Positions 1 through 64,000 of a stretch of 64,000 nucleotides of DNA are shown here, one piece after another. Source of the stretch: a virus (taxonomy: Duplodnaviria; Caudoviricetes); IMG/VR virus record IMGVR_UViG_3300021387_000106, positions 32,001 through 96,000 of that record. The stretch is one strand, 5' to 3'. Numbering within the stretch: the first letter of the stretch is position 1; every line of letters begins with the position of its first letter. Made by a program: the position numbers and the translations under genes. The notes below the pieces were generated by a model. That model ran no database searches and was not told the origin of the DNA. It saw only the letters and a program-made list of their open reading frames with translations.

Positions 1-130
1 TAACTCGAAAAATGCGCATAATTTCGGGCTGATTTTGTGCGTTTTACATATTTCGTGGCACATTTTATACATATTTCGGAACGTTTTTTCAAAGAATCGG
101 AACAAAAACGGTACATTTTGGAACAAAAAG

Positions 131-163
131 AAAGAGTGGGCGATTTCTCAAACCCACTCTTTT
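131..163. terminator. Intrinsic terminator hairpin, probably bidirectional
   Basis: AAAGAGTGGG-N12-CCCACTCTTT inverted repeat flanked by A and T runs. Confidence 0.65.
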
Positions 164-368
164 TCATTCGCAGAGCGTGAGAGTCACCATGAAAATCGCG
201 CTCCGAAAGTCAGTGTGACTACACATGACAGATTTTTTCAGACTTCGTATTCCTACGGTTGCTGAGCTGATTAGTGGAGAGGATTACGGCTTTCCGTGCC
301 GCCTCGTCCAGTAGTTCAGGTATATGCCTATGACAATCAATAGCCCAAAGAACACATAATTCATGCCG

Positions 369-376
369 CAAAGATA
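369..376 (-). promoter_or_regulatory. Bacteroidota sigma-A -7 box (TATCTTTG)
   Basis: Matches TAnnTTTG followed by C; divergent from the box at 495. Confidence 0.55.
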
Positions 377-494
377 CGATAAACTTTCCGATAAAACACT
401 ACTTTTTCCGATAAACTTTCCGATTTGAGACTAAAATCTACAATTTTTCGCTAAAATTATATAGTGGAAAATACAACTTTTCTCGAAAATTATA

Positions 495-502
495 TATCTT
501 TG
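495..502 (+). promoter_or_regulatory. Bacteroidota sigma-A -7 box (TATCTTTG)
   Basis: TATCTTTGCA; followed by about 70 nt without an ORF and then a terminator. Confidence 0.6.
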
Positions 503-505
503 CAC

Positions 506-580
506 CAGAATATTTTCATAGTATTAGATTTAAGGTTAACAAAAGATTATTTTTAAGGACTCGGCGGAGTCCTTTTTTTT
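506..580 (+). ncRNA. Candidate small RNA
   Basis: Lies between the promoter at 495 and the AAGGACTC-GGCG-GAGTCCTT-T-run terminator; body is antisense to a translation-start-like sequence. Confidence 0.4.
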
Positions 581-926
581 ATTCCTTGAAATTAACGCTC
601 AACTCTTTGCCAGTAAGCATGAAGATGACATTCTGAAAGTCATGCAGATAGCGGACAACGAATTTGTTATCAATAATCACCTTGAATTTATGGAACAGTT
701 CATCTTGTTCAATGGTCTCTATACTGCCAATTATTTCAACTGGCAACGATACGGACTTCATTACCTCAGATGACAACTCTACTGGCTCGACGTCATGGCT
801 CCTGGCATAACGTTCACCATAGGCATGAGGCGCAAAGCCAATCTTATGCTGAGTAATGCCATTAACCTTCACAATCTCACCATCCACCATAACGTAGTTA
901 CCTAAACGCAATTCTCTTGTATTCAT
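579..926 (-). CDS. Hypothetical phage protein, paralog of 7533..7985 and 7982..8380
   Basis: Shared motifs EL(R/M)(L/I)G(N/D)xV, EP(V/I)xL and H(D/E/Q)(F/L)Q. Confidence 0.75.
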   Translation of the reverse strand: MNTRELRLGNYVMVDGEIVKVNGITQHKIGFAPHAYGERYARSHDVEPVELSSEVMKSVSLPVEIIGSIETIEQDELFHKFKVIIDNKFVVRYLHDFQNVIFMLTGKELSVNFKE

Positions 927-1357
927 ACGCTGCCCTCCAATTCAGGAATAACACCTTCCCAATCCCAAATGCCAAGCTGACCTTTGACATTCACGATTGG
1001 CTTCTTAAACCATATCTGATTCTCACAGACCCAATGCCACATTCCTTTCTCAGCCCATTCGGACGGATGCTCATTCTCGCAATCAACGAGCTTCACACAA
1101 CCGACAATGGCAGAATAGTTCAAATCGGGCTGCATATCGCACAAATCGGCTTCTGCAAGGATTTTCTGATAGATGCCAGTAAACACTCCGCGAGTCTGAT
1201 TGCGAAGATATGGAACAATATCATGCACCTTCGCACTGGCATGGATCAATAACAGCCCACGATAATTCGTGCGCCTGCTTCGATTCTCTACGTCCTTATA
1301 CCCTTTTACTATCAGATTGGCATAGGGTTGTCTTACGGATAATACTTTGTACTTCAT
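923..1357 (-). CDS. ASCH domain protein
   Basis: LSVRQPYANLIVKGYKDVENRSRRTNYRGLLLIHAS and a C-terminal KGQLGIW. Confidence 0.9.
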   Translation of the reverse strand: MKYKVLSVRQPYANLIVKGYKDVENRSRRTNYRGLLLIHASAKVHDIVPYLRNQTRGVFTGIYQKILAEADLCDMQPDLNYSAIVGCVKLVDCENEHPSEWAEKGMWHWVCENQIWFKKPIVNVKGQLGIWDWEGVIPELEGSV

Positions 1358-1620
1358 ATCTTATATTTTAATAATTCTCTTGTCATCCTTTTCACCTCCT
1401 TTAGGTCAAATATTCTTCGAACCTTACCAAGTTTCGGCAGATGCCTTACCTCGTCAGTCATATATCCCTGAATGAATCTCCCGTCATCGAATTTCACTTT
1501 TAGGTTAAATTCATTGTGAATGTCGAATCCGCAGACCTGACCTATTTCGCGATAATGGCTGTTATGAACACGTATCACAACAAGATCGCCAATCTTATAT
1601 TCATCCTTTGCTTTTTTCAT
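1354..1620 (-). CDS. Hypothetical protein (SH3-like)
   Basis: Overlaps its neighbours as in an operon; YKIGDLVVI motif. Confidence 0.65.
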   Translation of the reverse strand: MKKAKDEYKIGDLVVIRVHNSHYREIGQVCGFDIHNEFNLKVKFDDGRFIQGYMTDEVRHLPKLGKVRRIFDLKEVKRMTRELLKYKI

Positions 1621-1621
1621 A

Positions 1622-1957
1622 TTATAAGTTTTCTTTCTTTTCCAATCCCAATCGGAAACTTAGAATTTCAGTTATGTCATCAAAGTCTTTTATATAACCT
1701 TCATAAGCAGTTTCCCATTCATATACAGACATCAAAAAAACTTCAATTTTAATTTGTTGCCCCTGCTGATTTGGTATAAATACCCAAACACGGAACTTTC
1801 CACTCCAAAAACTATCTCCAAAAGGTTTAGTTAAGCTCTGAAAATCTTCTGTTTCCCATACACCTATATTTGCACCATGTCCTTTGTACTCAAATTCAGG
1901 GAAATTTGATTTGAGTATGTTTGCGACATTATTTCTGATTGTTTCGTATTTCGTCAT
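1622..1957 (-). CDS. Hypothetical protein
   Basis: Tightly packed in the minus-strand operon. Confidence 0.65.
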   Translation of the reverse strand: MTKYETIRNNVANILKSNFPEFEYKGHGANIGVWETEDFQSLTKPFGDSFWSGKFRVWVFIPNQQGQQIKIEVFLMSVYEWETAYEGYIKDFDDITEILSFRLGLEKKENL

Positions 1958-1958
1958 A

Positions 1959-2258
1959 TCAATCTTTTGGTATTAATTCATTCGCCATTTTCATTTTCTC
2001 TTCATGTGAGAGCGTACTCCAACAACTTTTGCAAAAAACATATTCGCCACCAATATCACCGCCATAGTTGCTTCTTTTATTCAACGAAGGTGGCTGTACT
2101 GGTGTGTGGCACTTATGACAACGGCAGGAACAACTCTCGATGAACTTTGCAAACTCGATGGCAGCAAGCCAGCCGCTTACGAAAGTGGAATTTGCGCCCA
2201 AATGAGCGTTTATTCTCGCTTTTTCGAGTTCTTCAAAAGACAAATCGGCAATTTTCAT
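1959..2258 (-). CDS. Hypothetical Zn-finger protein
   Basis: CHKC...CKSC; first gene of the operon with an AT-rich upstream region. Confidence 0.65.
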   Translation of the reverse strand: MKIADLSFEELEKARINAHLGANSTFVSGWLAAIEFAKFIESCSCRCHKCHTPVQPPSLNKRSNYGGDIGGEYVFCKSCWSTLSHEEKMKMANELIPKD

Positions 2259-2607
2259 ATTTTGTTATTAAAATTTTGATTCAAAGCCTTTAATACTATA
2301 ATTATTAATTAAAAATTTATTTAATAGGCTACAAGGAGAGGTGCGAAGAAGAGAGGGTTTGCCCTTACCCGAAAGATTAAAAAAATCAATCGGCTCCCTT
2401 CTCGAAAATTCAGGCTGACAATCGTCGGCGCATCGTTTCGGCAGTTAAGAGGATTAATCTCCCACTTGCTGACTGGTTTTTCGGAATTATCTCCGCCGTA
2501 CTCGCATCCAGTCTCAGGTTTTGCGATTTCCCATGTACTTTCCCGCGCAGGATAAAATGTGAGTTGCGGTGTTTCGTTGCCGTCTCTGCTCACAAGTTGG
2601 GGTGGCT

Positions 2608-2726
2608 AAAAAAAGCGAAACCCCGCAAAAGGTAGAGAGTCATTTGCAGGGTTTCTATATCATGTGCCGAAGCCTTGATATTCAATGATGTCTGCATCGT
2701 CTCTACTCGATTGCAATGCAAAAGTA
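2608..2726 (-). promoter_or_regulatory. Promoter plus attenuator-like leader
   Basis: TACTTTTG box at 2726-2719; stem 2617-2629/2643-2655 with a U7 tail; loop complementary to 2700-2706. Confidence 0.5.
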
Positions 2727-2874
2727 CGAGTTATTTACGAGCCTTATAGTATGTAAACTCTCAAATCTCGTCATTTGAGTCTTTATGCCAGACTTTCATG
2801 ATTGCGTCGCAAAAGTAAGAAATAATTCGGTCCCTTCCAAATGCGAAAAAAATGTACTTTAACAAATATGTATA

Positions 2875-2998
2875 TATAACGTCATATAACGTCATATACG
2901 CCATATAACATTTAACTTTCGTAAGATAGTTTATTGTTTCAATGGTGTTTATGTTAATGTGAGTTAAAGTTTCGTCATATAACGTCATATAACGTCAT
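2875..2998. repeat. Two clusters of 10-bp tandem repeats (ATAACGTCAT)
   Basis: tataacgtcatataacgtcatatacgccatataac at about 2875-2909 and cgtcatataacgtcatataacgtcat at about 2973-2998, between divergent promoters. Confidence 0.8.
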
Positions 2999-3035
2999 GT
3001 ATGTATTTATATGATTTTTCCTTTACAAAACAAGA

Positions 3036-3067
3036 TTTGGAAGTTTGAAATTAAGCTCGTATATTTG
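3036..3067 (+). promoter_or_regulatory. Bacteroidota sigma-A promoter
   Basis: TTTG-N20-TATATTTG upstream of the plus-strand gene block. Confidence 0.65.
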
Positions 3068-3197
3068 CAGCCGAAAGTCCGATTGGTGGTACTCTCGGAG
3101 AATTAAGTAGAAATATTGAGGGAATTGAACTGGAAGGGATAGAGTACCACAAAATTATCTCCGAAGGTTCTTTTTCCTCATTTTATTAATTAAGGGT

Positions 3198-4001
3198 ATG
3201 GATAAAAAGACTATTACCAAGTTTAAGAGTTTCCTCAACAGCAGAGGTGCAGGAACAATGTATTTCGGATTCTACAAGGAATACCGACATAGTGACAACC
3301 AAGAGGACGTTGAAGATTTCCTCGCTATCGTTCCTGCGAAGTTCGCAATCTCATGGGCATTTGATTACGAGAAGATAGGAAACAAGATGTTCGGTGCAAA
3401 GTACTGGAATGACCTCGATGCGAAATGGAAACTCGCACTCGATGACAAGAGAAAGACATTTACCGTTCCTGGTATCGACAAGGCAGAGCGTGAGATTAAG
3501 CGTGAGGAAAGAGAGAATAAGGCAGTAGTCAATAACACCAAGCCAGCACCTACCAAAGTCGTAGAAAACGATTGGTCGGGCATGATGGACTTGGTGGAAG
3601 TAAAGACAACCATAACTAAAAAAAGAGCATGGCAGCAGCCTGACGAAAACGAGATAAGGCTGACTACCAAGAAAGGCTCTATTGTTATCATCAACTCTGA
3701 GGTATCGAAGATTTGTGATGATAACGGCTTTGATTCAATGGCACTCAATGTTGACAAGAATACTAATCGCATGGTACTGGTGTTCGGTAAGGGCTTTGAC
3801 TACAATGTTAGAGAGTATTCGGCTGACACGAAGATTGTTCAGCACAAGTCACTCGGTGAGTACATGAAGAAATATGTTGATGTAGAGTTTGACCCTAACA
3901 AGGCTTACTTCATCAAGATTGCACAGCGTATGTTCAATAAGACGCATACCCAATATGCAGTAGTTCTCTCCACTCGTTTCACCACTAAGGATAATGCGTA
4001 A
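3198..4001 (+). CDS. Hypothetical protein
   Basis: 267-aa ORF, first gene after the promoter and leader. Confidence 0.8.
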   Translation: MDKKTITKFKSFLNSRGAGTMYFGFYKEYRHSDNQEDVEDFLAIVPAKFAISWAFDYEKIGNKMFGAKYWNDLDAKWKLALDDKRKTFTVPGIDKAEREIKREERENKAVVNNTKPAPTKVVENDWSGMMDLVEVKTTITKKRAWQQPDENEIRLTTKKGSIVIINSEVSKICDDNGFDSMALNVDKNTNRMVLVFGKGFDYNVREYSADTKIVQHKSLGEYMKKYVDVEFDPNKAYFIKIAQRMFNKTHTQYAVVLSTRFTTKDNA

Positions 4002-4300
4002 TGAGAATCAAGACTTATGGAATTGAGTACGTTGTCTCTTTCAGACGTGGTACTGACACTCAGGTAACAGAGATTATTGAAGCTACTGGAGATAAGGAAG
4101 TGAAGAATCTCTTCTATGACACATTCAAGGGCAGAACGCACAATGAGAATGAGAAAGCACCATTCGTAAAGGTAATCATTCAGTGTGTGGATCGTGTGAA
4201 GAAAGAAACAAAGGTAGTGATGAAGAATCGTATCTATAATCTTTCCCCAAGAAATGCCCGGATAGAATTTGAGAACGCAATTAAATTGTTAAATAATTAA
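4001..4300 (+). CDS. Hypothetical protein
   Basis: TAATG coupling with the upstream gene. Confidence 0.7.
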   Translation: MRIKTYGIEYVVSFRRGTDTQVTEIIEATGDKEVKNLFYDTFKGRTHNENEKAPFVKVIIQCVDRVKKETKVVMKNRIYNLSPRNARIEFENAIKLLNN

Positions 4301-4312
4301 GTTAAAATTGTT

Positions 4313-4549
4313 ATGAATAACGAAGAAGTGACTAAAAAGGTTTGCAATATTGTAGCAGACCAGATGTGTGAAGAAACAAGCAAGGTAAATGCCGAATCTC
4401 GTTTTAAGGAAGATTTAGGCATGGACTCTCTCGACGTAACGGAACTTGTGATGAACTGCGAACGTGAGTTCAAGGTTACTATCAATGATGAAGAATATGC
4501 AAACTTCACTACCGTTGGCGAACTCGCAAATCTGATAGCATCTAAATAA
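4313..4549 (+). CDS. acpP: Acyl carrier protein
   Basis: 78 aa, acidic; DLGMDSLDVTELVM phosphopantetheine-site motif and FTTVGE. Confidence 0.9.
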   Translation: MNNEEVTKKVCNIVADQMCEETSKVNAESRFKEDLGMDSLDVTELVMNCEREFKVTINDEEYANFTTVGELANLIASK

Positions 4550-4821
4550 TGGAAAGACTGGAGAATCTAAAGGAGCAGATGGAGAAAGACGATAATCTCG
4601 TTGTCTTTGCTCTGTTCTATGATAGGGAGAATAAGAGATTCCTCGCCCACCATCAGGGCAACGAGGCTGTTATTGAGAATATGGTGCGTCATGCTGCCAC
4701 TCACAACGGATTCTTCGCTACGATGTTCCGCAAGGTATCATACTTATTCTCTCCTAAGATTCCCCATCCCTCTGCATCAGATATGGATATTTTCAACTTC
4801 TTTAAAGGATTCCATAAGTAA
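4549..4821 (+). CDS. Hypothetical protein
   Basis: TAATG coupling with the ACP gene. Confidence 0.7.
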   Translation: MERLENLKEQMEKDDNLVVFALFYDRENKRFLAHHQGNEAVIENMVRHAATHNGFFATMFRKVSYLFSPKIPHPSASDMDIFNFFKGFHK

Positions 4822-4822
4822 T

Positions 4823-5317
4823 ATGAAACCAAACAAGAGAAACTTGGTGATGTGTCCTGATTGTGGCAGGTCGAAAATGCTCTTTGAGACAGAGCGTAAG
4901 GCTAATGACTTCATCAAATGGAATGGTGATGACATTGTGCATACAGGCACTCTCAGGTCGTACTACTGCCCCTCTTGTTGCGGATGGCATATTACTCACA
5001 TGAAACCCAGCAAGGAATACGAGAATAAGACTCAGAATCTCATTGACTCCTATCAGAGGTCTTTGAAGGTAAACCGCATGAAGAAAATAGACCATGCAAT
5101 TGCTTCAATAGATTTCGAGAAAGAGGCAAAGAAGATTTTCGATGCTATGCCTAATGACATAAAGGACTCTCAGACTAAAGGACGTATCAAAGACTATATG
5201 ACGGACTATCTGAAAAGTCATGGCATTGGTAGCCAAAGAGATTCAGGCTTGTTACGTGGTGAGGTGTATAAGGTATGGAAGAAACATTGTTTGGATAATG
5301 AAATTAAAAAGTATTGA
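4823..5317 (+). CDS. Zn-binding hypothetical protein (start moved to ATG 4823)
   Basis: CPDC and YYCPSCCGWHITH motifs; ATG directly after the upstream stop. Confidence 0.75.
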   Translation: MKPNKRNLVMCPDCGRSKMLFETERKANDFIKWNGDDIVHTGTLRSYYCPSCCGWHITHMKPSKEYENKTQNLIDSYQRSLKVNRMKKIDHAIASIDFEKEAKKIFDAMPNDIKDSQTKGRIKDYMTDYLKSHGIGSQRDSGLLRGEVYKVWKKHCLDNEIKKY

Positions 5318-5589
5318 CTATGTTTTTGGACGATGAATTAGAACAGATATACAAGGAGAAAGGTGTAACAACCGAATCCTCGAAAGAATTGTTGCAGACG
5401 TGTTTAAAGCGTTTGCCGAATCCTGAGAAATGTTCAAATATGACATTCTTGAATACTCTGAGGCAAATCGAAGCAAGTTGGAAACTCTTTTGCTCTCGAC
5501 ATAAAGAATACAATCCTAATGGAATCCGTGATTTTATTATGGGTCGTATGCAGTTATCGAAGAAAATATTAGAAGTGTTACACTGGTAA
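5314..5589 (+). CDS. Hypothetical protein
   Basis: Packed in the operon. Confidence 0.65.
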   Translation: MTMFLDDELEQIYKEKGVTTESSKELLQTCLKRLPNPEKCSNMTFLNTLRQIEASWKLFCSRHKEYNPNGIRDFIMGRMQLSKKILEVLHW

Positions 5590-5591
5590 TT

Positions 5592-6428
5592 ATGGGATTA
5601 GTCATCAAGTCACCAAAGAAAGCGGCAGGAGAATATGCGAAGCACTCTGTAAGCATATATCGCAGATGCCCCAACCAGTGCCGATACTGCTTCCTTGACA
5701 AAGGAATCGGTAAAGGCACGTTAGGCTCTGGTAAGCCAGAGTTGCGCACTTGCTTCTATAATGTCGATGACGCAGTACAGAAGTTTGAGCGCGAACTGGT
5801 TAGGAATCGTGAGCAACTTATTGCGGACGGAGGCATATTCTTCTGCTTCATTACTGACCCCTGCCTACCCGACACCATTGAGGCAACAAAACGTTGTGCT
5901 GTTATTGCCATGAACGAAGGTGTGCCAGTCACTATCCTAACGAAGATGGCTGATTGGGTATATGAGCAGGAATATGTGGAATCCATTCTTGATACTGGCA
6001 AAGAGACTGGCTTGCTTTGCGTAGGCTTTTCACTTACTGGTCGTGATGATATGGAGCCAAACGCTTCAACAAATATTGACCGCCAAGCGGCAATGCACCT
6101 GATTCACGATATGGGTATCAAGACATTCGCCTCCATTGAGCCTATCATACAGTTCAATAAGTCTCTCGCTATGATCCGTGAGACGTTGGGCTATTGTGAC
6201 CTCTATAAGATTGGCTTGATGTCAAAATGCGGCAAAAGCTATTATGAAGTCGATGACTGCATAAAGTTCATTGAGAACGTGAATAAACTGATATGGAACG
6301 ACCAAAATTGCGCCAAGGTGTACTGGAAGGAAAGTATCAGAAAGTTCACGGACAATTATCTGAGCTTGGGCTTGCAGCCTATTTGTGTTGGCAGTGACTA
6401 CAATATCTTTGAAAGCGACTATCTATGA
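5592..6428 (+). CDS. Radical SAM protein (SplB-like phage family)
   Basis: CPNQCRYC (CX3CX2C); TDP, ILTK and ASIEP motifs. Confidence 0.85.
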   Translation: MGLVIKSPKKAAGEYAKHSVSIYRRCPNQCRYCFLDKGIGKGTLGSGKPELRTCFYNVDDAVQKFERELVRNREQLIADGGIFFCFITDPCLPDTIEATKRCAVIAMNEGVPVTILTKMADWVYEQEYVESILDTGKETGLLCVGFSLTGRDDMEPNASTNIDRQAAMHLIHDMGIKTFASIEPIIQFNKSLAMIRETLGYCDLYKIGLMSKCGKSYYEVDDCIKFIENVNKLIWNDQNCAKVYWKESIRKFTDNYLSLGLQPICVGSDYNIFESDYL

Positions 6429-6919
6429 AGCATTACGTTCATATTGCGTTTGAAATGCCATTCCCTGATGGTTCAAAGTCAAAAGGAGATACATTGATAA
6501 TCCTTAAAGACCTTCCTATCTGCAAACTAAGAGAAATGTTGAAGTTTGAAATGGAAAGAGTAAAAGGAATGGAAACGGAATCAAATCCAGTTATTACGAG
6601 TTTGAATGAAATATCAGAAGACTTGTATAATCAACTTATGGAGATTAAGGGCGAATCGAATGTGGATGTCCAGGAATGTGATGAATCTGTAATTCGTGAG
6701 TTGAATCGACGTAAATCTCATATAGTCAAAGACGCTGCAACCGAACATGAAAACAAGGGCGGTGGTCGTTCTTCTTTTAGTTTTGTTTGTGGTGCTGAGT
6801 GGGCTTTCAATAAAATCAAAGAAGAGATTGAATTTTCTATCAGAAACGGACTCAAAGCCCAACTGAAATACCTCAAAACATTCGTTGAAAACAGATTGGA
6901 CGAAATAAAAAGATTATGA
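6425..6919 (+). CDS. Hypothetical protein
   Basis: ATGA overlap; phage-type FxxGAEWA motif. Confidence 0.7.
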   Translation: MKHYVHIAFEMPFPDGSKSKGDTLIILKDLPICKLREMLKFEMERVKGMETESNPVITSLNEISEDLYNQLMEIKGESNVDVQECDESVIRELNRRKSHIVKDAATEHENKGGGRSSFSFVCGAEWAFNKIKEEIEFSIRNGLKAQLKYLKTFVENRLDEIKRL

Positions 6920-7362
6920 TTTCTAAGGAAGAATTTGATAGGATTGATGAAGAGTATGCAAAGCATCATCAGAAAGCGTTCGATGAAGCGTTTGCCTTTC
7001 CAAAGACTTACGTTTCTGCTGATGTCGTGTCTTGCTATTCTCCATTTCCTGTTCGTCAGAATGGCGACTTAAAGCCACTAAGACACAAATTCTTCCTCTC
7101 AGACGCACAGAAGAAAGAGTTAGAAGAAATGATGAAACCATTCAATGAAAGAATTGAAAATCATTTAATCCTCTCGACGGATAATCCCGACCCGAATTCA
7201 TGGCTAAGGAACTTTATACAAGACGATATGAAACCAGAAACAAAAGATAAGATACTCTTCAAGTTCGGTGAGTTCGTTGGTACTCTCTCGAAAGAAGAAA
7301 AACTCTCGTACAATCATATTATTGGTGTGTTACTCGACTTTATTGAACAAAACCCAAAGTAA
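6916..7362 (+). CDS. Hypothetical protein
   Basis: ATGA overlap. Confidence 0.7.
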   Translation: MISKEEFDRIDEEYAKHHQKAFDEAFAFPKTYVSADVVSCYSPFPVRQNGDLKPLRHKFFLSDAQKKELEEMMKPFNERIENHLILSTDNPDPNSWLRNFIQDDMKPETKDKILFKFGEFVGTLSKEEKLSYNHIIGVLLDFIEQNPK

Positions 7363-7529
7363 TGAAGACTGACTTATATATTGGCAAGCATCTCAGCCTC
7401 CACTTCACAATAATGTGCAATGGTTGGGAGTTTCACGTCATGCCATTCTTCGATGTAATGCAAGACAGAATCCTTTGCGGTTGGCTCTGCTTCACAGCTC
7501 AGTATAGTTATAAAAGAAATATGGAATAA
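7362..7529 (+). CDS. Small hypothetical protein (55 aa, absent from the ORF track)
   Basis: TAATG-coupled ORF MKTDLYIGKHLS... that fills the gap between genes. Confidence 0.5.
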   Translation: MKTDLYIGKHLSLHFTIMCNGWEFHVMPFFDVMQDRILCGWLCFTAQYSYKRNME

Positions 7530-7532
7530 GGT

Positions 7533-7985
7533 ATGAAAGCAACGGAATTAATGATTGGTGATTTGGTGCGTATCACAGAACCAGATAGATACGCTGGCGC
7601 ACCTTGCATAATAAGGTCTTTGATGTACCACCAAGAAGATGATGGTGCATATTTCCATGTATTCATAAACGGAGGTGCAAAATTTGGCTTCACATCAAAA
7701 GAAGTGTTCAGTGAAGACTTAGAACCGATAGCATTAAGCCGATTGCACCTTATTAAGAACGGATTCAAGGCGATTGATGTTGAAGATACGATTTTCGTGT
7801 ATAAGGACAACTCTTGCACGATTAAGGCTATCTTCAAAATTGGTGTTCCTGAAATGTTAGTTTCGTCTTCTATTATGTTGCAAATCGAAGGAGCTGATTT
7901 CGACTTGTGCAAAGGAATCGAATCGGTTCACGAACTGCAACACATACTCAGGTTATTCGATATTGAAAAAGAGATAGTATTATGA
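7533..7985 (+). CDS. Hypothetical phage protein (paralog family)
   Basis: MKATELMIGDLV...LEPI...VHELQH. Confidence 0.8.
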   Translation: MKATELMIGDLVRITEPDRYAGAPCIIRSLMYHQEDDGAYFHVFINGGAKFGFTSKEVFSEDLEPIALSRLHLIKNGFKAIDVEDTIFVYKDNSCTIKAIFKIGVPEMLVSSSIMLQIEGADFDLCKGIESVHELQHILRLFDIEKEIVL

Positions 7986-8380
7986 AAGCAACAGAAGTTA
8001 TGATAGGTGACATAGTAACTTACGAATGTCGCCTTGCGAAAGTGATAAACATTGCCAACCGCAACTACAAGGAAGCACCAACCAATATTAGCATACAAGA
8101 CTATAACGGCAACGTGCAGCACCCTTGTTGGGATGAACTGGTTGAGCCAGTACCTATCACTGAAAGTTTCCTCAAAAAGAACTTTGAGAAAAAGACATTT
8201 TACGGAATTTATGATGACTACTTTGATTTCAGCATCCATGCGTTTAACGATGGAATGTATATCGTTAATTACCATTGCTGTGAAATGAATTTGCCTGACG
8301 AATCTATAATGGTATGCTTTATTCATCAGTTGCAACATTTTATGAATCATTGTGGAATTAACAAAGAACTTGTAGTATGA
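7982..8380 (+). CDS. Hypothetical phage protein (paralog family)
   Basis: MKATEVMIGDIV...VEPV...IHQLQH. Confidence 0.8.
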   Translation: MKATEVMIGDIVTYECRLAKVINIANRNYKEAPTNISIQDYNGNVQHPCWDELVEPVPITESFLKKNFEKKTFYGIYDDYFDFSIHAFNDGMYIVNYHCCEMNLPDESIMVCFIHQLQHFMNHCGINKELVV

Positions 8381-8787
8381 GAGAAATAAAGTTCAGAGCA
8401 ATTAGCGAGTGTAGAGGCGAAGGTTGGGTTTACGGCGACCTTCGCCACTATGCCCGCAATCCACATACAGAGAAATGGACTATCTACGACCCCGCAACTG
8501 GAATAGAAACGGATATAGTAGAAGATACCATAGGACAGAAGGTTTGGCATCCAAGAAATTGCGCTGAACTTTACGAGGGTGATATTATCGGATTCGATGA
8601 TTGGGCTTTCACATCAAGAGAGCGAAAGAAAATGCGTCATCATGTAGGCGTTATCGAATGGAACCAGGAATACGGACATTACCACGTTCGCTGTGAAGAT
8701 GGTATCTATGTAGGCAACGACATTGCTGACCCACAACTATTAGGCAACATCTATGACAACCCAGAACTCATTGAAGCACGGCACTAA
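8377..8787 (+). CDS. YopX family protein
   Basis: MREIKFRA...WVYGDL...TIGQ...YEGDII...GNIYDNPEL. Confidence 0.9.
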   Translation: MREIKFRAISECRGEGWVYGDLRHYARNPHTEKWTIYDPATGIETDIVEDTIGQKVWHPRNCAELYEGDIIGFDDWAFTSRERKKMRHHVGVIEWNQEYGHYHVRCEDGIYVGNDIADPQLLGNIYDNPELIEARH

Positions 8788-8885
8788 GGAATACTGGAGA
8801 GATTGGTACTGGAATCGTGGAGGTCGCGAGAAAGTCCAAGCCAAAAGGTATATCAGAGAATACGAGAGATTTAAAAGCAAGAGAA

Positions 8886-9119
8886 ATGGATAAGGAAAGA
8901 CCAAAGACGAAGATTCTGAAAATTAATGCTATCATACTCGATGGTGTAGTTTTTGAACTGGTTAAACCCAAAATCGAAAGTTGCAACAAGTGTGACTTAG
9001 ATGAATTCTGCAATAAATTTAAGGAGCCACTTTGCGATATGCTTGCAGGTGGCGACAAAGGATTGATATTCAAGAGAACATACACTATTGAAAAAGAACA
9101 AGATGATACCGATTCATAA
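8886..9119 (+). CDS. Hypothetical Cys-rich protein
   Basis: CNKCDL...C...C; ATG 8886 is the probable start. Confidence 0.55.
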   Translation: MDKERPKTKILKINAIILDGVVFELVKPKIESCNKCDLDEFCNKFKEPLCDMLAGGDKGLIFKRTYTIEKEQDDTDS

Positions 9120-9289
9120 ATTATGCTCAAAGATTCTGAAAGCAGTAAGCGAAGGAAACGAGGTTTATGCACACATATTCTTTGAACGCTATAATATTCC
9201 TATTAGTGTACTGGCTCATGCTGTGATATTACTCAGGAATAGAAAACTTATCAAATACGAACATTTCAAAATTAAAGAATATAAATGAT

Positions 9290-9814
9290 ATGAGAGAGAT
9301 TATTTTCAGAGCAAAGGTATTGCACCCTAAGACAAAGTTGGTCTTAGGCAGTAAATGTGTAGATGGAGAATGGATTGAAGGTGAACTGCACGTCAAGACA
9401 CCAATTCCTCATATTCATATTGACATCAGCCATAAAGAACCAATAGACATCAATACTATTGGCGAATTCACTGGATGCGTAGATAAGAATGGTAAGCGTA
9501 TCTTTGAAGGTGATGTCGTTAATTTCTACAAACTAACAAGCAGTCATTCAGACCCTTACGAAGAACCTGAATCATACATAGAAGAATGTGTAGATGTCGT
9601 AGTTTATGTAGGTGGTGGATTCTGTTTGAAAGAAGAAAATGAATATAATGTTAAGTGGCTGACCGATGATTACAGAGTTGTAAACCCCGACCCTAAATAC
9701 TTCGATTATACTACAAACCTCGACGATTTTCCATTCATCAAGAACGAAAACGATTTATGGTATGGAGAGGTAATAGGTAACATCTATGACAATCAAAAAC
9801 TAATTGACGAATAG
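9290..9814 (+). CDS. YopX family protein
   Basis: MREIIFRAK...TIGEFTG..DKNGKRIFEGDVV...EVIGNIYDN. Confidence 0.9.
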   Translation: MREIIFRAKVLHPKTKLVLGSKCVDGEWIEGELHVKTPIPHIHIDISHKEPIDINTIGEFTGCVDKNGKRIFEGDVVNFYKLTSSHSDPYEEPESYIEECVDVVVYVGGGFCLKEENEYNVKWLTDDYRVVNPDPKYFDYTTNLDDFPFIKNENDLWYGEVIGNIYDNQKLIDE

Positions 9815-9861
9815 AGATTATATAAAGCTAATAGGAAAATTAAACAAGATGAAGTAGCAAT

Positions 9862-10200
9862 ATGAAAAAGATTTGGCAAAAGATTAAAAGACTGCCTTTT
9901 ATCGTACCTTTCTTTCGTGCAAGGCATCCGATAAATAGCACTTGCGGCATTTGTGGGCTACCATGGCCGAGTTGTAAGCCATCCCATACAATTGAAATGG
10001 TAGAGTGTAACGATGAACATAGTGGTAGTGGTTTCTTTCCTGTTTGCGAATATTGTTGGCAACACGCAGAACTTGGCGAAATACTTATTGCTGTGCGTAG
10101 GCTTCATAATGAGTGGCTTCAACAAGATTGTGAGCCATATAAGATTGAAGATATGATAGACAAAACGATCCATGACTATAAAAAAAGAGAAAACGTATGA
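9862..10200 (+). CDS. Zn-binding hypothetical protein
   Basis: CGIC...CEYC. Confidence 0.65.
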   Translation: MKKIWQKIKRLPFIVPFFRARHPINSTCGICGLPWPSCKPSHTIEMVECNDEHSGSGFFPVCEYCWQHAELGEILIAVRRLHNEWLQQDCEPYKIEDMIDKTIHDYKKRENV

Positions 10201-10895
10201 TAGAGCAGATTAAAACAAAAATACAAGAGATTATTGAAAATCATCGTAACCTCCAAAAGAATGTCAAATCATTCAATCATGATTTGGCTATGGTATTGCA
10301 GGCATTGATAGACGAAGATATGGAAATTCTCTCTATCATTGAATCCTTGCAAAAGGTACAGACAAGCAGATTGTGGCATGATTCTAATAAAGAACAACCA
10401 AAGCAAGGTTCTGATGTTGTAATTGTTAATGGTCGAACTGGAATTATTTTGTCTAATATTGTCAAAGTAAGTCCTAATCGAATTTGGGCGTACCTTGATG
10501 ATTTACTTAAATTAGAGGAAATTTCCCCAAAACTTCCCCTAATTTCCCCAAAAGAAGAACTTAAACAGAAACCTTTTAAGGTGAAAAAAGGGGAGTGGTA
10601 TGTGTGCATCAAAGACTACCACGATAAGAACTGTACATTTACAAAAGGCAAGAATTATAAAAGTGACAAAGACGGCTTTATTATTGACGATGAAAATAAA
10701 AATACTTTTGAGCGTAAAATATGGGAAGAAGATGCTTGTGAGTATTTTCGTCCTATAAAATGTATGTACGCCAAAGCCCACTACACTGACGAGGACAGAA
10801 GAGTCCTTTGTGATGGTTGCGATGAAGATTGCGAATTTAGCCAAAAGGAAAAGCCAGTAAGTAATGTACTGGATGAAGAACTTGGTAAAACTTAA
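10197..10895 (+). CDS. Hypothetical mosaic phage protein
   Basis: 232 aa; ATGA overlap. Confidence 0.7.
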   Translation: MIEQIKTKIQEIIENHRNLQKNVKSFNHDLAMVLQALIDEDMEILSIIESLQKVQTSRLWHDSNKEQPKQGSDVVIVNGRTGIILSNIVKVSPNRIWAYLDDLLKLEEISPKLPLISPKEELKQKPFKVKKGEWYVCIKDYHDKNCTFTKGKNYKSDKDGFIIDDENKNTFERKIWEEDACEYFRPIKCMYAKAHYTDEDRRVLCDGCDEDCEFSQKEKPVSNVLDEELGKT

Positions 10896-11377
10896 ACGGA
10901 TATTCAACAAATGAAGATAGAGCGTATATGTAAGAATTGTGAGAACTATGGCGGTGAAGGATTTTGCCTGCTTCATAGATATAATTTGGCGAAATGCGGT
11001 GAAAGGAAAGATGATTTCTTTCCAAGCCGTGAAGTATTGGAAAGAACTGGAAAGATAGTATGAGTACACAAATTGGTAGAAAATGCAAGACTTGTTCCTA
11101 TTTCAAAGGTAACTGGTGCTATTGGTTAGGCAGAAGTCGAAAGCCAGACCAATATGAATGTGAAGATGGATGGAATGACCCGAATCAAATAGAGAAATAG
11201 AATTATGAGACCTCATGTTAAATTCATGAATGATAGTCCTTACGGAGATTATCAAGAAGGAGATACTGGAATTGTTGATGGCTATGTAAGTGGCGGTGAT
11301 GGAGTTCCATGTGCAGTAGTTATAAAAGATAAATTTGATACATTTGTGTTAGCACCATTAAGTTCAATAAAACTAAT

Positions 11378-11884
11378 ATGAAAAAAGTATATCAAAGAAT
11401 AGTTGACCCACAAAGAGGCGATTGCTACAAATGCTGTATCGCCTCAATCCTCGGACTCGAATACGAGGACGTGCCTAACTTCATCGAGTTTGGCGAAGAT
11501 TGGCTTATAAAGGCTATTGAGTTTTTTAAGGAACACGGCTACAAATATGCAGCCGAATACCTTTACAACCCTAACGTTATATATTTGGAGAATCCAACTA
11601 TAAACGTTTATGAGGACGTTTCAGCATACAAGCCTAAGACGTTATCAGCTATCAAGCCTAATTACGGCATAGATGGCTTGTTTATGGCTTCTGTGTACTC
11701 ACCAAAGTACACTAATGCAAGTGAGCATCCTATTGAGCATTGTCATAGCGTACTTTGTGATATTAATTTTAATATCGTGTTCGATCCGAATCCTGAGTAT
11801 GAGAAAGTGATAAACTATCCATACTCTAAACTGATTGGCTATAATGGTATTCGTGGAATTGACGTAATTAAACCTCTCAAATAA
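11378..11884 (+). CDS. Hypothetical protein, possible papain-like (C39-like) fold
   Basis: Q...GDCYKCCIASIL, a later H and then FDP, in Cys-His-Asp order. Confidence 0.55.
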   Translation: MKKVYQRIVDPQRGDCYKCCIASILGLEYEDVPNFIEFGEDWLIKAIEFFKEHGYKYAAEYLYNPNVIYLENPTINVYEDVSAYKPKTLSAIKPNYGIDGLFMASVYSPKYTNASEHPIEHCHSVLCDINFNIVFDPNPEYEKVINYPYSKLIGYNGIRGIDVIKPLK

Positions 11885-11886
11885 TT

Positions 11887-12114
11887 ATGGAAAAGATTAA
11901 GATTGTACGAAGAGAGTTTTTTCAAAACGGCTGTTACTATACGTCTTATGACACATATCACGGATTTACTGGTATTCCGTCAACATGGCCGTTTATGACT
12001 AAGTGGATTCCTGATAAAGTAGGGATGACTGAGAATGAAATGCTACACTACATGAAGTCTTATCTGACTGTGGTTGGCAAGATTAAAGTAATCGTTAAAG
12101 GTGTAAGACAATGA
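11887..12114 (+). CDS. Hypothetical protein
   Basis: Packed in the operon. Confidence 0.6.
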   Translation: MEKIKIVRREFFQNGCYYTSYDTYHGFTGIPSTWPFMTKWIPDKVGMTENEMLHYMKSYLTVVGKIKVIVKGVRQ

Positions 12115-12443
12115 CTGATGCAGATTTAAAGAGCGAACTCGACAAATTGGAAAAAGCGTACAATTTCGAGTCTCAACAACTCAGAGAGAAGTTCAGAAAA
12201 CAGCAACAAGCCCTTCGTGATAAATGGGCGAAAGAAAACGCTCGTTTCAAGATTGGTGACATAATCAAAGCCGATGATATAATCATTGAGGTGGAAAGAA
12301 TACGAGGCTGTTTTGAATCGTTCTATAAGAATCCTTACGTTATGTATTTTGGCAAAATTCTTACCAAGGCATTAAAGCCAAGAAAGGATGAAAGCCGTAC
12401 CTCGACCTATGATGATGGCAGAAAAATAATCAAACTCAAATAA
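12111..12443 (+). CDS. Hypothetical protein
   Basis: Coiled-coil N-terminus and FKIGDII. Confidence 0.7.
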   Translation: MTDADLKSELDKLEKAYNFESQQLREKFRKQQQALRDKWAKENARFKIGDIIKADDIIIEVERIRGCFESFYKNPYVMYFGKILTKALKPRKDESRTSTYDDGRKIIKLK

Positions 12444-12455
12444 ATATAATAAGGT

Positions 12456-13058
12456 ATGTATATAAGCAATAAAGACGTTATTAACGCAGTGGCAGGAGTT
12501 ATCTATGCCATGCACCCCTACCACAATCCTGAGAATATCAATGATATTATTGAGGCGATTGAAAAAGCATGGAAAGAACGTGTTCCTGAGAAAGAAAAGA
12601 AGCATACGTTCAAGTTGATTAATTTCGAGGAATGGGTAGAACTGAAAGCATTTCTCCATGAAATCCTTTGGAACGTAGAAGCGTTTAAGCAACTGAACAT
12701 TTCTCGTAAGCTCAAAGACCTTGGAGTGAAAGATGCTGATGACGAACGTAACCAAGGAATCAGATTTACGGATAGACATTCGGTAGATACTGAGGATGGT
12801 CGATACACAGACTTTATAGACCTCGACGCTTGCTTGCAGAATGTCATTCGCCAAATAAGCGTACAGAAAGAAGCCGATGAAGATTGTTTCCTCTGTAAGT
12901 ATGCTGAAAGCTATGGCAGTATGAAACCCGGTGATGAACGTTGCGCTAACTGCCTCTGCAATCCTCAAATTAAATTCCTCAGAGAGCCGCATCCGATGTC
13001 ACTTAAACCTCGGAAAGACTGGACTCAGGAAGAGATAGAGAAATACGAATTACATTAA
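12456..13058 (+). CDS. Hypothetical protein with a C-terminal Cys cluster
   Basis: CFLC...CANC. Confidence 0.7.
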   Translation: MYISNKDVINAVAGVIYAMHPYHNPENINDIIEAIEKAWKERVPEKEKKHTFKLINFEEWVELKAFLHEILWNVEAFKQLNISRKLKDLGVKDADDERNQGIRFTDRHSVDTEDGRYTDFIDLDACLQNVIRQISVQKEADEDCFLCKYAESYGSMKPGDERCANCLCNPQIKFLREPHPMSLKPRKDWTQEEIEKYELH

Positions 13059-13061
13059 GAT

Positions 13062-13658
13062 ATGGATACAACACTGACAATTGAGCAAATCGAGCAAACC
13101 ATTTGCGGGCACCCGGATTCTCCTTATTACATAAGGCAGAATATCGTTGTTCCAAATGTTGATTGGGGATTCCTGAACCATGAGGCTGATTTGCTCATTG
13201 TCAATAAAACGAAGCGACTGATAGAAATAGAAATCAAACGTTCGTGGGCTGACTTCATGGCAGACTTCAAAAAGAAGCATACCCACTACGACCCAAAGTT
13301 AAGCTACTTCTATTATGCGGTCCCATATTCCATCAGTGAGCGTGTCTTTAACTGGCTTTACAAAGGAGAATATAAATGTACCAAATACGGATTCTCTTAT
13401 AACAAGTCCGTTGTTACTGATTATACAGAACATAACCCTCATAAATGCGGTTTGATTATCTATGGCAGTGAAAGCGAGACTGGCAACTGGAGATATGCCA
13501 CTTGTTGCTTGAATGTTGGCGCAAAGCGCATGAATGACTACCAAATATCCATTGAAGAGGAATTGAAACTATATCGGTTACTCAGTATGCGTATTTGGAA
13601 TCTAAAGAAAAAATTAGTAGAATACCAAGCAGAACCATCACTTTTCAAACTCAAATAA
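13062..13658 (+). CDS. PD-(D/E)XK nuclease-like protein (MmcB-like)
   Basis: EADLL...EIEIKRSWADFMADFKK and FYYAVP. Confidence 0.75.
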   Translation: MDTTLTIEQIEQTICGHPDSPYYIRQNIVVPNVDWGFLNHEADLLIVNKTKRLIEIEIKRSWADFMADFKKKHTHYDPKLSYFYYAVPYSISERVFNWLYKGEYKCTKYGFSYNKSVVTDYTEHNPHKCGLIIYGSESETGNWRYATCCLNVGAKRMNDYQISIEEELKLYRLLSMRIWNLKKKLVEYQAEPSLFKLK

Positions 13659-13660
13659 CA

Positions 13661-13909
13661 ATGATTCTATACATCTACTTTTTCGGTGTACTTTTAGCCT
13701 ATGCGACATTAATGTATGCAATTCGTAGGCATGGAAATAATACTTTGTTCCTTTTCATACCAAAAGAGCGAGTGCAGTTTCTATCACTATTTTCGTGGAT
13801 TGTAGTTTGTGGCTTTGTTGCTGCATGGCTCTACGATATGATTACATTCATTTATGTTTTTCTTCTATTCAAATATTTGCTATGGAAACAAAAAAAGAGA
13901 TCACAATGA
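13661..13909 (+). CDS. Small membrane protein
   Basis: MILYIYFFGVLLAYATLM..., with 2-3 hydrophobic segments. Confidence 0.5.
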   Translation: MILYIYFFGVLLAYATLMYAIRRHGNNTLFLFIPKERVQFLSLFSWIVVCGFVAAWLYDMITFIYVFLLFKYLLWKQKKRSQ

Positions 13910-14060
13910 TACGAAACTACCCAAGTGAAGTTGGAAATGGGGAGTTTAAGAAAAAGGTAAATGAGTTCCTTAAAGCAGCCAACTTCAACGTAAAGTTTAA
14001 TGGTGACGATGTTATTGTATTCGCACAAAACCAAAAAATCGACAAGAGGTTCATTAAATA

Positions 14061-14102
14061 AAAAAGCGGTTGTCCTCACGGATGACCGCCTCCCTTTTTT
14101 TT
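14061..14102. terminator. Bidirectional terminator between convergent gene blocks
   Basis: AAAAA-GCGGTTGTCC-TCAC-GGATGACCGC followed by a T run. Confidence 0.7.
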
Positions 14103-14126
14103 ACTAACTAATTTTAAACGTATGAA

Positions 14127-14678
14127 TCAGAAATTATATCCTGCACCAAAACCGATACCAGGTTGAACACCTTTAGGAGTCAGATATAAGCCTCCCTGCA
14201 AGCCAAAAGTCCATTTCTTTTTCCTCGTTATCGTTGTGGTTATATTATTGGTGATAATCTTACTTCTTACAAAAATACTATCCAATGAGGCATGATAACC
14301 ACTCACATAAGCGGTATAGCAACTATCCTCATAAATCTTCTGAGTAATAGGTATCTCGTAGGTTGAATCCGTCTCGGTAATATCCCCATCGGAAATAGTC
14401 TCAGGAATAGAGTCGGAACTAACCCCATTCTCAGAGATTAATTCCAACTTAGGTTTCTTAATCGGCTTCTTAACGCTGATTGTATTCACTTCTTTCTCAC
14501 TCACTGGCTTTGGATCAATAAAAGAGTCAGTCTTGATTTCCTCTTTCGTTTCCTTAACCACCTCTACCTTCTCAACTGGCTTAGCCTTGGCATCCCTATA
14601 CTGCTTGTAATTGAAGAATAGAGAAATGCCAAGACCAACCACCAAAAAGAGTATTACATAAAATACAGATTTCTTCAT
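14127..14678 (-). CDS. Putative spanin-like lysis protein (start moved to ATG 14678)
   Basis: N-terminal TM; C-terminal amphipathic beta strands ending in GYNF; overlaps the endolysin gene. Confidence 0.55.
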   Translation of the reverse strand: MKKSVFYVILFLVVGLGISLFFNYKQYRDAKAKPVEKVEVVKETKEEIKTDSFIDPKPVSEKEVNTISVKKPIKKPKLELISENGVSSDSIPETISDGDITETDSTYEIPITQKIYEDSCYTAYVSGYHASLDSIFVRSKIITNNITTTITRKKKWTFGLQGGLYLTPKGVQPGIGFGAGYNF

Positions 14679-15136
14679 ACCTTCATTTCTTGAATGTCTT
14701 TGTACTCCTCCATTGCTGAAAAACAAGGGCATAGTTTTATAAATTCTGATGGATCAATCTTTCCGTTATGGTTCTTATCGGGAGAAATATCCCTATGACC
14801 CATAATCTTTGCGTTGGGGTACTTCTTATGCAGCTCAGTAAGAACACGACGCAATTCTGCCTTTTGTGCATCAGTGCGGTTGTCAATACCATTTGGATGC
14901 TGCTTGTCAATACCACCAATCCATGCAATGTTTATCGACGTTGAGTTGTAACCCTTCACACCATTACTAACGTAATCCTCATGGAGAATCTGAGTAGTCT
15001 TACCTTCCTTGTCTATCAGATAGTGATAGCCTGGATAACGCCAACCCTTGCGCCTGAACTCTGCCAAAATGGATTGAACAGAAGCGTTTAAGGAACTGGC
15101 TGTGCAATGTACGAAAATCCTATTAATCGTTCTCAT
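14675..15136 (-). CDS. Endolysin, N-acetylmuramoyl-L-alanine amidase (Amidase_2)
   Basis: IFVHCTAS, GYHYLI, GHRD and CPCF Zn-ligand motifs. Confidence 0.92.
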   Translation of the reverse strand: MRTINRIFVHCTASSLNASVQSILAEFRRKGWRYPGYHYLIDKEGKTTQILHEDYVSNGVKGYNSTSINIAWIGGIDKQHPNGIDNRTDAQKAELRRVLTELHKKYPNAKIMGHRDISPDKNHNGKIDPSEFIKLCPCFSAMEEYKDIQEMKV

Positions 15137-15188
15137 ATAGCATAATTATTTATTGGTTCTACAAAATCTTCTCCACAAAATTACCTTC

Positions 15189-15527
15189 TTAGAAATCGTC
15201 GCGGTCAAGAATAGTGCGAGACTCTTCTTTCTTGCGACCACGTTTTTTTCTCGGCGATACATCGGGCATGACTGGTTTACCATCGTTACCATACTGGCGT
15301 GTAAACTGATACCCAGCAACTAAGGCAGCACTCGCTCCTATCAGATACGGATATATCGTTATCCACCATTCGGGCATGATAGCACCCGACATCATGCAGG
15401 CTGAGTTAATACCAAGTGCAACCGTTGAGATAAAAGCACAGACCCATTGGACTCTCCTGAATACCTTTGGAGTCCGTGCTTTCCATCTGGATTTGGCTTC
15501 CTGCCACCACATCTTAATCTTCTTCAT
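15189..15527 (-). CDS. Putative holin (start moved to ATG 15527)
   Basis: Two TMs, basic N- and C-termini, directly upstream of the endolysin. Confidence 0.65.
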   Translation of the reverse strand: MKKIKMWWQEAKSRWKARTPKVFRRVQWVCAFISTVALGINSACMMSGAIMPEWWITIYPYLIGASAALVAGYQFTRQYGNDGKPVMPDVSPRKKRGRKKEESRTILDRDDF

Positions 15528-15531
15528 AAGT

Positions 15532-15801
15532 TTAACCTTTGTCGATGATACATAATGTTGTGTTAATCTTAGCAACATTGACTTTAATCTCGTTGATACC
15601 TTCAAGAATCTCGTCAATCTTGCCAGAGTGGGAATCCACGCGGTTTTTCAAACTTTCCGCCAGCACCTCCAACACGGCAATACGCTTCTCCGCATTAAAA
15701 ACTTCGTCCTTTAATTTGTGAATCAGCGTAAAGTACGTGCCGAACACCGAAATCAGCACCGTAATGATGTACGGCCACAACTCATTAGCAACTGCTGACA
15801 T
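15532..15801 (-). CDS. Membrane-anchored coiled-coil protein (holin or antiholin-like)
   Basis: N-terminal TM followed by a coiled coil; inside the lysis block. Confidence 0.6.
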   Translation of the reverse strand: MSAVANELWPYIITVLISVFGTYFTLIHKLKDEVFNAEKRIAVLEVLAESLKNRVDSHSGKIDEILEGINEIKVNVAKINTTLCIIDKG

Positions 15802-15813
15802 GATAGCAAATAA

Positions 15814-16287
15814 TTAATGAATGAAACAATAAGCAAAGATGGTAAGCATACAAGCAACCTCAACCCAGAAAAGGTTCTTGCTTCCATCCTTTGCAGCGAG
15901 AGTGTAACCAACGTATAAGAACCAAAGCAACAGCAAATGAGGGTGGTTGAAATATACCAACATCTGCGAAGCGAGTCCTGCAACGATGGCGGCGACGTTG
16001 TGCATGGTGTTCTTTTCATTGGCAAGCAACGGAGTAGCACCAACAGCACCAATTCCTACTATTGTAAGGAAAGCGAGAAATTCAGTCATTGGAGTAGCCA
16101 AATCTAAAAGCACGGGAGCCAAAAGAGCTGCAACGGCAAACATGACAGCACTGAATATCCACTTACCAGTAGTAGGTAGAGTGAATACCGTAGAGGAAAT
16201 ACTATTAGGTATCTCCTTGGTATGGTATATCATTGCCCCCACGTAGAGAGCAATGATAACCAATGCGATTACAACTAACAGAGTCAT
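15814..16287 (-). CDS. Multi-pass membrane protein
   Basis: About 5-6 hydrophobic segments in 157 aa. Confidence 0.75.
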   Translation of the reverse strand: MTLLVVIALVIIALYVGAMIYHTKEIPNSISSTVFTLPTTGKWIFSAVMFAVAALLAPVLLDLATPMTEFLAFLTIVGIGAVGATPLLANEKNTMHNVAAIVAGLASQMLVYFNHPHLLLLWFLYVGYTLAAKDGSKNLFWVEVACMLTIFAYCFIH

Positions 16288-16290
16288 AGA

Positions 16291-16833
16291 TTATTCCTCC
16301 ACAGTTTCAGAGTTGTTGTAAGGGCTGAAATCGAAGTTGTCCTTGATAGTCCAACCTTCCTGATAGCAGGTCTCTATGTAAGCCAAGCCACCGAGATAGA
16401 ACTGAACCAGTTCCTCGAACGACTGGAAAATCTCGTAGAGAGCCTTTCCTTCTTCGTCCTCAGAAACTTTGTACTTCATGGGGAACGTTACGAGATTAGG
16501 ATATTCCTTGGCAGCATCGTGCTTTGCCTTGAAGTTTTCCTGATTCTCATTAGAGAGCCAAACCTTAACAGTCTTACCCTCGTCGTCACCATGAAGGATA
16601 GTCCACTCATAGCCATTGAGAATCTTTTCATCAGTCGTAGCGTTGATGTCGTCGATGATGGCTTTCTTGATTTCAGCAAAGTCAAGATGTGAACGCTGCT
16701 TTTTGTAAACATACACCTCAACCCACTCTGCATGAGTGTCATCAACCTCTGTAAGGTTGTAACTGATAACAATGCGGCTTGCGTCCTCTTTGAGGTAAGC
16801 AAATTCCGACTTCAAACCAAAAACCTTGTTCAT
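16291..16833 (-). CDS. Putative tail-fibre assembly chaperone
   Basis: Acidic 180 aa; VWLSxENQxNF and CYQEGWxIKD motifs; coupled to the RT stop. Confidence 0.55.
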   Translation of the reverse strand: MNKVFGLKSEFAYLKEDASRIVISYNLTEVDDTHAEWVEVYVYKKQRSHLDFAEIKKAIIDDINATTDEKILNGYEWTILHGDDEGKTVKVWLSNENQENFKAKHDAAKEYPNLVTFPMKYKVSEDEEGKALYEIFQSFEELVQFYLGGLAYIETCYQEGWTIKDNFDFSPYNNSETVEE

Positions 16834-18035
16834 AATCGTTTCTTTTTAAATTGTTTATAAAAAATGAATTTATCTGTAAACTTCGTCAGATCTTGATTGA
16901 ACACTCCTATTTTCAAAATATCTTTCTTTAGGAATAGTTTCCTGCAAAGATTGTATGATTTGGTGTGTTGGAATATACCTAAATACGAATTGATGGAACG
17001 GACAATCTTCCAAGGTTTTGAGAAATCGAACTCCAAAATCTTTTTCTTCATTCTCTCCAGTGAATGATTCGATATGTATGTTCGCCAAGGCTTGATGTAC
17101 GCTCCCAAGAACTCTGTTCCGTTGTGTACCTCCGAAATCTCCAATTTTCCTCTGTGCAATTCCAATCCTAAGTTTTCTCGAAGGAAATCTATTATTTTTG
17201 GAACTAAGCTCAGAAGCCATTCTTTGTCGGAACTCACTACTGCCGCATCGTCCACATAACGACCATAATAACGGCATTTCATTTCTCGCTTCATGAACTG
17301 GTCGAAAACATTCAGGTAAACGTTCGAGAATAACTGACTTGTCAAATTGCCTATTGGTAATCCAAGACCATCTTCCAAGTGCAGCATACTCTTTGCAGGG
17401 TCTAAACCATCCCAATCGGACTTGTCGCCACAAATGACACAATTCTCCTTGGGATTCAGCATAACGATAACTTCCGTAAGCCATATTACAAAGTCCATAT
17501 CCAAAACTTCGCCCCACGTAGTATCTTCGTATTTCGATATAGCGTGAGTTTCCATTTTTCTCAAACTTCCAATAGCTATTTCCAAAAGCCGTTTCCTCAC
17601 GATGTGCATAAAGTAGCCCCTTATATCGAGGTGCATCACATAGCACTCTCTTTGCCAGTTGTGACTTTCCTTTCTGCAAAAATCCGTAATTCTCGCTATT
17701 CCATAATGAGTACCACGATTCTTGATGCAACTGTACGTGTCCTGAATAAAAGTCCTCTCGTATAGCTGATGCGTATAGTTGAAATACAAGTGGTGTACTA
17801 TTCTGTCTCTGAACATTGCAGCGAATATCTCTCGCTTTTTGGGATAATCCACAATGAAACATTTCGATGGAAGAGGTTTGTAATTCCGCGAATACAAATC
17901 CTCGCAAAGTCCTTCCATATTCCGTTTGAGATTCTTTTCCCAAGAGACTACATAACACCTCGCACTCTTGTTTATTTTCGCATCGTAGAACGCTTGATAG
18001 AGGTCGAGTAGAAGCTGTTGCTTTGTAAGTTCCAT
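16830..18035 (-). CDS. DGR reverse transcriptase
   Basis: PKKREIFAAMFRDRIVHH, SCIKNRGTH, LDIRGYF, GLPIGNLTSQLFSNVYLN, RYVDD and FLG motifs. Confidence 0.96.
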   Translation of the reverse strand: MELTKQQLLLDLYQAFYDAKINKSARCYVVSWEKNLKRNMEGLCEDLYSRNYKPLPSKCFIVDYPKKREIFAAMFRDRIVHHLYFNYTHQLYERTFIQDTYSCIKNRGTHYGIARITDFCRKESHNWQRECYVMHLDIRGYFMHIVRKRLLEIAIGSLRKMETHAISKYEDTTWGEVLDMDFVIWLTEVIVMLNPKENCVICGDKSDWDGLDPAKSMLHLEDGLGLPIGNLTSQLFSNVYLNVFDQFMKREMKCRYYGRYVDDAAVVSSDKEWLLSLVPKIIDFLRENLGLELHRGKLEISEVHNGTEFLGAYIKPWRTYISNHSLERMKKKILEFDFSKPWKIVRSINSYLGIFQHTKSYNLCRKLFLKKDILKIGVFNQDLTKFTDKFIFYKQFKKKRL

Positions 18036-18378
18036 AAAAGAAAAGTAAAAAAAGGATGATTAGTACTGTTAGCTGAACCGGGCGCACAGCAAAACCGTTG
18101 TACCGATTGTTGTTGTTCTGCGGATTGACACCACCAGAGTTGAAGTTCAAGTTGCGAGCATTGCGCGCAGAGTTGAACGAAGCAGACCAGTAGTTGCCGT
18201 TCGAACCGCGATTGTTCCAACTCGTACCATTGCCGTTGCCACTACAAGCAAAAAAGAGTTTTCGACCACAACCTTGCACGATAGCCAAAAGGGACCAAAG
18301 GAACCATTCGGCATCTTTGATTTTTCCCGACTCTAAAAGAGTAAGGACGTGTAGCCTATGTAAATCATACTGAACCAT
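16870..18378 (-). CDS. Candidate overlapping ORF (502 aa) through TR and the -1 frame of RT
   Basis: No stop over about 389 codons of overlap with RT; ATG 34 nt after the accessory gene stop. Confidence 0.45.
   Translation of the reverse strand: MVQYDLHRLHVLTLLESGKIKDAEWFLWSLLAIVQGCGRKLFFACSGNGNGTSWNNRGSNGNYWSASFNSARNARNLNFNSGGVNPQNNNNRYNGFAVRPVQLTVLIILFLLFFYGTYKATASTRPLSSVLRCENKQECEVLCSLLGKESQTEYGRTLRGFVFAELQTSSIEMFHCGLSQKARDIRCNVQRQNSTPLVFQLYASAIREDFYSGHVQLHQESWYSLWNSENYGFLQKGKSQLAKRVLCDAPRYKGLLYAHREETAFGNSYWKFEKNGNSRYIEIRRYYVGRSFGYGLCNMAYGSYRYAESQGELCHLWRQVRLGWFRPCKEYAALGRWSWITNRQFDKSVILERLPECFRPVHEARNEMPLLWSLCGRCGSSEFRQRMASELSSKNNRFPSRKLRIGIAQRKIGDFGGTQRNRVLGSVHQALANIHIESFTGENEEKDFGVRFLKTLEDCPFHQFVFRYIPTHQIIQSLQETIPKERYFENRSVQSRSDEVYR
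18073..18259 (-). repeat. DGR template repeat (TR), 187 bp
   Basis: Aligns without gaps to 19113-19299; contains 17 AAY codons; all 17 mismatches are at TR adenines. Confidence 0.96.
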
Positions 18379-18411
18379 CCTTCATTAATTACTATTTTTT
18401 CTAATAATCTG

Positions 18412-18972
18412 TTAGAACAAAGCAATCAAACGCTTGCGAACATCACGCAAAGTATCTAACGCATCCTTGGGCGACAGCTCATCAATAGGCAACGCTATGA
18501 TGTATCTGTAAATATCCGATATGCGCATAAACTGAGGAACTTGCTGCTGAATTTCTCGTTCTTCACGTTTCTTTTTCTTGCTCTCGATAATAGGAAGTGA
18601 TTCTTTCCATTCCTCTTTCATGGCGATTAGTTCTTCAAGAGACTTCTCGTAGAAATCTGAGGGCATTGGAATAATCACGTCAACACGATTGTCATCAACT
18701 GGCAGGAACGTTACGCTACCATCATTGGGGATATACTTCTCAATTGACTTTGCAGGGAATCCCACAAATGCGTCAATTGTTTCATCTTTCATTTTCTTGG
18801 CGATAACCTTCAAAGGATTATTAACCGACTCACCAAATGGATATTTGCTCATTAACCATGCGCTCCAGTCGTGAGCGTGATAGAAGTTACCTTCCTTAAC
18901 GAAGTGAATAATGTTCCACTGAGATTGTTCCTGCCTGGAACTCTCCAAATTTATGATTTCAGATAAATTCAT
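18412..18972 (-). CDS. DGR accessory protein, MutS-N-like (MSL)
   Basis: IHFVKEGNFYHAHDWSAWLM...VGFPAKSIEKY resembles MutS domain I (GDFYE...A...GFPxxxLxxY); occupies the avd position. Confidence 0.75.
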   Translation of the reverse strand: MNLSEIINLESSRQEQSQWNIIHFVKEGNFYHAHDWSAWLMSKYPFGESVNNPLKVIAKKMKDETIDAFVGFPAKSIEKYIPNDGSVTFLPVDDNRVDVIIPMPSDFYEKSLEELIAMKEEWKESLPIIESKKKKREEREIQQQVPQFMRISDIYRYIIALPIDELSPKDALDTLRDVRKRLIALF

Positions 18973-19017
18973 CCTTATCTTTGTTTTTATTATTTTTATT
19001 TTATTTATTAACCAATT

Positions 19018-19076
19018 CCATTACGGAGGTGGTCTTAGGCCGCTTGGTGCGGCCTTTGTCCGACCACTCCGAATGG
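19018..19076. promoter_or_regulatory. Hairpin or cruciform 3' of VR (likely DGR target-recognition element)
   Basis: CCATT..CGGA.GTGGTC..AGGCCGC-TTGGT-GCGGCCT..GACCAC.TCCG.AATGG. Confidence 0.7.
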
Positions 19077-19109
19077 ATTGGGTTGTTGTTCTGATTGGCT
19101 CAGTATGAT

Positions 19110-20213
19110 TTACTGAACCGGGCGCACAGCAAAACCGTCGTACCGACGGTCGTAGTACTGCGGATTGACACCACCAGAGTAGAAGACCAAGTTGCGAGCA
19201 TTGCGCGCAGAGTAGAACGAAGCAGACCAGTAGACGCCGTACGAACCGCGACTGCCCCAACTCGTACCATTGCCGTAGCCACTACAAGCAAAAAAGAGTA
19301 AGTTACCATTAATCTTCGACTTCAAGTAGATACCAACAACACCATTCACGGTTACACGCTTGTCAGTAGTACCAGCAGCGATTACCGTAGTGCCATCAGC
19401 CTGAACGAAGTCGCAATTATCGAACAACTCTTTAAATTCTTCCGTAGTAGGCATTCGCCAAGGTGCGCCAAGATTAGCGCGTGCAGCATCCTGAGAGGGA
19501 GCCATGTTAGCGGTCAACTTGTTACCTGGTGTGTCACCATAAACTTGTCCGTCATACCAAGGCTCTTCTGCATTAACACCACCCCAATTGTAATCGAATG
19601 AAGAGGTATCTTTCGGATTGTGTCCGTCAGTGTTACCCCAAGAGAAGAATGTTTTCTCGTACTGGAAGGCACTGGCAGCGAACTTGTCAGCCTGAGTGAG
19701 GTCAATATCAGAATCAGCCCAAAGCAAGCCACTTGGCAGACCCATATCTACAAGGTGGTTAGTTGGAGTTTGGCTCTGTTCGAGACCCAACATTCCTACC
19801 ATATTCCAAGCAGAACCATCATACTGGAATTGTACGATAGTCTGAGCCTTGATAAGACCAGGCTGAACAGCTTGACCGTTTACCTTAATGGATTTTGCGC
19901 CAGTGCTATTCACGTTAAGCGTTGCTCCTGCTGCCTGATTAGCATACTTGAAGAATACGCTCACGATACCATTCTTTAGCAGAACGAAGTTGGAAATAGC
20001 GACAGTCTTTGCAATCGTTGTTGCGGCTGTTTCGCAATTACCATATCCGTTACCAGACTTCGCCATATCCTGAACCAACTGCTGTGCAGGGTATTTACCC
20101 GCAGGAGTTCCGTCAGGATTGTACAGCATGACCTCCTGAGTTGCACCAGGTGCAGCCTGAGTGAGACCCGATTGAACCGCTTTCAAAGCGTTAATCATAG
20201 AAATACTTTCCAT
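19110..20213 (-). CDS. DGR target: tail-fibre or receptor-binding protein with a C-terminal CLec-type domain
   Basis: Fibre module ATLNVNSTGAK...YDGSAW; VDMGLPSGLLWA, WRMPTTEEFKEL and YWSAS...GFAVRPV; VR at the C-terminus. Confidence 0.9.
   Translation of the reverse strand: MESISMINALKAVQSGLTQAAPGATQEVMLYNPDGTPAGKYPAQQLVQDMAKSGNGYGNCETAATTIAKTVAISNFVLLKNGIVSVFFKYANQAAGATLNVNSTGAKSIKVNGQAVQPGLIKAQTIVQFQYDGSAWNMVGMLGLEQSQTPTNHLVDMGLPSGLLWADSDIDLTQADKFAASAFQYEKTFFSWGNTDGHNPKDTSSFDYNWGGVNAEEPWYDGQVYGDTPGNKLTANMAPSQDAARANLGAPWRMPTTEEFKELFDNCDFVQADGTTVIAAGTTDKRVTVNGVVGIYLKSKINGNLLFFACSGYGNGTSWGSRGSYGVYWSASFYSARNARNLVFYSGGVNPQYYDRRYDGFAVRPVQ
19113..19299 (-). repeat. DGR variable repeat (VR)
   Basis: 13 of the 17 TR Asn codons are changed (6 Y, 2 V, 2 D, G, S, R). 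Confidence 0.96.
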
Positions 20214-20252
20214 AAATACTTATTTTTAATTAATAAAAAAACAATTTCCTTT

Positions 20253-20777
20253 TTAACCCTGAGTGACAACGTTCTTTGGCATCAGTTTGACTAATGCTTT
20301 AAACATATCATCTACGGTATAGTTGACACCATTGAAGGCGTAAGTATCAGTGGGCTTAACGGCATTAGTGGCATTGCTACGTATTGTAGCAAGGTCATTA
20401 ATAGCATCCTGCTTTGCAGAGAGAGCAGTATTAATGCTATTAACCCAATACTCAATAGATGCGTCCGTAAATATCTCCCAATCGGTATTAGCTGCACCAT
20501 TTGACACTACAAACGCTATCTTTCCGTTTACGGTATGGTAAACGAAAGCACCACTCACAATCACCATCGTACACGGCAGATTACTCGTTGCCTTTGTAGA
20601 GCGATACAACACACCGTTAATACCTACGACAGCGTTCTTGACAAACGTACTCGACGGTGTAAGCGAGTTGACATTTACAGGGTGCAGCATTTCATCAGAG
20701 AGTAAACTTTCCTTAAATTCAAGAAGTTCGCGCGCTCTGATAATTCTATTTGGGTTTGTAAGTTCAATTTCTGCCAT
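20253..20777 (-). CDS. Tail-fibre-associated protein
   Basis: N-terminus paralogous to 20868..21539; position in the fibre cluster. Confidence 0.65.
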   Translation of the reverse strand: MAEIELTNPNRIIRARELLEFKESLLSDEMLHPVNVNSLTPSSTFVKNAVVGINGVLYRSTKATSNLPCTMVIVSGAFVYHTVNGKIAFVVSNGAANTDWEIFTDASIEYWVNSINTALSAKQDAINDLATIRSNATNAVKPTDTYAFNGVNYTVDDMFKALVKLMPKNVVTQG

Positions 20778-20867
20778 AATCTCTTACTTTCTTTTAATTG
20801 TTCAACATAATCAGTTTCTTGTGTAAGGTGCGAGGGATATTGCACCCTCACACCTTAGAGAAAAAGA

Positions 20868-21539
20868 TTAATCAGAGGGGAACATTTCGGCAATGTCCTC
20901 AGAGGTGGCATAAATCACACCATCCAGCTTCTCTTTGTCAGCAGCAGAAAGCAGACCTGCCTGACCGCCAACGCCAGATGCGGAAGGAGTCGCGCTTTGC
21001 ACGGTCTTCTTGTGCGGAGTGATGACACCCTGCGCGTTCTGGCTGATGCTGTCGATGAAGGTCAGACCGCTACCATCGGCTGAAGGATCAGAAACGGCAC
21101 TCTGAACGGTCTTGTAGCCACTCAGGTCAATCTTAACCGAGTAAGCGTTGAACTTGTAAACGGTAGTACCATCGTTGTCAACGGCAACGATACCAACGTC
21201 AGTACCAGCCTTAACCGTCTCACCTGCACCATCTACCCAATCAGAAGTAGTGGTAGCATCGGTAGTCAGGTTGTAAACCTTACCGAGGTTAGCTTCAACA
21301 AGCAGAGCCGAAGTCAGCTCATCAGCAGTCTTGTTACCACCGGGCTTGTAAACAGCCGAAATCTCAGTACCAATCTTAGTGAGCAACTCTGCGAGAGCAC
21401 CCTCTACGGTTGATGCGTTAAGACCCTGAATTGTTGCAATAGCCTTGCTCTGGAGAATAGCCTCCAAGTAGCCTTTGAACTCCAAGAGTTCGTTCGCGCG
21501 AATAATGCGCTGCGGATTTGTCAGATTAATGTCTGCCAT
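20868..21539 (-). CDS. Tail-fibre-associated protein
   Basis: AGLLSAADKEKLDG fibre motif. Confidence 0.7.
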   Translation of the reverse strand: MADINLTNPQRIIRANELLEFKGYLEAILQSKAIATIQGLNASTVEGALAELLTKIGTEISAVYKPGGNKTADELTSALLVEANLGKVYNLTTDATTTSDWVDGAGETVKAGTDVGIVAVDNDGTTVYKFNAYSVKIDLSGYKTVQSAVSDPSADGSGLTFIDSISQNAQGVITPHKKTVQSATPSASGVGGQAGLLSAADKEKLDGVIYATSEDIAEMFPSD

Positions 21540-21604
21540 AATACCTAAGTTTTTTAATTTAACAATAAAGTGAACTATACTGAGTGTGTATTGCTACACG
21601 TTAC

Positions 21605-21853
21605 TCATTCTGTTTTAGGAAACATTTCCTGAATGTCCGATGACGAAGCAAAGGTGTCAGGATTCATGTCATCGATTTCGATAGTACCATCCTTGATAGC
21701 ATCAGAATCAATGCTATCATGTGCAGGTATTCCGCCATTGGGGAACTCGAAAATCTTACCCCAAATTTCGAGGCTCAAAAGATGGAGTTTTCCATCCCTT
21801 TCCTCAAAGTGGTATTTTACACCACCATTGATGTAGATTTTTTCTTTAGCCAT
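21605..21853 (-). CDS. Small structural protein
   Basis: SIDSDAIKDGTI; C-terminus similar to that of 20868..21539. Confidence 0.6.
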   Translation of the reverse strand: MAKEKIYINGGVKYHFEERDGKLHLLSLEIWGKIFEFPNGGIPAHDSIDSDAIKDGTIEIDDMNPDTFASSSDIQEMFPKTE

Positions 21854-21882
21854 AATTTTTATTTTTTTATTGTTCTACAATT

Positions 21883-24800
21883 TTAGTTTACAGGTTCAGC
21901 ATAATCAATAACCTTCCAATAGATAATTTCCTTTCCATCGTTATCATCTGCTTTCAAACAACACTCCAATTCAACACAATTTCCGTTATGTAGTGTTCCG
22001 CTTGTAGTTGACCCATCAGAATTGTATCTTAGTGTCATTGGTATGTTTTGACCAGATTTGTTGTATATCAACAAGGTCGTTCCAACAAAGGAACGAATAT
22101 CATCAATTTGCTTTGAAGTATATCTTGAAGCCAAATATGCTGACATTAGCGGCAAAGTCAAATATCCATAAGTACCAGTAGAAAGTTCGATGAAACTACC
22201 ACATTTATCAAAATCCAATACGGTAGCACCGGCTATATCGTCACGTTTGTACTGGCTGATATTTGATGTGGTGATAATGGTCTTTTTCTTGCGAATGAAA
22301 CCATTGATAAAACAATCTTTCTGATACGATCTTCCCGTCAGCAGGTCAACTGCAAAGTTTGGTGCAAAACCAAATTCAGTAGCCACTATATTCGACACCT
22401 TGCTACTTCCATTTTCAGAACTACTTGACGTTGTATGTTCAACTCTCAGATAGTAAGTGCCACTCTCCATAACCGTGAAAGTGAGAGTTTTTTCAGTTTC
22501 AGTAAAAGAATCCCATACCAATGAAGCAGCGAATATGTATTCCCATACTCCAGTTGTTGCATTTACCTTGAGCTGATAGAGTTTTAAGTAAACCTTATTA
22601 GTCGAATAGTCGTTGCGATAACCCTTCGCTTTAATAACCAAGTCACGACCCTGCGTAAGTGTCATGCTACCAAAATATCCAGAATCAGCAACATTGTATG
22701 CAAGTGTCTTCGTTACGTCATTAACCTTTATGATTCCGTTTCCCAATGGGTCATTACCATTGAAAGCCATATAAGCAGCAACACCTCCATGAGTGTTACT
22801 ATCATTATAAACCGTTCCGTTAATCGTACCTTTTGCAGAGAAAAGCCAATCTCCGCTAACCACACCTGAACCTAACTTTGCAAAATCAGCAAATAGATAC
22901 TTCGTGCGAAGAAGGTTATAGCGATTCAGCCCTTCCTCCCAATAATCAGTGTCAGAGGGACCGTGATGCACACCGTCGCCATCAACATTAGTGGAAGTCT
23001 TTAGAACATATAGTTTGGTTTCGGTAGAACCTGCAACTGGAACTTCAACAGCAACGGTCTGGGTGTCGTTACTACGATAGATAAATGCCGGATCATATTC
23101 TCCTGCTATATAGCACATCTTTCCAGTATCACCCTTGATACTTTGTCCGTTTATACCATATATTTCTATCTGAATACTCTCACGGGCAACCTCAACACCA
23201 CCGACTCGTAATACAGCAAGGAAGATTTCTTCTTCACTCCACCCTTGATTGTTATACAGCGTAGTAGAGAATGTTCCTGCATTTGAACCAGTTCCAACAC
23301 TAAATTCTCCAGTATTGAAGTTATATACGTCACCATCCTTTTCAATATAGTACAAATCAAGCATGGATGAAGTAAGAGAGGTAAAAACAGTTGTATTACC
23401 GCCCTCTACCTTATATACTTTCCCCTTGATGTTGACGTGCATCTTACCGCCTGAGTAGTTTGGATCGTTGGCAAACACGCTTCCTGCAAGGGAAATTTTA
23501 TAGGTTACAGCATCGTCACCTTTCGCACCATCGTGAGTATGGCTAATGCAAGTACCAGTTATAGAACTTGCGCTAACACTCGTACATTTATATGTTGCAG
23601 TATGCGTAAGCAAAGAATCACTTGCTTTACCAGTAACTACAAAATAATCACCGACACGACACGTAGTTAGGTCGCTATCTCCAGTACGTTTTGAATAACT
23701 CTCAGAATGACCTAATTCAGCATAAGTATTCCAGTTTGCTTCTGTGTATAGATTGTTTCGAGTCAAAGTTAATGCAATGCTATAACCAATATCGCCAGTA
23801 GCACCATTCTGTACACTACCTATTCCTTCTCTATCAAGCAAATTACCATCCTTGCGTAACACCCAATCTATCACACCATCGTAATTGCTATAAAGAGTGA
23901 TTATGTCGTGATAATTGATTTCCGAATCTGCATTACCCATATACGACTGAGTAACTTCCTGCTCAGAGTTGTTTCCTTTTTTATAGAACAATTTAAGTCC
24001 TTCTGTAAAGAATCCCAAAACAGTATTTATCTCAGTTTCGGTATTTCCGACTCGCTTAATAACTTTAAAAGTTATATAGTCTGATAGAGGTGTTCCACTA
24101 TTATCCTTTGTTACTACGTCTGTTGATGGTAATAAACTATACAATGTTACTGGATCACCATTTGCTCCTGCACGTACTCCGTTTAGGATGAAGTGTAATG
24201 TTTGGTCGCCACTGCCAGTACCAGCGATAATGATTGTAATATCGTTGGTTTCTGCAAGAGACTTGTTGTTTTCTACACGAATCCGAATTGTCTTTGCACT
24301 CGAATTAGGAGTAACCTTAATGTTGTTGATTGTTTGTTCGGTGGTTTGTTCAGTGCCATTATTGACCTTGTATGACAACTTTGTTAAGTCCATTGGCGAA
24401 GAGCCGTGCCACAACTTTAGATTGATAGTCTTGTCATAAGCACTCGAAGTGTTTCCGTCATGCGTACACGCAACACTATCTATTTCGTTATCCAAGTCGG
24501 CAAAGTAAGGACTCGTACCATCAGTACCATCAGTAATAAGACCGATAGTTTCCCTATCTACGACAACATTATTAACACGAAGGATAAAAACAACATTACT
24601 CGTAACCTGATTAACCTTAATACTTGTTGCCGTGTAATCAGTTTCACTACCACCATTAAGGCTGTATTTCAGAGAATACTCAGAAGCAGCAGGAGTACTT
24701 TGCGTACCACCAACATTCTTCGTTACGTCACAAGTAATATAAGTGTTGCCAGTAGGAACGTAGGTATTATCTTTCTTCTTTACGATTTCCTTAATACTTG

Positions 24801-25806
24801 GTACTAAGCGATACAAAGCGGCATGGTCGCCATTGAGGGAAGCACGTACACCATTGACCTTGAAATAAAGGTTACGAGTAATTGTCTCACCATCAACAGT
24901 AGCAGTAAGCGTAATACAGAACGTGGTGACATTTGCTAAAGTTGGAGTAGTCGAGAACTTAACCTTAATATTACCAGTAGTATTATTCCAAGTAATCGTT
25001 ATTCCACCTTTGGCAGTTCCATTGGTATATGCAGCACCAGACGGACTATCATCACGAACTGATATAGTTGGTGTTAGCTTAGTAGAACCATGATAGAGAG
25101 AAACATTTGTTTCAACAGTTTGGTCACTCGAAGGTTTTCCGTCATGCGTACACGCAACACTATCTATTTCGTTATCCAAGTCGGCAAAGTAAGGAGAAAT
25201 GCCATCCTCCAAGAGCTTCGTTGCAGGGTCGCTCCACTCCGACGCATTGATAACGTCAGTATTGCCGTTGCTGACAGCCATTGCCTGACGTACCCAACAA
25301 GGATAATGATTATTGTCAGTAGCAGGAATTTGCGTACTCCAACCATTCAAAGTGCCTGAAAGCGTACCAGCCTCAGTACTACCTACTTTCTTGAAATAAT
25401 AGGTAGCACCATCGGCAGGCTTATCAGTCGGCTGCGTCTTATTGCGCTTGTAGATGAATACTGGAGCAGAATTTACACCGTCAGCAACATACTCCACTGG
25501 AGTACTCCAATCAGATGCAGCAATATCATCAGTGTCAGACTGACTACGAGCAATAGCCATGATAACATACAACTTTGTTCCTGCAACCGTCTCAGGGATA
25601 GACTGACTCCAACCATTATAATAAGACGACGCACCCGAAACCCTACCAGTACTGAAAGTATATGTTAGAGTACCAGTAGGGCGGTCATTATTTGTCAAAG
25701 CAGTAGCCGAACGACGATAAAGGGCAACTTGGGCTGTGTTATAACCGTTATCGCCATTATTACCGTCGATAACACCTTCAAATACAATGCCTCCTGATGC
25801 TTTCAT
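21883..25806 (-). CDS. Long modular tail fibre or spike protein (1307 aa)
   Basis: Thr/Ser/Gly-rich beta modules linked by DGxDG segments; internal duplications. Confidence 0.8.
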   Translation of the reverse strand: MKASGGIVFEGVIDGNNGDNGYNTAQVALYRRSATALTNNDRPTGTLTYTFSTGRVSGASSYYNGWSQSIPETVAGTKLYVIMAIARSQSDTDDIAASDWSTPVEYVADGVNSAPVFIYKRNKTQPTDKPADGATYYFKKVGSTEAGTLSGTLNGWSTQIPATDNNHYPCWVRQAMAVSNGNTDVINASEWSDPATKLLEDGISPYFADLDNEIDSVACTHDGKPSSDQTVETNVSLYHGSTKLTPTISVRDDSPSGAAYTNGTAKGGITITWNNTTGNIKVKFSTTPTLANVTTFCITLTATVDGETITRNLYFKVNGVRASLNGDHAALYRLVPSIKEIVKKKDNTYVPTGNTYITCDVTKNVGGTQSTPAASEYSLKYSLNGGSETDYTATSIKVNQVTSNVVFILRVNNVVVDRETIGLITDGTDGTSPYFADLDNEIDSVACTHDGNTSSAYDKTINLKLWHGSSPMDLTKLSYKVNNGTEQTTEQTINNIKVTPNSSAKTIRIRVENNKSLAETNDITIIIAGTGSGDQTLHFILNGVRAGANGDPVTLYSLLPSTDVVTKDNSGTPLSDYITFKVIKRVGNTETEINTVLGFFTEGLKLFYKKGNNSEQEVTQSYMGNADSEINYHDIITLYSNYDGVIDWVLRKDGNLLDREGIGSVQNGATGDIGYSIALTLTRNNLYTEANWNTYAELGHSESYSKRTGDSDLTTCRVGDYFVVTGKASDSLLTHTATYKCTSVSASSITGTCISHTHDGAKGDDAVTYKISLAGSVFANDPNYSGGKMHVNIKGKVYKVEGGNTTVFTSLTSSMLDLYYIEKDGDVYNFNTGEFSVGTGSNAGTFSTTLYNNQGWSEEEIFLAVLRVGGVEVARESIQIEIYGINGQSIKGDTGKMCYIAGEYDPAFIYRSNDTQTVAVEVPVAGSTETKLYVLKTSTNVDGDGVHHGPSDTDYWEEGLNRYNLLRTKYLFADFAKLGSGVVSGDWLFSAKGTINGTVYNDSNTHGGVAAYMAFNGNDPLGNGIIKVNDVTKTLAYNVADSGYFGSMTLTQGRDLVIKAKGYRNDYSTNKVYLKLYQLKVNATTGVWEYIFAASLVWDSFTETEKTLTFTVMESGTYYLRVEHTTSSSSENGSSKVSNIVATEFGFAPNFAVDLLTGRSYQKDCFINGFIRKKKTIITTSNISQYKRDDIAGATVLDFDKCGSFIELSTGTYGYLTLPLMSAYLASRYTSKQIDDIRSFVGTTLLIYNKSGQNIPMTLRYNSDGSTTSGTLHNGNCVELECCLKADDNDGKEIIYWKVIDYAEPVN
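24452..25195. repeat. Perfect 60-bp direct repeat inside the fibre gene (24452-24511 and 25136-25195)
   Basis: tttccgtcatgcg...gcaaagtaagga is identical in both copies (encodes PYFADLDNEIDSVACTHDG). Confidence 0.92.
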
Positions 25807-25824
25807 GTATGTTTCTTTAATTGA

Positions 25825-27090
25825 TTAGAACTCTGATGATTGAGCGTGAATCTTAACAGGACGTTGTACCTTGTTGCCGTTCGCATCCGTCAGAATCACG
25901 TCCTGATAGCGGAGTGAGCAATAAGTCTGACCTGATGTAGAAGGAACACCAGGCAAATCGCTGATTGTCTCTCCAGTATTGGCATCGTCAGCATTGAACG
26001 TCCAAGTAACGTTTGCGGCACTACTGCCTTCGGGGAACGTGTCTCCCTTATCGGTGTAAAGTTTCGGGAAGATGTACTTCGTCTGTCCTGTCCTCATACG
26101 GAAATGAGGTTCAAGACCAGTCAGTTCAGTACCGCCAGTACCAGCGACATTATCACAGATAAGCCACTTTACAGCGTAAGGGTCTGACAAGTCATAAACG
26201 GCAGAAGTACCACTTGCGAGTTCATTGCCTGATGCGTCATAAACACGGCAACGAATCGTCATAAGACAATCTACTGCCTCAGGCCCGATTGTAATCAAGT
26301 CGCCTGCTACTGCACTCTGACCTATCGTAATACCAGGAGTACCGCCAGTTGCGCTATGGTCTTTCAGTTCAACTTCCGTCGGGCCTGTAATGTCGAAGAA
26401 CTTGAATACTACACCAGTCAGTTCAGACGTATTGACTGCAACACCATTGTAGTAGAGTCGAGCCAAACGCTGAGTTGACTGAATAGAATTGTTGTTGTTC
26501 GTCATTATGAACTTTGGAACATTCAACGGAACGTGAAGTTCAACTGAATATCCTGCATTTGCATCAGCAATAGGACGGATTGCAATATCCTTACCGATTT
26601 CAGAGAAACTAATTTGACCGCCACTGCTAACAACAGTACCATCAAAGGAAATGCGGTCATCATCAGGATTCAGAACAGCATCGGCAGGATTGCCAATGAA
26701 CATAATACAAGGAATATCAGTGCCACCATAGCTATATGTGGTACGCATCAACAAACCTTCAACACCGCCCTGACTCGTAGAAATACCAGTCTCGCCATCG
26801 AAACCAACAACAGCATCGTTATAGCGAACGGCAGTAATGTTGAGAGTGTTGGTAATATCCTGACCGCTACTTGTATCATAAGCACGGATGATGATTCGAG
26901 GTAGCGTAGCTTTCTCTTCTGCTGTACCATGCTGCCAAATGTTAGCCCAATCTGGAGTACATTTCGCTTCATCGTAATACTGAGTAAGCGATACTGGATT
27001 ACCACTGGCATCAACAACAGCAATGTCATAAACAACGGTAGTTCCGTCGATAACGCCTGACAATACCAGGCCTGCATTAACTCTATTCAT
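25825..27090 (-). CDS. Tail or baseplate structural protein
   Basis: 421-aa beta-rich protein in the tail block. Confidence 0.65.
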   Translation of the reverse strand: MNRVNAGLVLSGVIDGTTVVYDIAVVDASGNPVSLTQYYDEAKCTPDWANIWQHGTAEEKATLPRIIIRAYDTSSGQDITNTLNITAVRYNDAVVGFDGETGISTSQGGVEGLLMRTTYSYGGTDIPCIMFIGNPADAVLNPDDDRISFDGTVVSSGGQISFSEIGKDIAIRPIADANAGYSVELHVPLNVPKFIMTNNNNSIQSTQRLARLYYNGVAVNTSELTGVVFKFFDITGPTEVELKDHSATGGTPGITIGQSAVAGDLITIGPEAVDCLMTIRCRVYDASGNELASGTSAVYDLSDPYAVKWLICDNVAGTGGTELTGLEPHFRMRTGQTKYIFPKLYTDKGDTFPEGSSAANVTWTFNADDANTGETISDLPGVPSTSGQTYCSLRYQDVILTDANGNKVQRPVKIHAQSSEF

Positions 27091-27091
27091 A

Positions 27092-27277
27092 CTACTTTAC
27101 TCCTTTCGTGACTTTTGAGCGAAGTTCATTAAGAACTGCTGAGTTTGGTACTAAGGTAACTCCTTCAAGGGCTCCCATCGTTCTTGCCTCACGTCCGCTA
27201 ACGATAGCACGACCATCAGGCATTGTCTCATAATGTCGGTCTTTGGGTAATCGTGACCTTTCAATCAGTATATACAT
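27092..27277 (-). CDS. Small hypothetical protein
   Basis: Fills the gap in the operon. Confidence 0.6.
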   Translation of the reverse strand: MYILIERSRLPKDRHYETMPDGRAIVSGREARTMGALEGVTLVPNSAVLNELRSKVTKGVK

Positions 27278-27295
27278 ATCTCTTAATTTTTAGTT

Positions 27296-28615
27296 TTAAT
27301 TGAATGTGGGTGCAATGACAAACTGATTATCCTCAACAACCTTTTCGCCACCATGAACTACCACAGAACAGCCGTTGTAAGTGGAAACATCAGCAAACAC
27401 AGAGTAACCTTCCGGGAAGGAGAAACCTTTATCTTTCGGGATAAAGGAGAGATTGGGTGCAGTACCCATACTATAAATAGTGCCAGTTTTCAAGTCCTGA
27501 GCTTTCCAATGAACACGGAACAGACAAAGTTTGTTCTGAGGAACTGGCTTGCTGTTATACATGATATTCATTTCAAAGGATGCAGGAATACTCATTTCAG
27601 TATCTTGCTTTGCACCAGTCAATTGTACGGGGTCTGCCTGCAACGTGTCATTCAGAGACATTGTAAGCTGTGTGGCATAGAATGGATTGATTTCCGATAA
27701 AGGACTCTTCCATTCGTCAGTTTCTTCTTTCCAACAGCCATAACAGCGAACACGGAACTTCGTATGAATCATACGAGCGTCGAGTGTCAATATCTTTGTC
27801 TTAACACCAGTAAGGCGATATGTCTCTATTTCTTCATCGGTAAATGGTCGCCAACCAGTAACGGCTGTGCTATCCTCAGTAACCCACAAGTAACTTGCAT
27901 TGGCATCGGCAACGTTTCCGTCAACACCAACCAACTGCGCCTTGATTGTGCGAGTCCAAGGAATATCAAGAATGGTGCTTCCTGATGGGATAGTGTCAGT
28001 GAATGACAATGGATCAAGCAATACTTCATCACCACTATCACCTTTCATGACTGTCATTTCGGTATTGTAAACCTCAGTGCTAAAGTCAATACTACGCTCT
28101 ACTCTAACCGTCAGTCCAGTGCGTACATCTGTAAATTTCAATACGGCATAGATGGGAATAGCAGTAAGCTGTGGCACATTCCGATGTACTATCAAGCACA
28201 TATCGGGTACATTGTCACACCAAGGCGCATCACTTCCATCACTAATCAGATAATTCTCAGAACGCCATGCGGCTTCATGTGTCAACTCTCCAGTCTCAGG
28301 GTCGTAAATATCAACATCGTCGAGTATTTCCTGAGAGGGATTAACAATACGTCCAGTCTGATAGTCGCCATCTATCGGCATTTGCGTGTACCACTCAATA
28401 CCAGTAAGGGTAGCCCACCCATTCATTAAGTTGGCAGGGTCGTTTACGAATACCTTACCACCGAGAATACAAGGAACCCACTTTCTATCGTCCTCGTAGG
28501 TTTTCTCAGTAGTATAGTACATTTGTCGTACACTGCCACCAAGAACGGCAATCTCCGCACTTAAAGAAAGCGCGTCGAAAACTTGGTCGTTGGTATTTGT
28601 TCTACTTTTTATCAT
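27296..28615 (-). CDS. Tail or baseplate structural protein
   Basis: 439 aa in the tail block. Confidence 0.65.
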   Translation of the reverse strand: MIKSRTNTNDQVFDALSLSAEIAVLGGSVRQMYYTTEKTYEDDRKWVPCILGGKVFVNDPANLMNGWATLTGIEWYTQMPIDGDYQTGRIVNPSQEILDDVDIYDPETGELTHEAAWRSENYLISDGSDAPWCDNVPDMCLIVHRNVPQLTAIPIYAVLKFTDVRTGLTVRVERSIDFSTEVYNTEMTVMKGDSGDEVLLDPLSFTDTIPSGSTILDIPWTRTIKAQLVGVDGNVADANASYLWVTEDSTAVTGWRPFTDEEIETYRLTGVKTKILTLDARMIHTKFRVRCYGCWKEETDEWKSPLSEINPFYATQLTMSLNDTLQADPVQLTGAKQDTEMSIPASFEMNIMYNSKPVPQNKLCLFRVHWKAQDLKTGTIYSMGTAPNLSFIPKDKGFSFPEGYSVFADVSTYNGCSVVVHGGEKVVEDNQFVIAPTFN

Positions 28616-28627
28616 ATCTTGTCAATT

Positions 28628-31600
28628 TTAGAATACATAATCGGCGGGCATCGTTACTACTTGCCCCTCGTAACTGAATGATACGGTGCAACTGATAAGG
28701 ACTTTTCGGTATGTTATCATCCATCCGCTACCCATATCGCTGCGTACAACCTTAATCTTGTTAGTTCCAACGATTGTAGGAGTCCACGACAAATCTTCAC
28801 TCTGCTGCACAAACTCTTCTGTTACGCTATTATAGCCAGTAGAACGTTTCCATGCAATAGAGTAGTCAACGGCAGTTAATATCTGGTCTGTGATTTCCTC
28901 GTCACCAAACCATATACGCATAGTCAGAACAGTATCAATATTGCCGTTACTGAATGTGCGTCCGTTACTTGTCGTAATCTCACCTTTGTAAATAGCATCA
29001 CCACCAATAGCCTGCCAGTGAGTGCATCCCCAATGTGGCTCTTGTGTAGTTCCGTCGACAAGGCATTCCCATAAAATGCCATAGTTCCAACCCCTGCTTA
29101 TCTCTAAGTCAACTTTCAAGACTTTCATCATCTGCTCATGCAGTTGCTCGTCAGAAAGTGATGCAAATGCAGGATTATTGCGGTACAGCCTCCACATCGC
29201 CATTGTATAAGTCTTGAAATGATAGGGGTCGAAAATTTGGCTACCATTATAATCAATGGTTGGCTGTGGAATAGAGCTATCTGGGGCTACCCACTGACCT
29301 CTATCCTCTTTGATGATTTTCGCAGGATAGTTGGCAGCGTGTTGGTTGTCATAGAAAATGGTATTGACATACAACGACGGCAATTCCACATTCCAAAGCG
29401 GGTTGCCCTGTTGGTCATGCGGAAGGTTTGCCAAGTCAGGAAGAATACCAAGACAAAGAGCATAGTTGTTATCCTCAATGATTGGCTTGTCAACATTCCA
29501 AAAGAAGCTCAGTCGCTTATCGGTTGTAGAGAGAACCCATGACTGCTGCCTACCTAACTGGATTTTCTTTACAGAATCGCTATAAGAAGTCGGGTCGTCG
29601 CCGTTCTCCAGTCCGTCAGCAATATTACCACGTCTCGTAAGCGTGATGATTTTCTCGTAACCATCAGGATAGTTGGTATAATCTTCAAGCAATGCCTCTG
29701 TGTAGTCATCCGTAATCTCAGTACCAAGGAATGTGAAGTTTTTGGCTCCTGGCACTTCGGGGTCGCCATTGGGCTTCACACCATTGTAAGGTACAACCTT
29801 CATCGTGTTATTCGTGAGGTCAACACTTACAACTCTGACATAGCAAGTATAGTATGTTCCGTGGTCGAGTAAGTCATTTATCTTAGCGTAGAGAATATCA
29901 CCCGGATAGAAAGGAGTATGGTCGTTATCGTGGTCTTTGTGCATTGTAAGAACCATACGCTGACCATTATCAGAGAAATCTACCCTCTCTGTTGTATCGC
30001 CCTCAGTAAACGAATAGTCTGACTCCATCAACTGCAAGCGGTTGATGATAAGTTCCATGATTCTCAAAAATCCTCTGAACTCGCCTCCGTCTGCTTCGAT
30101 AACGCCTGATTTGGCATCCATCCAAATGCCATTACCATCAATAAAGCCTTGACGCGCATCCTTAGACTTTGCGATTCTGTCAAAGATAATATCAAGGAAT
30201 GTGGAATTGCCATCTGCGGTAATGCCATAACGCTCGCCACCGCCAACAAGAATACCATTCAAGAAGGTAATCAGTCCTGCTGCAACGTCATCAGTCAGTT
30301 TCGACAAGAAATATTCCTGTCCGTAACGCTTGATGAAAGCATTAATCTGAGATGCGCTGTAACCGCCACCGCCATTATATACATAGGAAGAAAGGCTGTT
30401 TACTTGCTGCTGAACACGCTGCAACGAACCAACTTGTTTGTCATTTCTCAGAACAACTTCATAAGTAGGTACTCCGTTATTGCCATTCTCCTTGATAGTA
30501 ATATTGTCGATGAATACGCTTCCTTCAACGTCCAAGTCCTCGTCATTGAACAGCATGAGCATACCAGCCTTTAGCGTATCATGCAGACTGATAGTAGTTA
30601 AAGGATTCTGTTGCGCCCTCTCATGCTGACGTGCCATGAATATTTCATCTATCTTTGGAAGATAGGTAAAGCGAGTATAGTTATTGTTGAGAAGCCAGTA
30701 AATAGACTTACGCAACATCTTCACGCTTGCAGCCCATATATAGCTGCTATCGGATATATCAATATCCAAAAGCACAAAGTGGTCGCCAACACGAATCTGA
30801 TATGCTTCATCGGCTCTTGCAGCCTCACCAATTGCTGCGTGAGAGGAATAAGGAAACCAAAGGTCAAGTGCATCATCGTGATAACGATCCAAAGTCAGAA
30901 TCCAACCATTGTTGCCATCCTTCACGATGTTCTTTACTTCGAAATCCCTTGCACCGCAATAGCCATCCTTCATAGAGATAGTAAGGCTACCAGTGTTTTC
31001 AACAGCCTCTTCAAGGTCGAAGCCAATATCTTTGAGTTTGATTTTAAACGGCTCAATTTCTGCTTCTGGCTCAAAAACACCATTATCTTGAATGACATCA
31101 GCAGAACGGATTTCATCAAGACGTTCAGTAGATGAAGTGCCGAACACGTCACCAACTGTCAAACCTTCAATGCTTGGGTAAACCTCTTGCAGTCCATTAT
31201 CGTCATTTTCCTCGTTGAACTGGATATTACCCTCTTTGATTCCTATTTCGTCCGCATTGCCACTTGTAATATAAGGACGCAAACGTTCATTAGAGAAACG
31301 AAGGATATGCTCACCCTCAATGTTCATAAGAGGCTCACCCCATGCAGTTTCAGGATTCTTCCTCACATAGACATGAGTGATACCATCAACAATTTCAGTC
31401 TTACACAACTCACTGAGTGCATATCTTGGGAAACCAGGGAGCATAAGGGTATTGACCGCCATATTGTTAGGCATACCATATTCGGCATAGTCTATATGGT
31501 TTGTAGGCCAATAATTCTTATCTATACCACTCTTGATGATAACCTTATCGCCAACCTTGATAGCTGCAACGAAGCCGTTCATCTGTTCAGGGCTACGCTC

Positions 31601-32707
31601 GTCTCTGTCATCATGGTCTGGGTCTGAACATTCTGCATACAGACGACATCTATTATCTGAACTTGTATATTTGGTGACATAGCCTTTAATGGTATATCCG
31701 TTAGCTTCCATCGTAATGATGTAGTAAGGAGATTCATCATCACCTGGATAATCAGAAGAACGCTTTGTAAACAGAATAGCCGAAAAATCTATATCAAAGA
31801 GTAATTCAACTCCAATATAGCCACTAACAGAGTTGTACTTGTTCTTAATCTCTACAACGTTTAAGTAGAATTGCTTGTTCAAGTCGGCATAATAGCGGAT
31901 AGGCAAATTCTTGTCAGAACCATAAGCAAACAATCTCGTTACTACTTGTTGGTCTTGTTCTGCCTTACGCTCAATGGCATAAAGTCCTTTGTTCTTTCCG
32001 TATCGGAAAACGTGGTCGACGGGCAAACCCTCACCACCGACAATCAAAGCACGACCTTTAGTAATGAAATTCAGTCCGAAATTATTCTTGATGAACTCCA
32101 ATCCCTGACTTACCGAAATCTTGTCAACTGAGATATTCACATTGAACTTCTCATTATCAACGGCAGCAGTCGGGTTGCTATGGTCTGTACCAAAAGTTTG
32201 CTCCCATAAAGCGATTGCAGCAGCTTTCTTTGTGGGATTGTCGGCATATCGTTGAATGGTTCGGTTATAGTTGGGAGTGATATAAAGCCATTCGCTATTG
32301 TAGCGGTCTGTATTGGCTTGCAGTCTATCTACAAGGTCATCTATGGTTTCCGCATAGAATGAGAAAGTAGGCAGACTGGTATAGTGTATGTTGTTATCGT
32401 ACAGAACAACATCAAGAAAGCGCACCTCAGACAATTCGGCTGAACGTGCGGACATCTTAACATTCTCGTACTTGAAAGCCTCGCCATTGCTACTTTTACG
32501 GGCTTGCTTCAATGCAGAAGGTAAAGTGTAGATACTATAAACGTCATCACGATATATCAGATAATCGCCTATCTCCAGTTCAATAGGTGTAGGCGAAGTA
32601 ATCTTGATTGTAACATATTCCTCGCCCATCCAAATATCGTGATACTCCAAGTCGGTTGCAATGTACTTTACAACTCCACTCTTGTTATATATCGTCCACT
32701 TCTCCAT
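28628..32707 (-). CDS. Tail tip or hub protein (Tal-like)
   Basis: FRYGKNKGLYAIER...VVTRLFAYGSDKNLP; follows the TMP and Dit-like genes. Confidence 0.75.
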   Translation of the reverse strand: MEKWTIYNKSGVVKYIATDLEYHDIWMGEEYVTIKITSPTPIELEIGDYLIYRDDVYSIYTLPSALKQARKSSNGEAFKYENVKMSARSAELSEVRFLDVVLYDNNIHYTSLPTFSFYAETIDDLVDRLQANTDRYNSEWLYITPNYNRTIQRYADNPTKKAAAIALWEQTFGTDHSNPTAAVDNEKFNVNISVDKISVSQGLEFIKNNFGLNFITKGRALIVGGEGLPVDHVFRYGKNKGLYAIERKAEQDQQVVTRLFAYGSDKNLPIRYYADLNKQFYLNVVEIKNKYNSVSGYIGVELLFDIDFSAILFTKRSSDYPGDDESPYYIITMEANGYTIKGYVTKYTSSDNRCRLYAECSDPDHDDRDERSPEQMNGFVAAIKVGDKVIIKSGIDKNYWPTNHIDYAEYGMPNNMAVNTLMLPGFPRYALSELCKTEIVDGITHVYVRKNPETAWGEPLMNIEGEHILRFSNERLRPYITSGNADEIGIKEGNIQFNEENDDNGLQEVYPSIEGLTVGDVFGTSSTERLDEIRSADVIQDNGVFEPEAEIEPFKIKLKDIGFDLEEAVENTGSLTISMKDGYCGARDFEVKNIVKDGNNGWILTLDRYHDDALDLWFPYSSHAAIGEAARADEAYQIRVGDHFVLLDIDISDSSYIWAASVKMLRKSIYWLLNNNYTRFTYLPKIDEIFMARQHERAQQNPLTTISLHDTLKAGMLMLFNDEDLDVEGSVFIDNITIKENGNNGVPTYEVVLRNDKQVGSLQRVQQQVNSLSSYVYNGGGGYSASQINAFIKRYGQEYFLSKLTDDVAAGLITFLNGILVGGGERYGITADGNSTFLDIIFDRIAKSKDARQGFIDGNGIWMDAKSGVIEADGGEFRGFLRIMELIINRLQLMESDYSFTEGDTTERVDFSDNGQRMVLTMHKDHDNDHTPFYPGDILYAKINDLLDHGTYYTCYVRVVSVDLTNNTMKVVPYNGVKPNGDPEVPGAKNFTFLGTEITDDYTEALLEDYTNYPDGYEKIITLTRRGNIADGLENGDDPTSYSDSVKKIQLGRQQSWVLSTTDKRLSFFWNVDKPIIEDNNYALCLGILPDLANLPHDQQGNPLWNVELPSLYVNTIFYDNQHAANYPAKIIKEDRGQWVAPDSSIPQPTIDYNGSQIFDPYHFKTYTMAMWRLYRNNPAFASLSDEQLHEQMMKVLKVDLEISRGWNYGILWECLVDGTTQEPHWGCTHWQAIGGDAIYKGEITTSNGRTFSNGNIDTVLTMRIWFGDEEITDQILTAVDYSIAWKRSTGYNSVTEEFVQQSEDLSWTPTIVGTNKIKVVRSDMGSGWMITYRKVLISCTVSFSYEGQVVTMPADYVF

Positions 32708-32720
32708 TGGCTATACAGGT

Positions 32721-33233
32721 TTATGATACAACAAGAAAGTGTTCGTCAAGAGTAGTCACGGGGTCTGTAACACGGAACTTTACCTTGAAACTGGCAATGG
32801 CATTGGGGTTTACGTCATCATAGAAATACATATCATTGGAAATATCCTTAACATAGATACCCCTTCGCCCAATTTTGGTGTACTCGTCATAAATGGCAAG
32901 CATGACTCCAGCAGTACTACCACTACTATCAGAGATATAGTCGATGAAGTTTCTGAGGTCTGATGAAATATCAGCCTCTACACCATCATACAAGAAAGTC
33001 ACATCTATATCATAAGCCTGGAACTTCAATCCATCCTTTGAAATGAAAACATCTTCGCCATCTTCATCTTTCCAGTCTCTCGTAGCCAACTCCTTAGTCT
33101 TTGGCTTGTGCATGAATGGCATTTCCTGACAAAGGACGTGATACTTCTGATATACATCAACAACGTCACCAACGTTCGTATAGTTAGTGCCGTCAAAAGT
33201 TTGTTTCTGTATAAGTATCTTCTTTGGTTCCAT
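32721..33233 (-). CDS. Distal tail protein (Dit-like)
   Basis: Position after TMP; RDWKDEDGED and FKVKFRVTDP. Confidence 0.6.
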   Translation of the reverse strand: MEPKKILIQKQTFDGTNYTNVGDVVDVYQKYHVLCQEMPFMHKPKTKELATRDWKDEDGEDVFISKDGLKFQAYDIDVTFLYDGVEADISSDLRNFIDYISDSSGSTAGVMLAIYDEYTKIGRRGIYVKDISNDMYFYDDVNPNAIASFKVKFRVTDPVTTLDEHFLVVS

Positions 33234-33249
33234 CGTTTAAAACTTTGCG

Positions 33250-33350
33250 CAAAAATAGTAATATATATTTACAAAAGAAATTATGATTTTCTAAAATCTT
33301 GACATTTAAGAGAGGTAAATTTGATTTTAGAGGCTCTTTGATTATCTTTG
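33250..33350. promoter_or_regulatory. Divergent promoters with the conserved TTTCTAAAATCTTGACATTT element
   Basis: Minus-strand -7 box at 33250-33257, element at 33288-33307, plus-strand -7 box at 33343-33350. Confidence 0.7.
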
Positions 33351-33374
33351 CAGCGATTGATTATTTTGAGACGT

Positions 33375-33890
33375 ATGGATAAACTTAACAAAACACTCAG
33401 GAATGATGCAATTGGATTCGGTCTCTGCCAACAGTGGCAAGGCGACTGGAAAAGCAATTGGGATAAGGAGAAAATGGTAGCCAAATTCTTTCAGGGAATG
33501 GATTTCTGCCTAAAGCACCGATTCCCGACAAACCAATTCATCATTGACAATTTCGATTTGGATTTCAGACGCAAGAGTAACGTACTTGTTGATGACAAAT
33601 ATTCTTTGCTGAATCCTATCCACGCTCTGATACTCGGCAGCTCTGAGAGTACCATACGCATGAACGCAAGAAATGGCTCTACCATATACATGAGAGATAA
33701 CAGCCACGTCAAACTACTGGCATCCGGCAACTCATTCGTAGTAGTCCATTTGCTCGACAATTCACAAATTGAGGTCAAAACACAAGATAAGGCTCACGTA
33801 GCTGTAATTACTCACTCAAAAGACGCAATACTTATCACAAATTGCAAGGACGTTGTTCTTAGAGAAGAATACAACTGGTTAAAAGAATAG
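33375..33890 (+). CDS. Hypothetical protein, opposite strand inside the tail block
   Basis: Own promoter and terminator; C-terminal beta-solenoid-like periodicity. Confidence 0.75.
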   Translation: MDKLNKTLRNDAIGFGLCQQWQGDWKSNWDKEKMVAKFFQGMDFCLKHRFPTNQFIIDNFDLDFRRKSNVLVDDKYSLLNPIHALILGSSESTIRMNARNGSTIYMRDNSHVKLLASGNSFVVVHLLDNSQIEVKTQDKAHVAVITHSKDAILITNCKDVVLREEYNWLKE

Positions 33891-33981
33891 TTTTTTCATT
33901 GAACAATTGTTTTAGGTTAGTAGTAATATTTAGTAGTTTGTTTTTTCTGCAACATTATGTGTGTAATGTTACCGAAACGAG

Positions 33982-34014
33982 GAAGCGGAGATTCGTGAGA
34001 ACCCCCGCTTCTTT
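33982..34014 (+). terminator. Intrinsic terminator
   Basis: GAAGCGG...TC-GTGA-GA...CCGCTTC-TTT. Confidence 0.55.
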
Positions 34015-34047
34015 GCAACTTTGCGACTTTTAAATATAGATATGAAA

Positions 34048-37000
34048 TTATTGAACTGAAATCTTATCTACACCATTTGCGAACTTGTCAAGACGATTGC
34101 TGATATTCTCTATCATACCATAGATTTTACCTGCCTCACTAAATGTTAGTGCCATTGCAGCTACGTTTCTGTCAATGTTTCGCAAGGTGGTATGTACCGA
34201 AGTGATTTGTTCGATGTACGAAGCCCAATACTCCTGAATGAACATTGTAATAAACATTCTGTTCATAGCAACATCAGCTCTGATAGCATTGACATAGCTT
34301 GCTATGATGTCGGCAGTTTCCTCAGTAATACTCTTAATAGAACCACTAAGTGAACTTTCGTCTCTATTCTTAATAGAGAGTCCAGCCTGATTAACACCAC
34401 GCTCAAATTCAGCCAAGAAAACCTCTCCTGCTTTGATTGCAGCCTCACCTTCACCTCCCTTTCCAAAGAACTTAGCAATAATATTTGTAACTTGCTTTGC
34501 ACTCTTTTCGGGATTATCTATGTCAAAAACGCCACCACTCCATGTTCCATCTGCGTTTTGAGTACCAAATAGCTTGTTCTGCAATTTCTGCATAATAGGC
34601 TCAATAATTGCCAATTGCATCATCTTGCCTGCAAGACTGCGAAGAATATCTTCAACAGCTTTCTTATATGCTTTAGCCATATTAGTACCATTTTCAAATG
34701 CAGTAGCAAGAGCATCAGTAAGTTGTTGCGCCCAACCTTTCATGTCAATGCTCCACAACTCATTTGCGAGATCAAGAGCGAAGTAATGTATTTGGTCGTC
34801 GAGTTCGGCAATTTTCTTTTTGTACTCTTCCATTGCCTCGCCCGAACTATCCTTCTTATCTTCTTCCTCATTGTACATTTGCATATACTTCTCTCTTTCG
34901 GAACGAAGATTGGCGAGTTGTTGTTTATAACCAGAACCCTCACCATTTTGCTGATAGTAGTTATACATGGCTTCCTCGGCAGCAGAATTAAATCCTCTAC
35001 CATATCGACTACCCTTTATTATTGCACCCGCAAGACCTGTCAACTTACTTGCGAAATCAACATTTTCTTGATGGTAGTATTGATTGGAATACAATTGACG
35101 CAAATTTCCTGAGTCATATCCTAACGTGCGCTGTCTTGTTTTCAGTATCAGTTCAGTATTGTTAGCAATACGAGACACTTCTTCCTTCAACTCCTGAATC
35201 CTACGTTCACGGCGCTTGTCATGGAGTTTTGCAAAACCAGTAATCGGAGCTGCAATCATGTCGATGGGTGAAGATATAACGCTACTTACAACACCACCTA
35301 TATTACCAGACATAGCGTTTTGCACAATATTGTTTGCAGGAGCAAGGAAAGAAGTACCAGCCTTGATACCATCACTCAAATCTCCCCAGAAGTTTGCAGC
35401 ACCAGTATTGCCTAATGCCTGGAACATATTAGCAAGAGATTGAGTAGCGTTTACCAATCCGTCAGCCACACCAGTAGCCATTTGCAGAATAGTTGCAAAA
35501 CTGCTAAGACTACCAATTACCTTTGATAGCTTGTTTTGCAAATCAACAAGATGCTTCTTTTCTTTCTCTTCATCTTCTGTAAGACCGCCATTTTTCTCTT
35601 TTGTTTCAAGAGCCTGCAATCTGTCTTTTGCAAATTCATTAGAACCTTTTAATCCACCTTGCATAAAGGCAGTAATGGTATTCTGAACACCAAAGAAAGA
35701 ATCTTCACGGAACTTATCAACAACATCACGAATCTTACGCATTTGTTCTGCGTAGGTCTTTGCGTCAATAGTTCCCTTTTTAACGGCTTTATTCAGAGAG
35801 TTTTCAACAGCTTTGGCAGCATCTTCAATAGCTTTCTTTGTCTGACCGATTGCGCCATTCATAAAGTTTATGTATTGCGCACCCATTTGGAATGTTTTCC
35901 ATTCCTTATCAGAATCAAGTTTAGCCATTGCAGCCTTATACTGTTCCTCAGTAATACCAAGAAGATTGCCGTTTGCATCCTTTTCACCATTCTTACGTTG
36001 GTCTCGCAATCTTGTAATAGCCGCAACCTCACGCTCATATTCGTCATTGATACGTCTAAGTTGTGCTTCATAGGTCATTACACTGCCAGTAACCTTTGCG
36101 AATATCTGAACGTCGTTTTTGTAAACGTCACGCTGCAAATCACGCCATTTCTGATATTCTTCAACAAGTCCTTTGATTTGCTCCTGATACTTCTTAACAG
36201 ATGACTCCAGTACTCCCCACCTTTCAGTATCTTCAAAAAGTTTCTGTATTTCGTCATCAGAAAGATTTATATCAAATTCAAGAGAATATCGCCCTCCTGC
36301 TTCCTCAAAGTCCTTTTCTATTTTTTGACGTGTAGCATCAGCAAGATTCTGAGTATTTCCATTCTTGTATTTTGCACCACTGAGCTGATTAGCCAAGGCA
36401 ACATCACCAGTAGATTCACGAACGGAATTGAATAAATCCCACGAACGGGTAAGATTGTCAAGTTGGATTTTAACCTTGCTTGCGAACTCGTCCATTTTGC
36501 GGTTGGCTTCCTCATAGTCCACGTTGCTGATAGCATCACGCAACTGCTTGATAGCCTCTACCATGTAAGAGTTCTTATGCTTTGGAGTCTTATACAACTT
36601 CATTGCCTCGTTGAGCAATTCAGTGAGATTCTTCTTATAAGTAGGAATGGAATCCAAAGTAAGATTGGTTTTCCAAGTCTTATTGAACTCGTCAAACAAT
36701 GGTTGGAACTGAGCCTGAACTTTCTTCAAAGCACCAGCCTCACCAACTTGTTTCTCGTACTTGTTATACCAGTCGTAGGCATCCTTGTAGAGTTTTGCAA
36801 TCTCACGCAAGCGTTTAGCCTCTTTATCCTCTTGCTTACCCTTGTTGCCTTTAGTCGGGTCTGTTTCAGGATAGCCCTCTTTCTTTAGCCAACTCTTATC
36901 TTCCTGAACAGCCATCAAAGCATCATAGTAAGGCTTGATTTCTTTGTCGATACGACTATAAATAGCTTGCGCACCATCCCAATCACCATTCATGGCTTTC

Positions 37001-40000
37001 TTCTGACCTTCAATAGCCAATTTATCCATAAGAGCGCGTAACTTATCTGCGTTCATCAGCACATCAGTATCAATGTTCAAAGTCATTTTAAGATGTGCTT
37101 GATTGCGTTTAAGATAGGCTTGCTTTTCCTTCAAGTCTTTCTGAACAGCTTGTGCAAATTCATCAAGACTCTTATCAAAGTTAGTCTTTATGGCGATATT
37201 CTCAACAAATACTTGTGATGCACGTTTCTGCCAGTCAGTTTTCAACTTAACGGCATTTAATTTTGCATCCAAACCATCACGATATGCCTCTGCATGATTC
37301 ATTCCAAGTTTCTCCATATCGTAACCCATAGACTCACCCCACTTAATAGTAAGTTCAGAATATTTCTGCAAGGCCTTTTCTGCCTCTTCTGGTGAAGTTG
37401 ATTCCTTGATGGTATTACCAACGAGACCCATGAATTGCTCCATTAATATACGCTTCTGCATTTCGTCGATAATACTACCCTGCATATTCTTAGGAAGGTA
37501 CTCACGCATAGCTTCAAGCATTAATCGAGTTGCATCTTCCATAACACGCGGGTCTGTAATACCTGACATAGAAAGCAGTTTCTTCATGTAGGTACTTATT
37601 GCATAGATAGCACCATCGGGATCATTACTGAACTCGTTCACGATAATGGATGACATTTTCTCTGCCATTTCCTTTGTGTCTGCTTCGAGTTGTTGATATT
37701 GACCTCTAAGTGTTCTGCCAAAACCACCCTGAGTTGCATTTCTAAAGACTTTCCCTGCAAGAGTATCATATATGTCTCTATTCGGAACACCATTCTTAGC
37801 CCAATCTGCAAACAAATGGGAAAGTGCATCATTCTTTGAGCCAAGAGAATATTTCTTCTGCAATTCAGCAATTTTACCGCCTAATTGCTTATCAATTCTA
37901 TCTATGATTTCTTCGTTGATGCCGCTAATATCTTTCTCAGCATCATTCAGTCTCTCGGCATAATCCTTAATATCGGTAGTATAAGAATCTCCAAACAGAC
38001 GAGTAAACCAGTTAGAGCCTGCCACATCAACATCAGCATCAGTTATGACATTCGACATTGCTTCTGTCACATCGTTTGCATGACGAATACTTTCAAGTTT
38101 ACGGACAATTAACTTGAATTGCTCTACCTGATTGTTCATCTTGTCAATATCTACGAGGTCGCCCTCATACATTGGTGACAAATCGGCAAGTTTATTCTTT
38201 AGTTCCTCAATCCTTTGTGTCAAGTCCTCTTTGCTCAGTGCGTCGTCATTGAACTCTACAAGATTGGAAACAACACGTTTGCCTGCAACAAACTTTCCTG
38301 ATGCTTCATCAATACTCTTGATAAAGTTATCATCCTGCAATTCCTTGAATATATCACCAAGTACTTTCAAGTCGGAAGTTGCTTTCTCTGCAAGATCGTG
38401 ACTTGCTTCCTCTGCCTTACTCTTCATTTCGCTAACACGGGCAAACATATCCATAATGACCGTCAATGCAGCCATTGGTAAAGCAATCTTTCCAAAACTC
38501 CATATAGCCGAACCAGCCTTTCGGATTGCATTGCCTAATGTTATCCATGCAACACGCATCTTCGATACTGATGTTACACTTCTAAGTTCCCAAAGCATAA
38601 CAGCTTTTGCGTGACGTTCCTCTGCTGTTGCTGCCTTCATTGCAAGAACGGCTTCAAGGGCTAATTCCTTATTGATTTTACCCAAGGCAACTGCACGGAA
38701 CAATTCTTCCTGAGAGAGTTTCTTGGTACTCAGCAATACGGCAAGGTTACTTGCAGTCAGTTTGCCAGAAGTGGCATACCAGTGAGAATGAGTAGCAAGG
38801 AGTTTCCATTCCTCTGCTGTCAAAGCACGATATTCTTTTGCAAGACGTAGAATGTTGACCTCTTCTTTCTGATGCGCTGCTGCTTGATTCAGAACAGAAA
38901 CGGTATTAGCACCGATAGCTTGATTATACGCAAGAGTGGCTATCTTTGCAACACCTAATACTCCTACGACACCTAACATATCCTTACCATATCTTCCCCA
39001 TTCCTTTGCGCCTGCTGTAAGCGTTTCTGCAATTTTCTTCAATGCAGTACCAACACCACTTTCAGCAATTTCGCCATACATAATATCAAATGCGTCGCGC
39101 AAGTTCTTGAATTTGGCGTTAAGAGCCTGAGACATAACTTCCTGTGCCTCGTAGAACATACCACCTTCATCAGTCAACTGGCGCAAAACTTCCTGAACGT
39201 CCTCATAGGAAATTTCCTTCTTGCGGACTTTCTCACGAACTTGCTTTGTGCTGATACCAAGATTCTCAGAAAGCATCCTCAGTACTGGCACGTTACCCAT
39301 AGCGAACTGTCTCAGAGTGTAGCCGGACAAAGCACCCTCAGAACGAACGTGACCTAATGCCAAAGCGAGTCGGTCAACACTCGTACCAGTTGCAGCCGAA
39401 ATGTCTGCAAGTCGCTTAGTCCAATCGTAAAGTTCCTTGTATTCAAAGCCGTATGCGGTGAGTTGCTTTGACATCTTATCAAGTTCAACTACACCAAAAG
39501 GCGACTTAACAGCCAATGCTTTGATTTGTCCGAACAATTCCGTTGCCTGACCTGCATTTTGCAAGATAGCACCGATAGACAAACGCTGTTGCTCCAACAA
39601 ACCGCCAGTCTCAATAATACTATTAATAAAGGATTGTGCGCCCCAAACGGAAATATACTGCATAGCCAGCATCTTCAAGTCAGAAAGTACCTGAGATTGC
39701 CCCTTCATGGAATCGGTAGCACCTCTAATTGAATTGGCAAGACGTTGCTCTGATTCTGTAAGTTGGTTATTCACATTGGCAGCTACACGTTTATTTATAT
39801 TGAGCTGATGAATTGCATCGTTAGCTTCCTTATTTGCGGCATTGAGACCCATATTGCTTGCAATCTCTTTGCCAGAGGTGCCGTATGAAGAGAAACCAGT
39901 ACGTCCGAAGTTTGCCAATTCCTGCTGAATGGCACGAATCTTATCAATAGCGTTCTGCAAAGGAGTGGTATCAATGCCAGCCTTTGCGAAGTCAACCTTT

Positions 40001-43000
40001 ACGAGATTTAGCTTATCAATCCTATTACCAAGATTCTCAGCAGTACGCTGTGCAGCCTTCATTCTGCTTTCAGCATCCCTCAAATCCTGAGTAAACTGGC
40101 TCAGATTATTCTTATTGTAGAAAGAACTTGATTTGACGTTATTGTGTGCCAAAGCCTCAGAAGCCAACATTCCCTGACGGATTCCGAAATCCTGAACGGT
40201 GGCAGTATTGGAAGTACGACCATTATTGCTATAAATCTCCTTCATCAACTGGCGAACCTTTTCAAGATACTCGATGTATCTGTCAAGACCAGACACGTCA
40301 ACATTAGCCGTAATACCTCTTGCACGAAGGGCTTGCAACTCATTCAGCTTCGCACCAAGTTCATTATACTTAACGTAGGCATCATTTACGCTCTTGATTT
40401 CGTCTTTCAGACGTTTATCATCGGCTCTATCAGAACGTCTATTAGACTGTTGCTGTGCAGTAGTCAAACGTTCCTCAGACTTACGGAGTGCATCGGTATC
40501 ATCACGAAGTGTACGGATATTCTTAATACGCTTCTCAACAAGCACGTTGTTCTGCATATCGGCAGGAGTCATACCTTTCAGCAAGTTCAACTGACCCTGC
40601 AACTTGCTACGTGCATCAGTGAGAATAGTCATATCACGTCCTGGGGTGGCAGTACCGCGACTGATAGCGGAATCCAACTTACGCATTTGCGCCTCAGTAC
40701 GCTCTATTTCCTTCTGAATATCCTTTTGAGCCTGAATAGCCGCTTTAGCCTTTTCTTGCTCTGCCTTTGCGTAGGTTTTCATCTGAGACTCCTGCCAACG
40801 CTCAACATTCTTCTGGTATTCCTGTTCCTGCCTTGCAGCTTCTTTCTTCGACTGGTTGGTAAAACGCTCTACCTCTTTATTATATTCATTCTCTGCCTTG
40901 ATGCGCTCCCTTGTGAAAGCGTTCAAGTCAGTAACCATTTGCTTAGAGTCTTTAAGCGTATGGGTATTGTCGGGATTGATGACGGAAGCATAGCCGTGAC
41001 GAGTACCAAGCAATTGCTCATTCGTCATGGCAGTAAGAATCTCCTGCTTGATAGCGTTCAATCGGTTAATCTGCTGTGCAACGGCTTTCGTCATATCTTC
41101 ATCAGCATACTGCGAAGCGTTGCGCCATGCTCTCATAATACCTTGAATGGCATCCTGAACGTTATAAAGTCCAGTTTCAAGACGTGTGGTATTCCATTGC
41201 TTGATAGAGGCATTGGCATCAGTCAATGACATATCCTTTACCAATTGCCTTGCGGCGGCAGACGTATCGGTAATGCTATGTTTCAACTTGTCGTAATGAG
41301 CATTGAACATAGCAACATCATCGGCTCTACCAGGCAACGGCAACTTCAATGACTGAGGTGTATTCAGGAATCGGATAATATCGGGATTGTCACGATTCTG
41401 CAAGATAAGGCTTATCCATCTGTTGAGCGTTTGCAGATAGTTCATATTGGAATCTTGAACAGCTTGCAGCTTATCCATTCCTGCAACCTTATGACCTTCC
41501 ATATACTTAGAACTACCCTCTGCAAGTTTCATCATGCGCTCAATATGAGCTTGCTCCTTGATAAGTGTCTGAATGTTCAACTCACCAACACGATTGATGG
41601 TTTCCATAGCAGCACCTACACCGCCAAAGCCTTTCGAGCCAGTGGAATTGAACTCTTCAACACGCTCTTTGAGTTTCTGAATGGCAGTCTCAAAGGATTC
41701 GGCAGCACGACGACCAGAAAGAATTTCCTCAACTATCTTTTGGAAATCCTTAACGGCTTTGTCGCTCCACATTTCCTTAGTCTGCTTACCCATCAGCAAC
41801 TCACCATTGAACTTAGTGGCATCGGCTTTCAATGCACCAGGCTTAGAGAGCGTATCAGTCATAGTGGCTACCTTCTGCAACCACTCGTAATACTCTCTGA
41901 GCTTCAATAGTCTTTGCTCCAGTCCGTCATCACGAAGTTTCTGATTGCTCAGTTTCTCGTACTCAACGGCAATCTGAGTCAGAGCCTCATAGACATTCTT
42001 CGTATGGTTCTTTAATACGTCGAGGTTTGCATTAAGGGTGGTTTCGCTACCTTTCTTCTCTGATTGCATCTTCATACCCTCAACACTCTTCGAGAGTTCA
42101 TCAACCTTCTGCTTTGCACTGGCAGCATCACTTTCTACTTTCTTGAATGTCTCAGGTGTGACAATGGCTTTCAGAGACGATTCCATGCGATTTGTCGATT
42201 CCCACAACAAATCCATTGACTTTTTTAGTTGAGCAACTGCCTCATTGAGAGTCTTGATAGTAGGCTCAATAGATGACAAGTCAATGTTGAATGAAGGAAC
42301 TTGCACGTTCTGAACACCAGTTGCCTTCACCATTGCCAGTTTCTCCCATTGCTCTACGACCTGAGTAATCTTCTTACGCAGTTCCTCGAATTGGGCTACC
42401 ATCGTAGCAATAGTTCCTTTATCCTGACCCCATGAGCCGATAGCCATTTTGAGGTTATTGGTGGCAGTAGTCAGTTCTTGCGTAGCCGTAAGGAGTTTCT
42501 GAATAGCTTCTGCATTGGCTTTTGAGGCAGATGCAGCCTTATCTTCGGCAGAAGAAGTCTCATCAACTGCTGCTGCATTCTTTTTACGGGCCTGAGTTTC
42601 TTTCTGAATAGATTCGGTAGTCTGATTTTTCGCACGATTGGCACGTTCCTGACTCTCCGATATTTTTTCGAGATTCTTTGCACCTTCGCCAAGTGATTTC
42701 AAGTTCTTGGTACTCTCCTTAACGGAAGTGCCAGCAGCAGTAAGTACCTCAGAAAGATTCTTAAAGGCAGTGGCGAAGGAATCAATGATAGGACTGCCAG
42801 ACAACCCGGATTTCTTCAATTCATCCATCTGTGACTGAACAGCCTCCATTTCCTTTTTGACCTCAGTGAAAGCCCCCATCTTACCACCTGAGAACGATTC
42901 GCCTGAGCTCATGATGTATGCTGATTTCCTACTCAGCATATCCATTGTGTTAGCGAGTTCAAGGAACTTCGCAATATCCTCACGATTACCTCCCAATATG

Positions 43001-43908
43001 GTATAGAGATTCTTTGTAGCTAACGTGGCAACGGAAATCGAATCAGCGACACGAAGGATAGAAGCGGCAGTAGCTTGTGCCTGCGCTTCCTCGGCTTTCA
43101 AAGCGGCAGCAGCAGTATTCGTAGCAGTAGCCAAAGAATCCTCGCTGACCTTCACATCGGCTTTCTTCTCATTAAGATTGCCAAAGGCTTTAGCCAAAGC
43201 CTGCGCCATCTTGGAAGTTCCTTCATCTACCTTTGCGACATCAGTAGCCATATCCTTAACACCACTTCCAGTACCAAGGCTCTTCAACTGGCTAACCAAG
43301 GAACTGAAAGCATTGACAAGGGCATCTACCTTTGTAGTAAGACCGCCAACCTCACCAGAAAGCGACTCCATACCAGCCTTTGAACCACCGATACGAGCCA
43401 TATTCTCCTGAATGGTGTTACCCATATTCTTGAAGGTGTCCATTGTGGCACGGGCTACATTCTCGCTCAAACCAAATTCCTTCTCCAAGTTGGCTCTTGC
43501 GGTACGATACACCTGACCTAATGCCATAGTGGGACCAGTGACATCAGCCTGACCTTCTTTCAGTCCTGCTTTCTCCCTTGCTTTCTGATAGTTCTCATAG
43601 GCAACAGTCACTTTCTGCAACTGCTTTTCGAGATTGCTATAATCAATATCCTTTGGAATCATGCCAAGACGAACCATTGAGGCCTGCAAATTGTCAATCT
43701 TATGCAGCAACGGCTCTAACATCTTACCATCACCCAACTGCTTCAAAGCATCAAGGAACGTCTTTAAGTCGTTGGATTTCTCCAATTGCACCTTTAGACT
43801 GATAGAGTTGTCGGCCATCTTAGCAAGAGCCTTTACCTCTTCCAGTATCTTGTTGTATTCCTCGTTGGCACGTTTGATACCAACTTCAAACATGAGAGTG
43901 TTAGCCAT
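34048..43908 (-). CDS. Tape measure protein (3286 aa)
   Basis: Long helical protein with a TMP core (AVKSPFGVVELDKMSKQLTAYGF...LADISAATG); follows the chaperones. Confidence 0.92.
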   Translation of the reverse strand: MANTLMFEVGIKRANEEYNKILEEVKALAKMADNSISLKVQLEKSNDLKTFLDALKQLGDGKMLEPLLHKIDNLQASMVRLGMIPKDIDYSNLEKQLQKVTVAYENYQKAREKAGLKEGQADVTGPTMALGQVYRTARANLEKEFGLSENVARATMDTFKNMGNTIQENMARIGGSKAGMESLSGEVGGLTTKVDALVNAFSSLVSQLKSLGTGSGVKDMATDVAKVDEGTSKMAQALAKAFGNLNEKKADVKVSEDSLATATNTAAAALKAEEAQAQATAASILRVADSISVATLATKNLYTILGGNREDIAKFLELANTMDMLSRKSAYIMSSGESFSGGKMGAFTEVKKEMEAVQSQMDELKKSGLSGSPIIDSFATAFKNLSEVLTAAGTSVKESTKNLKSLGEGAKNLEKISESQERANRAKNQTTESIQKETQARKKNAAAVDETSSAEDKAASASKANAEAIQKLLTATQELTTATNNLKMAIGSWGQDKGTIATMVAQFEELRKKITQVVEQWEKLAMVKATGVQNVQVPSFNIDLSSIEPTIKTLNEAVAQLKKSMDLLWESTNRMESSLKAIVTPETFKKVESDAASAKQKVDELSKSVEGMKMQSEKKGSETTLNANLDVLKNHTKNVYEALTQIAVEYEKLSNQKLRDDGLEQRLLKLREYYEWLQKVATMTDTLSKPGALKADATKFNGELLMGKQTKEMWSDKAVKDFQKIVEEILSGRRAAESFETAIQKLKERVEEFNSTGSKGFGGVGAAMETINRVGELNIQTLIKEQAHIERMMKLAEGSSKYMEGHKVAGMDKLQAVQDSNMNYLQTLNRWISLILQNRDNPDIIRFLNTPQSLKLPLPGRADDVAMFNAHYDKLKHSITDTSAAARQLVKDMSLTDANASIKQWNTTRLETGLYNVQDAIQGIMRAWRNASQYADEDMTKAVAQQINRLNAIKQEILTAMTNEQLLGTRHGYASVINPDNTHTLKDSKQMVTDLNAFTRERIKAENEYNKEVERFTNQSKKEAARQEQEYQKNVERWQESQMKTYAKAEQEKAKAAIQAQKDIQKEIERTEAQMRKLDSAISRGTATPGRDMTILTDARSKLQGQLNLLKGMTPADMQNNVLVEKRIKNIRTLRDDTDALRKSEERLTTAQQQSNRRSDRADDKRLKDEIKSVNDAYVKYNELGAKLNELQALRARGITANVDVSGLDRYIEYLEKVRQLMKEIYSNNGRTSNTATVQDFGIRQGMLASEALAHNNVKSSSFYNKNNLSQFTQDLRDAESRMKAAQRTAENLGNRIDKLNLVKVDFAKAGIDTTPLQNAIDKIRAIQQELANFGRTGFSSYGTSGKEIASNMGLNAANKEANDAIHQLNINKRVAANVNNQLTESEQRLANSIRGATDSMKGQSQVLSDLKMLAMQYISVWGAQSFINSIIETGGLLEQQRLSIGAILQNAGQATELFGQIKALAVKSPFGVVELDKMSKQLTAYGFEYKELYDWTKRLADISAATGTSVDRLALALGHVRSEGALSGYTLRQFAMGNVPVLRMLSENLGISTKQVREKVRKKEISYEDVQEVLRQLTDEGGMFYEAQEVMSQALNAKFKNLRDAFDIMYGEIAESGVGTALKKIAETLTAGAKEWGRYGKDMLGVVGVLGVAKIATLAYNQAIGANTVSVLNQAAAHQKEEVNILRLAKEYRALTAEEWKLLATHSHWYATSGKLTASNLAVLLSTKKLSQEELFRAVALGKINKELALEAVLAMKAATAEERHAKAVMLWELRSVTSVSKMRVAWITLGNAIRKAGSAIWSFGKIALPMAALTVIMDMFARVSEMKSKAEEASHDLAEKATSDLKVLGDIFKELQDDNFIKSIDEASGKFVAGKRVVSNLVEFNDDALSKEDLTQRIEELKNKLADLSPMYEGDLVDIDKMNNQVEQFKLIVRKLESIRHANDVTEAMSNVITDADVDVAGSNWFTRLFGDSYTTDIKDYAERLNDAEKDISGINEEIIDRIDKQLGGKIAELQKKYSLGSKNDALSHLFADWAKNGVPNRDIYDTLAGKVFRNATQGGFGRTLRGQYQQLEADTKEMAEKMSSIIVNEFSNDPDGAIYAISTYMKKLLSMSGITDPRVMEDATRLMLEAMREYLPKNMQGSIIDEMQKRILMEQFMGLVGNTIKESTSPEEAEKALQKYSELTIKWGESMGYDMEKLGMNHAEAYRDGLDAKLNAVKLKTDWQKRASQVFVENIAIKTNFDKSLDEFAQAVQKDLKEKQAYLKRNQAHLKMTLNIDTDVLMNADKLRALMDKLAIEGQKKAMNGDWDGAQAIYSRIDKEIKPYYDALMAVQEDKSWLKKEGYPETDPTKGNKGKQEDKEAKRLREIAKLYKDAYDWYNKYEKQVGEAGALKKVQAQFQPLFDEFNKTWKTNLTLDSIPTYKKNLTELLNEAMKLYKTPKHKNSYMVEAIKQLRDAISNVDYEEANRKMDEFASKVKIQLDNLTRSWDLFNSVRESTGDVALANQLSGAKYKNGNTQNLADATRQKIEKDFEEAGGRYSLEFDINLSDDEIQKLFEDTERWGVLESSVKKYQEQIKGLVEEYQKWRDLQRDVYKNDVQIFAKVTGSVMTYEAQLRRINDEYEREVAAITRLRDQRKNGEKDANGNLLGITEEQYKAAMAKLDSDKEWKTFQMGAQYINFMNGAIGQTKKAIEDAAKAVENSLNKAVKKGTIDAKTYAEQMRKIRDVVDKFREDSFFGVQNTITAFMQGGLKGSNEFAKDRLQALETKEKNGGLTEDEEKEKKHLVDLQNKLSKVIGSLSSFATILQMATGVADGLVNATQSLANMFQALGNTGAANFWGDLSDGIKAGTSFLAPANNIVQNAMSGNIGGVVSSVISSPIDMIAAPITGFAKLHDKRRERRIQELKEEVSRIANNTELILKTRQRTLGYDSGNLRQLYSNQYYHQENVDFASKLTGLAGAIIKGSRYGRGFNSAAEEAMYNYYQQNGEGSGYKQQLANLRSEREKYMQMYNEEEDKKDSSGEAMEEYKKKIAELDDQIHYFALDLANELWSIDMKGWAQQLTDALATAFENGTNMAKAYKKAVEDILRSLAGKMMQLAIIEPIMQKLQNKLFGTQNADGTWSGGVFDIDNPEKSAKQVTNIIAKFFGKGGEGEAAIKAGEVFLAEFERGVNQAGLSIKNRDESSLSGSIKSITEETADIIASYVNAIRADVAMNRMFITMFIQEYWASYIEQITSVHTTLRNIDRNVAAMALTFSEAGKIYGMIENISNRLDKFANGVDKISVQ

Positions 43909-43986
43909 ATCTTCTATATTTTAATTATTGTCGCAAAATTTTCGTTCCAATCCACTTTCTACCAATAGCAAATGCAGAGCGTACTA

Positions 43987-44274
43987 TCACCCTGCATCCT
44001 TATCATTAGGAATCTTCTCTCCAGTAGCAAGGAAATGAGCCATATTGTACTTTCGCTTTGCCTTACGCTCTTTCCATTTCTCAACGGCTCTCTTCATCTT
44101 CACTTCATCGGGTCTGTAATTTGGATCGCCTGGTTTTGGTTTGTTGTTGTCATCATGTTTATACACCACAATAGGTTGGTCGATTGAACGCAACTCAATC
44201 TGCGCCGCAGTCCTGCCCCATAGCCATTCCCAATCATTAACCGAATACAAACCGAAGAAAAAATCCTTACGCAT
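43987..44274 (-). CDS. Tail assembly chaperone GT-like C-terminal part
   Basis: In the -1 frame of the upstream gene and open back to the A10 run. Confidence 0.7.
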   Translation of the reverse strand: MRKDFFFGLYSVNDWEWLWGRTAAQIELRSIDQPIVVYKHDDNNKPKPGDPNYRPDEVKMKRAVEKWKERKAKRKYNMAHFLATGEKIPNDKDAG

Positions 44275-44831
44275 TAGGAGGTACTGTCGGGCTTTTCCGT
44301 CGCCGCCTGCTGCTCCGTAGCGAGTCCTTGCAGGATAGCTTCTGCTTCCTCTGTCCTCATGTTCATCAGCGTAGCCCTCGCCCCTGTCAAGGACATGGTA
44401 GTCAACAAGAACGGAGTGAGCGGAATTTTTTTTTTGCCCTCTTCGATAAGTTCTTGCAGTTGGATATTATCGTACTGCCTGACATAATAGAACCAACGCC
44501 ACAAGTACCAGTAACGGAACTTTAATTTCCAGAAGCCATCAAGAACGATTATCGCAGCAGCCTTACAAGCCAACTTCGAGTCCTCTAAGATAGCATCCAA
44601 AGCGTTATCCTTTGCACCATCCTCATTGTCAGTATCGCCCTTGCGTATCAGCAAACGGCTCAACTTGTCTATCTGTCCGTTCTTCATCCAACGTACCTTG
44701 TACTTCTTCTTTGTACCAAGAATACCGACAATGGTAGCGTCGTTGTCACGGATGGAGGCGTATGTTCGCTGTGCCTCTACGGATGGTTGTTCCACCTTTG
44801 GTTCCTCAGTTTTCTTTCCCATAAAAGCCAA
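44274..44831 (-). CDS. Tail assembly chaperone (G-like)
   Basis: Between the tail tube and TMP genes; contains the slippery A10 run. Confidence 0.75.
   Translation of the reverse strand: MAFMGKKTEEPKVEQPSVEAQRTYASIRDNDATIVGILGTKKKYKVRWMKNGQIDKLSRLLIRKGDTDNEDGAKDNALDAILEDSKLACKAAAIIVLDGFWKLKFRYWYLWRWFYYVRQYDNIQLQELIEEGKKKIPLTPFLLTTMSLTGARATLMNMRTEEAEAILQGLATEQQAATEKPDSTS
44426..44435 (-). other. Putative programmed -1 frameshift site (GGC AAA AAA AAA ATT)
   Basis: The -1 frame is stop-free for about 50 codons and joins ORF 43987..44274. Confidence 0.7.
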
Positions 44832-44860
44832 GAATTAAATCAGTAATTTCTTAAAATTGA

Positions 44861-44897
44861 AAAAGGGCAGCGACGGCTCGAAGCAGTCACCGCCCCC
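44861..44897 (-). terminator. Terminator after the major tail gene
   Basis: GGGCGGTGAC.GC-TTCGA-GC.GTCGCTGCCC-TTTT. Confidence 0.65.
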
Positions 44898-44931
44898 TCA
44901 TGAAGTAGGTATTTTGTGGAAAAGAAATTCC

Positions 44932-45510
44932 TTATGCCTGGAGTGACAGAACACCCAGAGCGTCGGCGGCAGCACCTTCCTGAATAGAACCAGTCAGTGT
45001 TACGCACAGAGGCTTGTTGGAACCGTCGAATACCACAGCAGCCATCAGCTTTGCCTTCTTTACGAAGAAAGCGTTCTCCTCGGTGTCGTCGAGAGCGAAC
45101 AGACCAAGGATGACAGCCTTGCGGATGCCAGAGAATACCTTACCCTGATAGGTCTTACCCTTGAATACGTTTCCTTCGCCGGAAGCGCCGTTGATGGTGA
45201 GGTCAGCAGAAGTGAATCCGCAGAACGTCAGAATGTCGGTGTCATGGCAAGGAATCTCAATGGTGATCTCAGTGTCACCAGGAGTCATCTTGCTCGTCCA
45301 GTACACACCCAGACCATGAATCTTGAATCCATCAGTCGTAGGAGTACCCTCAGAGTAGTTGAAACCAGAGTCCTCAGAGCAAGGGAACTCACACATCTTA
45401 GTCTCGTCGAGAGTGATAACACCCTCAGTAGCGGTGAAGCCACCCTTCATTGCAAAGAGCGAACTAATACCAGTCAGGACGTTAGCCTGCATTTGAGCCT
45501 TTGTTTTCAT
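44932..45510 (-). CDS. Major tail (tube) protein
   Basis: 192 aa; position; followed by a terminator; codon use typical of highly expressed genes. Confidence 0.7.
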   Translation of the reverse strand: MKTKAQMQANVLTGISSLFAMKGGFTATEGVITLDETKMCEFPCSEDSGFNYSEGTPTTDGFKIHGLGVYWTSKMTPGDTEITIEIPCHDTDILTFCGFTSADLTINGASGEGNVFKGKTYQGKVFSGIRKAVILGLFALDDTEENAFFVKKAKLMAAVVFDGSNKPLCVTLTGSIQEGAAADALGVLSLQA

Positions 45511-45523
45511 AATCTAATCTTAT

Positions 45524-45952
45524 TTAATTGTTATTAAATGAATTAACCTTAGTCCTTAAATCGAAAGTAACCGTATAGACAAAGAAATTGTTTCCGTCAT
45601 AACCGCGAGAAAGCACAACTGGATTCGTAATCTTTATGTGCTGTGCGCTATATGGAAAATTGCTCTTTACGTCATGTACCAAATCGGAAATCGAATTTCC
45701 GTTCAAAGTAGAGTCAGTTTTAGCACGGGCGAAACAATAGAAAACACCAGTGGTTTTGAGCGAGAAATCGCTATTGCCAACAACAATGTCATCAATGTCA
45801 GTAGGCAGGTCGATAACAACAAACGTTTTCATCTTATCAGAGACAGCATCAGGACGTTTGCCCCAAAAGATATAGTCCTCTGACATGAACTGAGCGAGAT
45901 AGTCCGTCAGCTCATTGTAGATGATTGAGATTGGTGTTTTCGGTGCTGCCAT
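45524..45952 (-). CDS. Tail terminator-like protein
   Basis: Position, size and the KRPD..FVVIDLP pattern. Confidence 0.55.
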   Translation of the reverse strand: MAAPKTPISIIYNELTDYLAQFMSEDYIFWGKRPDAVSDKMKTFVVIDLPTDIDDIVVGNSDFSLKTTGVFYCFARAKTDSTLNGNSISDLVHDVKSNFPYSAQHIKITNPVVLSRGYDGNNFFVYTVTFDLRTKVNSFNNN

Positions 45953-45955
45953 AAC

Positions 45956-46534
45956 TTACGCTGCCTTTAAGCCTATAAACTGAACTGCTGCCTTTTCGGT
46001 AGCTTTCTTTATCTGCAAGTAACCCGCCGTATGCCTTTGTTGCTCGATGAACTCTGCATATTCCACCGTATAAGCTACCACGATAGTAAACGGAACGTCC
46101 ATTGTCGGTGAATAGCTGTTGGCGAACTTCGCTGCATCCTCATAACCCCAACGTCCGTTGACTGGAATAGTCGGGCGATACCTTGAATCGCGTTGGTCGT
46201 AGTCGGGATGGAAATGATACAGATTCTTTCTCGCTTTACCCCTCGTAGTCACAGATGACATCTTTGGCGCAATTGCAGGCTTTACCTCTTCTGCTGCAAA
46301 GAAGAAATCCACAGTCTTGGGAATCCTCTTAGTCCTCGTATAGAGAATGACAACAATAGAGTTTAGCAAGTTACCAGTGAAGTTGTGCGCATTTCTATCA
46401 CGCTCCCTGAACTCAATGGCAAGGTCGAGAGTCTGACCGCACCACTTGAAAAGAGTGTCGTAGATGGTTTGCTCCATCAAACGCTCAAAATCGCGTGCAG
46501 CCTTTTTGACTACCATTACATTAGTTCCTGCCAT
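45956..46534 (-). CDS. Tail completion protein (HK97 gp10-like)
   Basis: TGNLLNSI and VEYAEFIE motifs. Confidence 0.65.
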   Translation of the reverse strand: MAGTNVMVVKKAARDFERLMEQTIYDTLFKWCGQTLDLAIEFRERDRNAHNFTGNLLNSIVVILYTRTKRIPKTVDFFFAAEEVKPAIAPKMSSVTTRGKARKNLYHFHPDYDQRDSRYRPTIPVNGRWGYEDAAKFANSYSPTMDVPFTIVVAYTVEYAEFIEQQRHTAGYLQIKKATEKAAVQFIGLKAA

Positions 46535-46880
46535 AATTCCAAAGAATGTGAGTTCCTAAATTACTCGGCATAATGTCCTTCACAAGTCCGTATTCAGTAT
46601 ATCCGAATTTCTGAACCTCAACTATATCACCTTCTTGCGGTATTGTCTCTTCCGTCCATTCATCCTGTTTCTGAGGCAGTGACAGCTTTCTGTTAGAAGA
46701 AATAAGTTCTCCACTGCTTGATGTAGTATTGAAGTCGAAACTCCTGCAAACCCCCTCATAAATAACAACAGATTCCTGCTCATCGTCATCGTTGCGAGGG
46801 CTTTTACTCTGTGTGGCACTGCCTCTTACGACTCTGCTGATTTTGCAAGTATGCGGAAAACGAGGGTTATCTACTGGCAT
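46521..46880 (-). CDS. Head closure protein
   Basis: NPRFPHTCKI...IYEGVC; position. Confidence 0.55.
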   Translation of the reverse strand: MPVDNPRFPHTCKISRVVRGSATQSKSPRNDDDEQESVVIYEGVCRSFDFNTTSSSGELISSNRKLSLPQKQDEWTEETIPQEGDIVEVQKFGYTEYGLVKDIMPSNLGTHILWNYGRN

Positions 46881-46885
46881 AGTGA

Positions 46886-47308
46886 TTATCTTTTACGGGT
46901 TCCTCCGTAGTGACGGATATTGTGAAAGCCATGACCGACCATCCCCCAGGCATTGTTCCCGATTGTATCAAGATTATACTTGGCGAATATATCGTTAGCC
47001 ATGCGCAAAAAACGATTCAGAACGTTAGCCGACATCTGTTCACCACCTTCGGCATGAGACCAGTCACCATCCTTATCAGAACGTTTCTCGGACATAGTTG
47101 GAGAGCCTGCAATCCAAACATACAAGAACGCAGTAGATAAATCCAACTGCTTCTCAGAAAGGGTTGAAACCTCTGTACCTGCCTTAATAGTTCCTGCCTT
47201 TACGGATGCGTCGGCAAGAATGGTTTTCAAGGCATCGTCCGTAACGAGAATGTTACGGACTTTGCCTCTCAGGTATTGCTCTATCGTGAAAGAATTTTCA
47301 GTAGGCAT
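46886..47308 (-). CDS. Head-tail adaptor
   Basis: Directly after the capsid gene; S..DGDWS motif. Confidence 0.55.
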   Translation of the reverse strand: MPTENSFTIEQYLRGKVRNILVTDDALKTILADASVKAGTIKAGTEVSTLSEKQLDLSTAFLYVWIAGSPTMSEKRSDKDGDWSHAEGGEQMSANVLNRFLRMANDIFAKYNLDTIGNNAWGMVGHGFHNIRHYGGTRKR

Positions 47309-47343
47309 ATTCTTTGTCGCTTAATTACTTCCAATAACAGAGA

Positions 47344-48486
47344 TTACTCGTGATATACGGTTGCGATACCGTAGTCGTGAGTGTTGTTGAACACCGGGCC
47401 TGCGTAGAGTTCGCAATCCACGATATTCATCATAGGACGATCCTGCCAAACATTCTGAACGGCAATACGACCCTCTACGAAAGAGGTACGAACGCTGTCA
47501 TTGTGTGCGCCAGCCTCGGCACGGTCTTTCAGGATGGAGTTCATGCACTTCATCTCGAATGGACGATATGCGCGGCTTGCAGCAACCATGTTGTGAATGT
47601 CGAAAGCTGGTTCATCGTTCACGGGCTTTCCGTCCTCTTCGTGGCGAGACTTGAAGTCGATGACCTGGAAAGGCCAAATCTTCATGTCGTTGTGCAACCA
47701 CTGGAGAACGTCAGAGTCAACTACCTTAACCAGCGTTGGTGAGAAGTAGTTCTTAGAAGCAGTGTAAGCGTTGCGAACGCTTGGGTGCTTGATAATCAGG
47801 TCGAGCAGACTCTTAGACAGCTTCCAGTGATCCACACCAAGATTCAGGGTCTCAGTGTAATACTTTTGGAACGCCTTAACATCCTCGATGATGTCAGCAT
47901 CCTCGTTGGCAACGAGTTTACCACCCTCATACTTGAACCACTCCTTACCAGTGTCGGGAGAAACAAAGTTCTCGTCGGGAATCTGGAACTTGAAGTCGAA
48001 CTTGTAGCCATCAACGGCAACATCGTGAATCTCACCAGTTGACATTGCCTGCAACGTCATATAGGTAAGTTCGTTGTGTACGCCGCCAAGCATATTCTGT
48101 GAGTTGGTGATGAAGCAGTCAACCAACGACTCGCCAAACGTCATATCATTGAGCTTCGAGATACGACGAAGTTCAATCATGTCGTCCTGAGTGATGTTGA
48201 AGCCATGACCTACCTGGGGCAGAGTTCCACCGTAGATTTCCCAACCCATAGTGCTGCGCTGTGGCTTCTCAGAGTGAGTACCCAGAACAGATGCACGAAC
48301 GAGAATAGGAGTCTTCTTGATGCCCTGCTTCCACTCACGCTCATTGGTCGGTTTACCCCAAGACGCAAACTGACGCCAAAGTGCCTGATTGTACTTTGCG
48401 TTAGCGTTGTCGAGGATAAGACCAAAATTCTCAGCATCTACATACTGATGCAGACCGCTGATTCCGTAAAGTCTTGCGTCTCTCAT
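47344..48486 (-). CDS. Major capsid protein
   Basis: 380 aa; lambda-E-like LQAMSTGEI segment; strong codon bias; position. Confidence 0.8.
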   Translation of the reverse strand: MRDARLYGISGLHQYVDAENFGLILDNANAKYNQALWRQFASWGKPTNEREWKQGIKKTPILVRASVLGTHSEKPQRSTMGWEIYGGTLPQVGHGFNITQDDMIELRRISKLNDMTFGESLVDCFITNSQNMLGGVHNELTYMTLQAMSTGEIHDVAVDGYKFDFKFQIPDENFVSPDTGKEWFKYEGGKLVANEDADIIEDVKAFQKYYTETLNLGVDHWKLSKSLLDLIIKHPSVRNAYTASKNYFSPTLVKVVDSDVLQWLHNDMKIWPFQVIDFKSRHEEDGKPVNDEPAFDIHNMVAASRAYRPFEMKCMNSILKDRAEAGAHNDSVRTSFVEGRIAVQNVWQDRPMMNIVDCELYAGPVFNNTHDYGIATVYHE

Positions 48487-48507
48487 AATGCAAATCTCCT
48501 TTTAGTT

Positions 48508-49158
48508 TTACTTGCGGTTCGAGAATCGGAAGAAGCAGCCATTGTCTGCCAAAGCCTTTTTGAGGCTTGCTGTCAGAGGCGGCATACGACGCTCAAGAAC
48601 GGGTTTGTCGATACAGTTCCAAACCGCATCTACGTCAATGGCGTAGGCATCGGGGTCGAGAACATTGTCACAATAGGTCAAAGCGTTAGGAACAACCTTC
48701 ACCTTCTTGTCTGCACCAGCCTCGGCGAGAACATCACCAACTGAGATTCCTTCGACAGAATCAACAGTCAGAACGTCAACGTCAAGTGCGCTTGCGTCAA
48801 TGCTTGCAATGGTAGCAACCTTGGCGGCAGCAGTGGCGAGGTCAGAACCTACGACGATGAGTTTCATGCCAGACTTAGCAATACTGCCAGTCTCAAACTT
48901 CTCTACGGTGATAGTGTTGTTCTCAGAATCAACAGCAGTCACCTTGAACGTGAACAGAGGAACGATAGAACGTACTCCTGCGGTCTCGTCTGCGAACACC
49001 AACGTGCCTGCTGCCATCGCATTAGGATAGAGAGGCATATCGGCAATCTTGCAGTCAAAACCACCAACGAGCAAAGTAGGTTTAGCCTCGTAGCACTTAC
49101 GGACACCACCCCAATTCTTCGACCACTTCACGTAGTTGTTGATAGTTCCTTGTCTCAT
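48508..49158 (-). CDS. Head decoration protein
   Basis: Between scaffold and capsid genes; AAGTLV and RMPPL motifs. Confidence 0.6.
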   Translation of the reverse strand: MRQGTINNYVKWSKNWGGVRKCYEAKPTLLVGGFDCKIADMPLYPNAMAAGTLVFADETAGVRSIVPLFTFKVTAVDSENNTITVEKFETGSIAKSGMKLIVVGSDLATAAAKVATIASIDASALDVDVLTVDSVEGISVGDVLAEAGADKKVKVVPNALTYCDNVLDPDAYAIDVDAVWNCIDKPVLERRMPPLTASLKKALADNGCFFRFSNRK

Positions 49159-49218
49159 TTTTGAAAAATTTTTATATTACACAATAAATGGTTTTTGAAT
49201 CCACCTCAACTTAGAGTT

Positions 49219-50088
49219 TTAACAGAAGGTTTCTTCCATCTGTTTTGAATAGTTCTGGTTATCCTCGGCTTCCTTCTTCAATTGCTCAATACGGCTCTTT
49301 ACGTAGGAATTGTCGCCACCTGCTTCACCGCCAGTACCATCACCGCCGAAAGGTTTGCCACCGTCGCCATAGGCTTCCTTGTAAACGGATTCGTACTCCT
49401 TTTTCACTTTGAGTTTCAAAGCGTCGATGTCTGCATCGGCAACCTTCTCGATTCCTGCAACAACATTCTTTACAGCGAGGTTGATTGCAAAATCCTTTGT
49501 GGCTTTCTCACCAGTCAGGAAATCTTTGAGTTCCTTACCGATAGAAGCAAGTTTAGCCTGCTCCTGTGCGGCTGTCTGGGTCTTGATGAACTCAGATGTG
49601 GCATTGAGCTGAGTGCCAAGCAATCCACTCTTGCCATCCTCACCAAAAAGTTTCTTGTTGTAATCTTCGAGAGCCTTGGTAACGATATTAGCAACATCAG
49701 TGTTTTCTCCACCTTTGCCACCTTCGCCGCCAGTGCCTCCAGTACCGCCAGTGCCACCGCTTCCACCAGTACCGCCACTGCCTGCATGGTCTTTCTCCCA
49801 CTGGGCTTTAGCTGCTGCAACGGCATCGTCGATAGCTTTCTGCTGTTTCGTCTTGTTCTGAGTCTCGAAGTCTTGTGCGAACTTCATGCGGCTCGATTTT
49901 GCCTGACCCGCAAAGTTGGTTAGAACCGTGATAGGCTCTTTCCAAGTGTCATCAACAATCTTCGTATCGTCAGCGAAACGAGGTAAATACAAATCGGCCA
50001 TAGCCTCAAAGGTCTGGTCGCTGATGAACTCTAAGTTGTCTTCTCCAACGCGAGTTCTGAACTCTGAAATTAAGTTTGTCTTCTCCAT
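49219..50088 (-). CDS. Capsid scaffolding protein (start moved to ATG 50088)
   Basis: Helical protein with a GGTGG-repeat linker; the longer start would overlap the promoter. Confidence 0.65.
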   Translation of the reverse strand: MEKTNLISEFRTRVGEDNLEFISDQTFEAMADLYLPRFADDTKIVDDTWKEPITVLTNFAGQAKSSRMKFAQDFETQNKTKQQKAIDDAVAAAKAQWEKDHAGSGGTGGSGGTGGTGGTGGEGGKGGENTDVANIVTKALEDYNKKLFGEDGKSGLLGTQLNATSEFIKTQTAAQEQAKLASIGKELKDFLTGEKATKDFAINLAVKNVVAGIEKVADADIDALKLKVKKEYESVYKEAYGDGGKPFGGDGTGGEAGGDNSYVKSRIEQLKKEAEDNQNYSKQMEETFC

Positions 50089-50120
50089 ACTTAATGTTAA
50101 ATTGAAGTAAAAATTCGTGA

Positions 50121-50222
50121 CAAATTTAAATAGAAATATGTGTTCTGAGATTTGGAATTTTCTAAAATCTTGACATTTTAGACGCAAATAACCCTTTTAA
50201 ATAGGCATTTGTCTTATTTTTG
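50121..50222. promoter_or_regulatory. Divergent head and terminase promoters with the conserved element
   Basis: Minus-strand -7 box at 50121-50128, TTTCTAAAATCTTGACATTT at 50159-50178, plus-strand -7 box at 50215-50222. Confidence 0.7.
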
Positions 50223-50249
50223 CACTGATTTGTAAAGATTTATGCTTAT

Positions 50250-52904
50250 ATGGAGAAATTTACAGGACTTACGACTACCGATGGAAAACCCGTAATATCC
50301 AATGAATTTATTGCGGACTTACGGGAGCGTGAAAAAGACAAGATTCAATCAAATAATTTTGTCGCTCAGGTTGGTCCCCAAGAGGATGACCTTCACGCTT
50401 CCGTTGACATTCTGATTACTGGCGGTAATCGTGGTGGTGGAAAAGCCAATACTTACTATACCCCGATAGTTACTCCCTATGGTTATAAGAGAATGGGCGA
50501 ACTTGAAGTTGGTGACGAAATATGTACTCCATACGAAGGTGTGCAGAAAGTCACTAACATATTCGAGCAAGGCGAAAAAACCATTTATAGTTTCCATTTC
50601 GATGACGGAACAAGTGTTCAATGTATGGACGAACACCGATTTTGGGCTAAACTGACAGCATCTGGCGACTATAAGGAACTGACTGCAAGGGAGATTATGA
50701 ACAACTACAAGTTGGGATTGAAGAATCCGCAATCTCTACGTTCAGGTCGTGAATACACCGAGATTCCTCTTTGCGGAGAGGTGAAGATGCAGGAGAATGT
50801 AACTCCTATTGACTTACCTATCCACCCATTCCTCTTTGGTCTTATAGCAGGGAAAGGTGTTTGGCATTTCGCAAAGATTGGTGTATCAATCGTAAACGCT
50901 CCAAGAGTATTGCAGTTTGCCTACAAAATGGGTTACAAGCCAAAGAAGATTAATGGTTTCTATTACCTCAAAGGAATAACCGATGAAAACAGACGGATGA
51001 TTACGAAATGCCGTGCAGAGGAACCATCCTTTATACCTCAGGAATATTTGACTGCAAGCATAGAAGCACGTTGGGATTTGGTACGAGGTATTTTGTACTC
51101 TGGAGGTAGATCAAAGAATAAGCATCCTTATCTTGCACTGCCTAACAAACGTTTCGTTACGCAATTCGCTGAACTTGTCCGTAGTCTTGGTGCTTGGGCG
51201 AAAGTGTCAGAAATTACCGATGACCCTGAAAAGGTTGGGTACTGGCAATGTATAATGATTTTCCCCAATGACAAGGAAGCATGGCAGAAGTGCGATTATA
51301 AAAACATGGCACACATCAATGCCGATAAGATGGTTAGCCCGACACAAAGAGGCTGTTTGACAAAGAAGATTCTCTATATCACAAAACAAGACCATAAGCA
51401 AAAATGCAGATGTATAACGGTTTCTGGCAAGCATCACTTGTATATGACTGATGCTTTCACTATCAACCACAACACGTTTACTTTGCTCATGGAACCATTA
51501 TATGACATCGACAATCCACGATTCAATGGTGTCATATTCCGAAAAGAGAAAGATGACCTTAATAATATTATACGCACGTCGCGCCTGATGTATAGTCCTT
51601 TCGGACACTTCAACAAGTCTAAGGATGATTTGACCTGGTACTTCGATAACGGCTCTGAATTGTCATTCCAGTACTATGCTGATGCGTTTGATGACTTCAA
51701 AGACAGATTCCAAGGACGTGAGTATTCCTTTATCGGTGTGGACGAGATTACGCAGATTGAGTTTGAAAAGTTCAAGTATCTCGTAACGAACAACCGAAAT
51801 TCAGCTTTCATCAAGAATAGGATGATTGGCACTTGCAACCCTGACCCTCTTTCATGGGTACGCAAGTTCATTGACTGGTGGATTGATGAAGATGGATTCC
51901 CAATCAAAGAGCGAGACGGAGTTATCCGCTACTGCTACATGAAAGGCGATTCCGTTGATACAATCGTTTGGGGTGATACCCGTGAAGAGGTCTATGAGCA
52001 ATGTAAGGAAGAGATAGATAAACTATGGGAACCTGAATATGAGGAAATGGGCTATACCAAGGAATCTATGTTCACGAAAGCCGTTACATTCATTCGTGCT
52101 GAGCTGAAATACAACCGCAAGCTGTTGCAGACCGACCCATCGTATTTAGGAAACCTCGCACAACAGGGAGAGGAACAGCAAGCCCGTGACCTTCAAGGAA
52201 ACTGGAACTTCATGGCAATGGGTGATGACCTTATCAAGATGATTCATTTGCAGCGTTGCTTTGAGAATCCGCAAATGATTGGTGACGGAATACACAGAGC
52301 CAGTTGTGACGTTGCTTTCACTGGTGGCGACAATTGCGTACTTTGGCATTGGATCGGTTGGCACGTAGCTGATGTGTTCGTCTGTAAGCTCGATTCGGTG
52401 AGTACTTGCAATGCTATCAAGGCGAAACTCGACGAATGGGGAGTGCTGGAAAAGAATTTTGTATATGACCTCAACGGATTAGGACAGACTTTCAAAGGTT
52501 TCTTCAAACAAGCACGTCCGTTCAATAACGTTGAGGCTGTGGAACAGAAATACAAAAACATCTACGACAGCAAGAAGTCGCAGTGTATGTATCTCTTTGC
52601 AAAGAAGATTATCGACGGAGAAATCAGTTTCTCACCTGAATTGCTCGATAGAAAGTTTGAAGTTGGTAAGAGAAATGGAAAGAAAGGTCAAGTGATGCGA
52701 CTCAGAGACATTCTGATGTTAGAGCGCAAATGCGCACGTCAGGATGAATCGAAAGCCGATAAAGGATGGTGTGTCATCAAGAAGGAACAGATGAAGCAAC
52801 TCGTAGGTTGGTCGCCTGACTTCTTTGAATCCTTGATGATGCGGCAGGACTTTGATGTAAGTCGCAAAACCGTGACTATTCCCGGTTGGGTTCGTAATTT
52901 CTAA
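50250..52904 (+). CDS. terL: Terminase large subunit containing an intein
   Basis: Walker A GGNRGGGK/T, Walker B IGVDE, coupling motif TCNP, nuclease motif CDVAFTGGD. Confidence 0.93.
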   Translation: MEKFTGLTTTDGKPVISNEFIADLREREKDKIQSNNFVAQVGPQEDDLHASVDILITGGNRGGGKANTYYTPIVTPYGYKRMGELEVGDEICTPYEGVQKVTNIFEQGEKTIYSFHFDDGTSVQCMDEHRFWAKLTASGDYKELTAREIMNNYKLGLKNPQSLRSGREYTEIPLCGEVKMQENVTPIDLPIHPFLFGLIAGKGVWHFAKIGVSIVNAPRVLQFAYKMGYKPKKINGFYYLKGITDENRRMITKCRAEEPSFIPQEYLTASIEARWDLVRGILYSGGRSKNKHPYLALPNKRFVTQFAELVRSLGAWAKVSEITDDPEKVGYWQCIMIFPNDKEAWQKCDYKNMAHINADKMVSPTQRGCLTKKILYITKQDHKQKCRCITVSGKHHLYMTDAFTINHNTFTLLMEPLYDIDNPRFNGVIFRKEKDDLNNIIRTSRLMYSPFGHFNKSKDDLTWYFDNGSELSFQYYADAFDDFKDRFQGREYSFIGVDEITQIEFEKFKYLVTNNRNSAFIKNRMIGTCNPDPLSWVRKFIDWWIDEDGFPIKERDGVIRYCYMKGDSVDTIVWGDTREEVYEQCKEEIDKLWEPEYEEMGYTKESMFTKAVTFIRAELKYNRKLLQTDPSYLGNLAQQGEEQQARDLQGNWNFMAMGDDLIKMIHLQRCFENPQMIGDGIHRASCDVAFTGGDNCVLWHWIGWHVADVFVCKLDSVSTCNAIKAKLDEWGVLEKNFVYDLNGLGQTFKGFFKQARPFNNVEAVEQKYKNIYDSKKSQCMYLFAKKIIDGEISFSPELLDRKFEVGKRNGKKGQVMRLRDILMLERKCARQDESKADKGWCVIKKEQMKQLVGWSPDFFESLMMRQDFDVSRKTVTIPGWVRNF
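50445..51473 (+). mobile_element. Intein (343 aa) with a degenerate LAGLIDADG domain
   Basis: Splits the P-loop between K and T; begins ANTYYTPIVTPYG; block B CMDEH; ends CITV...HN/T. Confidence 0.9.
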
Positions 52905-52916
52905 ATACATAACGTT

Positions 52917-54683
52917 ATGGAGACTATAAAAGAAACTATCAAGATGCCACTAAGGGAACTTCTTACCAAGAGACCCTTCACACGCATCATGCCTGATGGT
53001 CATTACGATCATGGCGAATTTACGGGAGAGGTGAAAGAGGAATCTCCAGTAACCGACTTCCTATTGCGTAAAAGGGTCACTCAGGAGGATTTTCTTCGTG
53101 AACTCGACCCATGCGGACACCTTATCAATGACCGCGAATATTATCCTGACATTTGGCGCAAGAGCGAAGATGGACTTTGGTACTTAGAGGAAGTACCTCG
53201 CTATTCATTCGCATACCAATGGATAATCTTGCAGAACCAACTCACGCACTTAACTGGTAACGACGTTCAATTTGAACTCGCAGAGGAAGAAAGCGAAGAG
53301 CATTTAGATGTGTTCTCGGCTTTCAAGGCAGGATGGGCTGACAAGAATATGGAAGTTGCCTGGTATCAGTTCGCAAAATCGGTCAAATCAACTGGCGACG
53401 CTGCCTTTGTCGCTTACCTCGACAAGGGAGAGTTCGGTTGGAAGGTGCTTTCTTTCCTCAATGGTGATAGATTGTTTCCTCACTACGACAACAAGACTGG
53501 TAAACTGAGTACCTTTGCACGTACTTACAGCAATTTCGATGATGAAGGTCGTATCAGCAAGCGTTACATCGACGTTTGGGATAACAAATACTATTATCGC
53601 TTTGTTGCCGATGGCGACCCGAAGAATACCATTGAGAAGGTAAAACAGAGCATCTTCAATTTCTTCAATATTGATGGTTACAAACTGGAGTATGCAGAGG
53701 AACATGGATTTGACGAGATTCCTGTTTCATACCAACGTGACGATTTCGGGCCATGTTGGACTCTCTCGCAGGAAACTATCGACAACTACGAAATGGCTTT
53801 CTCTCGTCTCGCACAGAGCAACCACAATTTCGGACTGCCTATCATGTATGTCAAAGGCGAAGGTTCTCAGGAAGTGTCCTCAAAGGACATGAGCCATGCA
53901 AGCAAGGTATTCTTCCTGCCCTCAGACGGTGAAATGGGATTCCTAAACCGTCAGGATGCTTCCAATGCCTATAAGACGGAACTTGACATCTTGGAGAATC
54001 AGATTTATTCGCAGTCTAACGTTGTTAAGACTCCTGAACTGAAATCCGGCGACCTGCCAGCAGCAGCTATCAAGTTGCTCTATACTCCTGCATACAACAA
54101 GGCTATGTCTGACAGCAACGAGTACGCTCTCAGTCTTGACAAGATTGTGTATTTGTTCAAGTTCGGTTTCGGTATCGAGTCATTGCACCGCCTTGACTTC
54201 ATGAATACTCGAATCAGTCACTTCATCAAGCCTTACGTTCACCTGAACGAAACTGAGCTGACTACCAACCTCTCTATGCAAGTTCAGAACGGCTTCCTCT
54301 CTAAGCAGACAGCATCGGAGAAATCTCCATACGCTACACCGCGTGAGTGGGACCGCATCATTCGTGAGAAGAAGGAAGAGCAACAGCAGGAACTTCTACT
54401 TGAAGAGCAGAGACTTGAAATCCAGTCAGTGCAGCAAGTAGATACTCAGGAACAACTTTCGGAGATCAATACCGAACAGCAGATTGAGGTTGCAAAGGCG
54501 GAGAATCAGCTTAACGGCAATCAGCAGACCACTGACAAGAAAACAAAGAAAGTGAAATCCCATAAAGGTTCGTCCGCTACTGGTCGTGGACGTGGCAGAA
54601 CCAATCGTTCAGGTCGTAGATATGACGAAAACGGCAATTGGGAAGGTCGCAATAATTGGGATAATTGGAATCGCAACCATTAA
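52917..54683 (+). CDS. Portal protein (SPP1 gp6-like)
   Basis: Follows TerL; HGFDEIPV, IDNYE and LSKQTA motifs. Confidence 0.85.
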   Translation: METIKETIKMPLRELLTKRPFTRIMPDGHYDHGEFTGEVKEESPVTDFLLRKRVTQEDFLRELDPCGHLINDREYYPDIWRKSEDGLWYLEEVPRYSFAYQWIILQNQLTHLTGNDVQFELAEEESEEHLDVFSAFKAGWADKNMEVAWYQFAKSVKSTGDAAFVAYLDKGEFGWKVLSFLNGDRLFPHYDNKTGKLSTFARTYSNFDDEGRISKRYIDVWDNKYYYRFVADGDPKNTIEKVKQSIFNFFNIDGYKLEYAEEHGFDEIPVSYQRDDFGPCWTLSQETIDNYEMAFSRLAQSNHNFGLPIMYVKGEGSQEVSSKDMSHASKVFFLPSDGEMGFLNRQDASNAYKTELDILENQIYSQSNVVKTPELKSGDLPAAAIKLLYTPAYNKAMSDSNEYALSLDKIVYLFKFGFGIESLHRLDFMNTRISHFIKPYVHLNETELTTNLSMQVQNGFLSKQTASEKSPYATPREWDRIIREKKEEQQQELLLEEQRLEIQSVQQVDTQEQLSEINTEQQIEVAKAENQLNGNQQTTDKKTKKVKSHKGSSATGRGRGRTNRSGRRYDENGNWEGRNNWDNWNRNH

Positions 54684-54702
54684 TCTCTAATATATTGTAG
54701 GT

Positions 54703-55587
54703 ATGAGTGGAAAAGTAATAATAAACCTCGACACAGACCTCTATGTTGCGCCAACCCAATCAGAGATTAGCGCAGCTAAGAGGTTTGTACGTCAGAGAAC
54801 GGATAATGCAATCCACCTATCGGAACTTATCGACGCATTATTGCAGCAAGCAGCGAAATCAATCACGCTCGTTTGCTACAAATACAATATTGCGCCTGAG
54901 AACTTCGAGTATTCCGCCAATAAGGACTTGAAGAAAGAAGTCTATGAAATTCTTGATAACCTGGAGGATGAAATATACGCTCTTATAGAGGAATATTCCA
55001 CGAATATCACCAAGGATAAGGAAAGGAAAAAGGCTCTACTGGCTTGGTTGGTGCTTCTGAAAAGCAAAGGATTCGATGATTTGCGTTCATCATTGCACGG
55101 AAAGCTGATGCAGTTCGCATACGACCTCGAAGCGCAGATAGCTGCACAGAAATTAGTCGGAAACAATTCCGTAACAGCAGTTAGCCGCATACTGACAACT
55201 CTCCATAGCGTATATACGGCTCCTGAGATTCTTGCAGCGTTCAAAAAGAAGTCAAAAGCGTACTATATTCAGCAAAAAGGTGTGCATGAGGGTGGTAAAG
55301 GTCACTCTGCCAGTGGTGCTAATAACGTCATGTCATTCGGCAGACTTACCGCAGATATGGCATGGATGCACGAAAAGTACACCGAATTGAAGGATAATGA
55401 GCAAATTGCAGGCTTCTATGTTCTGAGAGGCAGCAATTACCCTTGCGATTTGTGCGATTCAATGGTAGGATTCCACTATATCAACGAAGTAGAGGCTTTC
55501 CCACCATTCCATGCGTATTGTAAGTGCTATATAGTGCCTATCAAAGGAAAGAGTTACGAAGAAACTATTGAACAAAACTTGATGTAA
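54703..55587 (+). CDS. Head morphogenesis protein (MuF/gp7-like)
   Basis: CDLCD...PPFHAYCKC at the C-terminus; follows the portal gene. Confidence 0.75.
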   Translation: MSGKVIINLDTDLYVAPTQSEISAAKRFVRQRTDNAIHLSELIDALLQQAAKSITLVCYKYNIAPENFEYSANKDLKKEVYEILDNLEDEIYALIEEYSTNITKDKERKKALLAWLVLLKSKGFDDLRSSLHGKLMQFAYDLEAQIAAQKLVGNNSVTAVSRILTTLHSVYTAPEILAAFKKKSKAYYIQQKGVHEGGKGHSASGANNVMSFGRLTADMAWMHEKYTELKDNEQIAGFYVLRGSNYPCDLCDSMVGFHYINEVEAFPPFHAYCKCYIVPIKGKSYEETIEQNLM

Positions 55588-55588
55588 T

Positions 55589-56104
55589 ATGGTTTTTACA
55601 GAGAAATTGAAGAAAGAGGCGAAATCGGCAGGAGTAGAGCCGCAAAGCCTGATAATGGCTGATTTGCTGAGTATCGGCTACTCAGAATCAGACGCATATA
55701 ATATCGCATATCCTGAACGTGAGGTGTGGAATATCGAAAAGAATATGTCAACTCGCGACGGAATACTCAATGATAAGAAATTCAAGTCCGTTCTTGAACA
55801 GAGAATCCAAAGACAGCGTTCTGGTGTGATGATTCCACAGAAACTTTCGGAAATCGAACTCATTAGCCGTGAGGAATCGCTGAAAGAAATCCTTATGGCA
55901 GCTCAGAAACTCGCAATAGGATCTAAAGAGCGTGGTGATATGTTCATCAAGTACCAAGAGGCACTTGCTAAGATGCAAGAAACTACTGGCAATGGTGACA
56001 CAGTGAATATCTATCTCCCTCTGAAATGTATCAAATGCCCTTTATACGCTGATTTCTTGGAGAAAAAAGCGGAGAAAATAGAAGAAAGCCTTAATAAAAA
56101 ATAG
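55589..56104 (+). CDS. Hypothetical protein, possibly a small terminase subunit
   Basis: SESDAYNIAY and ISREESLKEI resemble TerS HTH and oligomerisation segments. Confidence 0.4.
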   Translation: MVFTEKLKKEAKSAGVEPQSLIMADLLSIGYSESDAYNIAYPEREVWNIEKNMSTRDGILNDKKFKSVLEQRIQRQRSGVMIPQKLSEIELISREESLKEILMAAQKLAIGSKERGDMFIKYQEALAKMQETTGNGDTVNIYLPLKCIKCPLYADFLEKKAEKIEESLNKK

Positions 56105-56271
56105 TGCATATCACGCAGCACTATCTCTTGCATAAATCTTTCAAGTCGTGGTAGGAGGCCGCCCGTGTCAGGGGTCAGACCTCCTTTAATTATCACAAAA
56201 AACAAGGAGCATCACGTATGACACTCCTTGTCCGAACAACAACAAACGGAACACAGTTTCACACCATGCCG

Positions 56272-56877
56272 TTATTTCTCCAGTACCTCAGATGCTTGCT
56301 CTGCTATCTCGTCCTGCTTTAATTCTTCCTCAGTAGGCTCATACTTAGCCATTTCAGCATCATAAGCAGCACGCCACTCCTGATAATCCTTACAAGTGCG
56401 CTTGACATCATTGATAAGATAGTCGTGTTTTTCGTCTTTCTTATCAAGAATTGTAGGACGTGCATAGATGGCAGAAACTATCTCTACTCCATGATGGAAG
56501 TAGCCGTTGCCAACGGAAGTGACATACAGCATATTCGACAGCAAGGTACGCAAGGCATTGAAAGAACCATCTCGCTCTTCCTTGGTCTTTTCCTCATTCT
56601 TCCAGTCGGCATACAACTGAGTGAGGAAGCCGAACATTTCCATACTCTGAGGAATAGAAATGTTCCAACCGCCAAGTAGGTTACTGATATGGATGCACTC
56701 GATAGGATAGCTGACAGACTTTGCCTTACGAGTACCATTACTCTTCTTTTTGATTTCCTCACGCTCTTCTGGTGTCGGAACACGGGTAATCGTTGACTTT
56801 GTGCGCCAAATCTTGAAGTTGCTGACCCTCTCTGCCTTATTGAAAGGGATAGCCATAGGATTAATGCTTGCCTCCAT
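56272..56877 (-). CDS. Hypothetical protein
   Basis: 201-aa ORF in the minus-strand operon. Confidence 0.75.
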   Translation of the reverse strand: MEASINPMAIPFNKAERVSNFKIWRTKSTITRVPTPEEREEIKKKSNGTRKAKSVSYPIECIHISNLLGGWNISIPQSMEMFGFLTQLYADWKNEEKTKEERDGSFNALRTLLSNMLYVTSVGNGYFHHGVEIVSAIYARPTILDKKDEKHDYLINDVKRTCKDYQEWRAAYDAEMAKYEPTEEELKQDEIAEQASEVLEK

Positions 56878-57556
56878 TGAGTTTTTCCTTTAAGTCATTA
56901 AACAAATCCTCTAACGAAGGGAATAGACATTCCTCACGCGCCTGATAGCGACCATCGGGAGAATACACACGATAGCAGAAACCCTTATTGTCAGATTCGG
57001 CAGAACCGAATATGCGACCTTCCTTAACGATATTGCCAGCCATGAAGAATACCTTATCGTTATTCTTATACTTAGGCTTTGGTCCCTCGTTAATCTCATG
57101 GGCAAACCGACGAATATTTTCCAAAATCTTCTCTGACGGACGGTATCTGAAATTTTTCAGTTCCTCGAAAAAAGTTGGAAATGGTCTTGGTTTCAACTCG
57201 CTAAGATTGACTCTTAGAACAGCAAACGGATTCTCTCGCAAAGCAACACGCATCATTTCTGCATCATGCTTCTTTGCCAAACGCTTCTGCAAGCGGTTAA
57301 TCTTCTTATCCTGAATACGTATAGTTTCAAGAGCATCGGCAAGTGTCGGGTCATCGACAGCACTCTTACAAGCATAGAAGAGTTCCATATCGTCAGAATT
57401 GCCGAATGGATCAACCAACTTGATTGCTTCATTGTCGTCAATATCCTCTCCATCAAGTATAGCCTTACATTGAGCCATGAACTTAAAGCAGAGTTTGACC
57501 TGCGCCCGAAGTTGTTCAGGCGTCAGGTCTTTCAGTGCATCATAATTCTTTTCCAT
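56861..57556 (-). CDS. Hypothetical protein
   Basis: 231 aa; SH3-like C-terminus. Confidence 0.75.
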   Translation of the reverse strand: MEKNYDALKDLTPEQLRAQVKLCFKFMAQCKAILDGEDIDDNEAIKLVDPFGNSDDMELFYACKSAVDDPTLADALETIRIQDKKINRLQKRLAKKHDAEMMRVALRENPFAVLRVNLSELKPRPFPTFFEELKNFRYRPSEKILENIRRFAHEINEGPKPKYKNNDKVFFMAGNIVKEGRIFGSAESDNKGFCYRVYSPDGRYQAREECLFPSLEDLFNDLKEKLNGGKH

Positions 57557-57567
57557 ACGCTACTATT

Positions 57568-58368
57568 TTACTCTTTTGCAGCCTTTGGTGGGCGACCAAC
57601 CTTCTTTTTCTCAGTCTCGGTGGCATTACCAGTACCATCGGTGGGAGTCTCGCCCTCGTCAACTGGCTTCTCGCCATTGTCGGGAGTCTCAACAGTACCG
57701 GGATTCTCAGGATTCTCGGCAACACCAGCACCCTCTCCAGTACTTTCACCAGTACCCTCGCCTGAATTTTCAGCAGCAGCAGCTTCCTTGGCGGCTTCCT
57801 TCAATGGAGCCTCAATATCTTCAAGGCTCTTACCACCGATAGCCTCCATATAGGCAGCAGAAAGGGCTTCCAAGCCGTTCTCGTTCAGGAACAATACACG
57901 CTCATCATTACCCATTTCGGGAGTAGAAGCCTTTTCAAGAACTGCATGAGTGGCTTCATTGGAAATGTCGATGACCTTATACTGATTCAACAACGTAATG
58001 ACAGCAGACCAAATCTTTGCCTCTGCCTGACGCTTGCTCTCAGCAGCAGCCTCTTCATTGAATCCAGCATCAAGCAAAGCGGCAATACGCTCTTCCTCAG
58101 GGAGTGCCATAATCTCGGCAACCTTATCCTTGCGGAGTTCTGCAAGATGTTCCTGGGCGAACTTCTGCTCAATCTCGTCAGCCTCTTTGTCAAGGCCTGC
58201 ACTGCGAAGGGCAGGAATAATCTTGTCCTTTGGCAGACGCATGAGTGAATCAACAAGAGCCTTACGCTCGTCCTCTGTGTAAGTCTGCTTCTGTTTGCCT
58301 ACGTGCAAATTAATAGAAGCATCGCCGTCAAACGGCTTCGGGTTACTTCTTCCAACTCTAATTCCCAT
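57568..58368 (-). CDS. Acidic protein with a C-terminal AT-hook-like motif
   Basis: Glu/Ala-rich, disordered tail ending KKKVGRPPKAAKE. Confidence 0.75.
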   Translation of the reverse strand: MGIRVGRSNPKPFDGDASINLHVGKQKQTYTEDERKALVDSLMRLPKDKIIPALRSAGLDKEADEIEQKFAQEHLAELRKDKVAEIMALPEEERIAALLDAGFNEEAAAESKRQAEAKIWSAVITLLNQYKVIDISNEATHAVLEKASTPEMGNDERVLFLNENGLEALSAAYMEAIGGKSLEDIEAPLKEAAKEAAAAENSGEGTGESTGEGAGVAENPENPGTVETPDNGEKPVDEGETPTDGTGNATETEKKKVGRPPKAAKE

Positions 58369-58397
58369 AATCGTAAATATTTAAAGGTGAATAAAAA

Positions 58398-58724
58398 TTA
58401 TTTTCCAATCTGCATTGACTGATATTTCCTATACATTGTCGCAATGACAAGTTTTGAGAGAGTATGACTATGAAATGCGCCGAAAATTCGCAACTTCTTA
58501 GCCACTAACGGCTTCATGAACCAGAAACTATTATCATACATTTTTTGATAATACTCTGTTATGACACGATAGTATTCAAGTTTGGCTTTCAGCAAACCCT
58601 CATACGCCTCGGCAAAGATGACGGAATCAATGCCGTATTCCTCGATAATGAGAAGTGCCCTTGCGCTTTTCTCCAACTCAGCACCTTTCTCTTTCGTGTA
58701 TTCTCTGAATCCATTATAATTCAT
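58398..58724 (-). CDS. Hypothetical protein
   Basis: ATGA overlap. Confidence 0.65.
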   Translation of the reverse strand: MNYNGFREYTKEKGAELEKSARALLIIEEYGIDSVIFAEAYEGLLKAKLEYYRVITEYYQKMYDNSFWFMKPLVAKKLRIFGAFHSHTLSKLVIATMYRKYQSMQIGK

Positions 58725-59131
58725 TTGCTTTCACTTTTAGTTTCGTCAACAAAATCACATGGTGGCATCGTCTGCAAGCGATAGGCAAGGATGGTCTTCC
58801 TGCCCTCAACAATCGCCCGACATATTCTATGCGCACCATCAGCAATCTGACCCAAATTGTCAAGAATGATAGGTATCTCGATGTCGCAGTCCATGCAACG
58901 CTTCATCTGCCAAATGAATTCGTCCATAGAAGATACGGAGAAATGCAACACAGAGAGGTCGAGACCCGCAAGAGGCAACTCGAACGGCTCCAGTCGTTGA
59001 TTATGGCACGCACGATACAACGTAGTAGCCATCCAGTGCTCACGCCCGCGAGTATAAACGCTTTCGCTGAACTCAAACGCTCCCAAGTCAATAACAGGAG
59101 GCTCATGTACTATTATATTTCCTTTCTTCAT
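58721..59131 (-). CDS. ParB/Srx-like domain protein
   Basis: PIILDNLGQIADGAHRICRA. Confidence 0.75.
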   Translation of the reverse strand: MKKGNIIVHEPPVIDLGAFEFSESVYTRGREHWMATTLYRACHNQRLEPFELPLAGLDLSVLHFSVSSMDEFIWQMKRCMDCDIEIPIILDNLGQIADGAHRICRAIVEGRKTILAYRLQTMPPCDFVDETKSESK

Positions 59132-60576
59132 ATATACAAATGAGCGAATTTATCATCATCAAAGAACAGATAATAGATATTACCGATGTTCTTATGGTCT
59201 TTCTTCACACCCATACGAGTCATGGCACGTCCGAATCCGTTAAATTCCTCATGCTCATAGCCCATAGAGTCACACCAAAGACAATACTCCTGAAAGAGCG
59301 CATTTGCCAACACAATCTTTGGCTTTTCATCCAAATTGCCGACACGGAACGTCTCTCTGATACCATTATCATCAAAGAATACCCTCACAGTCTGCTTATT
59401 CTCTATCATATACTCACGCTTTGCCGACTCGCTGACACCAGCACCGACAAAAGAGAAATTATCAGCAGCCAACTTCAAATAGCCCTGCATCATCCAGTTA
59501 CGAATACCCGAATACTCACTTCTCAGAACCGAATCAAGGTCACGTCGAATATCCTTGTCCGTCACCTTCGCCCTGAAAGGAATGAATACCAACCTTCGCA
59601 TCATTGCCTTATCAAGATTGCTGTTCGTCGGCTTCCTATTCATGCTGAATATCATAAACGGAATATCATACGCTATCTCGAAATCACCGCCAATGCGTCT
59701 TATCGTCTGAGGTGAACCGCTACATAACGACTTGAAAGCATCCTCATGCCTGGTAATGTCATAACTCTGCACCTCGTCACATATATTGAACGTGCGCCCG
59801 ACAACTCCTGCAAGCAATCTCGCCCTTACATCAGGATTGCCACTGACAAGATTACTCAATGACTCCACGCTGATATTCCAAGCACCAAGCACACCTGTTA
59901 TGACATTCGTGATAGTGGTCTTACCATTACCGCCACCGCCAATCATCCATAAACTCTCTTCGACCCTATGGCTCATAGTGGCACGATTCACACAACCAAG
60001 ACCCAAATACTTCTGTAACGTCAGTATCTCACTATCGGGTAATATCTCACCAAGGAAATGAATCCAGTTCGGGCAGGTAGCATTTGGATCATAATCATAA
60101 TCCAACAACTGAGTAACTGCCATCCTATCCCGGAACTCATAGCGTATCGGATTGCTCACATCGGAGAAATCCCAAACACCATTTCTGAAACCTACCAAAG
60201 AAGGACTTACACACAAAGGACTCATAATAGCACCATCACGCAGACTGCCAGCCAACTTCTGACTACTCTTGACAATATCATCCTTACCAATACCCAACTT
60301 ACGCAAAGCATCACGCAAAGCATACTCCATACAGCTATTAGTGGCTTTGTCAAAAGGCTTCCATACCATGCCATCAAAGTAATACACAACACCATGCAGA
60401 CTTCTCAGACACTTCCTGCCAATATCACATACGAGATTTTGGTAATCATAAAGCCTATCACCATAACGCTGCTGATGGTAAGCCTCTACAACACGCTTCT
60501 TATCAACACCAGATGCAAACTCGTCTCGTAACTGGCGTATCAATCCGTCCTGTGATGATTTTATCCCTTTTTCCAC
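59128..60576 (-). CDS. D5/P4-family SF3 helicase (primase-associated)
   Basis: FRNGVWD, YDPNATCPNW, Walker A GGGGNGKTT, CDE, RRLVFIPF. Confidence 0.88.
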   Translation of the reverse strand: MEKGIKSSQDGLIRQLRDEFASGVDKKRVVEAYHQQRYGDRLYDYQNLVCDIGRKCLRSLHGVVYYFDGMVWKPFDKATNSCMEYALRDALRKLGIGKDDIVKSSQKLAGSLRDGAIMSPLCVSPSLVGFRNGVWDFSDVSNPIRYEFRDRMAVTQLLDYDYDPNATCPNWIHFLGEILPDSEILTLQKYLGLGCVNRATMSHRVEESLWMIGGGGNGKTTITNVITGVLGAWNISVESLSNLVSGNPDVRARLLAGVVGRTFNICDEVQSYDITRHEDAFKSLCSGSPQTIRRIGGDFEIAYDIPFMIFSMNRKPTNSNLDKAMMRRLVFIPFRAKVTDKDIRRDLDSVLRSEYSGIRNWMMQGYLKLAADNFSFVGAGVSESAKREYMIENKQTVRVFFDDNGIRETFRVGNLDEKPKIVLANALFQEYCLWCDSMGYEHEEFNGFGRAMTRMGVKKDHKNIGNIYYLFFDDDKFAHLYI

Positions 60577-60656
60577 TATATATAAAACAATAATATAAAT
60601 ATTATAATACCCAATTAAGAAATATTACTTCATTTACTTCATTTTGCTTCACAGCA

Positions 60657-60714
60657 CAAAGATAAACACCTTTATTTAAAGGCATTGCGAATGATTTCTA
60701 AAATCTCGCCATTT
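60657..60714 (-). promoter_or_regulatory. Promoter with a third copy of the conserved upstream element
   Basis: -7 box TATCTTTG at 60664-60657 and TTTCTAAAATCTCGCCATTT at 60695-60714. Confidence 0.65.
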
Positions 60715-61181
60715 GAGAGCAAAATTGCTTCAAAAACACCCATATTGCTTCAAAACAACCATCATTTAACAATTAATTAACCCAAAAAACACCTCGTTTT
60801 ACCCCAAAATGACGCATTTTTCACACAATATTTACTACACCATTTCACCAAATGTTAAACAATTAACACTCGAAATGTTAAAATTGAAAATTAAAAAATT
60901 AAAATAAAAAATTTTTGTGGGAAGTCACAAACACCGTTTGGTCGATTTTTGCAGGGGGCTCCCCTCCATATTTTGTAAACATTTTAGATAAAAGGTTATA
61001 TTATATGTATAATGTAACTAACTGAAAATCAATTAGTTAGACGTACTTTTGAAGTGGGGAAAATCGTCTCCTTTGTCCTTTATTTTCGTACTTATTGAAG
61101 ATGATAAAAAACGTTTTTTGCTTTCAGGCTTTTAGTTGCAAATAATGAAGTATCTTTATTGCACATATATTATAATGTACG

Positions 61182-61189
61182 TACATTTG
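61182..61189 (+). promoter_or_regulatory. Bacteroidota -7 box (TACATTTG)
   Basis: Upstream of the Ala/Glu/Lys-rich gene. Confidence 0.55.
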
Positions 61190-61354
61190 CAGTGCATCTA
61201 CTTAGTAGGTGTGCGCTGTTTGACGTTCTGAGGTTACTGCTAAGGCTGCTGAGGCACTTGCTGAGGCTCTGAGGCTCTTAGTAGACTACTCACGCAATAG
61301 GGCGCTCGTTCTTTGACTTATTTACATTGTTTCACTCTTTAATACATTATCATT

Positions 61355-62434
61355 ATGGAAAAAAAGGTTTTAATTAGTGCACTTGCTGCACTCGTTCGTC
61401 CGAGTTTTAATGTTGCTTCTTATGAGGCTGAGTATTTAACTAAGGCTTTTGCTGCTGCTAAGGGTGATGCTAAGGCATTTGCTGAGGCTGTTGCTGCTAA
61501 GGATTCTGAGGTTGCTAAGGCTGCTGAGGATTGGAAAAAGGCAAATGCTGAGGCACTGGCTAAGGCTGAGGCTGCTGCTACTCCTTATCTTATTATCCGT
61601 ACCTTATTAGATAAAAAGGCTAAGGCTGAGGCACTTGTTGAGGCTAAGGCTGCTAAGTTGGCTAAGGCTACTGAGGCTAAAAAGGCTGAGGCTGCTGAGG
61701 CGCTGGCTAAGGCTAAGGCTGAGGCTCAACCAGTTCGGGCACTTGCTGAGGCACTTGCTGAGGCACTTGCTTTTGTTAGTAGTCCGACTGCTGAGGCTAA
61801 GGCTGAGGCTCTTGCTAAGGCTCTTGAGGTTGCTGAGGCTGAGGCTGCTAAGGGTGTTTTCAATATGTATTGGGATTGTAATAATACTGAGGGCACTCGT
61901 TTAACTGCTGAGGCTGATGTTTACTATTTGCCTACTTCTTTGGGATTCGCTGAGGCTGCTGCTAATTGTCTGCTTAGTTACTCCGTTTTTGCTGAGGTTG
62001 CTGTTAGACGTGCTAAGGCTGCTGAGGCTATTGAGAATCTTCTCAACGGCTTAACTGATAGGATGGTTAAATGCATCGAAAAAGGTGCAAAGATTGAGGC
62101 TGTTAGGGCTAAGTTGTCTGAGGCACTGGCTGAGGCTGAGGCTAAGGCTGCTGCTAAGGCTGAGGCTCTTGCTGCTGAGGCTGCTGCTAAGTTTAAGCGT
62201 GTTTCTCTAACTGCTGAGGCTGCTGAGGCTGCTGCTAAGGCTGCTGCTTGCAAGGTTGGCACTGCTGCTAAGAAAAAGGCTGAGGCTGAGGCTAAGAAAA
62301 AGGCTAAGGCTGCTGAGGCTGCTGCTACTGCATGGAACGTGTTTAAACACGAATACGCTGAGGCTGCTGCTAAGGCTGAGGCTGAGGCTTTTGAGGTTGC
62401 TGAGGCTGTTGAGGCTGAGGCTGCTGCTAAGTAA
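61355..62434 (+). CDS. Ala/Glu/Lys-rich helical protein (359 aa)
   Basis: AT-rich start context, own promoter and terminator, non-repetitive central segment. Confidence 0.7.
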   Translation: MEKKVLISALAALVRPSFNVASYEAEYLTKAFAAAKGDAKAFAEAVAAKDSEVAKAAEDWKKANAEALAKAEAAATPYLIIRTLLDKKAKAEALVEAKAAKLAKATEAKKAEAAEALAKAKAEAQPVRALAEALAEALAFVSSPTAEAKAEALAKALEVAEAEAAKGVFNMYWDCNNTEGTRLTAEADVYYLPTSLGFAEAAANCLLSYSVFAEVAVRRAKAAEAIENLLNGLTDRMVKCIEKGAKIEAVRAKLSEALAEAEAKAAAKAEALAAEAAAKFKRVSLTAEAAEAAAKAAACKVGTAAKKKAEAEAKKKAKAAEAAATAWNVFKHEYAEAAAKAEAEAFEVAEAVEAEAAAK

Positions 62435-62457
62435 CTTAAAACTCTCTTTCTAAGTTT

Positions 62458-62510
62458 GAGGCTAAGGCTTAACCAGTCTTAGCCTCTTTCTTACTTTCTT
62501 TTTTTTCTTT
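62458..62510 (+). terminator. Intrinsic terminator
   Basis: GAGGCTAAG...CTTAGCCTC followed by a T-rich tract. Confidence 0.65.
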
Positions 62511-62557
62511 TCTGAGTGAGGCACTTGCTTGTAAATAAGTCGAATTATTAAATATGT

Positions 62558-62695
62558 ATGGTTACTAAAAAGGTTAAGGCTGAGGCACTGGCTGAGGCTG
62601 CTGCTTTTATTGTGTTCGATTCACAAAATATTTGCTATTACCTTTTTGTTTGGTTTTTATTTTCTGAGGCTGCTGCTGAGGAAAATAAATTTTAG
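62558..62695 (+). CDS. Small ORF (45 aa) with AEA motifs and a hydrophobic core
   Basis: MVTKKVKAEALAEAAAFIVF...YYLFVWFLFSEAAAEENKF. Confidence 0.35.
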   Translation: MVTKKVKAEALAEAAAFIVFDSQNICYYLFVWFLFSEAAAEENKF

Positions 62696-63096
62696 TTTAC
62701 TTTGAAAATATTTTTTTCTTAGACTACACAAATAAAAAGGCTGCTCTTTGACAAAATGAAACGAAATAAATATTGTTTGGAAAAGTTTTCATTTAGATTT
62801 TATTCTTTTAGATTTTAATTTTCTTAGATTTTATTTCGTGAACACTGCAAGGCTATTACCAGATTTTACTTTTTTATAAAGATTGATCTTGCGAGCTTTG
62901 CAGAATTGATACAAGATATAATTCATAATTGAGTTTTATCAGATGCAGGAGAGTGCAATACGGCACTCTCCTTTGTTGTTTGGATTTTATTTTTTGTTTT
63001 GATTGGTTATTCCTGATTTCAAAATATTTTTTTGAGATTTGGATTTGAGTTCGATTCTCAATCTTAGCGCAATTAATTTTTAAAACTCAAAAGATT

Positions 63097-63321
63097 ATGA
63101 AAAGAAAAGATTACTATTTAGTTCGTGACAATATCTTAGGAATTGTCATTGGTGGTTTTACTGTGATCGCTGATTACGAGTTACCAATTTCCATTTCCAC
63201 AAAAACATATTTGCAATATGTGGAAAATAAGAGAAAAGCAATTTGCAGAGAAATGCACCTGAAAGCAAATTGTTTTGAATCTTGGTTAGTAGATTTAGTT
63301 ACCTACCGTAACCGCTTATAA
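63097..63321 (+). CDS. Hypothetical protein
   Basis: TTAAAACTCAA...TTATG start context. Confidence 0.6.
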   Translation: MKRKDYYLVRDNILGIVIGGFTVIADYELPISISTKTYLQYVENKRKAICREMHLKANCFESWLVDLVTYRNRL

Positions 63322-63462
63322 GATGTATAACTTAAAACTTAATTGAATTATGAAAAATCTATGTGAATTTGCCGAAAGTATTTTGGCACGGAACACGATC
63401 GAAACTTTTATTGAGATTATTTGCAGTTTGTCAGATGATGATGTAAAACAGATAATTGCAGG

Positions 63463-63771
63463 ATGAAAGTTTTGGATGATAGAAAGCGGTTAGACTATCA
63501 GCGTAGTTTAGCCGCACAATTTTTCTGCAAGAATTATTCGAGGGAGCAAAGATACCTGATTATTTTGCAGAGAGATTTGGAGAAAGGATTTCAAGCCATT
63601 ACGAGCTTGGGAATTGAGAAAGCGAAGTCTTTCCAGATATTTTATGATTTTCTTTTGGATTTTGAGAATCTGAATGAAAAGATGATTGAGTTTCGTTGGA
63701 GTGAAGATTTTCTGAATGAAAACGGAATTGACTATTCTGAATTGAAGAGATTATATCTCGCTGCGAATTAG
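63463..63771 (+). CDS. Hypothetical protein
   Basis: 102-aa ORF coupled to a short upstream ORF (63350-63466). Confidence 0.6.
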   Translation: MKVLDDRKRLDYQRSLAAQFFCKNYSREQRYLIILQRDLEKGFQAITSLGIEKAKSFQIFYDFLLDFENLNEKMIEFRWSEDFLNENGIDYSELKRLYLAAN

Positions 63772-63817
63772 TTTTTGTGGCGAGGACTATTTATTCACTT
63801 TAAAACTCAATGACATT

Positions 63818-64000
63818 ATGAAAAAGAATCTGATTATTGTAGTGGTTACTGTTTTGTCGGTTTTCGCTATTGAGAGTGCGGTTTACTTTGGCTACTGGTG
63901 TAATAATCTCCACAAGAGATATTCTTTGGTGGTAAATCAGAATCGCAAAATGAGAAATGAGATTCGCAATTACGAGGAAATCTTGGATTCTATTGACAAC
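63818..64000 (+). CDS. Partial membrane-anchored protein (runs off the window)
   Basis: MKKNLIIVVVTVLSVFAI... Confidence 0.5.
   Translation, partial: MKKNLIIVVVTVLSVFAIESAVYFGYWCNNLHKRYSLVVNQNRKMRNEIRNYEEILDSIDN

Follow-up and report, generated by a model that had tools for sequence, protein, structure and literature searches.

The canonical DGR RNA, avd-TR-Sp of Bordetella phage BPP-1, contains a template repeat (TR) that is stated to be untranslated (Wu et al. 2018, PMC5758913). In Quimbyvirus/LoVEphage, the DGR reverse transcriptase (RT) is spread over three overlapping frames (Benler et al. 2021, Microbiome 9:78, PMC8008677), and this split RT was the only related case returned by our literature search for an overlapping ORF on a DGR RT, which found nothing alike. 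Outside DGRs, overprinted genes such as those of phiX174 and MS2 are same-strand alternative-frame ORFs that lie on an older gene, are restricted to a clade and are conserved among relatives (PMC3494269, PMC8227390), and a preprint (10.1101/724807) describes co-directional overlaps of more than 60 bp as nearly absent in prokaryotes.

Here we analysed a stretch of 64,000 nucleotides of phage DNA (the window; positions 32,001 to 96,000 of IMG/VR record IMGVR_UViG_3300021387_000106), in which a second long frame (the alt ORF) is open over the RT gene of a DGR cassette. The cassette comprises the following features.

16830..18035, minus strand: DGR RT, 401 aa, intact in one frame (Pfam RVT_1, E 3.8e-10; PHROG 1423, E 1e-82)
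16870..18378, minus strand: alt ORF, 502 codons (502 aa), consisting of a leader, TR in the frame of the variable repeat (VR), a spacer and a 387-codon stretch over RT in its -1 frame
18073..18259, minus strand: TR, with core mismatches to VR all at TR adenines
18412..18972, minus strand: accessory gene, 186 aa, without a Pfam or PHROG match; homologues lie upstream of RT in nearly all relatives
19113..19299, minus strand: VR, at the 3' end of the target gene (19110..20213), from the TR/VR comparison

The RT gene sits beside TR, with a gap of 37 nt to the RT ATG, and TR and VR differ in their core only at TR adenines, which change to T, G or C, non-A mismatches being confined to the flanks; these are two features of a DGR. 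In a DGR, VR also lies at the C-terminus of a C-type-lectin-like target protein, and the target here gives weak Fib_succ_major and Lcl_C matches below the Pfam thresholds. The known classes of DGR accessory gene are Avd, HRDC, MSL and CH1; the 186-aa gene matched no Pfam or PHROG family. The cassette resembles the BPP-1 DGR in its order (target with VR, accessory gene, TR, RT), in its adenine-specific TR/VR differences and in the structured RNA flanking TR. Unlike BPP-1, it has its TR within a long open frame that is apparently selected for translation, a spacer of only ~37 nt and no recognised Avd gene.

The alt ORF begins with an ATG (18376..18378) that follows the accessory-gene stop (18412..18414) after 33 nt. 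It is offset from RT by 343 nt, so that each alt codon is composed of an RT wobble base and the first two bases of the next RT codon. As an earlier note on this DNA had claimed, the frame translates TR in the same frame as VR and ends 13 codons before the RT stop, which lies 40 nt beyond the alt stop. It continues over 387 RT codons without a stop. For a prokaryotic virus, the resulting same-strand overlap (~1,160 nt) is very long.

The locus shares with Quimbyvirus that it is a Bacteroidales phage DGR with more than one frame open over RT, and the behaviour of ribosomes at RT is in question in both. In Quimbyvirus, however, RT is split over three frames, requiring frameshifts or separate pieces, whereas here RT is intact and a second, non-RT frame is open over its full length. 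RT homology spread over two or three frames was found neither in the window nor in the related lineages with an open alt frame (the open lineages); in all of them a single tblastn segment places RT in one ORF. These observations bear on gag-pol-like frameshifting, by which ribosomes would shift +1 from the alt ORF into RT, for example at a T-run in the spacer, to give a TR-peptide-RT fusion, or -1 out of RT. Such shifting was proposed for the related gut-phage RTs in three overlapping frames (Benler 2021, PMC8008677); the spacer here does have a T7 run, the RT frame has no stop in the 8 codons upstream of its ATG, and in one near-identical contig (L003), the only split RT variant, a 1-nt deletion joins the N-terminal part of the alt ORF to the C-terminal part of RT. 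Nevertheless, RT has its own ATG and an intact single frame in all open lineages, the length of the T-run varies among them, the equally near-identical L165-L168 are without the deletion, and a shift site needs the alt frame open on one side only, not along the entire RT. We consider frameshifting very improbable.

The absence of stops over RT far exceeds what chance predicts. A wobble T would create an alt-frame stop at 127 RT junctions, and T is present at three of these, all within RT codons 387-395. Specifically, T precedes AA at 0 of 50 junctions, AG at 0 of 21 and GA at 0 of 47, whereas it is used freely before AC (7/14), AT (12/38), GG (8/17), GC (5/12) and GT (8/19), in agreement with the observation in the earlier note that T-ending codons are otherwise common in this gene. 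We carried out the synonymous-codon shuffle that the note had suggested: over the 387 RT codons, 20,000 shuffles gave a mean of 29.2 alt-frame stops and a minimum of 16, against 0 observed. None kept the frame open, and the longest open run in any of them was 172 codons. In ~40 further long ORFs of the window, no open run exceeds 72 codons (-1 frame) or 130 codons (+1 frame), and stops are as numerous as expected.

To place the frame in an evolutionary context, we compared related RTs. At least 31 distinct lineages with 58-81% RT identity have the same open -1 frame, with 0 stops against ~620 expected when summed. In these lineages T occurs before AA, AG and GA at 0.2, 0.0 and 0.1% of 3,212 junctions, compared with 15, 14 and 29% in 42 non-open relatives, and T before the other dinucleotides is normal. 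Synonymous sites are near saturation among the 31 lineages. In sister lineages the frame was lost repeatedly, and the stops there are as numerous as chance predicts; in L192, three alt-frame stops occur from RT codon 261 on. A phage GenBank blastn search with the cassette gave no match.

These comparisons also settle whether base composition, codon-pair bias, chance or a real gene in the other frame could account for the pattern. The -1 frame can be open by chance in the GC-rich L133 and L124, which expect few stops (1.9 and 4.6), and most RTs of the family fall slightly below the shuffle-predicted number of -1 stops (z -1 to -3). Nevertheless, only the three stop trinucleotides are purged, AT-rich lineages expecting 27-32 stops show the purge as well, and the Pfam and PHROG reverse-transcriptase matches fall on RT, with none on the alt frame. 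We regard this explanation as refuted, with a negligible likelihood. The restriction of the purge to frame-specific trinucleotides points to translation, since only translation reads framed trinucleotides. As judged from the aligned genomes, the second frame is kept stop-free by selection across related phage lineages, which is what the earlier note had suspected from one genome.

We then asked what is conserved besides the missing stops. The locus resembles overprinted genes in being a same-strand, alternative-frame ORF on an older gene, restricted to a clade and conserved among relatives. With overprinted genes, the older frame usually accumulates fewer synonymous changes and the new protein is under some constraint; neither was observed here. 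Reduced synonymous variation in RT had been anticipated; instead, four-fold-site identity in open pairs equals that in non-open pairs at matched RT identity, and a sliding-window analysis of wobble conservation along RT, in which we sought an alt-frame domain, revealed no region with extra conservation. Likewise, the fraction of RT second-position changes that are synonymous in the alt frame is 0.78 in open pairs and 0.78-0.81 in non-open pairs. AlphaFold2 with a 35-sequence alignment predicted no fold for the alt product (pLDDT 27.6, pTM 0.15), and searches of Pfam and PHROG gave no family match. The product is rich in Cys, Trp and Arg, as is typical for out-of-frame sequence. Taken at the level of sequence, the alt residues are without measurable constraint, and only stops are selected against.

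Three further features deserve attention. At the risky junctions, G is preferred among the non-stop choices, giving Glu or Gly rather than Lys, Gln or Arg; the stop-prone junctions are more conserved than others (excess identity 0.27 vs 0.16); and the alt product has a mean net charge of +3, compared with +18 for the corresponding frame of non-open relatives. The G preference and the near-neutral charge fit a product that would be translated yet harmless; alternatively, these two and the extra junction conservation could be due to weak selection on a real product. They are therefore counted in favour of a true overprinted gene with a functional protein, such as an accessory factor of the DGR or the virion, as are the length and start codon of the alt ORF, which are conserved in both its architectures (with and without TR), the 37 database protein clusters that match it over its full length, and the lack of a recognised Avd-type gene in the cassette. 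Disorder and fast evolution are common among overprinted viral proteins (Rancurel 2009; Sabath 2012, PMC3494269), and nearly any residue might be tolerated at the alt first-codon positions, because RT already fixes the second and third. In contrast, the unreduced synonymous variation of RT without local constraint, the alt-synonymous fraction shared with relatives in which the frame is broken, the failure to predict a fold despite 35 aligned sequences, the out-of-frame composition, the repeated loss in sister lineages and the absence of the TR peptide and hydrophobic spacer from some open lineages all speak against this reading. The frame is a conserved long alternative ORF beyond chance that shows no reduced synonymous variation or purifying selection, and we judge a functional overprinted protein to be rather unlikely.

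The particular protein that the earlier note had favoured, a membrane-anchored one carrying the unmutated TR peptide, is not supported. Besides the missing purifying selection and fold, L022, L194, L196, L205, L233 and L237 are open over RT without TR or the hydrophobic spacer in frame. The TM-like stretch on which the idea was built does exist as a hydrophobic stretch, but its source is the pyrimidine-rich spacer before the RT ATG, and in non-open relatives this spacer is also T-rich. The conserved 'MVQ' leader, in turn, forms one arm of an RNA helix that is found in non-open relatives as well.

18359..18392, minus strand: leader arm of the long-range RNA helix, containing the alt AUG (18376..18378) in GGAUGG
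18044..18074, minus strand: spacer arm of the same helix (…UCAUCC…), directly 3' of TR, with compensatory changes in L007, L011, L173 and L204

This helix is present in both the MFE and the centroid fold, and 23 open and 9 non-open relatives have it too, with compensatory changes. The idea that TR is generally translated in this DGR family was rejected: over 157 loci, the frame of TR relative to RT is random (61/55/41), and the 'MVQ…HR..VL' leader keeps its nucleotide sequence even at loci where it lies outside an ORF. Even among open lineages the inclusion of TR is optional; in some (type ii) the frame starts 7 or 16 nt before the RT ATG and the N-terminal part, with the TR peptide and hydrophobic spacer, is missing, and the alt AUG at -7 overlaps the RT start region (ATGAGGCATG). 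The sequence upstream of the leader AUG is A-rich (42% A), while that upstream of the RT AUG is T-rich (41% T).

The position of the leader AUG in a helix with the spacer 3' of TR raises the question of whether alt-frame translation regulates the DGR itself. Ribosomes starting at the leader AUG would melt the helix that clamps TR and occlude the RT start, thereby switching the transcript between mRNA and template modes and holding down RT dosage; an open frame would be needed so that they neither terminate nor reinitiate inside RT. The recurrence of the helix and the overlap of the type ii alt AUG with the RT start region agree with such regulation. A short ORF would suffice for it, however, leaving 387 stop-free codons unneeded, and non-open relatives share the helix and the AUG while their TR ORF ends near the RT start. 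It also leaves unexplained the relation of the alt stop to the next gene and the presence of that gene at all open loci. We consider self-regulation of this kind unlikely.

This next gene adjoins both reading frames of the RT region.

16291..16833, minus strand: downstream gene, weakly matching DUF4376 and starting in the alt frame with an ATG that forms an ATGA with the RT stop, 36 nt past the alt stop

Across the open loci, the alt ATG lies 8-65 nt beyond the accessory-gene stop, and the alt stop lies from -4 nt (an ATGA overlap in L218 and L219) to +87 nt ahead of the DUF4376 ATG, following its position even where this ATG sits at RT codon 426 or 440. Both ends of the alt ORF are thus near a neighbouring stop or start, as in a translationally coupled operon ORF. 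In a homology test DUF4376 directly follows RT at 30 of 30 testable open loci and at 19 of 40 non-open loci, and the RT stop lies at least 9 codons inside DUF4376 at 18 of the 30 open loci but at only 2 of the 19 non-open loci having DUF4376, both associations being confounded by phylogeny and shared synteny. Since the RT stop is so deep in DUF4376 at those 18 loci, only the alt frame ends near the next start there. A former fusion or readthrough, with DUF4376 always in the alt frame, was rejected, because 8 of the 30 open loci have it in the alt frame, 21 in the +1 frame and 1 in the RT frame. A cruder ORF-based test for a co-directional downstream gene found one at 19 of 27 open and 23 of 40 non-open loci, a difference that is not significant and is confused by spurious antisense ORFs. 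Scans for sigma-70 promoters, terminators and the Bacteroidetes -7 motif TANNTTTG gave matches at or below chance level.

Ribosomes probably must pass through the second frame, and its protein product seems not to matter. We tentatively favour, at somewhat short of an even chance, an alt ORF that acts as a translated ribosome conduit, carrying translation past a weakly translated RT. In the proposed sequence of events, ribosomes would leave the accessory gene, begin at the leader AUG (in some relatives at an AUG that precedes the RT AUG by 7 or 16 nt), stay in the -1 frame across TR, if included, and across the entire RT core, and stop just ahead of DUF4376, the next late gene. The ORF would thereby keep the transcript covered by ribosomes and couple translation to the downstream late and lysis genes, with anti-polarity or coupling as the presumed benefit. 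RT, nested in the other frame behind a pyrimidine-rich start region, would be made at a low, independent level, and what selection preserves would be the unbroken passage of ribosomes, not the protein they make. The earlier note had offered as an alternative that translation shields the transcript or controls the availability of TR RNA, and this appears to fit better than its membrane protein. Several points count against the conduit: the gaps of 47-87 nt from the alt stop to the next ATG are long for termination-reinitiation, and initiation at the leader AUG, inside a conserved helix, would be hindered once the RNA has folded. Additionally, at least seven close non-open relatives have DUF4376 beside RT (L012, L014, L018, L176, L209, L210 and L220), and L192 keeps both DUF4376 and the extended RT frame, so that a conduit would not be indispensable.

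ORFs whose translation matters and not their product are familiar as leader peptides and upstream ORFs, and operon genes overlapping by ATGA are familiar cases of translational coupling. To our knowledge, the former have between a few and a few dozen codons and are intergenic. Like translationally coupled ORFs, the alt ORF has ends that adjoin neighbouring genes, ATGA overlaps in L218 and L219 and an unconstrained product; it is unlike the known translation-not-product ORFs in having ~500 codons laid over an entire enzyme gene. That such an ORF is kept across a phage clade purely as a ribosome track with an irrelevant product, so that a late operon is read through a nested, deliberately under-translated RT gene, is possible, although we lean slightly against it.

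The overlap is an unusually clean case of frame-specific selection, in which ~1,160 nt are conserved as an open frame, synonymous sites turn over and the absence of stops is the sole visible constraint. If ribosome passage is what is selected, the alt ORF would be a new kind of long ORF, translated yet not coding for a needed protein, and a new answer to the problem of embedding a low-dosage enzyme in a phage late operon. Enzyme dosage and operon continuity would be separated in a previously undescribed way, and translation of the DGR template RNA would be a side effect or a switch. The case also challenges the textbook view of the TR as untranslated (Wu 2018, PMC5758913). The phage carrying the cassette is a rumen phage. 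Public gene calls sometimes list the alt ORF in place of RT, as in the 37 clusters, none of which has a Pfam domain, and protein-based DGR searches could therefore miss such elements wherever the alt ORF alone has been called.

The window derives from a complete phage genome of 109.8 kb with direct terminal repeats, and related sequences were found in Bacteroidales/Prevotella metagenomes of rumen and gut. The minus-strand cassette runs from a target gene with the variable repeat (VR) through an accessory gene, the template repeat (TR), the reverse transcriptase (RT) and a gene weakly matching DUF4376 to small membrane proteins and an amidase-like gene. In the TR/VR core all mismatches fall at TR adenines, which identifies the cassette as a DGR with the signature of adenine-specific mutagenesis. 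The accessory gene has no family match in Pfam or PHROG, nor could any gene of the cassette be recognised as Avd-like; accessory-gene homologues lie upstream of TR in nearly all relatives.

Features of the DGR cassette (window coordinates)
19110..20213, minus strand: target gene, carries VR
19113..19299, minus strand: VR, inside the target gene
18412..18972, minus strand: accessory gene, 186 aa
18359-18392 and 18044-18074: arms of the leader-spacer helix, long-range, clamping TR and including the alternative AUG
18073..18259, minus strand: TR, between accessory gene and RT
16870..18378, minus strand: alternative ORF, 502 codons
16830..18035, minus strand: RT
16291..16833, minus strand: downstream gene, weak DUF4376 match
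After the DUF4376 gene, minus strand: small membrane proteins and amidase-like gene, named from reading translations

The alternative ORF starts 33 nt past the accessory-gene stop, takes in TR (in the VR frame) and the 37-nt spacer, and then stays open for 387 codons in the -1 frame of RT, ending 13 codons ahead of the RT stop; the coordinates and frame in the earlier note are confirmed. In this frame, any RT codon with T in third position creates a stop if the next codon begins with AA, AG or GA. Although T makes up 27% of the RT third positions, only three of the 127 stop-prone junctions carry it, all within RT codons 387-395. In synonymous-codon shuffles of the window RT (n=20,000) the frame never stayed open, with a mean of 29.2 stops, a minimum of 16 and a longest open run of 172 codons. 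Off-frame stops are about as frequent as usual in the remaining long ORFs of the window, whose longest open -1 run is 72 codons. The openness of the frame is thus confirmed to be far beyond chance. Separately, a 3,286-codon ORF (34048-43908, minus strand) has 344 stops in its -1 frame versus 391 in shuffles (z -4.3).

Viral, genome and metagenome collections yielded 240 related RT loci, and the -1-frame stops of each locus were compared with its own synonymous shuffles. With near-duplicates (97% nucleotide identity or more) removed, the same open frame, defined as stop-free for at least 360 RT codons, is kept in 31 lineages with 58-81% RT identity to the window, for which 7-32 stops each and about 620 altogether were expected. 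Across their 3,212 junctions, T precedes AA, AG and GA in 0.2%, 0.0% and 0.1% of cases, versus 15%, 14% and 29% in 42 non-open relatives, while T before AC, AT, GG, GC or GT is alike in both groups (23-42%). Exactly the three stop trinucleotides are purged, in one frame only, and translation is the sole process that reads sequence in this way. Together with the shuffles, this stop-specific purge excludes chance as the explanation of the open frame. In the RT tree, open lineages are interspersed with non-open sisters (e.g. L011, L013, L002, L012, L014, L016-L020), whose stop counts equal the chance prediction. Because it is improbable that 20-30 stops were removed again and again, the inferred, more likely history is that the frame is old and was lost several times. 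One locus, L192, looks like a recent loss, with three stops before codon 378 versus about 15 expected. Only about 4 stops are expected in GC-rich relatives such as L080; speculatively, an ancestor of high GC content could have had the frame open by chance at first.

Used as a protein query, the alternative product matched 37 clusters of 479-646 aa over its full length, none with a Pfam domain. Gene callers sometimes annotate this ORF, without Pfam domain, in place of RT (clusters P0001-P0037), and DGRs called in this way could escape protein-based RT searches. In the window's own lineage RT is also called, and its 90% cluster has 55 members.

Since the RT third position is the first position of the alternative codon, selected alternative residues would lower synonymous change in RT. 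The reduction predicted in the earlier note was not seen: at matched RT amino-acid identity, four-fold-site identity is the same in open-open and non-open pairs. It is slightly higher for open-open pairs in the enlarged set, about as expected from exclusion of T at a third of sites, and extra wobble conservation is absent from every RT segment. Likewise, the alternative-synonymous share of RT second-position changes is 0.78 in open pairs versus 0.78-0.81 in non-open pairs. The product has no match in Pfam or PHROGs, and AlphaFold2 with a 35-sequence alignment gave a mean pLDDT of 27.6 and a pTM of 0.15. At stop-prone junctions, which are somewhat better conserved, G is favoured over A and C (0.46-0.55 versus 0.33-0.35 expected), placing Glu/Gly in place of Lys, Gln or Arg; the alternative products have a mean net charge of +3, whereas this frame gives +18 in non-open relatives, and the window's own product has +16. 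Selection is strong against stops, weak on composition and not measurable on residue identity. A functional, very tolerant overprinted protein is a less probable reading than the one preferred below.

We tentatively prefer the reading that the alternative frame is translated and that unbroken ribosome passage may be the selected feature. Translation would extend from the accessory gene over TR and RT into the late gene that follows, bringing protection from polarity or decay. The nested RT, with its T-rich start region, would be produced independently and in small amounts. In lineages whose ORF takes in TR, the start codon follows the accessory-gene stop by 8-65 nt (mostly 15-44). The gap between the alternative stop and the DUF4376 ATG ranges from -4 to +87 nt and is 36 nt in the window. 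L218 and L219 have a longer RT, with the DUF4376 ATG at RT codon 426 or 440; there the frame stays open as far as that ATG and ends in an ATGA overlap. A same-strand DUF4376 homologue follows RT in 30/30 testable open loci versus 19/40 non-open ones. RT extends 9-90 codons into DUF4376 in 18/30 open loci, where only the alternative frame stops near the next start; this occurs in 2/19 non-open loci with DUF4376, and otherwise the RT stop adjoins the ATG. These associations are suggestive and confounded by shared ancestry. The open-frame arrangement is dispensable, because L192 and at least seven close non-open relatives have an adjacent DUF4376.

The RT/DUF4376 junction is a second same-strand overlap, with RT lacking a stop near the DUF4376 ATG and running 29-89 codons into that gene in many open relatives, namely L005, L007, L073, L085, L086, L172, L173, L177, L182, L196, L205, L219 and L222; in several lineages it is longer than in DUF4376 synonymous shuffles (P 0.0-0.1), with a recurrent stop about 37 codons in.

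The earlier note had also stressed that the ORF carries TR and a TM-like stretch. Both are present in the window; TR is separable, and the hydrophobic stretch is encoded by a pyrimidine-rich spacer that is equally T-rich in non-open relatives. The TR frame relative to RT is random across the family (61/55/41). In L022, L194, L196, L205, L233 and L237 a stop or frame change cuts TR off, and the RT-overlapping frame is open for 307-409 codons regardless (L233 and L237 end at the contig end). In most of these lineages the frame opens with an ATG situated 7 nt upstream of that of RT (ATGAGGCATG), and the first alternative ATG of L022 is at -16. TR is not essential to the open frame. The conserved 'MVQ' start corresponds to one arm of an RNA helix, found in MFE and centroid folds, that is formed by the leader (…AAGGAUGGUUCAG…) and the spacer immediately 3' of TR (…CUGA..AUCCUU…). 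The helix recurs in 23 open relatives and 9 non-open ones, with compensatory changes; this pairing explains why the leader nucleotides are conserved in loci where they are not part of an ORF. DGR self-regulation, whereby translation melts this TR clamp or occludes the RT start, is likewise a less probable reading; it gives no account of the need for 387 open codons. The leader (ATGGTTCAG) and the 3' end of TR/VR (CCGGTTCAG) share the heptamer GGTTCAG.

TR is not translated according to Wu et al. 2018 (PMC5758913), and Benler et al. 2021 (PMC8008677) describe a gut-phage DGR whose RT is divided among three overlapping frames; here, in contrast, an intact RT is overlain by a second frame. A gag-pol-like frameshift is unlikely. 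No account of an alternative-frame ORF overlying a DGR RT came up in full-text literature searches. We would group this ORF with two known phenomena, gene overlap and translational coupling; should ribosome passage indeed be what is selected, the mechanism would be new.

One contig 98.7% identical to the window, L003 (IMGVR_UViG_3300028805_000231), lacks 1 nt of a CC at RT codon ~135 (L003:3404, window 17631). The deletion fuses the alternative N-part to the RT C-part as a single ORF of 516 codons and leaves the normal RT truncated. It is absent from four further near-identical contigs (L165-L168) and could reflect either a defective allele or faulty assembly. Additionally, in many non-open relatives (L012, L016, L024, L030, L031, L066, L092, L099 and others) TR is in frame with RT with no stop between, giving read-through ORFs of 467-557 codons; database proteins of this type, with PF00078, include P0038 and P0041-P0049. 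With spacers of 24-60 nt, such read-through may be chance.

Follow-up and report, generated by a model that had tools for sequence, protein, structure and literature searches.

The closest described counterpart of the element analysed here is the DGR of BPP-1, which has been studied experimentally, whereas the present system is known from sequence alone. In BPP-1, cDNA synthesis is independent of the target (Naorem et al., 2017, PMC5703328), and the duplex layout of the RNA follows the order avd369-379, TR, Sp47-56 with the priming A56, G57-C58 and Sp59-70 (Handa et al., 2024, 10.1101/2023.10.23.563531). The first and last of these segments form the cPRT Stop duplex (avd369-379 : Sp59-70), a duplex that Handa et al. 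(2024) predict for 207 of 278 Avd-type DGRs. Naorem et al. (2017) stated that the primer is complementary to the IMH and proposed that the two dock; in our own check of the sequences, the BPP-1 Sp AGGTGGTCA is a perfect complement of the VR IMH TGACCACCT. When the BPP-1 avd region was compared with the VR flank, no leader-type complement was found, the known spacer primer being the sole match. Genetic work defined the IMH itself as a site on DNA (Guo et al., 2011, PMC3240598), and it is followed by a stem-loop (Guo et al., 2011; Wu et al., 2018, PMC5758913). DGR cDNA has been reported to pair with the lagging-strand template (PLoS Genet, 2026), and a preprint on Bacteroides DGRs (10.1101/2024.11.15.621889) makes no mention of the IMH, hairpins or RNA pairing.

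The window, by which we mean the whole stretch of 64,000 nucleotides of phage DNA that was analysed, carries a DGR cassette on its minus strand (Table 1). TR and VR form a direct repeat of 198 nt with 89% identity, and 18 of the 22 mismatches between them fall at TR adenines, a bias also present in more than 100 relatives; the RT start codon lies 37 nt past the end of TR, which places the two side by side as in other DGRs. The DGR is evidently active and VR diversification ongoing, because 22 of the 43 differences that separate the window phage from a 99%-identical phage (L003) sit in VR, with one in TR. The phage's own genome (109.8 kb) has a single VR, and a blastn search (distant mode) of the cassette against the phage collection returned no match. 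Residues 208-366 of the target give weak, sub-threshold Pfam matches to Fib_succ_major and Lcl_C. For comparison we assembled a non-redundant set of 88 related DGRs, from Bacteroidales phages of gut and rumen, with RT identities of 48-81%.

Table 1. Features of the DGR cassette, in window coordinates.
Feature	Position	Strand	Basis or remark
DGR reverse transcriptase (RT), 401 aa	16830..18035	-	Pfam RVT_1 3.8e-10; PHROG 1423 reverse transcriptase 1e-82
502-codon ORF	16870..18378	-	ATG in L; leader and TR in VR frame, then RT in frame +2
TR-RT spacer	18036..18072	-	first ~21 nt (18072..18052) are an IMH*-like diverged copy of the VR flank
Template repeat (TR)	18073..18259	-	direct repeat with VR; starts 4 nt past P1 3′ strand
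Folded leader domain, closed by P1	18264..18356	-	RNAalifold and pair counts, 57 sequences
Leader strand L (AAGGATGGTTCAGTATGATTTAC)	18360..18382	-	pairs with VR flank 19113..19096, less well with TR flank 18072..18052
Accessory gene, 186 aa, weakly MutS-domain-I-like, not Avd	18412..18972	-	between VR and TR
Long nested GC-rich stem-loop downstream of IMH-like flank	19012..19081	-	-29.5 kcal/mol, z = -7.3
IMH-like VR 3′ flank	19096..19113	-	last VR base, TAA stop codon and 14 nt; complement of L
Small hairpin (GGTTCAGTA-AATCA-TACTGAGCC)	19097..19119	-	overlaps L-binding site
DGR target gene, 367 aa, C-terminal variable region	19110..20213	-	ORF; carries VR
Variable repeat (VR)	19113..19299	-	direct repeat with TR

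An accessory gene separates VR from TR, and shares their strand, in 88/88 loci. Its product appears weakly MutS-domain-I-like: the AlphaFold model (pLDDT 84.9) finds its best Foldseek matches in the MutS N-terminal domain, with a probability of up to 0.98 and E values of only 0.05-0.4, and superposes on it with an rmsd of 1.8-2.7 Å over 55-80 columns, while the Pfam matches are sub-threshold only (E = 0.07-0.22, with MutS_I at E = 0.22). There is no match to this protein among the PHROGs, and sequence and profile searches against the PDB returned chance-level matches only (E = 0.3-0.7). Avd was sought in the cassette and gave no match; since DGRs without avd are known (Wu et al., 2018), its absence does not exclude membership of the family.

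The leader upstream of TR contains a strand, which we call L, that is an inverted copy of the sequence at and after the stop codon of the target gene. In a repeat search the two arms, 18360-18377 and 19096-19113, form an inverted repeat of 18 nt, 17/18 (94%) complementary and 718 nt apart, in agreement with the initial annotation. The single mismatch had been described there as a G-U pair in RNA, and this holds on the minus (coding) strand, where a leader U stands opposite a flank G. Beyond the two arms there are no other copies with up to three mismatches in the 64 kb, for which shuffled sequences give an expectation of 0.09. The second pairing that had been noted, between the leader at 18382..18368 (AGGATGGTTCAGTAT) and the spacer (Sp) just 3′ of TR at 18065..18052 (TACTAATCATCCTT), was likewise recovered, with a pattern of 6 bp, one G-U, 2 bp, one bulged C and 4 bp. 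The duplex of the leader with the VR flank has a predicted energy of -29.1 kcal/mol, against -19.1 kcal/mol with the TR flank; the IMH*-like part of the TR-RT spacer pairs imperfectly with L, and a U-rich tract follows it.

The ATG of the 502-codon ORF was also found inside the leader segment as annotated, at 18378-18376. This frame is free of stops in 12 loci, where 15-30 stops would be expected, and, unexpectedly, is held open by selection in some lineages; we therefore reject the view that the ORF is spurious, and the pairing may, as suggested in the initial annotation, gate its translation. Its product has no family match in Pfam or the PHROGs, and its reading as a conserved protein is unsupported.

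The complementarity of L with the flank is widespread among the relatives. A complement of 9-18 nt to the locus's own VR flank, 100-230 nt upstream of TR, is present in 72/88 loci, while a match between flank and leader of at least 9 nt occurs in 3-5% of controls. Over the 88 loci the match averages 10.7 nt for cognate pairs, 6.4 nt for non-cognate pairs and 6.2 nt for shuffled leaders, and the cognate leader ranks top in 64 of them. The sequences of both the flank and L vary widely among loci, and therefore the two sides covary: at each of positions 3 and 5-12 of the duplex, three or four Watson-Crick pair types occur, and among the cells that are not Watson-Crick, G-U on the coding strand outnumbers A-C by 39 to 21. 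Judged from these alignments, the complementarity is evidently not due to chance, and the covariation analysis suggested in the initial annotation comes out in its favour. The place of L is also constant, 100-230 nt 5′ of TR in 111/111 parsed loci. Only one locus (L112) has two VRs, and the flanks of these are recent, near-identical duplicates. The same comparison bears on the inversion of 18378-19095 that had been raised earlier, in which the DNA between the arms would be invertible, the arms serving as its inverted repeats and the accessory gene turning over with it. An inverted repeat bracketing a single gene has the look of such a segment; this reading is nevertheless contradicted, because the orientation of the accessory gene is constant in 88/88 loci and the arm sequences are not conserved, varying while their positions stay fixed, which is the opposite of what a recombinase site would show. 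We regard it as extremely improbable.

The duplex between L and the VR flank adjoins the last base common to TR and VR. At this boundary the adenine of the terminal CAG is altered in only 4% of VRs, compared with 30-80% for adenines at least 26 nt upstream, and an A-free zone extends from -6 to -25. In the window the last 24 nt of VR (19136..19113) are A-free apart from the final CAG and resemble the (GC)14 element of BPP-1. By its position the VR flank corresponds to the IMH, because it comes after an A-free, GC-rich VR end and before a strong stem-loop; it also marks the 3′ limit of A-mutagenesis and has an imperfect repeat after TR. The order of the known IMH/IMH* is thus shared, with a GC-rich, A-free VR end, a short element that is similar though not identical to the copy after TR, and a strong GC-rich stem-loop. 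A strong fold is found at the position of this stem-loop in 65-69 of the 88 loci (median z of -5.8, a control segment giving -0.09); the lack of a T-run after it means that it is no intrinsic terminator, and it is the counterpart of the BPP-1 post-IMH stem-loop (Guo et al., 2011; Wu et al., 2018). Two features set the element apart from the known IMH: it can be identified as the ‘complement of L’, which covaries between elements, and an extra small hairpin overlaps the L-binding site. This hairpin, the alternative self-fold with the AATCA loop already pointed out in the initial annotation, has 9 bp and a 5-nt loop (predicted DNA MFE of -5.8 kcal/mol, z = -3.5), and its formation and the pairing with L are mutually exclusive.

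L has two possible partners, and it favours the VR flank. Duplexes of L with the VR flank average -20.2 kcal/mol across loci and those with the TR flank -13.1 kcal/mol, and the VR flank is the better partner in 61 loci against 8 for the TR flank (Wilcoxon p = 2e-11). Among cells in which the two partners carry different bases, L can pair with the VR base alone in 307, with the TR base alone in 88 and with neither in 47; at position 1 of the duplex it follows VR over TR by 61 to 1. Pairing of L with the TR flank is itself above background (cognate 8.5, non-cognate 7.4, p = 2e-12): in silico, positions 2-10 are 54-82% paired, and the terminal C of L pairs with the G of CAG/TAG on the TR side in 83% of loci, while position 1 beside this terminal pair shows a systematic U-C mismatch with TR throughout the clade (8% paired). 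One might conclude that L pairs with the TR flank alone, as a closing or stop helix, and that its match to the VR flank is a passive by-product of the homology between IMH and IMH*. A by-product should match VR less well than TR, however, which is the reverse of the preferences just given, and a separate covarying helix, P1, already occupies the position of a stop duplex next to TR; we think this reading very unlikely. In the window, the L:IMH* duplex pairs poorly at the end where priming is proposed, with a C-G pair, two mismatches, two A-U pairs and two further mismatches, whereas BPP-1 cannot do without the four pairs closest to its active site; this and the mismatch at position 1 speak against priming by L.

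A target-primed variant would assign the primer differently. The nicked bottom strand of the VR flank, which has the same sequence as L, would prime on IMH*, with L as a placeholder that swaps to the displaced top strand in a four-strand exchange. L and the flank bottom strand are indeed nearly identical and can both pair with IMH* in the same register. Under this scheme selection on IMH* should have made it the closest complement of both strands, but it is the worst; furthermore, BPP-1 cDNA synthesis does not depend on the target, and no endonuclease domain was found, with RT giving RVT_1 only and the accessory protein resembling MutS domain I only. We consider such a variant quite unlikely.

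Immediately downstream of L the leader folds into a domain of about 90 nt closed by P1, in which 18356-18350 pairs with 18270-18264. P1 is 98% paired in 57 sequences, with both sides changed in six of its seven pairs. The domain holds a CGTCC-hairpin-GGGAAAAA element and helix 3 (18313-18299 with 18297-18283), and the structure as a whole is 90% paired, as against 65% for shuffles and 30-52% with slid partners; no Rfam covariance model matches 16000-21000 at E ≤ 1. At its end L has an invariant C-A (C18360 and A18359; C25 and A26 in the 57 sequences); UA comes next, then the 5′ strand of P1, and the 3′ strand of this helix stops 4 nt short of TR. The position of P1 matches that of the BPP-1 cPRT Stop duplex, with one strand just upstream of TR and the other by the primer, although both strands lie upstream of TR here, unlike in BPP-1. 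The pairing of leader with spacer in the initial annotation would be the counterpart of the BPP-1 template:primer duplex, and not of the Stop duplex.

L and the BPP-1 priming strand (Naorem et al., 2017; Handa et al., 2018, PMC6182149; Handa et al., 2024) have much in common. Both bind the template directly 3′ of the final base to be transferred, both complement the VR-side IMH better than the TR-side IMH*, both end in C-A, and in both a duplex strand follows 2 nt further on whose partner sits a few nucleotides upstream of TR. The differences are that L lies ~100 nt 5′ of TR in a folded leader and the BPP-1 strand in the spacer 3′ of TR, that this spacer measures 37 nt here and 140 nt in BPP-1, that the partner protein is MutS-I-like rather than Avd, and that the duplex with the target reaches 17-18 bp, past the stop codon, compared with 9-10 bp in BPP-1. 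Given its location 5′ of TR, and not in the 3′ spacer, we class L as a permuted variant of the BPP-1-type priming strand. The principle of primer-IMH pairing is not new, since Naorem et al. (2017) proposed the same for BPP-1, and complementarity between leader and target flank was in that sense not undescribed, as had been supposed. What is new in relation to the literature searched is that the strand lies 5′, that the accessory protein is MutS-I-like instead of Avd, and that the partners covary.

We consider it probable (about 0.6) that the DGR template RNA uses L as a conserved functional strand, which primes the cDNA and guides it to the VR flank. By analogy with BPP-1, the DGR RNA here would be a circular permutation, in the order primer strand, 2 nt, stop-duplex strand, protein-binding hairpins, the other stop-duplex strand, a few nt, TR and IMH*. 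A primer lying 5′ of its own template would give a closed, lariat-like topology without known precedent among DGRs, which counts against the scheme. L would first pair in cis with IMH*, cDNA synthesis would be primed at the TR-terminal CAG, and P1 would act as its stop. In the next step, the hybrid of L-RNA and cDNA would dock on the top (sense) strand of the target, with VR bound by the cDNA and the flank by L, whose pairing is far stronger there; the 5′ end of the cDNA would thus be set exactly at the VR boundary, and VR, not TR, would be the recipient. The lagging-strand template (PLoS Genet, 2026) is the same strand that L complements. Priming by L is deduced from its position and from analogy with one studied system, which counts against it. 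VR lies upstream on the same strand in all related loci, an arrangement compatible with RNA-RNA pairing in cis within one transcript, which weighs to that extent against the docking scheme.

Such pairing in cis could take the form of a long-range helix in one polycistronic transcript, in which the 3′ end of the target mRNA pairs with L and the accessory gene is looped out, serving RNA processing (for instance by RNase III, to make the 5′ end of the template RNA) or control of accessory-gene or RT expression. In 111/111 parsed loci the target, the accessory gene, TR and RT all point the same way, a scan of 17900-19300 for sigma-70 promoters and terminators gave no convincing terminator between VR and L, and the G-U bias fits pairing of two sense-strand RNAs equally well. 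On the other hand, the helix has only 9-18 bp, which is short for RNase III, and it begins exactly at the TR/VR homology boundary; a processing stem leaves this starting point unexplained, together with the IMH*-paralogous site and the invariant C-A followed by P1, and the equivalent complementarity in BPP-1 is that of the primer with the IMH. We judge this reading unlikely. Of the roles offered in the initial annotation, guide-like docking is the one that the comparative data and the BPP-1 literature support best, while looping out of the accessory gene for processing is unsupported, given the length and starting point of the helix.

How a mutagenised DGR cDNA finds and replaces VR is still called ‘poorly understood’ in papers of 2024-2026, and the only mechanistic proposal, that a cDNA-linked RNA primer pairs with the IMH, rests on one sequence comparison in one phage. 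Covariation over dozens of sequences and a preference for the target are what that proposal predicts, and alternative roles do not predict them. The present data also suggest that the parts of a template RNA can take a permuted order, with an accessory protein other than Avd at the centre. More tentatively, and with the odds in our estimate a little short of even, a single 5′ leader strand may be both the primer of the mutagenic cDNA and a programmable guide in this Avd-less clade with a MutS-like accessory protein, such that complementarity alone defines the IMH, the site of integration and the sparing of TR. If that is true, altering L and the flank of any gene in concert would retarget the element, and, if confirmed, the IMH would become a designable sequence, which is relevant to the reprogramming of DGRs as tools for targeted mutagenesis.

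The window comes from a phage record of 109.8 kb, complete and bounded by direct terminal repeats, and its minus strand carries a diversity-generating retroelement (DGR) with template repeat (TR), variable repeat (VR) and reverse transcriptase (RT) gene. Eighteen of the 22 TR/VR mismatches fall at TR adenines. L003, a phage of 99 % identity recovered from a different sample, shows 43 differences from the window across 4 kb, of which 22 lie inside the 198-nt VR, a concentration which argues that the DGR is active in nature.

Features of the DGR cassette in the window
Feature	Position	Strand	Remarks
DGR target gene	20213..19110	minus	stop codon TAA 19112-19110
VR	19299..19113	minus	within target gene
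Nested GC-rich stem-loop	19081..19012	minus	-29.5 kcal/mol, z = -7.3; ~30 nt after target stop codon
Accessory gene	18972..18412	minus	186 aa
Non-coding leader	between accessory gene and TR	minus
502-codon ORF	16870-18378	minus	ATG inside L; reads leader and TR in VR frame, then whole RT gene in frame +2
TR	18259..18073	minus
Spacer	between TR and RT gene	minus	37 nt
RT gene	18035..16830	minus

The inverted arms at 18360-18377 and 19096-19113 are complementary at 17 of 18 positions, the sole mismatch being a U opposite G on the coding strand, and at up to 3 mismatches the sequence occurs nowhere else in the 64 kb (0.09 occurrences expected from shuffles). The leader strand containing the first arm, L (18382..18360), reads AAGGATGGTTCAGTATGATTTAC. 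It has a second partner at 18072..18052, directly 3′ of TR, where pairing involves mismatches and a bulge. The initial annotation had described both pairings, together with a small self-fold of the VR flank; its coordinates all agree with the sequence, and fold prediction supports the hairpin as real.

Viral contigs and MAGs of Bacteroidales provided 160 related loci for comparison (RT identity 48–81 %, plus one at 99 %), 111 of which could be parsed for VR, target stop codon, TR and RT start. In nearly all parsed loci a stretch of 9–18 nt, 100–230 nt upstream of TR, exactly matches the reverse complement of the locus's own target 3′ flank, in a segment beginning at or just after the target stop codon. 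The stretches themselves vary widely (AATATCGTTCTG, AACTTAACTTTTTCGTTC, AATTTAGGGGCG, GTAATTATTGCTGA and GAATTTACCAT, for example). Across 88 non-redundant loci the mean flank–leader match was 10.7 nt for cognate pairs, against 6.4 for non-cognate pairs and 6.2 for shuffled leaders; matches of at least 9 nt occurred in 72/88 loci but in only 3–5 % of controls, and the cognate leader ranked top for 64 of the 88. Three or four Watson–Crick pair types are found at each of duplex positions 3 and 5–12. On this comparative evidence L and the VR flank covary on a large scale, with complementarity beyond chance. Inversion of the DNA between the arms, also raised in the initial annotation, is contradicted by the constant orientation of the accessory gene in 88/88 loci and by the variability of the arm sequences. 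One locus, L112, has two VRs (2213-2418 and 6136-6341) on one TR, one upstream and the other downstream of RT, and retains the complement of L (GGATTTGTCCTG) at both; because their 3′ flanks are near-identical over >60 nt, the two are recent duplicates and do not count as independent evidence.

The TR 3′ flank being a diverged copy of the VR 3′ flank, L can be expected to pair with each to some degree, and pairing with the TR flank is indeed above background (cognate 8.5 versus 7.4, p = 2e-12). The predicted duplex energy is nevertheless -29.1 kcal/mol with the VR flank versus -19.1 with the TR flank in the window, and averages -20.2 versus -13.1 kcal/mol among related loci, the VR flank being the stronger partner in 61 loci and the TR flank in 8 (p = 2e-11). 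Of the cells in which the two flanks offer L different bases, 307 show pairing with VR alone, 88 with TR alone and 47 with neither. This preference (61 versus 8 loci; 307 versus 88 cells) contradicts the notion that the match is a passive by-product of homology between IMH, the initiation of mutagenic homing element after VR, and IMH*, its diverged copy after TR; L tracks the VR copy. The last shared G is paired by the terminal C of L in 83 % of loci. At the adjacent position VR-only outnumbers TR-only pairing by 61 to 1; across the clade the U of L faces A on VR, forming a pair, and C on TR, a mismatch. The underlying difference is fixed in most related loci (L139, L121 and L097, for example), the TR flank having C (CAG/TAG-CAC...) where the VR flank has A (...-AAC/AAT...), and could discriminate donor from recipient.

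In an alignment of 57 leaders, an invariant C-A comes after L, and then a near-invariant xAGG at whose GG starts P1, a 7-bp helix (18356-18350 with 18270-18264). P1 is 98 % paired, 6/7 of its pairs show compensatory changes, and its 3′ strand stops 4 nt short of TR. P1 closes the folded leader, enclosing a CGTCC-hairpin-GGGAAAAA element and a second covarying helix; an Rfam search of the region matched no family. On the target side, VR closes with 24 nt that are A-free except for a final CAG, and then come the complement of L and the nested stem-loop. The A of this CAG is altered in 4 % of VRs, compared with 30–80 % for upstream adenines, which places the transfer boundary no further along than the point where the L duplex begins. 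A strong fold occupies the stem-loop position in 65–69 of 88 relatives; no T-run follows it in the window, and the post-IMH stem-loop of BPP-1 is probably its equivalent. A helix in cis within the mRNA, between target flank and L and looping out the accessory gene, would fit the shared orientation of these elements in all loci, but is unlikely, leaving unexplained the register, the invariant C-A, P1 and the preference for VR over TR.

The frame of the 502-codon ORF lacks stops in 12 loci of two distant subclades (window, L005, L006, L072, L083, L007, L084, L009, L008, L001, L078 and L079), where synonymous-codon shuffles expect 15–30 stops (p < 0.0005 each); of the window's long genes, RT alone has such an open overlapping frame (z = -7.1). 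Synonymous sites of RT show no extra conservation in open-frame loci relative to the others, and profile searches gave no family match for the ORF protein; stops thus seem to be avoided whilst specific residues are not kept. L003 has one T fewer than the window in the U-rich spacer run 18036-18053, a shift that makes the TR and RT frames coincide and yields a potential leader-TR-RT fusion ORF; slippage, phase variation or assembly error could account for this.

The accessory gene is conserved throughout the 88 related cassettes and encodes an acidic protein (pI about 5.5; motif FYRAYEWSAW) that family searches show is not Avd. In a model from a 46-sequence alignment (pLDDT 84.9), the N-terminal ~80 residues weakly resemble MutS domain I, the best match (Foldseek probability up to 0.98, E-values only 0.05–0.4). 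Such a protein agrees with the ‘MSL’ class described by Wu et al. (2018; PMC5758913). The survey of DGR RNA elements by Handa et al. (2024; bioRxiv 10.1101/2023.10.23.563531) was limited to Avd-type DGRs.

In the Avd-type DGR of phage BPP-1, cDNA is primed in cis by A56 of the spacer (Sp) 3′ of TR, Sp47-56 pairs with TR117-129, and Sp59-70, two nt after the primer, forms the ‘cPRT Stop’ duplex with avd369-379, which lies shortly before TR (Handa et al., 2024). In the BPP-1 record, Sp AGGTGGTCA perfectly complements IMH TGACCACCT; a leader-type complement of the VR flank was sought in avd and none was found. The order in the window, L-CA, two nt, P1 5′ strand, hairpins, P1 3′ strand, four nt, TR and IMH*, has the BPP-1 connectivity in circularly permuted form. 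By this match L would be the primer/guide strand, with P1 serving as stop duplex and the VR flank as IMH. Beyond the complementarity, covariation and folded leader that we observe, we infer that L primes cDNA synthesis and docks on DNA. It is possible instead that priming occurs on the target, L mimicking the nicked bottom strand of the VR flank, although we found no nuclease in the RT or accessory protein and BPP-1 priming is independent of the target. L complements the strand with which cDNA pairs, the lagging-strand template (PLoS Genet 2026), adjoining the predicted cDNA 5′ end.

Homing is still termed poorly understood in recent work. Pairing across TR was already known, and Naorem et al. 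(2017; PMC5703328) proposed that primer–IMH pairing guides integration and determines which way transfer runs, with an RNA primer matching IMH better than IMH* hypothesised for one element. Relative to the literature searched, what is new is the 5′ placement of the putative primer/guide strand in a permuted RNA, its MutS-like context, and the breadth of the covariation that links this strand to the target flank.

Follow-up and report, generated by a model that had tools for sequence, protein, structure and literature searches.

The field of repeated heptamers described here probably reflects selection for a nucleic-acid word superimposed on a real accessory early gene. In the window, i.e. the whole 64-kb stretch of phage DNA that was analysed, GCTRAGG (R = A or G) occurred 59 times, always on the + strand, and 58 of these copies lay between positions 61239 and 62681, where the - strand had none. 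Dinucleotide shuffles of the window gave 10.8 +/- 3.3 copies, with a maximum of 23. Beyond this field, the 109.8-kb phage genome contained just two GCT(G/A)AGG. The original prediction, which had counted about 58 copies of one orientation within 1.45 kb and nothing similar elsewhere in the window, was thus borne out. The unit is best written as (G)CT-RAG-G(C), about 6-8 nt long and frequently phased as the hexamer GCTRAG; its core TRAGG was found 75 times on the sense strand. The genome assembly is circular, with a 107-bp overlap, and the window is not situated at a mapped genome end.

Most of the words (51 of 58) were located inside a 359-aa gene (61355..62434, + strand), each of them in codon frame 0. 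The polarity of this coding part alone is uninformative since a reading frame by itself imposes orientation. The other words were non-coding: three in the leader (61239, 61248 and 61260), one in the 5' arm of the terminator hairpin (62461) and three on the 3' side of the terminator (62579, 62591 and 62675). These seven words in 637 nt compare with 0.05 expected. Spacing was irregular. Distances ranged from 8 to 12 nt in the leader and from 6 to 18 nt in the gene, here always in multiples of three, with 6, 12, 9 and 18 nt as the commonest.

The field is part of a swappable accessory immediate-early cassette (61192..62908, + strand) made of a leader, the gene, a terminator and a downstream spacer, as delimited by the homology break with two sibling phages, L037 and L038. 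The backbone of these siblings is 97-98% identical to that of our phage, including the flanking helicase gene and the intergenic region. Homology stops at 61191-61195 and resumes at 62909, and the siblings carry in this slot an unrelated 248-aa gene, with neither the word nor any other repeat array. Since near-identical siblings lack the whole field, we regard it as an accessory cassette rather than an origin or a pac site, and the suggestion of a loading zone for a replication or packaging protein was not supported. The final backbone sequence ahead of the cassette is a promoter -7 box of the Bacteroidota type, TACATTTG (61182..61189, + strand), which we take to fit the TAnnTTTG consensus of Bacteroides promoters. 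It was invariant in six of six lineages and is present in the cassette-less siblings too.

Several elements of the cassette were traced through its relatives. In the leader, a first GCGCTGTTTGAC box (61213..61224, + strand), which resembles boxA or a -33 element, kept its position in the cassette relatives, and the alternative cassette had a GTTCTTTGA(C/T) box at the equivalent position. It is followed by a non-coding word cluster (61226..61276, + strand) with five TRAGG, three of them full GCTRAGG. An equivalent cluster was present in four of the six lineages, with a different arrangement in each (in L009 one 8-nt unit differs), and was minimal in L006 and L007. A second box, GCGCTCGTTCTTTGAC (61302..61317, + strand), about 40 nt upstream of the start codon, showed strong conservation throughout the lineages and recurred in the alternative cassette. 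The leader RNA folded no better than shuffled sequence (z = -0.58), and no Rfam match was obtained over 60500-63500. Behind the gene, the 5' arm of a 12-pair stem is made of the word and a T run follows, which together form an intrinsic terminator (62458..62507, + strand). In relatives this stem was maintained by compensatory changes between GCTAAG/CTTAGC and GCTGAG/CTCAGC.

Downstream of the terminator, non-coding cluster A (62574..62606, + strand; words at 62579 and 62591) was retained in L001, L036, L008 and, in degenerate form, L007. The position of cluster B (62665..62681, + strand; word at 62675) held three words in L001 and two in L008. Between both clusters lies a core, GTGTTCGATTCAC (62612..62624, + strand), that was conserved as DNA. 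Its frame relative to the words varied between lineages, so the 45-aa ORF running through this region is not a conserved gene. The copies that had been assigned to a second small ORF (62558-62695) are therefore non-coding, as this frame is not conserved as coding in relatives. All copies of the field belong to one transcription unit, and the 5' border of this unit coincides with that of the cassette. This unit is the first of the phage's rightward run of small genes, and the later early genes each have a hairpin and a shared leader upstream.

Judged by its homologues, the 359-aa gene is a genuine protein gene, albeit a narrowly distributed one. Five diverged homologues, 43-67% identical, aligned colinearly with few indels and shared conserved islands, and the positions of E and K were partly conserved among them. 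One such island showed 11 synonymous as compared to 1-2 non-synonymous changes. The product is an Ala/Glu/Lys-rich helical protein, for which no family was found in Pfam, PHROGs or PADLOC. A profile search against the PDB returned weak coiled-coil noise only, the ESM Atlas provided nothing usable, and the AlphaFold2 model was all-helical and poor (pLDDT 62, pTM 0.34). There was no blastn match in the phage collection, no relative of the protein in IMG/VR and GTDB genomes, and no detectable homology to the syntenic 211-aa protein of the nearest outgroup. An hmmsearch over 1.84 billion cluster representatives matched just three clusters and one fragment. The search of sequencing runs gave DNA runs labelled rumen, bovine or sheep gut and listed no RNA run. 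Overprinted frames in the gene were considered and dropped, the +1 frame being split among five short ORFs.

The codon use of this gene was predicted to collapse largely to GCT, GAG and AAG, and the counts confirmed it: GCT made up 109 of 122 Ala codons, GAG 44 of 47 Glu codons and AAG 35 of 44 Lys codons, and GTT (20 of 21) and ACT (12 of 13) dominated likewise, against genome-wide fractions of 0.36, 0.45, 0.60, 0.43 and 0.44, respectively. No other ORF of at least 100 aa approached this bias. Between lineages, codon identity at conserved residues equalled the expectation for independence, i.e. synonymous sites are saturated, and GCT still accounted for 66-91% of Ala codons in all lineages, with GAG and AAG kept as well. 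Since all six lineages retain the three codons despite this saturation, the bias is an equilibrium and not a relic. Homologues with freely mixed synonymous codons, which would have spoken for the protein as the conserved unit, were not found, although two lineages were looser.

The choice of codon depended on its neighbours. For Glu, the ratio of GAG to GAA was 188:4 ahead of a codon starting with G and 27:43 elsewhere. For Lys, the ratio of AAG to AAA was 125:7 following a codon ending in CT and 106:4 ahead of GCT, as compared to 40:53 otherwise. Outside the word context, the gene thus favours GAA and AAA. The rest of the genome, including its high-bias genes, showed no such context effect or the reverse, and used GCT ahead of RAG in just 11-16% of cases. 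Among close relatives, third positions of Ala codons had changed at 4 of 277 sites versus 13 of 180 for other four-fold sites (p=0.002), and those of Glu and Lys codons at 3 of 198 versus 6 of 86 (p=0.025); within this gene, word positions thus evolve about five-fold slower than the remaining synonymous sites. Taken together, the equilibrium bias, the context-dependent codons, the slower word sites and the non-coding clusters support the proposal that the DNA or RNA motif is a selected unit. The comparisons support a word under selection on top of protein constraint, at synonymous sites and in the untranslated flanks. Copy number is not critical, since L006 and L007, which have no proper leader cluster, carry half as many words. 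Some 180 synonymous positions appear bound to one word, a constraint that would be strong enough to set a third of the amino acids in the protein. Even without any reader, the field would be an unusually strong case of context-dependent synonymous selection.

Two other explanations of the codon pattern failed. A tRNA-supply effect is at odds with the lack of any tRNA gene in the window, and an 'ambush' by off-frame stops does not hold as the T at Ala position 3 tracks the third base of the next codon. A bS21 protein was absent from the phage.

How the word would act is a matter for more cautious proposals. The favoured one, still at low confidence, is that the words act on the single-stranded sense transcript. 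Such a transcript would be abundant early, would carry about 60-75 word copies and, by prediction, folds less than when it is recoded: the native mRNA folded at -354.8 kcal/mol, as compared to -380 +/- 9 when its codons were permuted and -392 +/- 11 after recoding with genome usage. This lower folding could also be a by-product of using few words. The transcript might then serve as a multivalent binding platform or sponge for a word-recognising factor. Candidate readers would be RNA-binding proteins and ribonucleases of the host, as well as any RNA with the sequence CCUUAGC, in which U could pair with both bases allowed at R; the paper on RbpB gave no short motif for comparison with the word. 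Since the cassette encodes no other conserved protein, any reader would have to come from the host or from the phage backbone, unless the Ala-rich protein itself plays this part. Polarity of the words and their location within the transcript would also fit a polar DNA element, and we hold the specific mechanism of a single-stranded RNA platform for a word-specific factor as a tentative possibility only.

A broader reading, to which we give a somewhat better chance but still short of an even one, is that an early accessory gene doubles as a one-orientation array in which a 7-8-nt word, maintained by selection at synonymous and untranslated sites, recurs about 60 times and titrates or recruits a host factor. 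Besides an RNA-binding protein or a ribonuclease, a small RNA and a DNA-end nuclease would be candidates for this factor. The sponge would then reside inside an mRNA, and a nucleic-acid function would shape amino acids (Ala-Glu/Lys-Ala). Where coding sequence harbours functional nucleic-acid elements, these are usually lone sites or short structures. If a reader exists, the field would give phages a counter-measure or regulator of a new format, namely a sponge of high valency within an early mRNA or within its DNA, and would be a clean natural example of a nucleic-acid function shaping a protein sequence. Near-identical siblings with and without the cassette occur in rumen samples, which makes the system suited to experiment.

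It is conceivable, albeit rather unlikely, that no dedicated reader is involved and that a heavily translated, weakly folded mRNA for an Ala-rich protein and the avoidance of restriction words jointly yield the pattern. U-ending four-fold codons and G-ending Glu and Lys codons would be favoured for translation, RAG ahead of GCU would avoid the AGCU palindrome, GAG would avoid CTGAAG, and the non-coding clusters would be slippage copies of coding segments. T- and G-ending codons are indeed the direction of bias in the phage's probable high-expression genes. Moreover, CTGAAG was nearly absent from the genome (1 vs 88 expected), so that GAG is forced between GCT and a following G, and AGCT was halved. 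The weak folding of the native mRNA agrees with this explanation, as does the leader cluster, which repeats the coding segment GAGGCACTTGCTGAGGC and differs in length from one relative to another. However, the high-bias backbone genes show the reverse context effect and avoid GCT ahead of RAG, and the gene itself turns to GAA and AAA outside the word context. All-GCA, the choice of the rest of the genome, would dodge these palindromes as well and leave the mRNA even less folded. After CT, AAG prevails as strongly as given above although CTAAAG is not an avoided word, and the perfect words of the non-coding clusters persist in lineages with saturated synonymous sites. Slippage is also central to the idea of a neutral hexanucleotide microsatellite, in which (GCTRAG)n grew by slippage or concerted evolution, an ORF happened to run through it and codon homogeneity is historical. 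Tandem Repeats Finder did report many short runs with periods 6, 9 and 12, the leader cluster changes by whole units, and the slot of relatives holds true tandem repeats, namely (GAGAGCACT)x17, (ACCGAG)n and a 14-bp unit x20. Against this stand the three codons common to six lineages in spite of saturation, the colinear proteins with few indels and partly conserved E/K positions, and the fact that word positions evolve slower, not faster, than other synonymous sites. By these sequence comparisons the neutral explanation is already largely refuted, and we consider it very improbable.

Other alternatives place the function on the DNA. The reverse complement of GCTRAGG is CCTYAGC, and CCTNAGC is the Bpu10I recognition sequence, CCTCAGC that of BbvCI. 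This identity, pointed out before, is real, and the cassette could be a cis decoy or a modifier-recruiting patch against a host system reading CCTNAGC. In favor of such a link, GCTNAGG occurred outside the field 6 times versus 30 expected, an approximately 5-fold depletion that one-off variants did not share; two array-less relatives were depleted as well (9 vs 32 in the control, and 5 vs 23), which indicates that some hosts of this phage group select against the site, and the genome purges many restriction words. The statistical tie is weak in this genome, however: of the six hexamer phases just one was depleted, and 7.6% of the genome's 7-mers were equally so, which puts the probability of a chance overlap near 0.4, and the coincidence is not statistically compelling. 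The six outside sites, three on the + and three on the - strand, had no strand asymmetry, the nearest outgroup was not depleted (32 vs 35), and PF09549, the Bpu10I family, had no match in the phage, with control genomes giving none either. We know of no restriction mechanism that extra cis sites would blunt, and judge this link improbable. Depletion on both strands is a signature of double-stranded DNA that an RNA mechanism leaves unexplained. A polar Chi-like array, at whose + strand word a host helicase-nuclease of the AddAB/RecBCD type entering from the right would stop, would make the cassette a DNA-level counterpart of a Gam-type anti-nuclease early gene. An asymmetric 7-8-nt word in a single orientation across coding and non-coding DNA, in an accessory swappable module whose slot is typical of counter-defence genes, speaks for it, as would the relative L027 with 13 same-strand GCTGGTG in the slot, were its words not accounted for by the G+T richness of the stretch concerned. 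But a host Chi should be neutral or useful elsewhere in the phage, where the word is depleted 7-10-fold, 58 copies are far above need, and protection would reach DNA on one side of the array only. The Chi word of the Bacteroides AddAB (B. fragilis) was unknown in 2010 (PMC2887965), which leaves room for the present word. On balance a Chi-like array seems unlikely, if a little less so than the restriction link. The least probable alternative is an essential cis element, which could be a pac site, a centromere or an iteron-type origin used by the adjacent SF3 helicase. A D5_N/DUF5906 SF3 helicase gene, whose sole bacterial match was a distant one in Amphibacillus, lies 780 bp from the field, an AT-rich divergent intergenic region adjoins, and the GC skew changes sign here. 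With L037 and L038 devoid of the word and of any other array next to a 97-98% identical helicase and intergenic region, this candidate is already refuted by the sequences, unless the siblings are defective. An R-loop or G-rich origin is unlikely too, the GC skew of the field being just +0.21.

The preferred reading, a selected word laid over an accessory early gene, shares features with several known systems. TRAP and HutP are ring-shaped proteins whose targets in leader RNAs consist of (G/U)AG or UAG triplets separated by short spacers, typically nine or more NAG triplets at regular intervals. The field likewise offers many NAG triplets on one RNA strand at short, though irregular, spacing, starting in the 5' leader, but its unit is longer (CU-RAG-GC), its spacers are 3, 6 or 9 nt and its copies, about 60, extend through the coding sequence. 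Sponge RNAs, for example the anti-sRNAs of prophages, which imitate the targets of sRNAs, are in the known cases small non-coding RNAs with a single site or a few. Here, too, a phage transcript with target-like words could titrate a host regulator, although with about 60 sites inside an mRNA. Like Chi (GCTGGTGG in E. coli, shorter words for AddAB), the word is short, asymmetric, orientation-dependent and tolerated in coding sequence via frequent codons; Chi, however, is dispersed and over-represented in the genome, whereas copies of the word crowd within 1.45 kb and are depleted from the remainder of the phage genome. The iterons of the lambda ori sit inside gene O, and the octamer arrays of the P4 ori and crr serve its primase-helicase; both are essential and conserved. 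The field resembles them in that repeated words lie in or beside a gene adjoining a replication helicase, and differs in being missing from near-identical siblings.

The vrRNAs of VIPR are non-coding RNAs of about 100 nt with 9-16 pentanucleotide YNNGG units and a hypervariable NN (bioRxiv 10.64898/2026.04.26.720920). The field is similarly a phage-encoded tandem array with a conserved GGY element, but its 'variable' part is nearly fixed (TRA), and its copies, mostly coding, are spaced by multiples of three inside the gene. An identity with vrRNAs fails as their units are pentanucleotides. In T4-type phages, PeSL cassettes are non-essential early genes located between an early promoter and a stem-loop and swapped among close relatives (PMC2839356, Arbiol et al. 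2010). This arrangement would account for the swapping rather than for the word field, and the promoters concerned here are of the Bacteroidota type. In its architecture, our cassette is nevertheless PeSL-like, with a 5' break at the -7 box, a terminator hairpin after the gene and an alternative gene in the siblings.

The dense one-strand array of GCTRAGG (R = G or A) in the original prediction was confirmed: the window holds 59 copies, all on the + strand, compared with 10.8 ± 3.3 in the shuffled window, and 58 of them lie within 61239-62681. Fifty-one copies fall in the 359-aa gene (61355-62434), all in frame 0, three in its leader, one in the terminator stem (5' arm) and three downstream of the terminator. 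Beyond this field, the whole genome contains one copy on each strand. The codon use of the gene was the sole outlier of its kind among 105 ORFs, with GCT at 0.89 (0.36 genome-wide), GAG at 0.94 (0.45), AAG at 0.80 (0.60), GTT at 0.95 (0.43) and ACT at 0.92 (0.44).

As far as sequence comparison can tell, the nucleotide word itself is under selection, and four independent lines of evidence agree on this. At residues conserved between lineages, codon identity was at the level of independent draws (window against P0001: 47 identical Ala codons versus 45.4 expected, 36 versus 30.5 for other residues), so that synonymous sites are saturated. Every lineage nevertheless retained GCT at 66-91% together with GAG/AAG, where the original prediction had named mixed codons as the contrary outcome. 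The codon bias is an equilibrium and not the remnant of a recent repeat expansion. Codon choice, pooled over six homologues, also depended on context. Glu was encoded by GAG in a ratio of 188:4 before a codon starting with G and 27:43 elsewhere; for Lys, the ratio for AAG was 125:7 following a codon ending in CT, 106:4 preceding GCT and 40:53 elsewhere; Ala was GCT in 90-92% of cases preceding GAG/AAG versus 58% preceding GAA/AAA. The other genes of the genome showed no such effect (before G: GAG 0.48, AAG 0.52; GCT preceding GAG/AAG just 16%), and in the phage's own high-bias genes the trend was reversed. CTGAAG was found once versus 88 expected and AGCT at 0.5-fold; their avoidance accounts for part of the Glu rule, but neither for the Lys rule nor for the choice of GCT.

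In two pairs of close relatives (window and L009, L002 and L010), word positions were slower to change than the remaining synonymous sites of the gene. Ala third positions had changed at 4/277 versus 13/180 other four-fold sites (p=0.002) and Glu/Lys third positions at 3/198 versus 6/86 other two-fold codons (p=0.025), although many of the "other" changes between window and L009 bunch in codons 205-251 and could reflect a recombination patch. Finally, the 637 nt of non-coding cassette DNA contained 7 full words versus 0.05 expected. Word clusters occupied the same three sites (leader, terminator arm, downstream spacer) across diverged lineages, with differing internal arrangement. These four lines support the central idea of the original prediction, a DNA or RNA motif as the selected unit. 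Its second small ORF (45 aa) did not hold up: the start codon is missing or a stop is present in other lineages, and the conserved DNA core GTGTTCGAYTCAC varies in frame relative to the words.

The 359-aa gene, judging from its relatives, is real but of narrow distribution. Five homologues align colinearly at 43-67% identity and have invariant islands in common, FNMYWDC.N..G.R, LG.AE.AAN.LLS..VFA and TAW.VF among them. Among 1.84 billion cluster representatives, a profile search returned nothing beyond these homologues, none of the libraries searched assigned a family, and the structure model was helical with low confidence. In L011, a metagenome variant of the 480-aa homologue, codon 324 is a premature stop (TGC to TGA, L011:3238-3243) and the next codon has changed from TTG to GTG; the word array is intact.

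The genome is that of a tailed phage (109.8 kb, 41.5% G+C; window at bases 32001-96000), assembled as a circle whose ends overlap by 107 bp. It encodes a major head protein (47344-48483), large terminase (50250-52901) and portal (52917-54680). The terminase (884 aa) has a 290-residue N-terminal extension matching DnaC-like helicase-loader and primase P-loop profiles. The largest ORF (3286 aa, 34048-43908, - strand) has a size reminiscent of the virion RNA polymerases that N4-like and crAss-like phages carry. The 359-aa gene diverges from a D5_N/DUF5906 SF3 helicase gene (59128-60576, - strand) across an AT-rich spacer of 780 bp, in which GC skew reverses sign.

Three 20-kb loci of sibling phages were reached via a 171-aa backbone protein. 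In L036 the gene is present in its 480-aa version and contains 57 words; in L037 and L038 its place is taken by an unrelated 248-aa gene of ordinary codon use and no GCTRAGG. The DNA of the latter two matches the window at 97-98% identity as far as 61191-61195, immediately after a conserved -7 box TACATTTG, and similarity returns at 62909. In L037, a gene for a 426-aa homing endonuclease of the NUMOD/HNH type is additionally inserted between portal and next head gene (L037:7832-9112); the window lacks it. The word field belongs to an accessory cassette that can be swapped between phages. In more distant relatives, which were identified by way of the helicase, yet other non-homologous genes occupy this slot upstream of the helicase gene. 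In some of them it contains genuine tandem repeats or runs of a word on one strand: L021 has (GAGAGCACT)x17, encoding Thr-Glu-Ser; L023 and L033 have (ACCGAG)n; L029 has a 14-bp unit x20 that is non-coding and lies at a contig end; and L027 has 13 same-strand GCTGGTG, five of them full GCTGGTGG. Because sibling and distant phages hold other genes here, the field is excluded as a cis element that the phage cannot do without (origin, pac site, centromere), and the replication or packaging role considered originally is refuted by the two near-identical siblings lacking the word.

GCTNAGG was found 6 times outside the field versus ~30 expected, its one-off variants not being depleted, and ranked 41st in depletion among 2080 XXXNXXX patterns. 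Many restriction-type words are purged genome-wide (TGATCA, GAATTC, ATGCAT, TTCGAA, AAGCTT, CTGAAG, CTYRAG); outside the field TGATCA and ATGCAT are absent, and GGNCC-type words are likewise strongly avoided. Since five array-less relatives vary (32, 30, 9, 5 and 14 GCTNAGG for controls of 35, 39, 32, 23 and 14 in G001 to G005), the depletion is not attributed to the array and looks like ordinary lineage-specific restriction avoidance. With 1/6 hexamer phases depleted and 7.6% of testable 7-mers equally depleted (observed/expected <=0.15), the overlap has a probability near 0.4 of arising by chance. A link between array and restriction is possible but unproven; we can conceive of no restriction mechanism that additional cis sites would blunt.

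Our data show that a polar word, 6-8 nt long and under selection, fills one accessory early transcription unit alongside a real protein. Its action would be slightly more plausible at the RNA level, because all copies are on the sense strand of a single transcript, which starts at the cassette edge, because the word doubles as a terminator arm, because pairing to U would tolerate the A/G position, and because folding of the native mRNA is predicted to be weaker than that of synonymous alternatives (-354.8 kcal/mol versus -380 ± 9 and -392 ± 11). A Chi-like polar DNA function fits the polarity equally well and suits an accessory, counter-defence-like slot, but is at odds with the depletion of the word elsewhere in the phage. 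A combination of mRNA optimisation, site avoidance and slippage, requiring no reader, explains parts of the pattern, but leaves the reversed context rule and the lasting non-coding clusters unaccounted for. VIPR guide RNAs, raised by the recurring GGY, were rejected, as VIPR units are pentanucleotides with variable NN.

GCTC(G)TTCTTTGAC boxes are repeated in leaders (61213-61224, 61302-61317, 62743-62763) and retained in the alternative cassette, which keeps both leader GTTCTTTGA(C/T) boxes with different sequence between. The copy at 62743 (TGCTCTTTGACAA) is one base off the E. coli rrn boxA (TGCTCTTTAACAA). The boxes may serve in antitermination of the NusB/NusE type or as -33 promoter elements. 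To the right of the 359-aa gene, small + strand genes continue up to the assembly junction and past it, most with an upstream hairpin (8-13 bp, mostly 11-13 bp, TTAGTT-type loop) and then a common leader. At least 21 such hairpins, with stems of 8-13 bp that differ in sequence, occur at 63768-64000 of the window, onward to 95.7-109 kb of the genome, and at genome positions 1766 and 4518, each followed 3' by the leader of ~35 nt (ACTATTGTTTCACTTAAAACTC..AATTATG) and then a small gene. Their arrangement suggests hairpins that separate early cassettes and have a role in processing or regulation. The slot described here behaves like those early cassettes of T4-type phages that are bounded by a promoter and a stem-loop (PMC2839356).
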